A stretch of DNA of 32,000 nucleotides from Formosa sp. Hel1_33_131 (GTDB taxonomy: Bacteria; Bacteroidota; Bacteroidia; Flavobacteriales; Flavobacteriaceae), in contig NZ_CP017260.1 of assembly GCF_001735745.1 (NCBI RefSeq), positions 2,280,001-2,312,000 on the forward strand, in the 5' to 3' direction. The notes below the pieces were generated by a model, which saw nothing but the letters and a program-made list of their open reading frames with translations, was not told the origin of the DNA and made no database searches. Below are positions 1 to 32,000 of this stretch, piece after piece (within the stretch, counting starts at the first letter, position 1; the number at the start of each line of letters is the position of its first letter). The position numbers were made by a program, and so were the translations under genes.

Positions 1-14
1 CAGAGTTATTCTTG

Positions 15-38
15 CTCCCATTTTGGGAGTCTTTTTTT
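15..38 (+). terminator. Rho-independent terminator-like hairpin for a gene upstream of the window
   Basis: CTCCCA-TTT-TGGGAG stem-loop (15-29) followed by TCTTTTTTT. Confidence 0.45.
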
Positions 39-584
39 GATAGCTACGTACTATTATTCTGTAACTATAAATTAGATGTCGAGGAAATACTATTTCATTG
101 GCATAATGTTTATGCCAACAGTTTTTGAATGAAGTTGAATAATCCGTATCTTTGAGGTGCTTAAACATCAAGTCAATGGTTTTCGATTTCGGTCAATTCT
201 ATTGGCTTTTTTACTTTCTCAAAGGTCGTGGATTACAGAACTTTTTCAAAAAAATAAGGGCCAAACATATCAACAAAGTTTTCAACATAAGTTCTTGATT
301 ATTAGCTGTTTATTACTTGCGTATTATTTGTTTTTTATTTGTTTATTGTTTGTTTCAAGCACACAATAATTTGTAGATTAGGCTAGCAAATATCGATGCT
401 TTTAGAAGGGTTTCATCATTTCAAATAATGAAAATTACTATCCTTAAATTAAAAATATTACTAACTTTACAATTTAAAAATTAGAGCTATTAAAACTTTT
501 TTGCTTCATACAATCTGTGGAATATGTTAGTTCTTACTAAAAAGACTAAAATAATGACTAGTGGAAGGGTTAATTGAAATTTCT

Positions 585-592
585 TATCTTTG
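585..592 (+). promoter_or_regulatory. Bacteroidota-type -7 promoter box (TAnnTTTG)
   Basis: TATCTTTG lies 21 nt upstream of the ATG at 613 and matches the Bacteroidetes sigma-A -7 consensus TAnnTTTG. Confidence 0.4.
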
Positions 593-612
593 AAATATAA
601 ACCAATTTAATA

Positions 613-1395
613 ATGAAAAAACTACTCTTACTCTCCGCCTTTCTAATTTTCGCTTGTAGTAGTGATGATAGTAATAATGAGGAAAATACAACTACTGGAC
701 AAAAAAAGCTAGTATCTTTTGAGATTATTGAGGATGATAACTTGTGTGTTGGCGGAAAAAACTACAGCTGTATTTATGAAAATGATAAAATTATTACTAA
801 ATCATATCAAGGTTATAGGTCTTCTTGCTATTCAAATAATTCAGACAATTGGAATTACAACAATAGATACCAAACTAATTATGAATATTTATCTAATAAA
901 ATTCTTGTAACTAGTCCAGAAGATGAAGGTGAGGTTAATCTTGATGAAAATGGACTAGCTATTGGGGTTCAATTTCTAAATGGAGAATTGATATCAAATG
1001 GAGATATAACCTTTGCTTGGGAAGGTGGGAATGTATTACAGGCAGAAATAGAAAACTATAGTCTTTTATCAATAGACTATTCATCTATTCTGAATAACAC
1101 AAATTTTATTCATCCTTTATTTGTTGATACTGATTTAGCATTGAGTGGTGAGTATATTGCTTTAATAGTTAGTGGTGCTGCAGGAAAAACCTTAACAAAT
1201 TTACCGCTTAGAACAATTAAACGTAATTCAAATGGGGAAATCCTAAGCGAAAGTATGTGGTCATATGTAATGGATGATGAAAATTATCCGATTTATATAA
1301 AAATTGACCTTGCAACATACGAAAACAATGAGTTTGATTATGGTAAAGACTTGCCTAGAAGATTAATAACTTATAAACTCACTTACAACAACTAA
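613..1395 (+). CDS. Lipoprotein of unknown function
   Basis: A 260 aa ORF with N-terminal MKKLLLLSAFLIFAC-SSDD (signal peptide plus lipobox Cys). I recognise no catalytic motifs. Confidence 0.8.
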   Translation: MKKLLLLSAFLIFACSSDDSNNEENTTTGQKKLVSFEIIEDDNLCVGGKNYSCIYENDKIITKSYQGYRSSCYSNNSDNWNYNNRYQTNYEYLSNKILVTSPEDEGEVNLDENGLAIGVQFLNGELISNGDITFAWEGGNVLQAEIENYSLLSIDYSSILNNTNFIHPLFVDTDLALSGEYIALIVSGAAGKTLTNLPLRTIKRNSNGEILSESMWSYVMDDENYPIYIKIDLATYENNEFDYGKDLPRRLITYKLTYNN

Positions 1396-1941
1396 ATGAA
1401 AAAACTACTCTTACTCTCCGCTTTATTAATCTTCGCTTGTTCAAGTGATTAAAGTTCGGATACGAATGATAATAATAATGCTCAAAATGATAGTATAATT
1501 GGGACTTGGAAACTTTATAATATTCAAATATTTAATCAAAATGATGAATTATTGATGGATTTTATAATAAGCGGAACTGATTGTTTTGATATGGGCGACT
1601 GTCAATTAAATTCAGACTATGTTGAATTTACTGACAGTACTTTCACTGCATATACCTTTTGGGAAGAAGAAAGTTCTGATTGTCAAAATGGAGATATTAT
1701 GATAGTTGATGGATGTACAAATGTATATATCAGTACCGCCAGTTATAACTTGAATAATTCTATTATAAACTATTCAGATTATATTGAAGAAAACCTTATA
1801 TGTAATGAGACAACTGAACCTCAAGATGACAGCACGCCATTTAGTATAGAAAACGACAAATTAAAAATATACAATCAAACCCAACAAATAGAATGTTTTG
1901 ATGAGCCTCATTATTATGTTTTTACATATCAAAGACAATAA
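1396..1941 (+). pseudogene. Lipocalin-like lipoprotein paralog interrupted by an in-frame TAA
   Basis: The ATG at 1396 directly abuts the upstream stop codon. It encodes MKKLLLLSALLIFACSSD, then TAA at 1450-1452. The same frame continues SSDTNDNNNAQNDSIIGTWKLYN... into the 1552..1941 ORF. The first 45 nt or so are nearly identical to the start of the 613 gene. Confidence 0.7.
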
Positions 1942-1945
1942 ATAA

Positions 1946-2164
1946 TTAACACTTTTCAACCCTGCTAATCGGCAATAGCAAGTCAGTTGCTTCTACTAAA
2001 TAGCTTCCATTGTTCGTTTTAAGCGTGTATTTAAGCGTTTCTATTCGCTCTATACTGATAATCGTTTTAACGCTGTTTTCGGATAATTTAAAGGCTACAT
2101 AGCGACATTGAATGTCGTCTATTTCAGTGGCTTCTAAAAGAAGCTTAAAAAGGCTGTTTATCAC
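1946..2164 (-). CDS. Hypothetical small protein, possibly a LytTR-like DNA-binding domain fragment
   Basis: A 72 aa ORF. The C-terminal ...IISIERIETLKYTLKTNNGSYLVEATDLLLPISR weakly resembles the end of LytTR domains. No N-terminal receiver or sensor part is present. Confidence 0.3.
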   Translation of the reverse strand: MINSLFKLLLEATEIDDIQCRYVAFKLSENSVKTIISIERIETLKYTLKTNNGSYLVEATDLLLPISRVEKC

Positions 2165-2598
2165 CCCACTAGCCTAATTGAAAAAACTTGATTAATCAAA
2201 CTCTTTTTTATGCTGTGTGTTATGCCTAAGTAAAGTAGACTAAAAGGTTAATCTCTCATACGATTGTTGTTATTTAAATATTGCTCTAATAGTAAAATTT
2301 ACGCAAACTAAATCTAACCTGTAAAACTTATTTTTGAGTACACACTTTTTAGCATTTATGCGGATAATAGTGTACCTCTAATTTTTAATGTTTTCAAATG
2401 TCTGTAATAGATGCTGGTTTTATTATCAAGTAACTCACACACTTGATGTTTAGTAATATTTAAAACAAAAGCTGATATCAGCATAATTATGAAATGTAAA
2501 AACTATTTACTAAATTTAATTGAAAATATTCCACTTTGGTATGAAGACGTACAACGCAGCTTTCCATAAGAACTATATTTTTTTTAGTTATAATTTAC

Positions 2599-2606
2599 TA
2601 AATTTG
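2599..2606 (+). promoter_or_regulatory. Bacteroidota-type -7 promoter box (TAnnTTTG)
   Basis: TAAATTTG lies 33 nt upstream of the ATG at 2639 and sits inside a 22-mer that is repeated 88 bp upstream. Confidence 0.4.
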
Positions 2607-2638
2607 TTTGAAAACTAATTTTACTCTTAAACAAGATT

Positions 2639-3667
2639 ATGGATAGCAAGAAGGTAAGACAACTAGTAAAAGCATTGAATGAAAAATTTGAAAATTGGGA
2701 TTGGGAAAAAGCACTTGCTAACAGTCAAATTGAAGCTACCACAAGAGATTATTTAATACATCCATTTCTTGATTTGCTTAATTATGATAGAATAGATGAT
2801 TACACTCACGAGGTTACAGCAGATTTAGGGAAGAAAAAAGGGAAGAAAGTAGACGTTGCTATTACATTAGGGGGCAAAAATCCAGTTATTTTAATTGAAT
2901 GTAAAAAATCTACAGCTAAATTAAATGACAACCACTATAGACAACTTCGAGAATATTGTACAGATACAAATACTGCGAAAATTGGAATATTAACAAATGG
3001 AATAGTTTATAAGTTTTATACAAGAAACAATACTAGCACACTTCAAACTTCTCCTTTTTTTGAATTTGACTTGAGTGATTATGATAATCAAGATTTAGAA
3101 ACACTTTCTCTTTTTATGCGAAATGTAATTGACATAAATTCAATTTTGGAAGCAGCAGAAGAAACATATTTTTTAGATAATTTCGATGAAGCACTTTATG
3201 ATACTATGGTAAACCCATCAGAAGATCTTATTAGAATTATTTATGCAAATATGGGTGGTAAGAGAAAATCAGATAAGATTTATTCCAAAATAAAAGAATT
3301 AATAAATGGTACATCCTTAATTAGTACTTCAAATAGAATTATTAAATATGAAGCCTCAATGTCTAATTCTGGCATCATTACCACAGATGAAGAAATAAAG
3401 GCATATAATGTCATAAAAACAATTATGGCAATGTCTAGCAAGTTTAAAAATAATGATTTACAAAGAATCAGTTATAGAGACTTAAAGGGTAAGTTTTTAG
3501 TCCTATTTGATGATAATCAAAAAAAGAAAATTTGCTCTCTAATACTTAAAGAAAAATCAAAAGTTGTTGAAATTGGTGAGGATAAATTTCCTCTAGAAGA
3601 CACTAGTATAGCTTCAATAACTAAACTAAAAAAGCAATTACTAGAATCTGCACTTCAACACGTTTAA
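2639..3667 (+). CDS. HsdR_N-type PD-(D/E)xK nuclease-fold protein (type I restriction enzyme R N-terminal domain family) with an uncharacterised C-terminal half
   Basis: A 342 aa ORF. It carries the motif block E..TRDYLIHPFLDLL ... KVDVAITLGGKNPVILIECKK ... QLREY ... GILTNGIVYKFY, typical of the HsdR N-terminal endonuclease-like domain (D...ExK). There is no helicase or methylase partner nearby. Confidence 0.75.
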   Translation: MDSKKVRQLVKALNEKFENWDWEKALANSQIEATTRDYLIHPFLDLLNYDRIDDYTHEVTADLGKKKGKKVDVAITLGGKNPVILIECKKSTAKLNDNHYRQLREYCTDTNTAKIGILTNGIVYKFYTRNNTSTLQTSPFFEFDLSDYDNQDLETLSLFMRNVIDINSILEAAEETYFLDNFDEALYDTMVNPSEDLIRIIYANMGGKRKSDKIYSKIKELINGTSLISTSNRIIKYEASMSNSGIITTDEEIKAYNVIKTIMAMSSKFKNNDLQRISYRDLKGKFLVLFDDNQKKKICSLILKEKSKVVEIGEDKFPLEDTSIASITKLKKQLLESALQHV

Positions 3668-3680
3668 TTTTTTTGATTAT

Positions 3681-4370
3681 ATGAAGAAACAGTTACCAGC
3701 TTTTTTTGATAAATTTATATATGTATTAATAATTTTGAATCTCATCTCTATGGTAATAGAGTCTGAACCAGATTTAACAGTAAATACTAAATCTTATCTT
3801 TTTTATTTTGAAGTTCTTTCAATTTCAATATTTACTTTAGAGTATTTAATTAGAAGTTGGTTCTCTATTAAACAAAAAAAGAACTACAACATTACCTTTT
3901 TCGGAATCATAGATTTATTATCAATTCTACCATTTTTCTTTAGTACTGCATTAGGTTTCGATGGAAGGTTTGTGAGGATCTTTAGATTGTTTAGGGTTTC
4001 GAGAATATTAAAGTTAGGAAAGTTCAGCAAATCATTTGAATTACTAGGAGATGGTATTTACAATGTTAAAAGAGAATTATATATAACCTTTTTTATTGCT
4101 TTCATTATGCTTTTCTTTTCAGCATCTGGAATATATTATCTAGAAAACCCAGAACAGCCTAAAGCCTTTTCGAGTATTACAGAATCTTTTTGGTGGGCAG
4201 TCTCATCTTTAACTGGGGTTGGTTTTGAAGAAATATTCCCACAAACTTTTGGTGGTAAACTGTTTGGGACATTTATTTCTTTAATTGGAATAGGAGTTGT
4301 AGCTGTTCCTACTGGCATAGTAAGTGCTTCGTTTGTTGAGATATTAGAAGAAGAAAAGAATAAAAAATAA
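3681..4370 (+). CDS. Ion transport protein: minimal 6-TM voltage-sensor-type cation channel
   Basis: A 229 aa ORF with six hydrophobic segments. The S4-like helix RFVRIFRLFRVSRILKLGK has basic residues every third position. The pore loop is ESFWWAVSSLTGVGFEEIF, where GVGFEE replaces the K+ signature TVGYGD. It starts 13 nt after the upstream gene. Confidence 0.8.
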   Translation: MKKQLPAFFDKFIYVLIILNLISMVIESEPDLTVNTKSYLFYFEVLSISIFTLEYLIRSWFSIKQKKNYNITFFGIIDLLSILPFFFSTALGFDGRFVRIFRLFRVSRILKLGKFSKSFELLGDGIYNVKRELYITFFIAFIMLFFSASGIYYLENPEQPKAFSSITESFWWAVSSLTGVGFEEIFPQTFGGKLFGTFISLIGIGVVAVPTGIVSASFVEILEEEKNKK

Positions 4371-4418
4371 TTAAATGAAAAACTATTCTGATTTCATAAA
4401 AGAAACACTAATCAAGTT

Positions 4419-5528
4419 TTACAAGTGTGAACTCAAAACTTGGAGAAAAATATTTAGATACAAACCCAAAACCATAGGCATATCCTCTTCTTTCAGTTCT
4501 GCTATTTCTAAACCTCTTAAGTAGGTCAGAGACACATTTATAGATGAATGCCCCATAGCTTTTTGTAGCTTGGTTATAGACCCTGTTCTCTTAAAGATTT
4601 CTATAGCTCCTGAGTGTCTAAATGAGTAGAGTGTTTGGTCTTGTTCAAGCAGTTTAGAAACCCTCTTAAAACGTCCCCAGAGTGTCTTAAAGTAATCTTG
4701 GTTTAATGGTTGTTGTCTTCCAGAAAAGATATTATGATGAGGTTCTCCTTTTATAAGTAGTTCTCTAATATAAGAGGGTACAGGAACAATTCTATTTCTG
4801 CCTGATTTATTTCTATTACCAGACAAATGAATATAGCCCAAGTCATCACTAAAGTCAGACCAAGTAAGTTCTCTTATTTCACGATGAGGTCTTAAAAGAC
4901 ATCCATAGGTTATTAAACAACATAGATATAATTGTTTGTTGTATGCTTTAATATCTTCAAGTATCTTATTGATATTGTCAAATGGTTTGTGCATTTGAGC
5001 ATTTGCTCTTTTTGACTTTATTCCCTGCATTGGATTGGAAGTCATTCCTATTTTTCTTGCTTCATTAATTAGTGAACATAACCTCAGTCTATAAGTGTTA
5101 TAGGAACTTTCTGAATTGTATTTATTTAATATTATTTCTATGTGAAGTGAAACAATAGGTGAGTCTTTCAGTTCTTCAATTAGCTTATTAAATATAAACT
5201 GTAACATCTCCTTATACTTCTTAGTATAGTTTTCTTTGAGTTTGTTGTTTAAGGCTACTGTTAAGTAATCCTTATCTGTCATATTAGGTTTTATGAGTTT
5301 GGATACTTTAAGTTGCTCTAAGGTTAAGCCACTAATTAAAAATTGATATACCTCTGATGCTAATAGATTACCCATTTCCATTCGTTCAGAAACAGGGTAG
5401 GAGTTAGGGTAGATATTTGAATTGATTTTAGAACCATTAAACAATCGATATCGTTTGTTATTTTGGTTAAAAATTACATAAACCCTACTTTTAGAGTCAA
5501 CTTTTACTTTTGGATACATTAAATTCAT
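4419..5528 (-). CDS. Tyrosine-type site-specific recombinase (phage integrase family)
   Basis: A 369 aa ORF with C-terminal catalytic boxes LLRPHREIRELTW (Arg), YSFRHSGAIE (R-H) and AMGHSSINVSLTYLR (His...Tyr). Its 5' end lies 63 nt from a tRNA-Arg fragment. Confidence 0.9.
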   Translation of the reverse strand: MNLMYPKVKVDSKSRVYVIFNQNNKRYRLFNGSKINSNIYPNSYPVSERMEMGNLLASEVYQFLISGLTLEQLKVSKLIKPNMTDKDYLTVALNNKLKENYTKKYKEMLQFIFNKLIEELKDSPIVSLHIEIILNKYNSESSYNTYRLRLCSLINEARKIGMTSNPMQGIKSKRANAQMHKPFDNINKILEDIKAYNKQLYLCCLITYGCLLRPHREIRELTWSDFSDDLGYIHLSGNRNKSGRNRIVPVPSYIRELLIKGEPHHNIFSGRQQPLNQDYFKTLWGRFKRVSKLLEQDQTLYSFRHSGAIEIFKRTGSITKLQKAMGHSSINVSLTYLRGLEIAELKEEDMPMVLGLYLNIFLQVLSSHL

Positions 5529-5547
5529 TTGACAGACATTTGACAGA
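5526..5547. repeat. Tandem 11-bp direct repeat overlapping the integrase start codon
   Basis: CATTTGACAGA occurs twice back to back (5526-5536 and 5537-5547). The first CAT is the complement of the integrase ATG. Confidence 0.6.
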
Positions 5548-5590
5548 TTATATTTTTATAATCTTTTAAAAATCTAAAATTCAATGTTTT

Positions 5591-5651
5591 AGCTGGATAG
5601 AGCACCTCCCTTCTAAGGAGGCGGTCCTAGGTTCGAATCCTAGTGCGATCA
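5591..5651 (+). tRNA. Partial tRNA-Arg(UCU): only the 3' 61 nt (D-loop to discriminator), a probable att site remnant
   Basis: The fragment reads AGCTGGATA-GAGC-A-CCTCC-CTTCTAA-GGAGG-CGGTC-CTAGG-TTCGAAT-CCTAG-TGCGATC-A, with anticodon TCT. The expected 5' acceptor strand GATCGCA and the 5' D-stem GCTC are absent; the upstream sequence is ttcaatgtttt. Confidence 0.8.
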
Positions 5652-5658
5652 CTTAAAA

Positions 5659-5685
5659 CCTGACTAGAAATAGTCAGGTTTTTTT
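5659..5685 (+). terminator. Rho-independent terminator downstream of the tRNA fragment
   Basis: CCTGACTA-GAAA-TAGTCAGG hairpin followed by TTTTTTT. Confidence 0.7.
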
Positions 5686-5769
5686 GTTTCTATAAAATTA
5701 TTTAACTAATTAAAATCATAGGTTTCAGAAAAAAACATATATCAAATTCAACTTAGAGCGGGGCAGAAT

Positions 5770-7827
5770 TTATTTAGGAGCATACCTTTTTATAGCGGAA
5801 CCCAATACCTCTGATCTGTCAAATGACATTGTTTTGGTTTTAAAATTAACATACAACTCCATCTGATCAGAATAATGTGGACTCTCTGGTCTTCGGCTAT
5901 TTCCATAAGAAATAACGGATTCATAATAGGTTTTAGTTGGCGTAAAGCGCACCAACCCAATATAAGATTCACCATGAGTGATCTTTATTTCTCCATCTTT
6001 ATAAGGCTCTCCTCGCATCGCCGTAACAACATCTGGCAAGCCAAAAACAGGGAGCTCTTTTTCTCCTCTCACTAGTTTTTGAAAATCTCCTAAGCGAATG
6101 CGTTCACTATTAAAATGAGTCAACATATAAGCTTTTGTTGTTTTCAAGGCTTCAAATAATACGTCATGCGTAAAAACACGATCTTCAGAAAGTTGATCAA
6201 AAAAGGGTCCAAGTTGATAGTATAGTAATGCATAGGCTCCAGCACCATAAGATTTTGGGTTGGTAACACGATCCCAATTTTTAATACTCGTTAATAGTGC
6301 GCTAACTTCTGGATAGTCCTCCGTTTTCATTTCAAATAATGGATTTAAATCCATATAGTTATAGCTTAGAGGAGTTGGTAATTGATGGTCATATTTGATG
6401 CGTTTGAAACGCTCATAGTCTATGTGTTCTTTTTCTTCAAGCAATTGGAGCAGACGTGTCGATCGATTGTTGTCATAAGTTTCAAAATTCATGGCGTTTG
6501 CAAAATTTTCTGCTTGAGGATTGTCATCTTTTCCTGAAGATTTAAAAGGACTGTGATTTGCGTTGTATACAAACCCTGATTTTGGACTGATAACCTGCGG
6601 CAACTCTTTAATGGGATAATAGGAATCCCAAAGCGTTTTACGGGTATTTCCGGGAACAACGTCTGTCCAATCATACCCTTCATTTCGGATGGGAATTTTC
6701 CCATTAGAAATATAAAAAATAGTATCATTTCTATCAGCATATCCAATATTGTAACCCGGAAGTGCTTTCATTTCTAAGGCTTTATAAAACTCTGTAAAAT
6801 TGGTAGCTTTGTTCATGCGCCACAATTGCTCAACAGCGTTAATATTTGTTGTGCTTGGTGTACGTACTGAGTAAACTCCTGTTTTATTTTTTAGAGTTGA
6901 TCCATAGATACTTCGGTAAAACTTTTTCTTAATTGGAATCTTAAGACCTAGTAGTTTGAGGTAAATTTTGGCTTTAAATTTTTCTAGCTTGTACGGCTTT
7001 CCATCCACTAGATAGACGTCTTTTTTGTGGGGATGCATTTCTAGAGCGTATACATCTGCTTTGTCTGGGTAATTAACCGTATGTGTCCATCCCAAGAATT
7101 CATTGGCTCCCGTAAAAATACAAGGAGACCCAGGGAAGGTGGCTCCAATAATATTGGTACCTTCCTCACTCACTAAATGCGCTTCGTACCAAGATGTTGG
7201 ACCTTCTAAAGGTTGGTGAGTATTGATGGCTAAAAATGTTTCATCTGATTGGGTTCGACTGCGACTGATAGCAATGAGATTAGAGCCTTTGGTGTCCTGT
7301 TCAATTTCATAGGGCCAAGACAGTTCGTTATTGACAATTCCACTGACAAGATTTGCTGCGCCATTTGAAATAAATAACTGAAGTTGTGTATAGCGAAGTA
7401 TTTTTTGAGGAGTGAGAGGAAAGAGTGAAGATTCTAGAATTTCATCGGGATGTTTTTCAGCAAAGGCATTTAGCCCTTTTGTAAAACCCTGAAGTAGTTT
7501 AATAAATTTTGGATCGAGGGTGTTAAATTGTTCGTTTACTATTTTTTCAGACTGAATTAGTTGGGCAAGAAAATCAGCAACGGCACCTTTCAAACCTATA
7601 AATTTACTCAACAACCCATTTCCAGCAAGATAGGCTTGCTGAATTGTTTTAAAATCATCTTCAGCTTGAGCCCAAGCAAACCCATAAGCGACTTCAGCAT
7701 CTGTGGGCGCATATATATGAGGGACACCATATGAATCTCTTACAATTTCAATTGCGTCTGGATCAATTTGGGAGTATATGTTAAGGGTAGTCAGTAAAAA
7801 TAAAAGTATAACAATGGTGTTTTTCAT
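5770..7827 (-). CDS. Penicillin acylase family protein (Ntn-hydrolase, peptidase S45), secreted
   Basis: Family-typical N-terminus IVRDSYGVPHIYAPTDAEVAYGFAWAQAEDDF and a putative autoprocessing nucleophile in KG-SNLIAIS. I moved the start to the internal Met (MKNTIVILLFLLTTLNIYSQ signal peptide) at 7827; the longest ORF starts at 7860. Confidence 0.85.
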   Translation of the reverse strand: MKNTIVILLFLLTTLNIYSQIDPDAIEIVRDSYGVPHIYAPTDAEVAYGFAWAQAEDDFKTIQQAYLAGNGLLSKFIGLKGAVADFLAQLIQSEKIVNEQFNTLDPKFIKLLQGFTKGLNAFAEKHPDEILESSLFPLTPQKILRYTQLQLFISNGAANLVSGIVNNELSWPYEIEQDTKGSNLIAISRSRTQSDETFLAINTHQPLEGPTSWYEAHLVSEEGTNIIGATFPGSPCIFTGANEFLGWTHTVNYPDKADVYALEMHPHKKDVYLVDGKPYKLEKFKAKIYLKLLGLKIPIKKKFYRSIYGSTLKNKTGVYSVRTPSTTNINAVEQLWRMNKATNFTEFYKALEMKALPGYNIGYADRNDTIFYISNGKIPIRNEGYDWTDVVPGNTRKTLWDSYYPIKELPQVISPKSGFVYNANHSPFKSSGKDDNPQAENFANAMNFETYDNNRSTRLLQLLEEKEHIDYERFKRIKYDHQLPTPLSYNYMDLNPLFEMKTEDYPEVSALLTSIKNWDRVTNPKSYGAGAYALLYYQLGPFFDQLSEDRVFTHDVLFEALKTTKAYMLTHFNSERIRLGDFQKLVRGEKELPVFGLPDVVTAMRGEPYKDGEIKITHGESYIGLVRFTPTKTYYESVISYGNSRRPESPHYSDQMELYVNFKTKTMSFDRSEVLGSAIKRYAPK

Positions 7828-8015
7828 AAGAGACTTTGAATAAAATATAAAGATATACAATTAATGATAAGCCCGTTTAATAAAGTAGCCCTAACAGTTT
7901 CCTTATTTCATTATAATTTAATTTTTTTAATTGGTTTTTGTCACATCCATTTAGCTTGGTATTATTTTAAATCAAATATTTTATAATACAATCTAATAAT
8001 TTGTTTATAATTTAT

Positions 8016-8023
8016 TAAATTTG
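8016..8023 (+). promoter_or_regulatory. Bacteroidota-type -7 promoter box (TAnnTTTG)
   Basis: TAAATTTG lies 24 nt upstream of the ATG at 8047. Confidence 0.4.
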
Positions 8024-8046
8024 TTTAAACAAAAATTAAATATATT

Positions 8047-8430
8047 ATGAAAAAAGTACTTTTTACAATTTTATCTTTATTAATTATGTCATGCAGTAGT
8101 GATGACAATGATAACAGTTCTGCACCAACAGTTAATTCTGATTTGGTAGGTACATGGGTAGGATCAGGGGTAGATGATGAGGATCCATTAATGGTTACAA
8201 TCCAAACAATCGTTTTTAATCAAGACGGTACGGGTTCTCTGACTGATGTGGTTGTACTTGGTGGAGAAACGAATGTTTCTGAACTTACATGGTATTCGAA
8301 TGCGACTACAATCTTTGGTACTTTAGAAGGCCAGTTGGATGAAATTGGATATGTTTTGTCTGAACAAAATCAACAGCTTGAACTTACCTTTCCGGAAGGA
8401 GATGCGAATATTTATGTTAGATTAGAGTAA
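8047..8430 (+). CDS. Small lipocalin-like lipoprotein
   Basis: A 127 aa ORF beginning MKKVLFTILSLLIMSC-SSDDNDN (lipobox), followed by the LVGTWVG motif common in lipocalin-like lipoproteins. Confidence 0.8.
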   Translation: MKKVLFTILSLLIMSCSSDDNDNSSAPTVNSDLVGTWVGSGVDDEDPLMVTIQTIVFNQDGTGSLTDVVVLGGETNVSELTWYSNATTIFGTLEGQLDEIGYVLSEQNQQLELTFPEGDANIYVRLE

Positions 8431-8456
8431 ACAAATATACAAAACCAATTAAATCA

Positions 8457-8487
8457 AGCCTTACTAGAAATAGTAAGGCTTTTTTTG
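8457..8487 (+). terminator. Rho-independent terminator
   Basis: AGCCTTACTA-GAAA-TAGTAAGGCT hairpin followed by TTTTTTT. Loop and flank are nearly identical to the terminator at 5659-5685. Confidence 0.7.
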
Positions 8488-8524
8488 TTTCTATAGAAAT
8501 TGCACGGATATGCTTAATTTCCAT

Positions 8525-8532
8525 TAAATTTG
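8525..8532 (+). promoter_or_regulatory. Bacteroidota-type -7 box, probably the ancestral trmL promoter
   Basis: TAAATTTG lies 24 nt upstream of the ATG of the trmL 5' fragment at 8556. Confidence 0.4.
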
Positions 8533-8555
8533 TATCTATAAATAATAAAAAACAA

Positions 8556-8663
8556 ATGCCATTTAACATCGTTCTTGTAGAACCAGAAATTCCTAACAAT
8601 ATAGGTCGACTTGGTCTCAGTATTCGTTATGTATTCGATGAAAGTTTGCGCACGTTTTTTTAA
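8556..8663 (+). pseudogene. Decayed duplicate of the 5' end of trmL (35-codon remnant ORF)
   Basis: The first 44 nt match 10282-10325 at 42/44 positions, and both mismatches are synonymous Ile codons. A 9-nt deletion follows, and similarity decays by 8620. The remnant encodes MPFNIVLVEPEIPNNIGRLGLSIRYVFDESLRTFF with a stop at 8661. Confidence 0.75.
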
Positions 8664-8709
8664 TAAAACGACAAATGCGCACGTTTTTTTTAATTAGCGC
8701 ACGTTTTTT
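8648..8709 (+). promoter_or_regulatory. Three direct copies of GCGCACGTTTTTT upstream of the Fic gene (putative operator or activator sites)
   Basis: Copies lie at 8648-8660, 8677-8689 and 8697-8709, with start-to-start spacing of 29 and 20 bp. The array ends 4 nt before a TATATTTG -7 box. Confidence 0.5.
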
Positions 8710-8712
8710 GCT

Positions 8713-8720
8713 TATATTTG
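8713..8720 (+). promoter_or_regulatory. Bacteroidota-type -7 promoter box for the Fic gene
   Basis: TATATTTG lies 17 nt upstream of the TTG start proposed by the ORF track (8737). Confidence 0.35.
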
Positions 8721-8736
8721 AGAAAAATTATAAATC

Positions 8737-10269
8737 TTGGAAATAGTAATACCATCAATCGAAACATCCATATTTCAAGGGAAAACCACTCCAGAAGAAG
8801 GGAAAATAGTGGGTTATGGTGCGATTGTTGAAAACTTAAAGTTACCTATCCCATTTCCAAATGTGTTATCTCTAATTACTAAAAAAAGTAAAAAACATAC
8901 GACTGAAGATTGGAACGTATTTCCGAGATCTTACCAACCAGAAGAAACATTATACAAACAACTCGTGTTCGCTATTAAATATGAAGGCATTAATCTGTTG
9001 GTATTAAAATCGCTATTTAATCTTATATCTAAAGAAAGTATCCAAACACTATTGCATATAGAACCTATGGGGCAATATAGCCGAAAAATATGGTTTTTAT
9101 TTGAATGGCTGCAACAAGAAGAAATTGATGTACAGGTAGATTTAAAAAAGAGAACCTACATTCCTTTAGTAGATTCAAGTATGCAATATGTCTTAAAAGG
9201 AAAAGAATCTGCAAAACATAAAATTATTAATAACCTTCCAGGTACAAGAGATTTTTGTCCATTAATATTTAAAACTAAAAAACTAGAATTTCATATAAAT
9301 GCAAACATCTCTGGTAAGCAAAACGCATTCCTAAATAATATCCATAAAGATGTATTGCAAAGAGCCTCTTCTTTTTTATTGTTGAAAGACTCTAAAGCCT
9401 CTTTTACAATCGAGGGTGAAAACCCTGGTAATAATAGAACGATGCGTTGGGGGAAAGCCATTGGTCAGGCAGGTCAAAAACCATTAAGCATAGAAGAATT
9501 AATCCGATTGCAGCAGATTGTAATAGAAAACACTAGGTTTGTTGATATGGGTCTGAGAGACAGAGGCGGCTTTGTTGGTGAACATGATCGGACTACAGGA
9601 GAACCAATTCCGAACCATATTTCTGCAAAAGCAAACGACCTTGAGCAATTATTAAAAGGATTAATTACAGCCAATGAAGCATTGCAAGACAAAGCCTATG
9701 ATGCAGTTTTAGCAGCAGCAACCATTGCATTTGGTTTTGTGTTTATACATCCTTTTGTTGATGGGAATGGTCGTTTACATCGTTATATAATTCATCATAT
9801 TTTGGCAAAAAAAGAATTAACACAGCAAGGAGTTATTTTCCCTGTATCATCATCAATACTAGATCATATTGGTAATTACAGAGCTGTCTTAGAATCCTTT
9901 TCACACCCTTTACTAGACCATATTGAATGGAAAGAAACAGGAGTTCACAATGTGGAGGTAACCAATAACACGATTGATTTTTATCGCTATTTTGATGCTA
10001 CAAAACAAGCGGAGTTTTTATATGAGTGTGTAGAGGATACTTTAAAAAGAGTCATTCCAGAAGAAGTAGCTTATTTACAAAAATATGACTCATTTAAAAG
10101 ATATCTGGATAACAATTTTGAAATGCCAGATAAGTTGGTTGCTATACTCGTTCGTTTTTTGGAGCAAAATGGAGGCGTATTATCAAAAAGAGCCTCAAAA
10201 AATGAATTTTCAGTATTAACAGATTTAGAGATAAAAGAGATCGAAGGAAATTATAACATCATATTTTAA
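8737..10269 (+). CDS. Fic family protein (AMPylase-type, class II with an N-terminal inhibitory helix)
   Basis: It carries the canonical Fic motif HPFVDGNGRLHRY (HxFx[D/E]GNGRxxR) and an upstream inhibitory motif SFTIEG ([S/T]xxxE[G/N]). The ORF is 510 aa. The start codon is uncertain (TTG at 8737). Confidence 0.85.
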   Translation: MEIVIPSIETSIFQGKTTPEEGKIVGYGAIVENLKLPIPFPNVLSLITKKSKKHTTEDWNVFPRSYQPEETLYKQLVFAIKYEGINLLVLKSLFNLISKESIQTLLHIEPMGQYSRKIWFLFEWLQQEEIDVQVDLKKRTYIPLVDSSMQYVLKGKESAKHKIINNLPGTRDFCPLIFKTKKLEFHINANISGKQNAFLNNIHKDVLQRASSFLLLKDSKASFTIEGENPGNNRTMRWGKAIGQAGQKPLSIEELIRLQQIVIENTRFVDMGLRDRGGFVGEHDRTTGEPIPNHISAKANDLEQLLKGLITANEALQDKAYDAVLAAATIAFGFVFIHPFVDGNGRLHRYIIHHILAKKELTQQGVIFPVSSSILDHIGNYRAVLESFSHPLLDHIEWKETGVHNVEVTNNTIDFYRYFDATKQAEFLYECVEDTLKRVIPEEVAYLQKYDSFKRYLDNNFEMPDKLVAILVRFLEQNGGVLSKRASKNEFSVLTDLEIKEIEGNYNIIF

Positions 10270-10281
10270 TAACAAAAAAAA

Positions 10282-10749
10282 ATGCCATTTAACATTGTTC
10301 TTGTAGAACCAGAAATCCCTAACAACACAGGTAATATAGGTCGGTTGAGCTTAGCCTCAGGCTCTGTATTGCACTTAGTCAAACCGTTTGGATTTGAATT
10401 GAGTGACACACGTCTCAAAAGAGCGGGGCTGGATTATTGGAAACACATTACGGTCAAGATCTACGAGAGCTTGGATGAGTTTTTAGCCATGAATAAAAAT
10501 AAGGAAATGGTCTTTCTGTCGAGTGCTGCAAAGAAGAGTTATGTTTCTATCGACTATAAGGACGAACTTTTTTTTGTGTTTGGAAAAGAGTCCGTTGGTT
10601 TGCCAAAAGAACTGGTCGCAAACAACACAGAAAAACTCTATAAAATCCCCATTCACAGCCCGCATGTGAGAAGTTTGAACTTAGCCAATGCCGTCAGTAT
10701 TGTTGTATTTGAAGGACTAAGATCAATGGCGGTTTCTGAGAACGGCTAA
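10282..10749 (+). CDS. trmL: tRNA (cytidine(34)/5-carboxymethylaminomethyluridine(34)-2'-O)-methyltransferase TrmL (SpoU/TrmH superfamily)
   Basis: A 155 aa ORF colinear with E. coli TrmL/YibK: MPFNIVLVEPEIPNNTGNIGRL ... RLKRAGLDYW ... FGKESVGLP ... RSLNLANAVSIVVFE. Confidence 0.9.
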   Translation: MPFNIVLVEPEIPNNTGNIGRLSLASGSVLHLVKPFGFELSDTRLKRAGLDYWKHITVKIYESLDEFLAMNKNKEMVFLSSAAKKSYVSIDYKDELFFVFGKESVGLPKELVANNTEKLYKIPIHSPHVRSLNLANAVSIVVFEGLRSMAVSENG

Positions 10750-10791
10750 AAAGCGTTGAAGTACACCCTGTACTAGTTGTTATATCTAAAG

Positions 10792-11166
10792 TTACTCTAT
10801 CACTCCTGCCCATGCATTGTGAGATTCTCCGAGAGTTATATTCAATGTGCCATTAAAAATAGAAGCAGCTTCCCTTTTGATTTCCTTTTGAATGTAAGTT
10901 GCTAGGTGTTCTGTAGTGCTCAACTGATTTTTAAACTGTGGTAGTTCATCAAGATTTTGATAGTTGAGTTCACTTAAAACCTCTTTAGTAATGCGGTGTG
11001 CTTCTCCCATATCAATTACGACATTAAACTCATTGAGTTCATCACTTATAAAAGTGACATCTACAGTAAATGTAGCACCGTGCATGTTCTGTGCAGGTCC
11101 AAAAAAAGGATTTGGCAACGAATGTGCAATCATGATACTCTCTCTAATTTTTACAAAATAGTTCAT
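10792..11166 (-). CDS. 6-pyruvoyl-tetrahydropterin synthase / QueD-fold (COG0720-like) protein with a degenerate active site
   Basis: A 124 aa ORF. It has ...IAHSL...GPAQNMHGATFTVDVTF where QueD/PTPS proteins carry ...H.L...Cx3HGH. The Cys and the last His are both Ala here. Confidence 0.6.
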   Translation of the reverse strand: MNYFVKIRESIMIAHSLPNPFFGPAQNMHGATFTVDVTFISDELNEFNVVIDMGEAHRITKEVLSELNYQNLDELPQFKNQLSTTEHLATYIQKEIKREAASIFNGTLNITLGESHNAWAGVIE

Positions 11167-11184
11167 AGTGTTTTTTGTTTATTT

Positions 11185-12129
11185 TTAATAGTTGATAATG
11201 TTAATAATAGTGTCTTGGAATTGTCCTTGTCTTAATGCATTAAAAAAGTCTGGACTTTTTATAAATGGAATTTCGTTGGTGATTAATTTTTTATAAGTAC
11301 TGCTGTGATTTTGTAGGATTTCAATCGCTTTAGTTTTTCTGGATTTATAAGTTTCCGTATCTCTTTTTTGAATTGGTATTTCAGAAACTTGAACTGATTT
11401 TATATGCAATCTTTTGGTGTGAAATCTTCCCCCTAGATTTAATTGTACGCTGCGATTTCCATACCAGCTAAGCTCCAAAATAGTGCCTTCTTCACAACTG
11501 TTGTCGATGCAAAATTGCAATGCTTTTTCATTGGCAGTTGTGTTGTAACATATAGAGAATTCTTCAGGATAATTGTCCGTCTTAAAACCGAGTTTTTTGG
11601 CGATATCTAATTTACGAGGATTGCTTTCTTTTACATAGACATCCAAGTTGTATTCTTTAGCCAATGTGACGGCCAGCAAACTTCCAATACTTCCAAAACC
11701 ACACACCAAAATTTTACTAATTTCTGTTGGTTTTCCATCCCAAACCGCATTGATCACAGTCTCCATATTTGCAATTTGAGAGGCAACTTTCAGATCCATC
11801 CCTGTGGGGATAGGGGTCAGACTGTCCTCAGAAATAAGGCAATAATCTTGGTGGGGATGCATAAGGTGGTAAAAGCGTTTTTCGATTTCAAGGATCATCG
11901 AATACCCATATTGAATGGGGAAATTGAAATCTCCTTTTTGGTAAGGGACTTTCATAGTTTCTTGAAGTTCTTTAGGAATGTTCCCCGTAGCAACCAAACG
12001 CTCGGTGCCTGTGCTGATGTTAGAACAAACCGCCATACCCAACAGCAAACTTGATTCCGTTGGTATCGCCTCGTCTCTCAAAATAGATTCTTGTGAAGAA
12101 AGATGCCATAAACTTTTAGACTGTACCAT
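11185..12129 (-). CDS. Medium-chain dehydrogenase/reductase (zinc-type alcohol dehydrogenase-like) family protein
   Basis: A 314 aa ORF with a Rossmann GxGxxG (ILVCGFGSIGSLLA) in an MDR-like layout. Its ATG overlaps the upstream stop (TAATG). Confidence 0.7.
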   Translation of the reverse strand: MVQSKSLWHLSSQESILRDEAIPTESSLLLGMAVCSNISTGTERLVATGNIPKELQETMKVPYQKGDFNFPIQYGYSMILEIEKRFYHLMHPHQDYCLISEDSLTPIPTGMDLKVASQIANMETVINAVWDGKPTEISKILVCGFGSIGSLLAVTLAKEYNLDVYVKESNPRKLDIAKKLGFKTDNYPEEFSICYNTTANEKALQFCIDNSCEEGTILELSWYGNRSVQLNLGGRFHTKRLHIKSVQVSEIPIQKRDTETYKSRKTKAIEILQNHSSTYKKLITNEIPFIKSPDFFNALRQGQFQDTIINIINY

Positions 12130-13022
12130 TAGAATTTTGGGTTTAAGTAAGAACGCATCATAATGGCATTTCCAAACGGATAATATTCTGGGTTATTCAA
12201 CTGAATTGCTTCTGATACTTCTTTTATTTCATCGAATTCGATCGCATTAATTCCAGAGCCAAAAAGGAGTGGAGCGATGTGGAATTCCATCATGCTAATC
12301 AGATTATTTTTTAAAAAATGTTTGATGGTTTCCTTTCCGCCTTCCAGCAAAATTGAACGAATTCCTTGGGTTTTTAAGGCCATTAGTATTTCGCTTGGGT
12401 TCAAAACTCCGTTGTTTTTTTCAACAGAAATATAGGTTACCTTCGGATCTTTTAATTTGTCATTCTTGGGTCCGATGCATATAATTTTAGAGTTATTATT
12501 GGTACACAAGGAATCGTAATTGTTTTCCTCTGAAGTAATGACTATTTTCACGGAGTCTTTTCCCTCCACATGCCGAACATTGAGTTTTGGCTTATCATTT
12601 CTCAGCGTATTTCCACCAATCATCACACCATCTACAAGCGCTCTAATGCGATGGGAATGAATTCTGTTCTCCATGTTACCTATCCATTTGGAATGACCAG
12701 AATTGGTAGCGATTTTCCCATCTAAGCTTTGTGCCACATGCAAATAAACAACTGGTAATTTATTTCCTAAAGGGATCCATATAAATGGCAGATACAATTG
12801 CAATGCTTTTAAAAGATTTTGATCGACCTCAGGATTTGATTTTATTGAATAAGTATTCTTATTGTTGACAATTAAAACTGCGTCTTTTTCGACTGTAGAA
12901 GTTATTTCAGAAATAGAAACAACATCATTTTTTATCTTAAGCCCCTGGTTGATCAACCTTAGAGTAGGGAATAATTCTTTTATTTTTAAAATTGCTCGCC
13001 AATGTTCTTTTTTAATATTCAT
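12129..13022 (-). CDS. RibD C-terminal (reductase) domain / dihydrofolate-reductase-like family protein with a novel N-terminal extension
   Basis: The block VYLHVAQSLDGKIATNSGHSKWIGNMENRIHSHRIRALVDGVMIGGNTLRNDKPKLNVR is typical of RibD-type pyrimidine reductase domains. There is no deaminase domain; about 85 aa of unassigned sequence precede it. Confidence 0.7.
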   Translation of the reverse strand: MNIKKEHWRAILKIKELFPTLRLINQGLKIKNDVVSISEITSTVEKDAVLIVNNKNTYSIKSNPEVDQNLLKALQLYLPFIWIPLGNKLPVVYLHVAQSLDGKIATNSGHSKWIGNMENRIHSHRIRALVDGVMIGGNTLRNDKPKLNVRHVEGKDSVKIVITSEENNYDSLCTNNNSKIICIGPKNDKLKDPKVTYISVEKNNGVLNPSEILMALKTQGIRSILLEGGKETIKHFLKNNLISMMEFHIAPLLFGSGINAIEFDEIKEVSEAIQLNNPEYYPFGNAIMMRSYLNPKF

Positions 13023-14419
13023 CTGCGTAGGTATTTTTTTAGTTCGTTTAAATGATTTTTTAAAACAATAATTACTACAAAAAGTAACAATACTATGGAA
13101 TAGATTTGAAGGTATTCATGTTTTTTTATGAGTAAAGTGAAACTTAGAAATAAACTAACAAATCCCAAGGTTCGTAAGGTATTTAAATTTAAAATTGTTT
13201 TAGTAATACCGTTAACAATTTTGTAATAAATAATAAGGTTAATACTATTGGAAATGAGTGCAGTGTATAGAATTCCATTAATTCCATAAGAAGGAATCAA
13301 TGCATATAATAACACGATAATGATTAGAACTTTAAAGAAATAGACTTGGTTTAATAATTTTGTTTTTTTCTGTTGAACTAATACCATTGAAAAATAACGA
13401 TTGAGAATATAGGGCACTAATGAAATGCTAAGCAGAGGCAAAAACGAATAAATATTTTGATAGTGTTGTGGTTGGAGGATCTCACTAATATTTACCCCAA
13501 TAAAAAATAATACACAACTAATTACCGCAGCAAAGTCTAGATAAAATTGGGTGAGTGTTGAAATTTCTAAAGTATTATTTTTGTTTGGTTTTACAAGAAA
13601 AGAATAGAGGAAAGGTCTAATCGCGTTATCTAATATATTAAGAGATAAAACTAAAATAGCTGAGAGACTTAGAAGTACACCAAATTCTGCAACAGTTGTA
13701 AGCGGTTTATATTTTTCAAGTATGAATTTGTCAATATTTCCCTCAATAATCAAAAGGATCAGAAAGGGGACAAAAGCTATAGAAAACTTTAAACTTTTTA
13801 TAAGAGAATCATTTTTGAAATTGAAAAGTTTACATTTTTTTTGGTGTAATAAAATATATAAAAACAAAACAAGTTGCACTGCAATTGTTCCATACAAATA
13901 ACCCAGAATGCCTTCAGAAAAAATAACAATTAAAAAAAATTGGAGAAAAGCTTGACCCAAAACCGTAGTACTAATTATTTTAGAATACAAATTTGCATTC
14001 TTTTGATTTTGGATATAAATTATATATAAATTATTGATCCCGCTCAAAAGTGTTTGAATTAAAAAAAGAATCCCATAAGGGTAAAAATTTATAGCGTTAA
14101 CAAAACTAATTTCAAAAATGAAGTTTCCAGCGATCAAAAAAAACACAATCCAAAGTAAACCAAGAGAAATATTAAAACTAAAGAGCTGTGAAAAAAGATT
14201 TTCCTTTTCTTTTTTTTCACTGTACTCAAAATAAAGCGTACGCATTGCCATATCCGTTTTTAAGAAGGAAAAGGAATTGAAAATTGCGAAGAATGCGATT
14301 AATAAAGTCAGTACTCCATATTCCTCAACAGGGATATAATTGAGGTAAATGGGTAATAGAATAAAACCAAGGCAAGGTTGGAGAAAACTAATCAAGGTAA
14401 ATTTCAAAAAGGAAATCAT
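13019..14419 (-). CDS. Oligosaccharide/polysaccharide flippase (Wzx-like, MOP superfamily)
   Basis: A 466 aa ORF that is hydrophobic throughout, with about 12 or more predicted TM segments. It overlaps its neighbour by 4 nt. Confidence 0.7.
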   Translation of the reverse strand: MISFLKFTLISFLQPCLGFILLPIYLNYIPVEEYGVLTLLIAFFAIFNSFSFLKTDMAMRTLYFEYSEKKEKENLFSQLFSFNISLGLLWIVFFLIAGNFIFEISFVNAINFYPYGILFLIQTLLSGINNLYIIYIQNQKNANLYSKIISTTVLGQAFLQFFLIVIFSEGILGYLYGTIAVQLVLFLYILLHQKKCKLFNFKNDSLIKSLKFSIAFVPFLILLIIEGNIDKFILEKYKPLTTVAEFGVLLSLSAILVLSLNILDNAIRPFLYSFLVKPNKNNTLEISTLTQFYLDFAAVISCVLFFIGVNISEILQPQHYQNIYSFLPLLSISLVPYILNRYFSMVLVQQKKTKLLNQVYFFKVLIIIVLLYALIPSYGINGILYTALISNSINLIIYYKIVNGITKTILNLNTLRTLGFVSLFLSFTLLIKKHEYLQIYSIVLLLFVVIIVLKNHLNELKKYLRR

Positions 14420-14424
14420 AGGCT

Positions 14425-16095
14425 TTATGGAATTATACCGTCTGGTAATATTTTAAAATTTTCATGACCAACGCCGTAACTTTCTAATAATTTTTTCGTA
14501 AAAAGCGTGTAAAATCCTTCGTGTTTAATTGTCTTTTCAATAGTGTGTAAATCCAGATGGTTGTGAAACCCTTCTTTATGAAAAGAGCTAATAAAATTTT
14601 CATTCTTTGAAATTATGTATAAGGGCGTATTTTTCCCCATTTCTTTTGTGGTTATTTTAGGAGGTTGATGATCTCCAAACAGCACAAATATTGTGTTTTC
14701 ATCGGCTTTGTCTGCTATAAATTTAGTGAGGTAATCATATTGATATTTGGCAGCTTTCAGGTATTTATCTTCACTAAAAGTTTTATCATTTTTGGTAGTT
14801 TTAAAATCCAAAGTATTGTAATCTTTCCAGTTTTTCTGAGATTTTAATGGCGAATGCCATTGAGCGTGAGAATTCAGGCTCGAAAAAAACATAAAATAAG
14901 GAGCGCTATTTTTTATTTTGTTGTAGGCATAATTCAACGTATATTCATCAGGTATCGCTTTGAGAGTCATGAATTTTAGTAATTTCCCTGTATAATTAAG
15001 TTGGTCATGGTTAATGAAATTATCTGTTGCAAATATTTTAGACAATGTTTTCCAATCTATTTTATCGCGTTTTGAATTAACAATAGAATTTAAGCAATAG
15101 TTTTTATAATTATTACTTTTTAAGAAAGAAGGAAGGGATTGAAGATTGTCGTTTTTAGGATCCTTGAAAATTGTTTCATATTCTAATTCATTTTCGATTT
15201 TTAAACCACAAAGAAAGCTGGAAAAAGCCATCCAAGACCCTCCAGAATATATGGGAGATTCAGTATATGACGCCGCTGTTTTAAAATCATTAAGCAACAG
15301 CCTGTCATTAAACACCTTTAACAAAGGAGATATTTTATCGTATAAATCTTTCTTTTTGAATAAAATTTGCCCTAAAGACTCTACAGAAATAACAATGATG
15401 TTTGGTTTTTTCAATAAAGAGATGTTTTCTACACGATTTTGTTTTATAAAATCTTTTTTTACTTTAAACTTATTTTGTTTTATTGAATAAATACAACTTT
15501 TCACCAATGTTATAGTTGGCGATATCACTGTTCTCATTATATAATCTCCTATGGGGCGTTCATTTATTTTGTACAGCCCTGAAATGCATATATAGAAATA
15601 TAAAACAAGCAGTGAGGGTTCATGGAACTCTTGACGAATTAGTATTGAAATAAGAAATTCAAAACAAAAATAAAGGACTAAAATTACAAGGAATGAAACG
15701 GGAATTACTAAATACCGTAATCTGCCCAAAAAAATCAAACCCGACTTCCCCAGTATTAAATCGTTTAGTATTGAAATATCACGTTCAAAAAAAATCGTTA
15801 TTAATTGAGAATAAACAAAAGTGATTGTTCCTAATACACAGAATACAGTACAAATACTTATCAGAAATTCATTGTTTTTAAAGTATATCAATAAAATAAA
15901 AATAATGGCAAAATCGAAATTGATTCTAAAAAAATCTGAAGAATTTTTCCATAATAATATTCTCAATCTGTTTTTTAAACTCGTTTTAGAAAATAGATAT
16001 GAAGGCAACAGCTCTGGTTGATTTTTAAAATTTAAGATATATGCAGGCAAGAAGCATAAAAAATTAATACCTATAAAAAGTAGAATTCCTGTCAT
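14425..16095 (-). CDS. LTA-synthase-like sulfatase / phosphoglycerol-transferase family membrane protein (alkaline phosphatase superfamily)
   Basis: It has an N-terminal multi-TM region followed by an extracytoplasmic domain with PNIIVISVESLG and FGDHQP motifs, characteristic of LtaS/MdoB-type sulfatase-fold transferases. Confidence 0.7.
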   Translation of the reverse strand: MTGILLFIGINFLCFLPAYILNFKNQPELLPSYLFSKTSLKNRLRILLWKNSSDFFRINFDFAIIFILLIYFKNNEFLISICTVFCVLGTITFVYSQLITIFFERDISILNDLILGKSGLIFLGRLRYLVIPVSFLVILVLYFCFEFLISILIRQEFHEPSLLVLYFYICISGLYKINERPIGDYIMRTVISPTITLVKSCIYSIKQNKFKVKKDFIKQNRVENISLLKKPNIIVISVESLGQILFKKKDLYDKISPLLKVFNDRLLLNDFKTAASYTESPIYSGGSWMAFSSFLCGLKIENELEYETIFKDPKNDNLQSLPSFLKSNNYKNYCLNSIVNSKRDKIDWKTLSKIFATDNFINHDQLNYTGKLLKFMTLKAIPDEYTLNYAYNKIKNSAPYFMFFSSLNSHAQWHSPLKSQKNWKDYNTLDFKTTKNDKTFSEDKYLKAAKYQYDYLTKFIADKADENTIFVLFGDHQPPKITTKEMGKNTPLYIISKNENFISSFHKEGFHNHLDLHTIEKTIKHEGFYTLFTKKLLESYGVGHENFKILPDGIIP

Positions 16096-16424
16096 TTTGT
16101 AAATGGGATGAGTTTATACACCGTTTCTAATGTGTTTAAAAGTGTTTTGATTATCAGACCTCTCTAATGAACCAATACAACTTATACATTCTGGTAATTG
16201 TTTAATATTTGATAAGCCTCCTTTGGTCTTAGATATAAGTTACCTCTTTGTGAATAGGTTTTATCAAACCAGTTTTTAATTTTTTCTTGTTGCATTGAGA
16301 CAATCATTGAAATCGTTTTTTAATAATTTAGAAAGTACTTCCCCTATTCTCTGTAATTTATTTGTAAATTCACTCCCAAATATATCAATTTTTAAATCAA
16401 ATTTTGTGCCAACATTCTCCCTAA

Positions 16425-17078
16425 ATGAATTATAGTTCTACCTTTCTATGTTTTATGTATGCACTCACTGTTTTTGTGACTGTTTTCTTAAGTGTTTTTC
16501 TTAATGAGATAAGTTTTTTGGTATTCATTCCTCTCGTCTGCTTTCCAGTTTTTTGTTACAAGACCAAAGGTCCAAGTTTCCAATTAGTTCCCAATTGGAT
16601 CACCTTAATAAAATTAGTATTAACAATCGTTTTAATTTTTTTATTCCCTCAAGTAGAGGCGGCTTTAATTTCAATACTTTGTTTTACAATTATTGGAATC
16701 GATGTTCTGGACGGATTCATAGCTCGAAAGCTGCAGCAGACTTCTGAATTTGGAGCCATTTTTGATGCAGAGTCAGATGCTTTATATGTACTCGTTTGCT
16801 CGGTTGGAGTCTGTCTTTTTTATGAAATGCCATTTTGGGTTTTATTTATGGGGTTGATCCGCTACCTTTATGAAATCCCTGTATTTTTTCTAAAGAAAAA
16901 AGAAACAAAACCCAAAGAAGGAAGGAGTATTTATGTGATTTTAGCCGGCATTGTATTTATCCTCATTGCCATTTCTTTTGTTTTAGGAACCTATCAACTC
17001 CATGCATTGGCAGCGGCAAATGTTATTTTAGCATATTCATTCTCTAGAGGATTTTACGAAGATTTTATAAAAATATGA
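16425..17078 (+). CDS. CDP-alcohol phosphatidyltransferase family protein
   Basis: It has a perfect family signature Dx2DGx2ARx8Gx3Dx3D in DVLDGFIARKLQQTSEFGAIFDAESD and multiple TM segments. Confidence 0.85.
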   Translation: MNYSSTFLCFMYALTVFVTVFLSVFLNEISFLVFIPLVCFPVFCYKTKGPSFQLVPNWITLIKLVLTIVLIFLFPQVEAALISILCFTIIGIDVLDGFIARKLQQTSEFGAIFDAESDALYVLVCSVGVCLFYEMPFWVLFMGLIRYLYEIPVFFLKKKETKPKEGRSIYVILAGIVFILIAISFVLGTYQLHALAAANVILAYSFSRGFYEDFIKI

Positions 17079-18028
17079 TTTACTTAGTCGCTCCCCCTAT
17101 TGGAAGTGAGCCCACTGGTGGCTCTCTGTATAACCACTATATTACTTCTGAAAATGAGTTAGTCACACTATTGGAAGTTACCGAAGTGAATGAAATTGAA
17201 AACAAGATTGATCCAAACGCAATTGTAATCATTGACAGTCTATTGTTGGTCGATTATTTTAAAAGCCAATTGCATGAAAAATATAAAACTATAGGGATGA
17301 TTCATTTGCCTACCTTTTTTTTTAATGAAAGCAAAAAAAATAAACATGAATTAAGTTATTACCAGAAAATCCCATTACTCGTTACAGGAGATTCTTTTAA
17401 GTTGAACCTTATCCAAAAGTATAATTTAAAAGCAGAAAATATAACCACCGTTACGCCTGGGGTATTAGATATTATAAAAAAGAAGAAATTCAATAAACTG
17501 GTAAATAAAATTGTACTTGTAGCTTCTGTAACTAAAAATAAAGGGATTTTAGAATTCTTAAACCTAATGAAAGATCTGAGTGATTTCCCTTGGGAAATTC
17601 ATCTGTATGGTCCCAAAGCCGACCCAGAGTATTATCAAGAATTACAAGAATTGATCGTTGACAGTAATATGAAAGAACGCGTGTTTTTTCATGGCTATTT
17701 AGAACATTCAGAATTATTAAAGATGCTTTTAAATTACGATTTATTCGTTAATTTTTCAGTGTACGAAACCTTTGGAATGGCCATTTATGAAGCCTTGCAA
17801 ATTGGGTTGCCAGTAATGTCTTATAAGACAAATTTGGAAAGTACGTTTACAAAGCGGTCCAATTTTAGAAATTTTGATACAATCGAAGCGTTCAAAAATG
17901 AATTAGTGGAATTATTTACTGAAGTAAAAACATCTAAAAAATACCAAGCAAAAGAGGAGGTCGTGCCCAGAAGCTGGACGGATGTTAAAGAAGATTTTAA
18001 TGCAGTAGTCAAACGAATTATAATTTAA
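17075..18028 (+). CDS. Glycosyltransferase, GT-B fold (GT4/GT1-like)
   Basis: The C-terminal block YETFGMAIYEALQIGLPV carries the Ex7E motif. It overlaps the upstream gene by 4 nt (ATGA). Confidence 0.8.
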   Translation: MIYLVAPPIGSEPTGGSLYNHYITSENELVTLLEVTEVNEIENKIDPNAIVIIDSLLLVDYFKSQLHEKYKTIGMIHLPTFFFNESKKNKHELSYYQKIPLLVTGDSFKLNLIQKYNLKAENITTVTPGVLDIIKKKKFNKLVNKIVLVASVTKNKGILEFLNLMKDLSDFPWEIHLYGPKADPEYYQELQELIVDSNMKERVFFHGYLEHSELLKMLLNYDLFVNFSVYETFGMAIYEALQIGLPVMSYKTNLESTFTKRSNFRNFDTIEAFKNELVELFTEVKTSKKYQAKEEVVPRSWTDVKEDFNAVVKRIII

Positions 18029-18108
18029 GAACTAATTTTTAACGGTAGTAGTAGTTACTGTTCTTGTCAATGTTATATTGACACAAACAACTGATGAGTA
18101 TGTAACTG

Positions 18109-18180
18109 TCAATCTACCAACCGAACTTCTACAACAATTTTCTTTCCATCTGAAGTGGTGAAAAATAAATACAAATCCCC
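18109..18180 (-). pseudogene. Detached duplicate of the last 23 codons plus stop of the SAM-methyltransferase gene at 23694..24878
   Basis: It encodes GDLYLFFTTSDGKKIVVEVRLVD-stop, against GDLYLFFTSSNDKKIVVEGRLVS-stop at 23694-23765. The two match at 57/65 nt over the core with no indels. Homology stops exactly at the first RAYT element end. Confidence 0.8.
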
Positions 18181-18897
18181 CCTCGCTGCCGCACGAATCC
18201 TTTCGTGTGTGTAACTGCCGCCACGCTAAAGCGTAGTGGTTTGGTAGTTTGTAATTAGCTTTCATACATTCTAAAAATTAACACGTCATTTATAAGTCCT
18301 TTTTGGCCTGCATAATCAACGGCACTACTATAAACATAGTCTTCTGGATTATAAACCAATCCTTCTTGTACAGGATTATTGTGTACATAATTTATTTTTT
18401 GTTGAATAACCTTGTTGCTCCAAAGTTCAATAGGTTTATTATCATGTCGCCAAAATTGATAGTGTTTTACATTAGAGCTTTTTTTAGCTTCTTTTTTAAA
18501 AAAATCCAACATGAATTCTTTTCGACTTTCTCTTGGATTTTCCTGTATACTTTTTACAATTGAGTTGCTGGTAAATCGTTTTAAATCTCCAACCAATAAT
18601 TCTGGTTTTTGACCCTTTATACTTCTAAAAACTAAATGAACATGATTACTCATAAGACACCAAGCATGGATTTCTAATCCTTTATTTTTTTGACAGTACT
18701 CCAAACTCTCTAAAAACAAATCTTTATATTCATTCCTAGTAAATACGTCTAACCAACCTACAACAGAAAAACTTATAAAATAAAGTCCTTCTGGATTATT
18801 AAATTTATAATTTCTACTCATGTCTTTAATAGTTTAGCATGCATATCTTTATTGTTGTTTACGACACCACACGAAAGGATTCGTGCGGCAGCGGGGG
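18177..18897 (-). mobile_element. RAYT / IS200-like Y1-transposase element, copy 1, with REP-like terminal inverted hairpins
   Basis: The ends CCCCCCTCGCTGCCGCACGAATCCTTTCGTGTG and CACACGAAAGGATTCGTGCGGCAGCGGGGG are inverted repeats of about 30 bp, each containing a CACGAA/TTCGTG hairpin. The unit is about 721 bp. Confidence 0.85.
18255..18821 (-). CDS. REP-associated tyrosine transposase (RAYT; IS200-like Y1 HUH transposase)
   Basis: A 188 aa ORF with the HUH motif in SNHVHLVF and the catalytic-Tyr region INYVHNNPVQEGLV. Confidence 0.9.
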   Translation of the reverse strand: MSRNYKFNNPEGLYFISFSVVGWLDVFTRNEYKDLFLESLEYCQKNKGLEIHAWCLMSNHVHLVFRSIKGQKPELLVGDLKRFTSNSIVKSIQENPRESRKEFMLDFFKKEAKKSSNVKHYQFWRHDNKPIELWSNKVIQQKINYVHNNPVQEGLVYNPEDYVYSSAVDYAGQKGLINDVLIFRMYES

Positions 18898-19032
18898 ACT
18901 TAGTTTTGTTTTCATTTTTTATGTTCCTCAATAATTAGTTTAGTTATATCTATGTTAGTTTATTTTTTTTATATTCCTCAAAGTCGGGGGACTTTGAGGG
19001 GTTGATATGACTCACTTCGCATCAGTACGGTT

Positions 19033-19647
19033 TTATAAATTATTTTTCTTGTACGTTTTGTAGTCTAGCTCATTACACCAAAACCATTTTTTATGGATGA
19101 TGTATGTTTTGTTAATGTCTGACTTTCTTTTTGTAGGGGAAATCTTATAAATGCGACCCTTTTTCTTGTAAAAAATATCGGATTTAATATCATCCTTAAA
19201 TTTCTTTAAGTCTGATTTTGTAATATCATTTAACTTGCCTCTATAGATTATTTCTATAGAATTATAATTAATGATTTTAAACCAAATTTTATACTCAGTA
19301 ACCCCCATTCCTTCTGGGCTTGTTATAATTTGCATTTTAATGGTATCATTTGATAAGCTATATTTTCCATAAGAGCCATATTGAATAGAATTATCAAAAT
19401 TTTGTTCTGACCAGGATTTACCATGTCCTGATTTTACAAAACCATTATCATAAAAAATAAATTCGCCATTTGTAAGGTATTCATAATCTTCCCCTAAATA
19501 ATAAAACCCGTTTATATTTATTAGCGAATCTAATCCTGTTTTTTTTCCATCAAAACAATAATTAAAATTTTCACGCACTCCTTTTGGCACCATTATACAA
19601 GAGGTGATACAAAAAATAATTAAAAATAATGTTGTAATTTTTTTCAT
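19033..19647 (-). CDS. Orphan lipoprotein, possibly a polymorphic-toxin immunity protein
   Basis: I moved the start to MKKITTLFLIIFCITSC (lipobox) at 19647. It is the only gene in an 812 bp segment bracketed by two RAYT elements. Confidence 0.6.
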   Translation of the reverse strand: MKKITTLFLIIFCITSCIMVPKGVRENFNYCFDGKKTGLDSLININGFYYLGEDYEYLTNGEFIFYDNGFVKSGHGKSWSEQNFDNSIQYGSYGKYSLSNDTIKMQIITSPEGMGVTEYKIWFKIINYNSIEIIYRGKLNDITKSDLKKFKDDIKSDIFYKKKGRIYKISPTKRKSDINKTYIIHKKWFWCNELDYKTYKKNNL

Positions 19648-19709
19648 TTGTAATTTAATTTTTAGTCCCATAAAGAATATGAGTTATTTCTTACAGAATT
19701 TATATATAA

Positions 19710-20429
19710 CCCCTCGCTGCCGCACGAATCCTTTCGTGTGTGTAACTGCCGCCACGCTAAAGCGTAGTGGTTTGGTAGTTTGTAATTAGCTTTCATACAT
19801 TCTAAAAATTAACACGTCATTTATAAGTCCTTTTTGGCCTGCATAATCAACGGCACTACTATAAACATAGTCTTCTGGATTATAAACCAATCCTTCTTGT
19901 ACAGGATTATTGTGTACATAATTTATTTTTTGTTGAATAACCTTGTTGCTCCAAAGTTCAATAGGTTTATTATCATGTCGCCAAAATTGATAGTGTTTTA
20001 CATTAGAGCTTTTTTTAGCTTCTTTTTTAAAAAAATCCAACATGAATTCTTTTCGACTTTCTCTTGGATTTTCCTGTATACTTTTTACAATTGAGTTGCT
20101 GGTAAATCGTTTTAAATCTCCAACCAATAATTCTGGTTTTTGACCCTTTATACTTCTAAAAACTAAATGAACATGATTACTCATAAGACACCAAGCATGG
20201 ATTTCTAATCCTTTATTTTTTTGACAGTACTCCAAACTCTCTAAAAACAAATCTTTATATTCATTCCTAGTAAATACGTCTAACCAACCTACAACAGAAA
20301 AACTTATAAAATAAAGTCCTTCTGGATTATTAAATTTATAATTTCTACTCATGTCTTTAATAGTTTAGCATGCATATCTTTATTGTTGTTTACGACACCA
20401 CACGAAAGGATTCGTGCGGCAGCGGGGGG
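19710..20429 (-). mobile_element. RAYT / IS200-like element, copy 2
   Basis: Its body appears identical to copy 1 where I compared it, at a +1531 nt offset, with the same inverted termini. Confidence 0.85.
19786..20352 (-). CDS. REP-associated tyrosine transposase (RAYT), copy 2
   Basis: The protein is identical to copy 1 (188 aa). Confidence 0.9.
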   Translation of the reverse strand: MSRNYKFNNPEGLYFISFSVVGWLDVFTRNEYKDLFLESLEYCQKNKGLEIHAWCLMSNHVHLVFRSIKGQKPELLVGDLKRFTSNSIVKSIQENPRESRKEFMLDFFKKEAKKSSNVKHYQFWRHDNKPIELWSNKVIQQKINYVHNNPVQEGLVYNPEDYVYSSAVDYAGQKGLINDVLIFRMYES

Positions 20430-20436
20430 ACTCATA

Positions 20437-21111
20437 TTAATTCATTAATTTAAAATCTATAACATCTTCTTTGGGTTTAAAGTGGATAATCATTGACGCA
20501 GGAGTCGTTTTTTTATTGACTTCGGTTTTTACAATTTCTAGATGCAAATCTTTGCACAACAGTTTAGTGAGTTTATATTTTGAACTGGAATTTGAAAACC
20601 TAAACTCATACAGTTGGTCGTTAATTATAACGCCATTTCTTATGAAACACCCTTTTAAGAATTGTTTTTTTTGATGTTTTTGTTTAAATTTATTTTTTTT
20701 CAACATCCCCGTTTTAACTAAAAATTCTTTATCTAAAGCTTCATCATCATAATAAAAATCATCAGATTTTTTAAATTTGTAATAAGAATTAAACAATTTT
20801 GAATACTTTGAAGAATAAACCCTCGTTATAGGAGAATCTCCGTCCCCTTCAATAAATTCGAAATCTTCCATTTTCAAATTCACTTTTAATATTCCTAACT
20901 TAAATTGCTCCAAAGATTCACTTTGACCAGAATAAAAATCAGTTATATAATTTTTTTCCTTTGGATGATTTGGTAAAAACGGCTTCCCTCCGTAGTCATT
21001 CATCAAACCAATTAAAAAACTTAAATCTTCATTCTGCTTAGTAAAACCATCACTTGAGAAATCTAGTCCCAAGAAGATTAATACAATAACACTACTAAAT
21101 ATTAGCTTCAT
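20437..21111 (-). CDS. Secreted hypothetical protein, putative immunity protein for the upstream toxin domain
   Basis: A 224 aa ORF with signal peptide MKLIFSSVIVLIFLG. It starts 35 nt downstream of the toxin-domain stop on the same strand. Confidence 0.55.
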   Translation of the reverse strand: MKLIFSSVIVLIFLGLDFSSDGFTKQNEDLSFLIGLMNDYGGKPFLPNHPKEKNYITDFYSGQSESLEQFKLGILKVNLKMEDFEFIEGDGDSPITRVYSSKYSKLFNSYYKFKKSDDFYYDDEALDKEFLVKTGMLKKNKFKQKHQKKQFLKGCFIRNGVIINDQLYEFRFSNSSSKYKLTKLLCKDLHLEIVKTEVNKKTTPASMIIHFKPKEDVIDFKLMN

Positions 21112-21146
21112 TTATATTGTTTTATTTTAATTAAATAATTTTAAAT

Positions 21147-21959
21147 CTATTTTCTCCATAAACTAAATAATTTATGGTAAGATTCGAAGTCTTTTATTCT
21201 TACATATGTCCCACTTGGATTCATGATAGATATTCTGAATTTCGAAAAATCCGATAAATACCTTACTCGTTTTATAAGACTAGCATGATAACCACCTTTG
21301 ACTTTAAATGCACCTTGCACAACATGATTTAGTTTCATTTCATCAACCACCCATTTAAGTACAATCTCCTTTTTAAAAGTACCTTCAAAAAATTTACCTT
21401 TATAACCTCCTTCAGAGTACATCCGAAAAGCTGCTTGGTCTGATAACCCATTATTTAACTTTGCTATATTGAAATAATCTGAATTTACATTTTCTTGAGT
21501 TACCCCGAAATAATTATCAACAGATTTTTTACAGGCTATATAACAGTCGAAACCTTCTTTTTGAGGAATATTTCGTAATTTCAACCCTTTATCTACATCC
21601 CAATCTAATGCATCTTCAAAGTCTGCGAAAGTCGCTCCTTCAGATCCAAGTCCAGTAGTTATCTCATTCCATTGCTTACCACTCCAAAAATCTCTTCCAT
21701 CACTTTGTGCCTTAAGTCCAGCTGTCAATCCACCTATTGCAGCGCCTATGCCAGCACCTATTCCTGCATTTCCAAGAATTTGGCCAAAGTTATCTTCGTT
21801 TAATCCACTGGCAGTTGCTCCTGATGCAAAACCACCAGAGGCTCCAATAATCGCCCCATTATAAAATCCAGTTCCCTCGCTGCCGCACGAATCCTTTCGT
21901 GTGTGTAACTGCCGCCACGCTAAAGCGTAGTGGTTTGGTAGTTTGTAATTAGCTTTCAT
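21147..21959 (-). CDS. Orphan polymorphic-toxin C-terminal module (Gly-rich linker plus putative Cys/His papain-like toxin domain), fused 5' to REP-derived codons
   Basis: The first 29 codons (MKANYKLPNHYALAWRQLHTRKDSCGSEG) translate the RAYT-3 REP. Native sequence starts at about 21873 with GAIIGASGGFASGATASG...GAGIGAAIGGLTAGL, typical of pre-toxin linkers in Rhs proteins. A domain with DCYIAC ... GGYHASLI ... MNPS follows. Confidence 0.6.
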   Translation of the reverse strand: MKANYKLPNHYALAWRQLHTRKDSCGSEGTGFYNGAIIGASGGFASGATASGLNEDNFGQILGNAGIGAGIGAAIGGLTAGLKAQSDGRDFWSGKQWNEITTGLGSEGATFADFEDALDWDVDKGLKLRNIPQKEGFDCYIACKKSVDNYFGVTQENVNSDYFNIAKLNNGLSDQAAFRMYSEGGYKGKFFEGTFKKEIVLKWVVDEMKLNHVVQGAFKVKGGYHASLIKRVRYLSDFSKFRISIMNPSGTYVRIKDFESYHKLFSLWRK

Positions 21960-22592
21960 ACATTCTAAAAATTAACACGTCATTTATAAGTCCTTTTTGG
22001 CCTGCATAATCAACGGCACTACTATAAACATAGTCTTCTGGATTATAAACCAATCCTTCTTGTACAGGATTATTGTGTACATAATTTATTTTTTGTTGAA
22101 TAACCTTGTTGCTCCAAAGTTCAATAGGTTTATTATCATGTCGCCAAAATTGATAGTGTTTTACATTAGAGCTTTTTTTAGCTTCTTTTTTAAAAAAATC
22201 CAACATGAATTCTTTTCGACTTTCTCTTGGATTTTCCTGTATACTTTTTACAATTGAGTTGCTGGTAAATCGTTTTAAATCTCCAACCAATAATTCTGGT
22301 TTTTGACCCTTTATACTTCTAAAAACTAAATGAACATGATTACTCATAAGACTCCAAGCATGGATTTCTAATCCTTTATTTTTTTGACAGTACTCTAAAC
22401 TCTCTAAAAACAAATCTTTATATTCATTCCTAGTAAATACGTCTAACCAACCTACAACAGAAAAACTTATAAAATAAAGTCCTTCTGGATTATTAAATTT
22501 ATAATTTCTACTCATGTCTTTAATAGTTTAGCATGCATACCTTTATTGTTGTTTACGACACCACACGAAAGGATTCGTGCGGCAGCGGGGGG
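21874..22592 (-). mobile_element. RAYT / IS200-like element, copy 3
   Basis: It has the same unit and termini as copies 1 and 2. I noticed 3 substitutions relative to copy 1, one of them the C55S change. Confidence 0.85.
21949..22515 (-). CDS. REP-associated tyrosine transposase (RAYT), copy 3
   Basis: A 188 aa ORF with one difference from copies 1 and 2 (HAWCLM to HAWSLM). Confidence 0.9.
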   Translation of the reverse strand: MSRNYKFNNPEGLYFISFSVVGWLDVFTRNEYKDLFLESLEYCQKNKGLEIHAWSLMSNHVHLVFRSIKGQKPELLVGDLKRFTSNSIVKSIQENPRESRKEFMLDFFKKEAKKSSNVKHYQFWRHDNKPIELWSNKVIQQKINYVHNNPVQEGLVYNPEDYVYSSAVDYAGQKGLINDVLIFRMYES

Positions 22593-23442
22593 TCCAATTA
22601 AAACTGAGATTAAAAGGCGTATAACTATTTAAAACATAAAGGTTTTCAATTGCTTTAGGAGGTATCACATAACGTAAATTTCCTATATCGTCATAAACAT
22701 AATAGCTGCTGGATTTTTTCAGGATTCCTGCGTCCTCTTCATAGCCAAATTCAGCTATTTTTCTTCCATTTTTGTCTGTAAAAACGTCTTTGGTATTTAG
22801 TAATCCATCCGAAACAGTCCAGTTTTCATTTTTTACACTATTTTTTAAAAGTTCCCCTGTTTTATAATAAGATATGATGAAAGGGTTATTCGTTTCATTT
22901 CGGATCTTAAACAAAAGAACTTCATTTAGGTTGTTGACACCATAGTCATATTTTGCGGTATGATTTGTATCTGGATTACTAAGTATTTGCCATATGTTTC
23001 CAGGCGCGGAAGTTTCTAGTTTTCTGTTTAAAGGCGAATTGTCATACCGTACTTCCGAAAAAGGATGTTGATCCGCAAACGCGTTCTGATAATAAGATGT
23101 TATTTGTGTCTCTGCATTAGAAATATAATGACCCGTATCTTGTGTGGTTGGCAGCGCTAAAAACTGTTTGGTAGTTCTTCCAAATTGATCGTATTGAATG
23201 TGCTGTACAATATCTTTTTTTGTTGGACTCTGTTTTATTCCAACAGATTGTTTTGCTTTACCAAAACCATCAAAATAGGTAACACTTTCTATTTTTTTGA
23301 CAGAATTATAGTCAGTGTTAAGCGTGTTTATATCAGTTGCTTCTAACAGCTCTATTGACTTCACATAGTTTTGGTCGGGTGATTGTGCAAATCCAAAAGC
23401 CATAAATAGACTCATCAATAGCGTAAGATTCCTTTTTTTCAT
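22543..23442 (-). pseudogene. N-terminal fragment of a DUF6443/Rhs-family polymorphic toxin, truncated by RAYT copy 3
   Basis: The start MKKRNLTLLMSLFMAFGFAQS (signal peptide) is followed by NYVKS...VTYFDGFGKAKQSV...YDQFGRTTKQFLALP...YDNSPLNR, typical of Bacteroidota Rhs N-termini. Native sequence ends at 22593. The last 17 codons or so (PRCRTNPFVWCRKQQ) are REP-derived. No YD-repeat shell or Rhs core follows. Confidence 0.75.
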
Positions 23443-23693
23443 AATTTGATAGATTATAATTGGGCACCCGAAATTTATTAATAAAATGTTAAAAAACAAA
23501 ACAACATACTTAATAATTAACTTTTATTTAACAAGTGTAAAATCAAAAAACCTAACTATTGAACTTTATGCCAATATTTTAGCTGAAATTTAATTTCAAG
23601 AATTTAAGAATACTATCTAGTTTTGAAGTAAGGGATTGGTTTTGTTAGCTACAGAACTCAGTAAGAAAAACCATCAAAAGTTATAAGAGAATT

Positions 23694-24878
23694 TCAGGAC
23701 ACCAACCGACCTTCCACAACAATTTTCTTGTCATTTGAACTGGTGAAAAACAAATATAAATCCCCGCCATCGGAGAGTTTAAAAAGAATTTTAAGAGCCT
23801 CTATTTTTTCTGAGAAATTACGTGTTTTCACATTGGCTTTTAGACCGCCAATGGCTTTTTTCAAAAGCTTCTTTTGATAGGGGTAGCAATTTGAAATCGT
23901 ATATACTTTCCCTGGAAAATCAACTATCTTTTCATCGCCGGTATATAAATGCGTGTGCGGGTCTAGTTTGTCTAGCCTATATTTAGTTGAAATTAATTTA
24001 AACGCACCAGACTTCATCACGGCGGCATTTGGTTCGTAGAGATACGTCTTTGGGGAGCTAAATGTCGCTTCTACATTTTCTTCTTGGGGTATTTCAAAGG
24101 AAAAGTGTTCCGTGTTTTTAGGATGGCTGTTAAGCGTCTGAAGCGTCGCCGTGCCATTAAAGTCTTTTTCCTGATGAAATAATAACTCTTTTACCTCGTT
24201 TTTCACCGCCACAATATAAACAGTTTTCACATGCTTCAAGGCTGTGACTCCAACGCTAATATCAAGCATTGGTGACATTTTAATAAGCACATTTTTAGTG
24301 TGTTTAAAAAATAAATCTTGATGTGTAATCACATTTGGACTGCAATCTTCAATCAGGAATTTTTTATTCTTTTGTGCATCCCGTCTCGATGGGTCAATGT
24401 ACATCCAATCAAACGTATCGGAACATGATTTTAAAAATTCAATTCCATCTTTGTTGTGAGATTCTATGTTTTTAACACCTAAAATCTCAAAATTATAAGC
24501 GGCTATCTCAGCCAATTTGGAGTCCATTTCACAATGCACCACCGACTTAAATTGTTTTGAAAAATAATAGCTATCGACACCAAATCCGCCCGTCAAATCT
24601 ACAAGTGATTCGCCTTGCATAAATTCACTTTTTATAAGGGCTGCCGTTTCGGAAGACGTCTGTTCAATATTGAGTTTGTTGGGGTAATAAATTTTAGGCG
24701 TCTCAAACCAAGTTTTTAATTTTAAAGCACACTTTTTCTTTGCTTCAATTTGCTCAATCAATTCCTTAATATCAAGCCCCTCAAAAGGACTTCCTTTTAG
24801 AATTAACTCATGAATATTTGAGTTTATATGGGTATTTATAAAATCTTGTATATCGCTATTTAGAAGAATTTTGTTCAC
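23694..24878 (-). CDS. Class I SAM-dependent methyltransferase (394 aa, substrate unknown)
   Basis: It has the SAM motif I region LVDLTGGFGVDSYYFS and an acidic motif II (VHCEMD), plus a conserved C-terminal extension. Confidence 0.75.
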   Translation of the reverse strand: MNKILLNSDIQDFINTHINSNIHELILKGSPFEGLDIKELIEQIEAKKKCALKLKTWFETPKIYYPNKLNIEQTSSETAALIKSEFMQGESLVDLTGGFGVDSYYFSKQFKSVVHCEMDSKLAEIAAYNFEILGVKNIESHNKDGIEFLKSCSDTFDWMYIDPSRRDAQKNKKFLIEDCSPNVITHQDLFFKHTKNVLIKMSPMLDISVGVTALKHVKTVYIVAVKNEVKELLFHQEKDFNGTATLQTLNSHPKNTEHFSFEIPQEENVEATFSSPKTYLYEPNAAVMKSGAFKLISTKYRLDKLDPHTHLYTGDEKIVDFPGKVYTISNCYPYQKKLLKKAIGGLKANVKTRNFSEKIEALKILFKLSDGGDLYLFFTSSNDKKIVVEGRLVS

Positions 24879-24884
24879 GTGAAA

Positions 24885-25412
24885 CTAGCTGTTTTTTGAT
24901 AATTTTTTAGTGAATTCATACAGTGCAATACTGGTGGCTTGCACCACATTCATGCTGCTATTTTGTCCATACATTTCAATATGAACCACAGAATCGCAAC
25001 ACTCTAAAATGGAAGCTGAAATCCCATGACTTTCATCGCCAATCACGAATGCGATTTTAGAATTTTTCTTAAGTTTCAGTTCCGAAATCGGAATGCTCTT
25101 GTCTGTAATCTCAAGTGCAATAAGTATATAATTTTGAGCCTTTAATTCTTGAATTTTATCCGAAAGCGTTTCGACTTGTTCAAAAGAAACCGATTGTTCC
25201 GTTGCTCTAGACGTTCTAGTAAATTTTCGACCCAGCTCCACAACAGGACCGCCAAGTATTAAGTGTTCAATACCAAACGCATCAGCCGTTCTAAACAAGC
25301 TGCCCAAATTGGCAGCATGCGATACATTGTCACTTATTAAAACAATTGGAAACTGTTGTTTTGTAAACTTAGAAGTGTAATGATTGAGTTGCATGGAGCG
25401 TCTAGTTTTCAA
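24885..25412 (-). CDS. TrmH/SpoU family RNA 2'-O-methyltransferase
   Basis: A 175 aa ORF with the motifs NLGSLFRTADAFG, IGDESHGIS and SSMNVVQATSIALYE. Confidence 0.85.
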   Translation of the reverse strand: MKTRRSMQLNHYTSKFTKQQFPIVLISDNVSHAANLGSLFRTADAFGIEHLILGGPVVELGRKFTRTSRATEQSVSFEQVETLSDKIQELKAQNYILIALEITDKSIPISELKLKKNSKIAFVIGDESHGISASILECCDSVVHIEMYGQNSSMNVVQATSIALYEFTKKLSKNS

Positions 25413-26046
25413 AGGCGTATTTAATAATATTCGCCCCCATTTTCAAGGCTTTTAAGCGCATCGCTTCGGGATCGTTGTGCACATTCGCATCTTCCCATCC
25501 ATCACCTAAATCACTTTCAAAAGTGAATAATAAAACTAGTTTTCCTTCATGAAAATAACCCAATGCTTTTGGTGCCAATCCATCGTGCTCGTGAATTTTC
25601 GGCAACCCTCTTGGGAACGAAAACGCACTGTTGTATATCGGATGTGATAAAGAAATTTCACTCATCTTTTTATCTGGAAATACTGTTTTTAGAGCTTCTA
25701 AAATATAAGGCTTCATGCCGTAATTGTCATCAATATGTAAAAATCCACCAGACAATAAATAGGCTCTTAAATTTTCGGAATCAGATTCTGAAAATGCCAC
25801 ATTCCCATGACCTGTCATGTGTATAAACGGGTATTCAAAAATAGCAGCACTTCCCACTTCCACGGTTTGGGGTTTGGCGTCCATGGCCGTTTGAATGTTG
25901 GAATTACAAAACTGAATTAAATTTTTTAAAGCTGTCGGATTGCTATACCAATCGCCTCCGCCATCATATTTTAAAACCGCTAAATTTTGACTTCCACAGA
26001 AGTGAATTCCTAAAATCAAAAATATATATACATACCGTTTATTCAT
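25402..26046 (-). CDS. DUF4159 domain-containing protein
   Basis: It has a signal peptide followed by LKYDGGGDWYSNPTALKNL, which I recognise as the DUF4159 N-terminal signature. It overlaps the genes on both sides by a few nt. Confidence 0.7.
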   Translation of the reverse strand: MNKRYVYIFLILGIHFCGSQNLAVLKYDGGGDWYSNPTALKNLIQFCNSNIQTAMDAKPQTVEVGSAAIFEYPFIHMTGHGNVAFSESDSENLRAYLLSGGFLHIDDNYGMKPYILEALKTVFPDKKMSEISLSHPIYNSAFSFPRGLPKIHEHDGLAPKALGYFHEGKLVLLFTFESDLGDGWEDANVHNDPEAMRLKALKMGANIIKYAFEN

Positions 26047-26743
26047 TGCAAAGTTGAATTGTGTGACTCGCCACGATTCCAGCCGTTTCGGTGCGAAGTC
26101 TTGACGCTCCTAAAGATACAGGAATATACTGATGTTTCAAAGCTTCCTCAATTTCTTTGGGACTAAAATCGCCTTCGGGACCAATTAATATCGTGATGGA
26201 TTCTCCAGCTTTGATTTGATCTTTAAATTTTAATTTCTCTCCGTCTTCGCAGTGCGCTATAAATTTAGAACCTTCTTGAGCTGTTTTTATGAAATCAGAA
26301 AAACGAATGGCGGGAGCCAAAGTTGGCAAATAGGAGTGAAGCGATTGTTTCATCGCAGATTGTAAGATTTTCTCAAACCGTTCTGTTTTGATGACTTTTC
26401 GCTCACTGTTCTGACAAATAATTGGTGTGATTTGATCCACGCCAATTTCAGTGGCTTTTTCGATAAACCACTCGTAACGATCGTTCATTTTTGTGGGTGC
26501 AACGGCTAGGTTAATTGTATAAGATCTTGGCGCTTCAAAGGTTGATTTTAAGATGGTAACCACACATTTGTTATGGTTTGGGATGACCACTTCTGCTTCA
26601 AACATCCACCCTTTTCCGTTGGTGATTAGAAGCAAATCTCCCGTAGATTTCCGCAATACTTTTACAATATGACGACTTTCATCTTTTGAAAAGTTAAAAG
26701 TTTCTGTAGACGCCTCCAGCTCTGAATTGTAGAATAATTGCAT
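26039..26743 (-). CDS. rsmE: 16S rRNA (uracil(1498)-N(3))-methyltransferase RsmE
   Basis: A 234 aa ORF with an MQLFY... N-terminus, HIVKVLRKSTGD, and the C-terminal block ILIGPEGDFSPKEIE...LGASRLRTETAGI, colinear with E. coli RsmE. Confidence 0.9.
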   Translation of the reverse strand: MQLFYNSELEASTETFNFSKDESRHIVKVLRKSTGDLLLITNGKGWMFEAEVVIPNHNKCVVTILKSTFEAPRSYTINLAVAPTKMNDRYEWFIEKATEIGVDQITPIICQNSERKVIKTERFEKILQSAMKQSLHSYLPTLAPAIRFSDFIKTAQEGSKFIAHCEDGEKLKFKDQIKAGESITILIGPEGDFSPKEIEEALKHQYIPVSLGASRLRTETAGIVASHTIQLCNE

Positions 26744-26748
26744 TTGAG

Positions 26749-27771
26749 TTATAGTTTAAGTCGAGCCGTAGCCATAATGCTTTGATCCGCGTAATTTTTC
26801 TCTAAATATTTTAAATGCCCTACAATCGCAATCATTGCGGCATTGTCCGTTGTGAATTCAAAAGCAGGCACAAAGGTTTTCCAACCATAGCGACTTTCAG
26901 CTTCTTTCAAAGCGTCTCTGATTCCTGAATTTGCAGAAACACCGCCGCCGATCGCAATGCGGTTGATTCCCGTTTCTTTGACAGCTAATTTTAGTTTGTC
27001 CATCAAAATTCCTACAATGGTATATTGGATGGACGCACACACATCATCCAGATTCTCTTCAATAAATTGAGGATTTTCTTTCAGCTGTTTTTGTATGAAG
27101 TATAAGATCGCTGTTTTTAACCCTGAAAAACTAAAATTGAGCCCCGCTACTTTAGGTTTCGTAAACTTAAACGCTTTCGGGTTTCCTAATTTTGCACGTT
27201 TGTCAATTTCGGGGCCAGCAGGATAGCCGAGTCCTAAAATTTTACCACTCTTGTCAAAGGCTTCTCCAACGGCATCATCAATCGTTTCGCCAATAACCGT
27301 CATTTTAAAATGAGCATCGACACGCACAATTTGCGTATGTCCACCAGAAATGGTCATCGCTAGAAATGGAAATTCAGGTTTTTCAGTATCTTCATTTTCA
27401 ATAAAGTGTGCCAAAATATGAGCTTGCATGTGGTTGACATCGATTAACGGAATGTCGAGTCCATAAGCCAATGATTTTGCAAATGAAGTCCCTACCAACA
27501 AAGACCCCATCAATCCAGGGCCTTGCGTAAATGCCACGGCACTGAGGTCTGCTAACGAAATCCCTGCTTGTTCAATGGCCTGATCGACCACAGGAACGAT
27601 GTTTTGCTGATGCGCTCTTGAAGCCAATTCTGGAACCACCCCACCATATTTTTGATGGATTGCTTGGTTGGCAACAACATTACTCAGTACGTTTCCATTG
27701 CACAGAATGGCCGCTGCCGTGTCGTCACAAGAAGATTCAATTCCTAAAATGTATGTATTTTTTGAGCGCAT
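26749..27771 (-). CDS. tsaD: tRNA N6-adenosine threonylcarbamoyltransferase TsaD
   Basis: A 340 aa ORF with ILGIESSCDDTAAA, GVVPELASRAH, NHMQAH and GGVSAN motifs of the Kae1/TsaD family. Confidence 0.95.
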   Translation of the reverse strand: MRSKNTYILGIESSCDDTAAAILCNGNVLSNVVANQAIHQKYGGVVPELASRAHQQNIVPVVDQAIEQAGISLADLSAVAFTQGPGLMGSLLVGTSFAKSLAYGLDIPLIDVNHMQAHILAHFIENEDTEKPEFPFLAMTISGGHTQIVRVDAHFKMTVIGETIDDAVGEAFDKSGKILGLGYPAGPEIDKRAKLGNPKAFKFTKPKVAGLNFSFSGLKTAILYFIQKQLKENPQFIEENLDDVCASIQYTIVGILMDKLKLAVKETGINRIAIGGGVSANSGIRDALKEAESRYGWKTFVPAFEFTTDNAAMIAIVGHLKYLEKNYADQSIMATARLKL

Positions 27772-27990
27772 TAAGACGATTTAGTGATAATATTCGTTTA
27801 ATTTGTATTAAAATAAACGACTTACATTGTCCATTAACAGGACAACTGCAAAGAAATAAAAAAAATAGCACTAAAATAAATGCTTTGGGTAGTTTAAATT
27901 TTAGGATAATTAGTTAAATTGTAAATAAAATAACCAGTCTCGCTTATCAAGAACTATTTTAAAATACTGATAAAATTTGTAACAGCCCTC

Positions 27991-30900
27991 GTGCTGATAT
28001 TCTTGCTATTGGTCTTGGTGTTGTCCATTCCAACGGTCCAAACACGTCTAGGAAGTTATGCCACCAATTCAATTAATGAGACCTACGGGACTGCTATTAA
28101 AATAGAAAAAGTAGGACTTCAGTTTAATGGCGATGTGGAACTTAAAAACATTCTCATTAAGGATCATTACGATGCCCCCTTGATTTCCATTACTGAATTA
28201 AACAGTTCTATTTTAAGTTTTGTTAAACTCGCAGATAGTAAACTCACATTTGCAGACATCGATTTGTACGATCTGTTTTTTCACATAAAAAACTACAAGG
28301 GGGAAGTTGATACGAATTTAGATGTTTTTGTTGCTAAGTTTGATGAAAATAATCCAATTAAAAAGATTGACAAGTCAATAACGCTAACGAATTCACAAAA
28401 AAGCAGTGATTTTTTGCCTCCCGATAAGTTTCTTTTATCATCAAGCGAGGTTCGAATACACAACAGCAAGTTTTTGCTAACAGATGAAAACCTAGAGAAC
28501 CCTACGGTTTTAGATCTTCATACCCTTAATTTATCGGCTTCTGATTTTTTAATCTTAGGTGCTGACGTAAAAACTTCTATTACGAGTTTAAGTTTTGAAG
28601 ATTCAAGAGGGGCTCAAATGCAAAATCTCGAAACTGATTTTTCATATTCGTTAACTCAAATGACGTTTGAGCAACTAGAAATTAAAAGTCCACGTTCCTC
28701 ACTTTCAGGTCGCCTGCAATTTGATTACGACCGAACGGATTTTAAAGACTTTTTAGAGAAAGTTAAAATTTCTGGTTTTTTTAAAAACAGCACTATAGAC
28801 CTCGAAGAATTGAATGTGTTTTATGATGAATTTGGATCCAATCAAAAAGCGGATTTAAACACTGTTTTTTCAGGAACATTGAATGATTTACTACTAGAAG
28901 AAATTGATTTAATAACGGTAGATAATACGTCTATTGTTGGAGAAATTCAATTTAAACATCTGTTTAAAGACACCTCGGAAAATTTTGAAATGGAAGGAGA
29001 TTTTGAACAAATAGCGTCCACTTACTCCGATTTAAAAGCATTATTACCAAGAGTTTTAGGGAATAGTCTCCCTTCTAATTTTGCCACTCTGGGGCGTTTT
29101 GATATGCGAGGAACAGCAAAGGTTTCTAATAAAACAATTGAAACGCTTATGGATATTGAGACGGATATTGGCACTCTTTTTGTGGATTTGAATTTAGATC
29201 AAATCGAAGCGATAGACAATGCGTCTTATGTAGGCCAAATTCAATTGACCGATTTTGATTTAGGCAATGTAATGGGAGAACCGAAAATTGGATTGGTAAC
29301 ATCAAGCCTAAATGTTGAGGGGCGTGGTTTTAATAAAGAAACGCTCAATTCTAACATCACAGGTACGTTTGATTCGTTTTCATTTCAAGAGTATATCTAC
29401 ATAGATTTAGAGGTTTCAGGAGTAATTAAAAATAAAATCTTTAATGGTCAATTAGATATCGATGATCCGAACCTGAAATTCAATTTTGAAGGGCTTGTAG
29501 ATTTTTCTAAAAAGGAAAATATTTATGATTTTTCTGCTGCAATTGAACACGCCAATCTGAATGCTTTAAACTTTGTGCAAAGAGACAGTCTTTCTGTTCT
29601 AAATGGACAAATGACAATGGACATGAAAGGCACAACTATTGACGATGTGTATGGCGCCATCAAGTTTAAAAATGCGCTCTATCAAAATCAACATGACAGT
29701 TATGCATTCAAAGATTTTGAGATCACTTCGGAGTTTGGAGATAAGAACGAAAGAACTATCAGAGTCAATTCTCCAGAAATCGTTCAAGGGAATCTAAAAG
29801 GAAAATTTATAATTAACGAATTGCCTAATTTGTTACGAAATGCACTCGGAGATATTTATACCAAATACAAACCTTACAAGGTTAAAGAAGGTCAGTATTT
29901 TAATTTCAATTTTAAAATTTATAATAAAATTGTTGAAATTTTTTCACCGGAATTAAAATTAGGGTCTAATACGTTTACAAGGGGTAGAGTAGAAAGCGAC
30001 CCTAAAAATTTCAACTTAACTTTTAGATCCCCCAACATCCGATTGGAAGATTTTTTTGCAAGCAAAATTGAAGTACAACTCGTCAATGACAACCCTTTGT
30101 TTAATTCCTATATTGAGGTTGACAGTCTGGCGACTCCTTATTATAATGCATCAGAATTTAGTTTGATTAATGTAACCTTAAATGATACGCTCTATGTTAA
30201 ATCGGAGTTTAAAGGCGGTAAAAATTCGTTAGATGCCTTTGATCTAAATCTGTACTACACCATTGATGAAAACAATAAATCGGTTGTTGGTCTCAAGAAG
30301 TCGAATGCTAATTTTAAAAAGACCCCGTGGCTCATAAATGGGGCGCAAAACAAGCAAAACAAAATTATATTTGACAGATCTTTTGAGGAGATTATTGTCG
30401 ATAACATAAACATGTCTTACGACAATGAAGACATTCTTTTAAATGCTGCTATTCAGGGGAGTCAAAATAAGGATATCAATCTTGATTTCACGAATGTTGA
30501 TTTAGCCAAAGTAACCCCTACAATCAAAAATTTAAAACTCGGGGGTAATCTGAATGGGCAATTAAACATAAGCCAACTAGAAAGCGTCTATCTACCAAAA
30601 TCTAGTTTGACTATTGATAATTTGGAAGTTAATGAATTTAATTTAGGATCCTTCAAAGCGGACATTCAAGGCAATCAATCGTTGACCAATTATGATGTCA
30701 ATGTATCTTTAAAAGAGGGCGATTTGGAATCGTTATCAGTCGTTGGTTCTTTGGATGTGTCTGGAGAAAATTCAGAGCTCAATCTAGACATCTACTTTAA
30801 TAAATTTATTTTAAATCCCTTAAACCCTTTTGGAGATGGGGTGATTACTAAAATTCGTGGCGACGTTTCGGGAATTGCAAACGTTAGTGGTCGTCTAGAA

Positions 30901-32000
30901 AAACCTCAAATTGAAGGGGTCTTAAGACTCAATAATGGAGGACTAGCGATTCCATATCTGAATGTAGATTATGGCTTTCAAAATAATACAATTGTTAATT
31001 TAAAGGAGCAACGTTTTATTTTTGATAAAGCGTTAATGCTCGATGTCGACTATGAATCTCAAGCGTCTCTAAATGGAAGCATCAGTCATATTAATTTTTC
31101 AAATTGGGCTTTAGATCTTCATATAGATTCGGACCGTTTATTGGTGCTAAACACGGATTTACAAGACGAATCGATCTATTATGGAACTGCTTTTGTAGAT
31201 GGAACGATTGATGTTTCAGGTCCTACAGACCAATTATTTATTGAAGCGAATGTGACTACATCTGAAGGAACGATCTTTAAAATCCCTTTAAGTGACAATG
31301 AAATTTTAGCAGAAAAATCCTACATTCATTTTTTGAGTCCTGAGGAAAAATCGAATCAAAACAGTGGTCAAGCCTTAGTAGTGGATGATATTTCGGGAGT
31401 TGAGATGGAGTTTAATATGGATATAAACGATAATGCCGAAATTGAAATTGTACTCGATAAAGAAACGGGAAGTTCCATTATGGGGCGTGGAAATGGAAGT
31501 ATGTTGGCACAAATAAATACGAAAGGGAAGTTTCAAATGTTTGGAGATTTTATTGTGCTCTCAGGGATTTATAACTTCGCATTTGGGCAAATTATACAAA
31601 AACAATTCAAAGTGGTGAAAGATGGTACACTTGCTTGGAATGGGAACCCTCTGAGTGCCGAAATAAATATCAAAGCCCTTTACGATGGCATTAGCGTCAA
31701 TCCTTCCACATTATTAGATAACCCAATTAATCAAAGCATTCCAACAGAGGTTGAAATTCATTTAACAGGAGAATTAGAGCAACCCGATTTAAACTTTGAC
31801 ATACGATTTCCAAATATCAATTCCACTTTAAATAGTGAGTTAGCCGATCGATTACGCGATAAAGATAAACGTGAATTCCAGGCTTTATCGCTATTGGCAA
31901 CGGGGTCTTTTAGAAGCGAACTGACTTTGGATTCACAAGATGCTTTTGGGCTCGTTTCAGATGGTGTGACCAATATGTTGAACGATTTGTTTTCGGATGA
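27991..32000 (+). CDS. tamB: Translocation and assembly module protein TamB (DUF490 family), 3'-partial (runs off the window)
   Basis: A frame-1 ORF is open from 27934 to the window end, which is probably why it is absent from the ORF track. Its N-terminus ...LIFLLLVLVLSIPTVQTRLGSYATNSINETYGTAIKIEKVGLQFNGDVELKNILIKD is typical of Flavobacteriia TamB. The start is uncertain: no in-frame ATG exists, and GTG at 27991 is the first canonical alternative. Confidence 0.8.
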   Translation, partial: MLIFLLLVLVLSIPTVQTRLGSYATNSINETYGTAIKIEKVGLQFNGDVELKNILIKDHYDAPLISITELNSSILSFVKLADSKLTFADIDLYDLFFHIKNYKGEVDTNLDVFVAKFDENNPIKKIDKSITLTNSQKSSDFLPPDKFLLSSSEVRIHNSKFLLTDENLENPTVLDLHTLNLSASDFLILGADVKTSITSLSFEDSRGAQMQNLETDFSYSLTQMTFEQLEIKSPRSSLSGRLQFDYDRTDFKDFLEKVKISGFFKNSTIDLEELNVFYDEFGSNQKADLNTVFSGTLNDLLLEEIDLITVDNTSIVGEIQFKHLFKDTSENFEMEGDFEQIASTYSDLKALLPRVLGNSLPSNFATLGRFDMRGTAKVSNKTIETLMDIETDIGTLFVDLNLDQIEAIDNASYVGQIQLTDFDLGNVMGEPKIGLVTSSLNVEGRGFNKETLNSNITGTFDSFSFQEYIYIDLEVSGVIKNKIFNGQLDIDDPNLKFNFEGLVDFSKKENIYDFSAAIEHANLNALNFVQRDSLSVLNGQMTMDMKGTTIDDVYGAIKFKNALYQNQHDSYAFKDFEITSEFGDKNERTIRVNSPEIVQGNLKGKFIINELPNLLRNALGDIYTKYKPYKVKEGQYFNFNFKIYNKIVEIFSPELKLGSNTFTRGRVESDPKNFNLTFRSPNIRLEDFFASKIEVQLVNDNPLFNSYIEVDSLATPYYNASEFSLINVTLNDTLYVKSEFKGGKNSLDAFDLNLYYTIDENNKSVVGLKKSNANFKKTPWLINGAQNKQNKIIFDRSFEEIIVDNINMSYDNEDILLNAAIQGSQNKDINLDFTNVDLAKVTPTIKNLKLGGNLNGQLNISQLESVYLPKSSLTIDNLEVNEFNLGSFKADIQGNQSLTNYDVNVSLKEGDLESLSVVGSLDVSGENSELNLDIYFNKFILNPLNPFGDGVITKIRGDVSGIANVSGRLEKPQIEGVLRLNNGGLAIPYLNVDYGFQNNTIVNLKEQRFIFDKALMLDVDYESQASLNGSISHINFSNWALDLHIDSDRLLVLNTDLQDESIYYGTAFVDGTIDVSGPTDQLFIEANVTTSEGTIFKIPLSDNEILAEKSYIHFLSPEEKSNQNSGQALVVDDISGVEMEFNMDINDNAEIEIVLDKETGSSIMGRGNGSMLAQINTKGKFQMFGDFIVLSGIYNFAFGQIIQKQFKVVKDGTLAWNGNPLSAEINIKALYDGISVNPSTLLDNPINQSIPTEVEIHLTGELEQPDLNFDIRFPNINSTLNSELADRLRDKDKREFQALSLLATGSFRSELTLDSQDAFGLVSDGVTNMLNDLFSD

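Follow-up and report, generated by a model that had tools for sequence, protein, structure and literature searches.

A compact, mix-and-match module of 1.7 kb, hosted by the abundant marine Flavobacteriia and represented here in Formosa sp. Hel1_33_131, combines the genes for a PD-(D/E)xK nuclease-fold protein (ORF1) and a minimal voltage-sensor-type channel (ORF2); it most likely constitutes an anti-phage or anti-mobile-DNA defence module. This assignment draws on the domain identities of both products, their intact motifs for catalysis and voltage sensing, a conserved adjacency that holds in either gene order, the mobility of the pair, the swapping of partners, and the defence and lysogeny contexts of the genes and their relatives, all of which we observe. 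Tentatively, we favour a reading in which the pair would be a mobile two-gene defence cassette, with the nuclease cutting DNA and the channel acting as its membrane voltage/ion partner.

The analysis covered a window of 32,000 nt, the whole stretch of DNA under study, whose features are collected in Table 1. The two ORFs are co-directional and separated by 13 nt, with coordinates and strand as given in an earlier note made from the sequence of this DNA. The 3' end of an integrase gene 48 nt from the operon and a truncated tRNA-Arg at the end of the segment, both proposed in that note, were also recovered.

Table 1. Features of the nuclease-channel locus and its flanks (positions in the window, or residues where stated).
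Feature	Position	Strand	Details
22-nt direct repeat, two copies	2593-2614 and 2505-2526		Repeat search
Left edge of block common to 96%-identical relatives	2582..2638	+	blastn block boundaries
Bacteroidetes-type -7 promoter box, TAAATTTG	2599-2606	+	Read from sequence
ORF1	2639..3667	+	342 aa, HsdR_N-type PD-(D/E)xK protein
ORF1 PD-(D/E)xK domain, HsdR_N type	about aa 30-145		E58, D72, E87, K89
ORF2	3681..4370	+	229 aa, six-helix voltage-sensor channel
ORF2 pore helix and filter, SLTGVGFEE	aa 176-184		Without cytoplasmic domain
Window-specific 111-nt stretch	4358..4468		Between 3' ends of channel and integrase genes
Tyrosine integrase	4419..5528	-	369 aa; Pfam Phage_integrase E 5e-14
5'-truncated tRNA-Arg(TCT)	5590..5651	+	Rfam tRNA 35.4 bits (gathering score 29)
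Terminator of the original tRNA gene	hairpin 5655-5682, with T-tract to 5692	+	Terminator scan
Penicillin amidase gene	5770-7860		Right of tRNA terminator, in chromosomal backbone

ORF1 is a predicted nuclease of the HsdR_N type

As judged from its motifs, ORF1 is a PD-(D/E)xK nuclease of the HsdR_N type, predicted to carry out metal-dependent DNA cleavage. Its residues 33-132 match HSDR_N_2 (E 2.3e-11; 44.2 bits, Pfam cut-off 25), and the protein also matches HSDR_N (E 2.2e-9; 37.9 bits, cut-off 25.1), which bears out the HsdR N-terminal signature described previously, the quoted motifs of which are present in the translation. The residues E58, D72, E87 and K89 are invariant in 85/85 Flavobacteriia homologs; among 69 distant members of the family, D72, E87 and K89 are equally invariant and E58 is conserved in at least 90%. 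ORF1 is a full-length member of PHROG 4225 ('endonuclease', E 3e-53), in a family of 319 clusters at E<=1e-30, and the Flavobacteriia clade carries an extra N-terminal helix of about 25 aa. Members are labelled 'type I restriction enzyme HsdR N-terminal domain-containing protein' or 'predicted type IV restriction endonuclease'; the latter is a JGI label, which we take as annotation only.

The remaining C-terminal part of about 200 aa is conserved and appears in AF2 models as a helical bundle with a small beta sheet and a terminal helix (pLDDT of 67 for full ORF1 and of 76 for the C-terminal region alone). In agreement with the earlier note, whose author recognised no motif in this part, it had zero Pfam matches across the 69 family members and no match in a sequence-profile search of the PDB, and its model retrieved nothing from the PDB with Foldseek (E > 0.2); the full-length model retrieved nuclease domains only (DrdV and HsdR, E >= 0.02).

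That ORF1 might be the remnant of a Type I restriction enzyme was rejected, since ResIII, DEAD and helicase matches are all absent and the protein is only 342 aa long. Methyltransferase and specificity genes were absent from positions 1-16000 of the window, and the Pfam and ORF lists confirm the earlier claim that no helicase, methylase or specificity gene lies nearby; the Type I system found beside the pair at another locus (L001) is complete and separate, with its own HsdR. As to Type IV restriction, for which a modified-base reader domain would be expected, the C-terminal 200 aa or so matched neither a Pfam family (69 members) nor a PDB fold (E > 0.2).

ORF2 is a Kv-type channel with a variant filter

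ORF2 matches Ion_trans over residues 8-224 (E 2.6e-34) and PHROG 7872 (E 2e-41), and among solved structures the Kv1.2-2.1 chimera is closest to it (E 3.6e-28); in this alignment FWWAVSSLTGVGFEEIFP stands opposite FWWAVVSMTTVGYGDMVP. The S4 helix (aa 96-114), RFVRIFRLFRVSRILKLGK, carries a basic residue at every third position (R96, R99, R102, R105, R108 and K111), a motif that is kept in 77/80 related channel loci; the earlier description of a 229-aa, six-helix channel with this S4 pattern was thus correct. The channel is nevertheless not unusually small, as the label 'very compact' had implied, since the NCBIfam MVP-type model comprises only 203 residues.

When aligned to Kv1.2, the filter of ORF2 reads GVGFE in place of TVGYG, and GVGF[E/K] occurs in 75 of the 80 loci. 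In 13/80 loci GVGF is followed by Lys and, given that either Glu or Lys can stand at this position, ion selectivity cannot be inferred from it. The replacement of TVGYGD by GVGFEE stands as described, but the argument drawn from it against a K+-selective housekeeping channel is weaker than stated, both for these lysines and because a lineage with the TVGYGD filter is also linked to nucleases (see below).

ORF2 resembles the minimal voltage-gated K+ channels KvAP and MVP in its six helices, the spacing of basic residues in S4 and a K+-channel-like pore helix, and it is similar to MVP in size. It differs from them in its GVGF[E/K]E filter, which is not TVGYGD, in scores far under the NCBIfam equivalog cut-offs (33 bits on K_channel_Meth, cut-off 300; 26 on PRK10537, cut-off 425), and in that its gene is mobile and nuclease-linked, as opposed to a solitary housekeeping gene. 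On the grounds of mobility, filter and pairing, we rejected a housekeeping K+ channel for the ORF2 subfamily. No nuclease partner was found for more distant Ion_trans homologs on replicons of Klebsiella, Bacteroides, Aristaeella and Hymenobacter, which were set aside as irrelevant or housekeeping; a kch-like Klebsiella gene beside opp and cls is an example of the latter.

The two families form a conserved pair

The pairing of the ORF1 family with the channel is not due to chance. Among 80 independent marine contigs carrying the channel, which correspond to 43 channel clusters at 95% identity, 65 (81%) had an ORF1-family gene directly adjacent to it, either upstream (35) or downstream (30); the two genes overlap or are about 0-70 nt apart. 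In these pairs, identity to the window proteins is 35-98% for the nuclease and 64-97% for the channel. The channel tree splits by gene order and the nuclease tree mixes both orders, an incongruence indicating that the pair was re-formed repeatedly. At three further loci of the 80 (L054, L055 and L067), an HNH nuclease takes the place of the ORF1 family beside the channel.

The distribution of the pair is patchy, with many relatives lacking it. A descriptive tally of 135 neighbour proteins gave HNH and integrase domains as the top Pfam families, and the PADLOC matches among them included Type I and Type IV restriction-modification, PbeA, mad2 and several PDC candidates. The locus thus shows, in a descriptive sense, the generic context of defence systems: mobile elements or defence islands together with variable, patchy occurrence. 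The co-directional genes thus form a conserved and tight pair whose surroundings abound in integrases, restriction-modification genes and candidate defence genes (again, descriptively), in partial support of the interpretation in the earlier note. Of the outcomes that the note named as refuting it, the two that can be checked in silico did not occur: the two genes are co-localised in other genomes, and they are not confined to conserved core synteny.

The pair travels on tRNA-targeting elements

The integrase ORF faces inward, convergent with the pair. The tRNA remnant covers positions 8-63 of the 71 in the Rfam model, and its anticodon loop, CTTCTAA, gives TCT and hence Arg. It is the distal copy of the attachment site and the right end of the integrated element, and the chromosomal backbone starts to the right of the tRNA terminator. 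ARAGORN made zero tRNA calls in the window; for the left end of the element, a full tRNA-Arg and a second att copy were looked for in the window and neither was found. Of a tycheposon-like layout, the window thus has the integrase and a partial tRNA-Arg, without a full tRNA within positions 1-5590. At three other loci (L008, L055 and L061) the complete layout, with full and truncated tRNA copies, was seen; such copies flank elements of 5.7-8.2 kb.

The pair moves between genomic contexts on these elements. Pairs with 96% DNA identity were found in unrelated flanks, beside integrases and tRNA att sites, and many pair loci adjoin homologous integrases or 3' relics of integrase genes. The pair is retained despite a decayed integrase at loci L007 and L009-L012, and in the channel-first lineage there are loci where it does not adjoin an integrase (L094, L105 and L107).

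We use tycheposons as context only. The elements described here, taken across loci, resemble them in having at one end a tyrosine integrase that points inward and, at their termini, a full tRNA copy and a partial one; integrase fragments and partial tRNAs are also scattered about, the hosts are marine streamlined bacteria, and the cargo includes genes such as those for defence (10.1101/2020.12.28.424599). However, no replication module was seen in our elements, and the likeness concerns layout; tycheposons were defined in Prochlorococcus, and Flavobacteria are unmentioned in the text of that paper (10.1101/2020.12.28.424599).

Each family also occurs alone or with other partners

The ORF1 family occurred without a channel in 32/35 genome loci and 80/80 viral loci sampled, and it has more than 582 matches in IMG/VR. 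In viral contigs, PHROG 4225 genes typically follow directly after the gene for a CI/LexA-like repressor, close to where the contig ends; phage IPP25, for example, has the gene order repressor, hypothetical, ORF1-family gene and integrase. These standalone prophage HsdR_N endonucleases share their catalytic motifs with ORF1, but most have no channel partner, and the family is uncharacterised. The same slot of the lysogeny module is held by phage Ion_trans genes in PLE2 and Dulem virus 33, and the phage Ion_trans genes are found without a nuclease; a search of viral contigs for the ORF2 channel subfamily itself retrieved none. The occurrence of each family alone suggests that each gene may be autonomous.

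A second channel lineage, with the canonical TVGYGD filter and about 22% identical to the ORF2 lineage, also adjoins nucleases. HSDR_N_2 proteins of 249-256 aa are encoded 4-24 nt upstream of TVGYGD channels at L214, L216 and L219, and an ORF1-family gene lies upstream of such a channel at L015. A genuine homolog of SNIPE (TM segment, DUF4041 and T5orf172; PADLOC PD-Lambda-1, E 1e-167) is found 18 nt downstream of the channel at L221 and L222, and the PADLOC candidate PDC-S69 (E 4e-78) is another direct neighbour. Four of the ten TVGYGD-channel contexts sampled had no adjacent nuclease. This minimal Kv-type family is large, with 7507 matches in Bacteroidota, and some of its pairs (L214 and L216) and single channels (L212 and L223) are surrounded by ordinary metabolic genes and lack an integrase within 4-5 kb. 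As for habitat, the lineage with the GVGF[E/K]E filter comes from marine samples, and at least one genome from a freshwater (river) metagenome contained a TVGYGD channel with the nuclease as partner.

Comparison with known defence systems

Neither protein matches a system model in PADLOC v2.0.0. ORF2 had zero matches, ORF1 obtained only weak nuclease-domain matches (mad2, E 0.002; MTase_II, E 0.007), and the scan of 69 ORF1-family members retrieved only nuclease domains of restriction-modification enzymes. Beyond this nuclease-domain similarity of ORF1, PADLOC v2.0.0 gave no homology of either protein to RexAB, Zorya, Kiwa, SNIPE/PD-Lambda-1 or CBASS TM effector models, and an already known defence system was accordingly rejected. 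The pairing had been new to the author of the earlier note; text searches likewise found no description of it, and nothing relevant on any nuclease-channel or Ion_trans defence system.

Several known systems are nonetheless similar in layout or logic. SNIPE, a nuclease bound to the membrane, cleaves phage DNA as it is injected (PMC13190303) and is a precedent for nuclease defence linked to the membrane. As proposed here, a nuclease acts at or with the inner membrane, and a SNIPE homolog lies beside a related minimal channel. However, SNIPE combines a GIY-YIG domain and a membrane anchor of its own in one polypeptide, whereas ORF1 lacks both a TM segment and DUF4041 and has another nuclease fold, and the membrane part is a separate ion channel. 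Zorya consists of an ion-driven membrane complex, ZorAB, with the effectors ZorC/D (10.1101/2023.12.18.572097), and Kiwa of the membrane sensor KwaA with KwaB (PMC11785009). They share with the scheme proposed for the pair the logic of sensing by a complex embedded in the membrane, to which an effector directed at DNA in the cytoplasm is coupled, but the proteins are unrelated (no PADLOC Zor or Kwa matches), with a putatively tetrameric Kv-type voltage sensor here versus a MotAB-like stator or KwaA.

A possible function and its alternatives

For the direction of signalling, the ion selectivity and the physical or ionic coupling of the pair, we infer the following scheme. ORF1 would be the effector, a soluble PD-(D/E)xK endonuclease that requires metal ions to cut DNA, and ORF2 would be its membrane partner, a cation channel that has a voltage sensor and a non-canonical pore and forms a tetramer. 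The channel would respond to, or amplify, the ion flux and the drop in membrane potential that come with phage genome entry, and the state of the membrane would thereby be coupled to DNA cutting. Channel lineages freely exchange nuclease variants, suggesting that coupling is probably by ions or voltage rather than by a tightly co-evolved protein interface. The cassette would have its own promoter, and it rides on tRNA-targeting tyrosine-integrase elements.

With greater reserve, this scheme could be extended to a hitherto unrecognised class of Bacteroidota immune modules based on voltage-gated-type channels, in which voltage or ion flux would be the signal of infection or its amplifier. The effectors would be interchangeable (PD-(D/E)xK, HNH and GIY-YIG/SNIPE), there would be two channel lineages, and the Ion_trans genes of lysogeny modules would be a single-gene form.

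A different division of labour, in which the nuclease fold senses and the channel kills, was put forward in the earlier note and would make the pair a RexAB-like abortive infection system: the PD-(D/E)xK protein would open the channel on sensing either foreign DNA or a complex of phage protein with DNA, and the depolarisation would kill or arrest the infected cell. Lambda rexAB is located in the repressor-integrase region, the lysogeny module. The resemblance lies in a mobile-element-borne two-gene module, with a DNA-linked cytoplasmic protein and a membrane ion channel, and in the presence of homologs of both families in the repressor-integrase region of temperate phages. Besides, the channel is more conserved than the nuclease, which has diversified as would an arms-race sensor, and CBASS includes ion-channel effectors (PMC10402079). 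We consider this reading doubtful and the role claim unsupported as stated, because the catalytic residues of ORF1 are invariant, which is needless for a pure sensor. The ORF1 family also occurs alone, in prophages and genomes, and the partners of the channels (HNH, short HSDR_N_2 and other PD-(D/E)xK proteins, and SNIPE with its GIY-YIG domain or PDC-S69 as neighbours) have DNA cleavage in common and not a recognition surface; this swapping among unrelated nucleases gives the nuclease the pattern of an effector, not of a sensor. A voltage sensor would also be odd in a channel opened by a protein ligand, and ORF2 has no cytoplasmic domain on which a partner could dock. The pair has no homology to RexAB itself, ORF2 being a Kv-superfamily six-helix voltage sensor and ORF1 a PD-(D/E)xK protein with an intact active site.

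It is also unlikely that the pair consists of two autonomous defence genes that are co-inherited and uncoupled, that is, a restriction-like nuclease and a superinfection-excluding or abortive channel with additive or synergistic effects. The solitary genes in prophage lysogeny modules and islands would fit, as would the mixing and matching of nuclease variants between channel lineages and the general tendency of defence genes to cluster. But adjacency in 81% of the contigs, with short gaps or overlaps, survives both the inversion of gene order and nuclease divergence to 35% identity, and it is much tighter than ordinary clustering in defence islands; furthermore, nuclease-channel adjacency also arose with the second channel lineage.

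An improbable alternative is a physiological ion channel, for ion homeostasis or electrical signalling, with a PD-(D/E)xK-fold auxiliary subunit, present on islands by chance. Minimal Kv-type channels are indeed widespread in Bacteroidota, some of them lie among metabolic genes, paired or single, and distant homologs such as the kch-like gene of Klebsiella are housekeeping. Against this reading are the pairs with 96% DNA identity in unrelated flanks beside integrases and tRNA att sites, the patchy distribution, the replacement of the partner by HNH, the neighbouring SNIPE, PDC-S69 and restriction-modification genes, and a nuclease active site whose invariance serves no evident need in an auxiliary subunit. 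Finally, an addiction (toxin-antitoxin-like) module stabilising the element, in which the partner restrains a toxic channel or the reverse, is very improbable: the pair is directly beside the integrase on small elements and outlasts its decay, and channels and nucleases are both potentially toxic, but channel-first pairs lie away from the integrase, replacement by unrelated nucleases is ill-suited to a specific antitoxin, and both proteins occur without each other.

If the wider reading of a class of immune modules based on voltage-gated-type channels is true, this would be the first immune function for a voltage sensor of the Kv superfamily in bacteria. As a defence module, the pair would bring into bacterial immunity one of the best understood protein machines, and with it a simple physical signal of infection, the change in membrane potential at phage genome injection. 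It would also supply a function for minimal prokaryotic voltage-gated channels, many of which have served as structural models with their physiology still obscure, and would place the uncharacterised prophage-borne endonuclease family PHROG 4225 in a defence context. The variation in the filter (GVGF-E/K vs TVGYG), with a possible marine-freshwater split, would tie ion selectivity to phage biology and habitat.

Flanking sequences of the pair in the window

Upstream of ORF1, the candidate promoter box was read against the Bacteroidetes promoter consensus, TAnnTTTG; a scan for sigma-70 promoters was uninformative, with 20 sites vs 19 expected. Downstream of the channel gene, the 111-nt stretch is missing from the 96%-identical relatives, as seen from the gap between blastn blocks 2582-4357 and 4469-4541, and it alters the C-termini of both the channel and the integrase.

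Organization of the locus

ORF1, the HsdR_N-type PD-(D/E)xK protein of the window, and ORF2, its minimal voltage-sensor channel, are encoded on the same strand with a spacing of 13 nt, and a terminator scan of the window found no terminator between them. Coordinates, shared direction and spacing agree with the earlier note, as do the tyrosine integrase gene 48 nt past ORF2 and the truncated tRNA-Arg beside it. The tRNA, which is not called by ARAGORN, scores 35.4 bits against an Rfam gathering score of 29, covers model positions 8-63, has the anticodon loop CTTCTAA (Arg-TCT) and retains the original tRNA terminator.

Residues 33-132 of ORF1 match Pfam HSDR_N_2 and HSDR_N above thresholds, bearing out the HsdR signature read there previously. 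The protein is one of a large family with members of ca. 340-370 aa, which corresponds to PHROG 4225 'endonuclease' (E 3e-53) and numbers 319 clusters at E<=1e-30 when representatives at 50% identity are searched. E58, D72, E87 and K89 are invariant in 85/85 Flavobacteriia homologs; among 69 members with 27-46% identity, the last three never vary and E58 is kept in at least 90%. The predicted active site is, from these alignments, under purifying selection. The C-terminal ca. 200 aa are also conserved (TT-x-EE, D281) and had no Pfam match in any of the 69 members; in the AF2 model of this region (pLDDT 76), a helical bundle is joined by a small sheet and a terminal helix, and Foldseek retrieved nothing for this model at E below 0.2.

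ORF2 matches Ion_trans over its whole length (Pfam E 2.6e-34), and its closest solved structures are Kv1.2-type channels (E 3.6e-28), in whose alignment SLTGVGFEE stands opposite SMTTVGYGD, so that GVGFEE does replace the K+ signature, as previously proposed. This member of the Kv superfamily keeps an intact S4 and a K+-channel-like pore helix, but its filter is GVGF[E/K]E, from which ion selectivity cannot be predicted; of the 80 loci described below, 62 have Glu and 13 Lys after GVGF.

Features in the window and in sampled loci (L-numbers)
Feature	Locus	Position (nt)	Details
ORF1, nuclease	window	2639-3667	+ strand; 342 aa
ORF2, channel	window	3681-4370	+ strand; 229 aa
Tyrosine integrase	window	4419-5528	- strand; starts 48 nt past ORF2
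5'-truncated tRNA	window	5590-5651	adjoins integrase 5' end
HNH protein	L054, L055		260 aa; 14 nt upstream of channel
HNH protein	L067		143 aa; downstream of channel
Small HNH, N-terminal hydrophobic segment	L014	9050-9454	adjoins ORF1 homolog (18-nt gap)
Small HNH, N-terminal hydrophobic segment	L067	5774-6205	adjoins channel
TM2-domain protein	L114	836-1558	240 aa; channel partner
Multi-TM protein	L212	2998-3798	266 aa; channel partner
Protein with one hydrophobic segment	L051	2003-2848	281 aa; channel partner
ca. 70-nt integrase-end copy	window	4469-4541	
ca. 70-nt copies	L009	2038-2110, 2296-2368, about 2440-2535	
ca. 70-nt copies	L011	2007-2062, 2308-2353	
ca. 70-nt copies	L012	797-869, 1040-1112, 2232-2277	
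Stretch missing from relatives	window	4358-4468	111 nt
22-nt direct repeat	window	2505-2526, 2593-2614	
Basic protein	L055; L052	3429-3719; 4597-4875	92-96 aa
Possible conflict-related genes	L037; L043	9020-11541; 9117-10505	after standalone ORF1 homologs
Lipoprotein segment	window	612-704, 1395-1487	74% identity over 93 nt
Fic-domain protein	window	8737-10269	510 aa; Pfam Fic E 5e-12

The channel and the nuclease are conserved neighbours

Using the channel as a query, we retrieved 80 marine metagenome contigs with relatives at 64-96% identity, which form 43 channel clusters at 95% identity. In 65 of them the channel has an ORF1-family gene, down to 35% identical to ORF1, as its direct neighbour in the same direction (35 upstream, 30 downstream), which upholds the expectation that the two genes would be neighbours in other genomes. 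Spacing ranged from small overlaps to ca. 70 nt; in two related loci, where the ORF was called shorter, it was 136 nt. Of the 15 loci that lack ORF1, most end so near the channel that they tell nothing about its neighbours, and three carry an HNH endonuclease as replacement partner (Pfam HNH E 1.7e-13 and 1.1e-10).

In a neighbour-joining tree, the channels form two clean clades, nuclease-first and channel-first, whereas both orders are interleaved in the tree of ORF1 homologs, indicating that nuclease variants were exchanged between the two channel clades several times. Each exchange re-formed a channel-nuclease pair; the pairing is real and, as judged from these trees and counts, evidently selected.

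Two small HNH proteins (L014, L067) start with a hydrophobic segment resembling a TM helix or signal peptide, and may be membrane-tethered nucleases. Beside some channels we also found non-nuclease partners with hydrophobic segments (L114, L212, L051), so the partner slot is not exclusively for nucleases.

Mobility and genomic surroundings of the pair

Relatives with 96% DNA identity share a block that starts at window position 2582, 57 nt upstream of ORF1, reaches the channel end and resumes in the last 56-73 nt of the integrase gene, while the flanking DNA is completely different between contigs. In three loci (L008, L055, L061), elements of 5.7-8.2 kb have a full tRNA at one end and a 5'-truncated copy at the other, with an inward-facing integrase beside the truncated copy; the window shows a right end of the same kind. 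This layout agrees with the published account of tycheposon-type elements, in which the integrase faces inward and partial tRNAs and integrase fragments are scattered about (10.1101/2020.12.28.424599). Channel-first pairs lie mid-element, away from the integrase (L094, L105, L107), so that what is conserved is the channel with its nuclease and not the channel with an integrase.

The neighbour proteins, 135 after de-duplication and including six L001 genes added by hand, had HNH and integrase domains as their most frequent Pfam families in raw counts; their PADLOC matches comprised restriction components of Types I and IV, PbeA, mad2 and several PDC candidates. In L001, the pair is flanked by a complete Type I system, Mrr and Fic/RhuM.

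Several smaller features accompany the elements. The 111-nt stretch missing from the 96%-identical relatives stands in place of a channel/integrase 3'-end overlap, alters the final residues of the channel and lengthens the integrase by 16 aa. Copies of a ca. 70-nt sequence identical to the last ca. 25 integrase codons (catalytic-Tyr region and stop) stand isolated after small ORFs downstream of the pair; they are either what a series of decayed integrases left behind or a site of recombination at the cassette end. Upstream of ORF1 there is a 22-nt direct repeat, ATTTACTAAATTT(A/G)(A/T)TTGAAAA, whose downstream copy lies within the conserved block with a Bacteroidetes -7-like box (TAAATTTG) and whose upstream copy lies outside it. 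A conserved basic protein (MPRPKGSVNK... / ...GGRQKGTPNK...), which may be an element regulator or excisionase-like factor, precedes the nuclease/channel slot in two elements.

A second channel lineage independently shows the same association

In locus L015, another type of minimal six-helix channel starts 36 nt after the ORF1 homolog; its filter is the canonical TTVGYGD, and its pore half shares 31% identity with ORF2 (tblastn). Other members of this TVGYGD family, widespread in Bacteroidota (7507 matches), are ca. 22% identical to ORF2 over their full length. We sampled ten contexts (eight look-ups plus L015 and L025), and an HsdR_N-type protein was directly upstream in four (L015, L214, L216, L219). 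In the last three it belongs to a distinct HSDR_N_2 family (249-256 aa, 4-24 nt from the channel), 29% identical to the ORF1 nuclease domain, with its ESGTR, D and ExK motifs kept; L219 also has an integrase directly upstream. One further context (L221/L222) has a SNIPE/PD-Lambda-1 nuclease (TM, DUF4041 and T5orf172; PADLOC E 1e-167) 18 nt downstream of the channel, and in another (L218) PDC-S69, a PADLOC candidate (E 4e-78), lies 66 nt upstream of the channel next to a helicase of 1557 aa. The remaining four contain small unknown or membrane proteins, or a nuclease ca. 0.8 kb off. Together with the GVGF pairs, these contexts place the same association in two channel lineages, with at least four nuclease types. 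More distant Ion_trans homologs in the sampled replicons lacked it, and the one of Klebsiella lies among opp and cls genes, like a housekeeping gene.

Possible roles of the pair

Neither ORF1 nor ORF2 matches a PADLOC v2 system model, and full-text searches gave no account of a defence system that pairs a nuclease with an Ion_trans or voltage-gated channel, in keeping with the earlier note, which was aware of no system with this pairing. Its parts are new to immunity, and its logic resembles that of known membrane-plus-nuclease systems. SNIPE is a precedent for membrane-linked DNA-targeting defence (PMC13190303), as are Zorya and Kiwa (10.1101/2023.12.18.572097, PMC11785009).

From a conserved mobile pair in a defence-like context we infer, in turn, defence and a voltage-coupled nuclease. 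Our preferred reading, held tentatively and at somewhat short of an even chance, is a two-gene defence cassette in which the nuclease would be the DNA-cutting effector and the voltage-sensor channel its membrane partner, coupled through ions or voltage. This direction is favoured because the ORF1 active site is invariant, because the nuclease family is autonomous elsewhere, because the channel is partnered by catalytic nucleases that are unrelated to each other, as is usual for effectors that can be swapped, and because the defining feature of the channel is a voltage sensor, with no cytoplasmic docking domain. It is also favoured by the mix-and-match pairing, which suggests coupling by ions or voltage rather than a bespoke interface. 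The further-reaching reading, that voltage serves as an immune signal, is less likely than not.

A RexAB-like reversal of roles is unlikely, as the arguments above run in the opposite direction; it would suit the position of both families in phages, which also speaks for defence in general. The ORF1 family has >582 matches in IMG/VR; as a rule the gene follows a CI/LexA-type repressor at 8-38 nt and lies 0.3-2.5 kb from the end of the contig. Streptococcus phage IPP25 has the order repressor - hypothetical - ORF1-family - integrase. ORF2 matches PHROG 7872 (E 2e-41), and phage Ion_trans genes with 30-36% identity occupy the same lysogeny slot, for instance in Lactobacillus phage PLE2 (HTH - metalloprotease - ion transporter - ... 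- integrase) and Dulem virus 33 (XRE-HTH - Ion transport - ... - integrase). This slot, between the repressor region and the integrase, is the rexAB position in lambda.

Just as improbable are two autonomous defence genes that travel together. The nuclease family reaches beyond the pair: when the search started from ORF1, only L024 (Polaribacter) among 35 genome loci had this channel. Most of these loci come from metagenome-assembled genomes of Flavobacterium and other Flavobacteriales, several of them sampled in lakes and rivers. That adjacency is kept through inversion of the gene order and nuclease divergence to 35% identity speaks for a joint unit.

A physiological channel with an auxiliary subunit is quite improbable. 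An addiction module, which would stabilise the element, is very improbable.

Other observations

Gene fusions in the ORF1 family join two longer members to TerD domains and one to DUF4268. Genes of conflict-related appearance come after standalone ORF1 homologs in Flavobacterium MAGs; by motif reading, they would encode a MazG-like protein and a P-loop protein of 728 aa whose C-terminal region resembles S24 peptidases in L037, and a caspase-like protein in L043. DUF4236 proteins are encoded one to two genes upstream of distant Ion_trans genes in the unrelated plasmids L227 (Aristaeella) and L228 (Hymenobacter). The Fic gene of the window is on the chromosomal side, 3 kb right of the element end; Fic/RhuM genes also occur near the pair in L001 and near the TVGYGD channel in L223. 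Finally, a lipoprotein signal-peptide coding segment is duplicated in the window, and its second copy stops after ca. 18 codons, just ahead of ORF 1552-1941, which suggests a disrupted paralogous lipoprotein gene.

Follow-up and report, generated by a model that had tools for sequence, protein, structure and literature searches.

Three near-identical RAYT elements beside truncated toxin genes in an Rhs array of Formosa sp. Hel1_33_131

A triplicated element in an Rhs array

The stretch of DNA analysed here (the window, 32 kb from Formosa sp. Hel1_33_131) holds an Rhs array in which repeat search and alignment identified three direct repeats of 718 bp each, packed into 4.4 kb (Table 1). Copies 1 and 2 are identical across all 718 nt, and copy 3 differs from them by three SNPs, at 22353 (Cys55 to Ser), 22396 (silent, Leu40) and 22540 (5' of the ATG), giving pairwise identities of 99.6−100%. 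Homology between the copies ends 0−1 nt from the REP termini, and the flanks of all three are unrelated. In gene orientation the element reads CCCCCGCTGCC...GCAGCGAGGG, with edges that are ambiguous by 1−2 C/G bases.

Every copy is bounded by two inverted 30-nt repeats that lie 658 nt apart and are 97% complementary, and DNA folding gives each terminus a hairpin of 6−9 bp (CACGAA-NNNN-TTCGTG). The window has 6 occurrences of the terminal 25-mer, where 0.00 would be expected, all of them within the three units; searching with this terminus, we found no solitary REP outside them in the 32 kb. Each unit carries one 188-aa ORF on the minus strand, with NHVH and YVHNNP motifs. The sequence-only reading of this DNA had described three near-identical, directly oriented elements with a 188-aa HUH/Y1 ORF, identical copies 1 and 2 with three differences in copy 3, inverted REP-like termini of about 30 bp with hairpins, and as neighbours a methyltransferase fragment, a lipoprotein cassette, a toxin/immunity cassette (the 224-aa gene and the Rhs toxin piece of Table 1), and an Rhs N-terminus; alignment and the protein models described below agree with all of this.

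Table 1. Coordinates of the elements, genes and gene remnants in the window
Feature	Position	Strand	Description	Accession
RAYT element copy 1	18180..18897	-	3' REP 18180-18209, CDS 18255-18821, 5' REP 18868-18897	AOR29241
RAYT element copy 2	19711..20428	-	CDS 19786-20352, REPs 19711-19740 and 20399-20428	AOR29243
RAYT element copy 3	21874..22591	-	CDS 21949-22515; 3 SNPs	AOR29246
Rhs N-terminal remnant	22592..23442	-	signal peptide and DUF6443 (E=1.2e-36); annotated 'RhsD'	AOR29247
Rhs C-terminal toxin tip	21147..21873	-	matches L122 from nt 3887 on with 100% identity	
224-aa gene	20437..21111	-	immediately follows the Rhs toxin tip; also behind the intact Rhs in L122 and L146	
Ntox23-type toxin end	19663..19710	-	last 15 codons and stop; abuts 3' end of copy 2	
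212-aa lipoprotein gene	19033..19671	-	gene order in L126 and L146	
THUMP-like SAM methyltransferase 3' remnant	18032..18179	-	last ~22 codons and downstream DNA; abuts 3' end of copy 1	
Intact methyltransferase gene	23694..24878	-	lies upstream of Rhs; its 3' end forms the second copy of the 65-nt duplication	

Family membership and known systems

The encoded protein passes the NCBIfam model REP_Tyr_transpos (NF047646, 87.8 bits against a cut-off of 80) and matches Pfam Y1_Tnp (E=2.6e-9, 37.7 against a cut-off of 23). It is thus a Y1 enzyme of the RAYT/IS200 superfamily, as the sequence-only reading had proposed. Across 23 homologues there is no variation at the catalytic residues His60 and Tyr145, and at least 90% keep His62. 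The C55S change of copy 3 hits another residue invariant in 23 family members, and this copy may be dead. In all three copies the RAYT gene is bracketed by REP hairpins in inverted orientation, which is the REPtron arrangement; the three units are therefore best read as copies of a putatively autonomous REPtron, a RAYT gene between two inverted REP hairpins.

Subclass 2.6 of Quentin (2018), which is group 5 of Bertels (2017), is defined by the motifs NH[LIV]H and YIH[QN]NP, a length of ~179 aa, occurrence in Bacteroidetes and a REP with a weak hairpin and no GT[AG]G foot (PMC6006769). Matched by eye, the Formosa element (NHVH, YVHNNP, 188 aa, a REP without GTAG) appears to fit this subclass in both motifs and REP type, and the motifs of subclass 2.4 fit too. 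The supplement of the RAYT subclass survey (Quentin 2018) holds no REP matching that of the Formosa element.

With the RAYT/TnpA_REP REPtrons (the E. coli type, subclass 2.2, and the Bacteroidetes type, 2.6) the element shares a HUH/Y1 protein of ~180−190 aa with Y---NP and NHVH, inverted REP hairpins around the gene, and a REP dispersed in Bacteroidota genomes; the lack of a GT[AG]G foot and the weak hairpin are in line with subclass 2.6. Many Bacteroidota genomes carry the same REP as dispersed singlets, doublets and tandem clusters, and solitary REPs lie in the arrays of related strains (L120, L038, L125) and at no fewer than 119 loci of other Bacteroidota. Unlike known REPtrons, the Formosa element occurs in three near-identical copies, has many junctions in the population and is conserved above its flanks, and its 32-kb window is free of solitary REPs. 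RAYTs are found at about 1.3−1.8 copies per replicon, with few near-identical duplicates (Bertels 2017, PMC5581495), copy numbers that bear out the earlier remark that a multi-copy state is atypical for them.

Several features are shared with the IS200/IS605 family (IS200, IS608), namely a Y1 HUH transposase, multiple identical copies, end hairpins, the absence of a target duplication and a strong orientation bias. In contrast to that family, whose ends are different sub-terminal hairpins on one strand, the Formosa element ends in 30-nt inverted repeats, and it has neither tnpB nor a conserved 4−5 nt target beside one end. We rejected this assignment because the IS200 model (NF033573) scores only 25.6 bits, under its cut-off of 55, the ends are mutually inverted and no conserved flank motif is seen among the 9 or more 5' and 14 or more 3' flanks.

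The array resembles Rhs/CDI loci in having a main Rhs gene (DUF6443, YD core, DPxGx, variable tip), an immunity gene and orphan pairs of toxin fragment and immunity gene; further such pairs in Rhs arrays involve Ntox23, M23 and Imm7, and array content varies among strains. Zhang et al. (2012, PMC3482391) interpret strings of immunity genes as the remains of repeated tip replacement. The orphans of classical Rhs/CDI loci keep a conserved core piece and are swapped with the main gene by homologous recombination, whereas at the Formosa locus the portable homology is the 718-bp RAYT element. Tip replacement was not seen at the Formosa-type Rhs locus, the outcome found being loss of core or toxin. 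E. coli Rhs elements are accompanied by IS-like H-rpt elements; our literature search found no paper connecting RAYTs to Rhs arrays.

Integron arrays, too, are made up of short cassettes that lack promoters, some of them bordered by imperfect hairpins, and rely on an enzyme whose substrate is folded single-stranded DNA. The Formosa locus differs from them in repeating its enzyme within the array, and an integron was rejected because the locus has no IntI or other tyrosine recombinase and many cassette borders are without a hairpin. No cassette movement was seen in Formosa-type arrays.

Interrupted genes and retained neighbours

An intact Rhs gene of 1433 aa lies at the same locus in two metagenome contigs of the same species (L122 and L146). 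The L122 allele has the make-up of an Rhs polymorphic toxin, with DUF6443 and RHS_repeat, a YD-repeat core ending in DPxGx ('...SVDPDGEF...'), a variable toxin tip and a putative immunity gene downstream. Of this gene the window keeps no more than 284 aa at the N-terminus and 242 aa at the C-terminus; about 2.7 kb of the Rhs core (L122 nt 1165−3886) is absent and is exactly replaced by copy 3. The N-terminal remnant, 99.3% identical to L122 nt 1−1164, ends after codon ~284, where the 5' end of copy 3 interrupts it. The toxin tip begins 58 aa past the DPDGE core end, within a Gly-rich linker, and frame analysis shows that it is read in frame from an ATG that lies within copy 3, forming an ORF at 21147−21959; a Pfam search with the tip gave no match. 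The 224-aa gene that follows, for which Pfam and NCBIfam searches gave no match, is presumed from its position to be the cognate immunity gene.

Each copy in the window abuts a gene remnant with its 3' end, that of the Rhs toxin tip (copy 3), of an Ntox23 toxin (copy 2) and of a methyltransferase (copy 1), and all copies are co-oriented with every interrupted gene. Contig L126 carries a full Ntox23 toxin (Pfam Ntox23, 5.8e-31) upstream of the same lipoprotein gene, whose position suggests that it is the orphan immunity gene of the deleted toxin. At copy 1, the methyltransferase end is present as a 65-nt duplication (18116−18180 and 23701−23765, 88% identity), and it is the displaced version that is 100% identical to the methyltransferase end of L122. 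The copies had been described as sitting exactly at module junctions; they lie instead at deletion scars inside genes.

Population junctions and modes of movement

Among same-species contigs we counted at least 9 distinct 5' junctions and at least 14 distinct 3' junctions of the element, where the pairing of a 5' with a 3' flank in a short-read metagenome contig may be an assembler chimera across the 718-bp repeat. The 3' junctions include three places within one gene and positions inside housekeeping genes. Contig L135, in which an Rhs like that of the window meets a divergent queD remnant, is a possible chimera of this kind. The Rhs gene is also cut by the element at aa ~630 (L135) and aa ~503 (L120). 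The locus is structurally polymorphic: L122 and L146 have an intact Rhs, three other alleles are each truncated differently by the RAYT, and the set of cassettes varies. In L147 the Rhs gene is rearranged at aa ~346 with no REP at the breakpoint, so part of the variation at the locus is not linked to the RAYT.

The sequence-only reading had set its proposal against two outcomes, dozens of random copies in the genome and an arrangement fixed among relatives; the data show neither. The complete genome has just three GenBank accessions with the exact RAYT protein, all at this locus; all recovered same-species junctions fall inside this array or at its edge; and the related strains are polymorphic as described. 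Between the window and L120/L038 the element is 99.3−99.9% identical, far above the flanking DNA at 88.8−95.0%. The exact boundaries of the copies, the many junctions and the excess of element identity over flank identity therefore indicate recent mobility, and of the earlier proposal of recent mobility or local amplification it is mobility that is backed. We conclude that the RAYT REPtron has probably moved as a whole unit recently, or still does, and that the deletions probably came about by recombination between copies. Copy identity could instead reflect gene conversion. No target motif or consensus was detected among the 5' and 3' flanks, and no target duplication was seen at the element junctions. 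Neither a simple insertion (both flanks contiguous in an empty site) nor an excision product was found among the recovered contigs, and whole-unit transposition is thus deduced from copy structure rather than observed.

We propose that the REPtron landed repeatedly, always co-oriented, in or beside the single Rhs locus of Formosa sp. Hel1_33_131 and its relatives, presumably by the single-strand 'peel-and-paste' chemistry of HUH/Y1 enzymes. The 718-bp direct copies would then act as homology for host recombination, and a crossover between two of them, probably a RecA-type deletion, would remove all DNA between them and leave a single copy between the upstream half of one interrupted gene and the downstream remainder of a second. 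Such crossovers would explain why the Rhs core is missing at copy 3, why the Ntox23 toxin is gone at copy 2 and how a methyltransferase tail came to be stranded at copy 1; deletion of this kind needs co-oriented copies, and the observed orientation fits. The net result would be that toxin genes are lost and the downstream putative immunity genes retained. Read in this way, self-copying has occurred in a class of transposase that is normally portrayed as a single, immobile copy, and this copying is linked to toxin gene loss beside retained putative immunity genes. Of the shuffling or deletion of toxin modules suggested earlier, deletion and erosion are borne out, whereas shuffling rests on possibly chimeric flank pairings, and nothing in the data shows a dedicated or adaptive mechanism.

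The RAYT might alternatively be domesticated and immobile, its copies arising by local segmental duplication or unequal crossing-over with gene conversion and spreading by homologous recombination of the whole locus. We consider this unlikely, since flank homology past the REP termini is absent in every copy pair, the different 3' junctions are hard to obtain without insertion events, and between strains the element is far more alike than the surrounding locus; this explanation would nevertheless agree with the confinement of all recovered same-species copies to one locus, with the lack of a further accession for the three exact proteins in the genome, with the absence of a target-site signature or empty site, and with the literature, in which RAYTs are not expected to copy themselves (PMC5581495, PMC6006769).

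An integron-like exchange, in which REP hairpins serve as recombination sites and the RAYT cuts and rejoins single-stranded DNA to move toxin/immunity cassettes, is quite unlikely and is not supported as a role of the element. Cassettes between two elements are bracketed by inverted REPs, as is the RAYT gene itself, but a REP is not found at every cassette (five cassette genes share one REP in L145, and four in L142). In other Bacteroidota, 8 of the 17 loci that contain Rhs have a solitary REP with the same 22-mer 5−66 nt from the limit of Rhs homology, where a uniform null predicts 2.3 (P=0.0006); this null is too lenient because REPs are intergenic anyway. Multi-copy or remnant RAYTs of the family in toxin/immunity arrays of Polaribacter, Chryseobacterium and Geofilum, and stuttered partial REPs at some element 5' ends, would also suit such exchange. 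On the other hand, some breakpoints of cassette homology are not near a REP, one of them lying 13 nt before the start of the 224-aa gene; orphan Rhs fragments of Chryseobacterium start alike at YIYQYKDHLGN whether or not a REP is present; and in a Pfam census of 119 loci the 150 REP-adjacent ORFs were ordinary genes with no toxin/immunity enrichment over controls.

An assembly or annotation artefact, in which the assembler expanded or misplaced a single element, is very improbable for the arrangement, for although short-read assemblers struggle with 718-bp repeats and many members of the family lie on contigs of <2 kb, the window comes from the complete genome of an isolate (2,735,158 bp), copy 3 has private SNPs, and the independent contigs L146 (which spans imm224-RAYT-lipoprotein at 99.9% identity to the window), L123, L121 and L124 reproduce each window junction and the order imm224-RAYT-lipoprotein-RAYT.

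Beyond the mobile REPtron that we favour for Formosa, this Bacteroidota RAYT/REP family might be no mere passenger but a self-mobilising REPtron specialised on polymorphic-toxin arrays in several orders, acting as a mobile 'disarm but stay immune' device or perhaps as an agent of RAYT-catalysed cassette exchange, which we regard as unlikely. Orphan modules would in that case be made by the RAYT cutting Rhs and toxin genes, and the outward ORF, whose ATG overlaps the stop codon of the RAYT gene, would maintain translation of the remnant and of the immunity gene downstream.

The spacer after the lipoprotein gene holds a second palindrome, unrelated to the REP, at 18976..18999 (CCTCAAAGTC-GGGG-GACTTTGAGG), which folds with −10.2 kcal/mol (z = −6.8). 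Repeats resembling it (CAAAGTC...GACTTTG) are found in Chryseobacterium Rhs arrays.

The mobile unit and its transposase

The three repeats are copies of a REPtron, a RAYT gene between two inverted REP hairpins, which behaves like an insertion sequence and lies within an Rhs toxin array that it erodes. Repeat finding and alignment delimit a 718-bp unit present three times in direct orientation (see table); copies 1 and 2 are the same at every base, copy 3 differs from them at 22353, 22396 and 22540, and pairwise identity stops 0-1 nt from the unit ends. Each unit carries a 188-aa minus-strand ORF with the motifs NHVH and YVHNNP. The encoded protein matches Pfam Y1_Tnp (E=2.6e-9) and passes NF047646, the NCBI curated equivalog for REP-associated tyrosine transposases (87.8 bits, cut-off 80); assignment to IS200 was rejected, with 25.6 bits against the 55 required in the IS200 model. 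The unit ends in 30-nt inverted repeats (97% complementary), each with a short CACGAA/TTCGTG hairpin; read along the gene, the element is CCCCCGCTGCCGCACGAATCCTTTCGTGTGG...RAYT...CACACGAAAGGATTCGTGCGGCAGCGAGGG. The 25-mer of the terminus occurs 6 times in the 32-kb window (0.00 expected), never outside the three units. The alignment and the two protein models thus bear out the sequence-only reading, which had described three near-identical direct units with inverted REP termini and an HUH/Y1 RAYT, the first two copies identical and the third with three differences.

The difference at 22353 changes Cys55 to Ser in copy 3. Across 23 family members this cysteine, part of an AWC motif immediately preceding the HUH histidines, never varies, and the substitution may leave copy 3 catalytically impaired. 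A PDB sequence search with the RAYT protein gave no match, its AlphaFold model is poor (mean pLDDT 50), and Rfam returned nothing at the element.

The isolate Formosa sp. Hel1_33_131 has a complete genome of 2,735,158 bp. Exact look-up of the two RAYT protein sequences returned only the three GenBank accessions of the copies, implying a genome that has no further identical copies and possibly holds diverged ones. Cumulative GC skew reaches its maximum at ~18 kb (window ~17000-19000) and then declines, the peak coinciding with the switch from plus- to minus-strand genes at the array edge. Elsewhere in the window, a partial tRNA match in Rfam (35.4 bits, model 8-63), without ARAGORN confirmation, may be a tRNA fragment or a false positive.

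Features of the array and of related contigs (positions refer to the window unless a contig or locus, L-number, is named)
Feature	Position	GenBank accession
Partial tRNA match	5590-5643	
queD/PTPS counterpart	10792-11166	
Strain-variable cluster	11185-18028	
Glycosyltransferase		AOR29240
Methyltransferase 3' end, both versions	18116-18180; 23701-23765	
RAYT copy 1 (minus strand)	18180-18897	AOR29241
Palindrome	18976-18999	
Lipoprotein gene (212 aa)	19033-19671	AOR29242
Outward ORF	19663-19790	
RAYT copy 2 (minus strand)	19711-20428	AOR29243
224-aa gene	20437-21111	AOR29244
Toxin-tip ORF		AOR29245
Outward ORF	21147-21959	
RAYT copy 3 (minus strand)	21874-22591	AOR29246
'RhsD', 318 aa		AOR29247
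Methyltransferase		AOR29249
Outward ORF, L120	4130-4936	
Outward ORF, L128	51-365	
Outward ORF, L116 (Polaribacter)	1132-1395	
Stuttered REPs, L125	~575-615	
Stuttered REPs, L120	~3470-3510	
Stuttered REPs, L134	939-1062	
RAYT-less derivative, L137	42-105	
RAYT-less derivative, L139	793-857	
RAYT-less derivative, L143	673-736	
BIME-like cluster, L032	246-1507	

Gene scars and variation between strains

Exact RAYT protein look-ups and one JGI metagenome scan yielded ~25 same-species contigs at 99-100% identity. Time-series metagenomes are also available from what, judging by the sample identifiers, is probably the North Sea habitat of Formosa sp. Hel1_33_131. At this locus, contigs L122 and L146 have the Rhs gene intact (1433 aa), laid out as signal peptide, DUF6443, YD core, '...SVDPDGEF...' and toxin tip; the 224-aa gene and a RAYT element come next. 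The alignment of the window with L122 holds to nt 1164 and resumes at nt 3887, copy 3 exactly replacing the 2.7 kb between, and ~907 codons of the Rhs core are missing there. Adjoining the 3' end of copy 2 are the final 15 codons of a toxin gene whose intact form is present in contig L126 (Ntox23, E=5.8e-31); since the full toxin there precedes the same 212-aa lipoprotein gene, we interpret the latter as an orphan immunity gene. Copy 1 in turn meets, at its 3' end, the final ~22 codons of a methyltransferase gene, whose intact end lies some five kilobases away. This 3' end is found at both edges of the Rhs array as a 65-nt imperfect duplication (88%), and in L122 the intact methyltransferase carries the 'remnant' version, a pattern suggesting that the array was inserted or replaced by way of two homology arms, one in the methyltransferase gene and the other a RAYT copy. 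All three copies and every interrupted gene share one orientation. The copies do lie between cassettes, as had been proposed, but each sits at a gene scar rather than at an exact module junction.

In other strains the same Rhs gene is cut at different points, by the 5' end of the element at aa ~630 in contig L135 and by the element at aa ~503 in L120, a 237-kb contig from a strain with flanks only 88.8-95% identical to the window. The strain comparison that the sequence-only reading had looked to therefore reveals structural polymorphism, the Rhs gene being intact in L122 and L146 and truncated in the window, L120 and L135. A fourth candidate truncation, L147, was rejected; it is rearranged at aa ~346 with no REP at the breakpoint, so the Rhs locus varies by other routes too.

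Across the contigs we counted at least 9 distinct 5' flanks and at least 14 distinct 3' flanks; aligning these, with the uninterrupted Rhs of L122 for comparison, gave no target-site duplication or consensus. The 3' flanks include two Gly-rich toxin linkers, an M23 peptidase fragment, the neighbourhood of an Imm7 immunity gene and a remnant of queD/PTPS. In the lineages of L120, L038 and L135 the array reaches queD (the 10.7-kb region of the window) and a 7-kb cluster is missing. This cluster, which encodes a glycosyltransferase, a CDP-alcohol phosphatidyltransferase, a sulfatase, a flippase-like protein and others, is present in the window, L121, L124 and L130, and forms a second strain-variable segment beside the array.

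Two further forms of the element were seen. Three contigs carry 'stuttered' partial REPs directly before the complete 5' terminus, which could be traces left when cleavage and joining were aborted; the stutter in L120, where several genes are apparently frameshifted, could also be a sequencing or assembly error. In three others a RAYT-less derivative, consisting of only the first 65 nt of the element 5' end, is fused to unrelated cassette genes.

RAYTs are the textbook domesticated transposase, single-copy and vertically inherited, and are held to move only their REP or REPIN partners, never themselves. We consider it probable that here a mobile REPtron inserted several times and that recombination between the copies then deleted DNA. 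A REPtron still mobile as a unit would have made several co-oriented insertions into the Rhs locus, and recombination of direct copies would have removed the intervening DNA, leaving single copies between non-contiguous gene halves, with toxin genes lost and putative downstream immunity genes kept. Family membership points to HUH single-strand chemistry and the scars point to recombination; neither an empty site nor an excision product was found among the same-species contigs.

Between the window and L120/L038 the element keeps 99.3-99.9% identity, a level far exceeding that of the flanks and implying either recent spread between lineages or strong homogenisation. Together with the number of distinct flanks, this supports recent mobility, one of the two possibilities proposed earlier. 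The alternative of an immobile RAYT, amplified through segmental duplication and gene conversion, seems to us unlikely. Among the contigs, the end of the 224-aa gene appears in combination with three different 3' flanks. Each single junction must exist in reads; the pairing of 5' and 3' flanks over a 718-bp repeat may be chimeric in short-read contigs, and we therefore do not rely on the combinations. Integron-like cassette exchange catalysed by the RAYT is, in our judgement, distinctly improbable. Of the proposed shuffling or deletion of toxin modules, deletion is supported, the Rhs core and Ntox23 having been lost, while the shuffled combinations are possibly chimeric. That the arrangement is an assembly artefact is hardly credible, as the window comes from an isolate genome, which makes a metagenome assembly artefact unlikely.

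Insertion of a mobile REPtron followed by deletion would be a concrete route by which strains of an abundant bloom bacterium could lose an Rhs toxin yet keep putative immunity genes, which is relevant to strain-level competition in the sea. Movement of a RAYT and its REPs as a unit also bears on how RAYTs enter new genomes. With an isolate and a complete genome, the Formosa locus is a natural, cultivable test case in which element ends, copies and products are directly assayable.

The REP contains a stop codon in no frame. The RAYT stop codon shares bases with an ATG, from which an ORF (MKANYKLPNHYALAWRQLHTRKDSCGSEG-) runs outward across the 3' REP. All four toxin-ORF junctions (Rhs tip at copy 3, Ntox23 tail at copy 2, the L120 toxin and the M23 fragment) are in frame with this outward ORF, and neither of the two housekeeping remnants is; the chance of four in four is 0.012, calculated post hoc. 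The same layout occurs in Polaribacter locus L116. Such in-frame fusion may reflect translational coupling selected to keep the downstream immunity gene translated, or chance.

The REP family and its relation to toxin loci

The REP families described for Proteobacteria are far more lineage-specific than the Formosa REP, whose 22-mer GCCGCACGAATCCTTTCGTGTG is exactly conserved over several Bacteroidota orders. Exact matches occur in at least 119 stretches of representative genomes, from Flavobacterium, Chryseobacterium, Kaistella, Polaribacter, Marinifilum, Geofilum and Paludibacter as well as Bacteroidales, Chitinophaga and Saprospiraceae MAGs. They are arranged as singlets, inverted doublets, tandem clusters and pairs bracketing RAYT genes, the latter 64-87% identical to the Formosa RAYT. 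Two BIME-like clusters were observed. One, in Flavobacterium fluviatile (L032), has seven REPs at ~80-nt spacing with a RAYT gene alongside; in the other, from Chryseobacterium sp. Leaf394 (L085), 13 REPs spread over 8 kb are interspersed among small toxin-like genes, genes for DUF6705 lipoproteins and RAYT remnants.

At E≤1e-20 the protein family comprises 2,942 members, for which sources use the names RayT and REP-associated tyrosine transposase. In its motifs, its length, its host phylum and the absence of a GT[AG]G foot from its REP, the Formosa RAYT fits subclass 2.6 of Quentin 2018 (PMC6006769), equivalent to group 5 of Bertels 2017 (PMC5581495), an assignment made from published descriptions and one for which the description of subclass 2.4 would also serve. 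From subclass 2.6 as described, with 1.8 copies per genome and 40.7% identity (PMC6006769, PMC5581495), the element departs in both copy number and identity. The supplement of Quentin 2018 (PMC6006769) contains no matching REP, and a literature search found no published link of RAYTs to Rhs arrays and no account of the Formosa REP.

Evidence that the family is tied to toxin loci is mixed. Rhs homologues are present in 17 of the 119 loci listed, all retrieved by the REP alone; a REP cuts the Rhs reading frame in L024, L066 and L108, and in other loci it lies 16-66 nt before an orphan Rhs fragment. In a permutation test, 8 of the 17 had a REP near the edge of Rhs homology (2.3 expected, P=0.0006), a result that is suggestive only, because the uniform null is too lenient and ignores the intergenic habit of REPs. 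The idea that the REP marks toxin cassettes everywhere was rejected by a Pfam census of 150 REP-adjacent and 127 control ORFs from the 119 REP-selected loci listed, which found mostly ordinary genes and no enrichment. REPs are absent at many cassette borders in this Formosa species. Nor does the REP define the start of the Chryseobacterium orphans, whose common start YIYQYKDHLGN occurs with or without it. We conclude that solitary REPs are ordinary dispersed REPs.

Loci with at least two RAYT copies or with RAYT remnants sit among toxin/immunity-like genes. Polaribacter L116 has two copies, 98.6% identical, plus an M23 fragment; the neighbours of Chryseobacterium RAYTs include SUKH, a Gln_amidase toxin, a weak Imm35 match and DUF6705; and in Geofilum (L101) two copies surround a 980-aa protein with a metalloprotease-like HExxH motif and no Pfam match. 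Toxin/immunity arrays thus tend to collect whole RAYT copies, perhaps because insertions are tolerated there and the arrays themselves spread horizontally.

The spacer that follows the lipoprotein gene contains a perfect palindrome unrelated to the REP, CCTCAAAGTC-GGGG-GACTTTGAGG (fold z = -6.8). Hairpins of similar sequence, CAAAGTC...GACTTTG, stand beside orphan Rhs fragments in three Chryseobacterium loci (L091, L098 and L114), and the palindrome may represent a second REP-like family in the same arrays.
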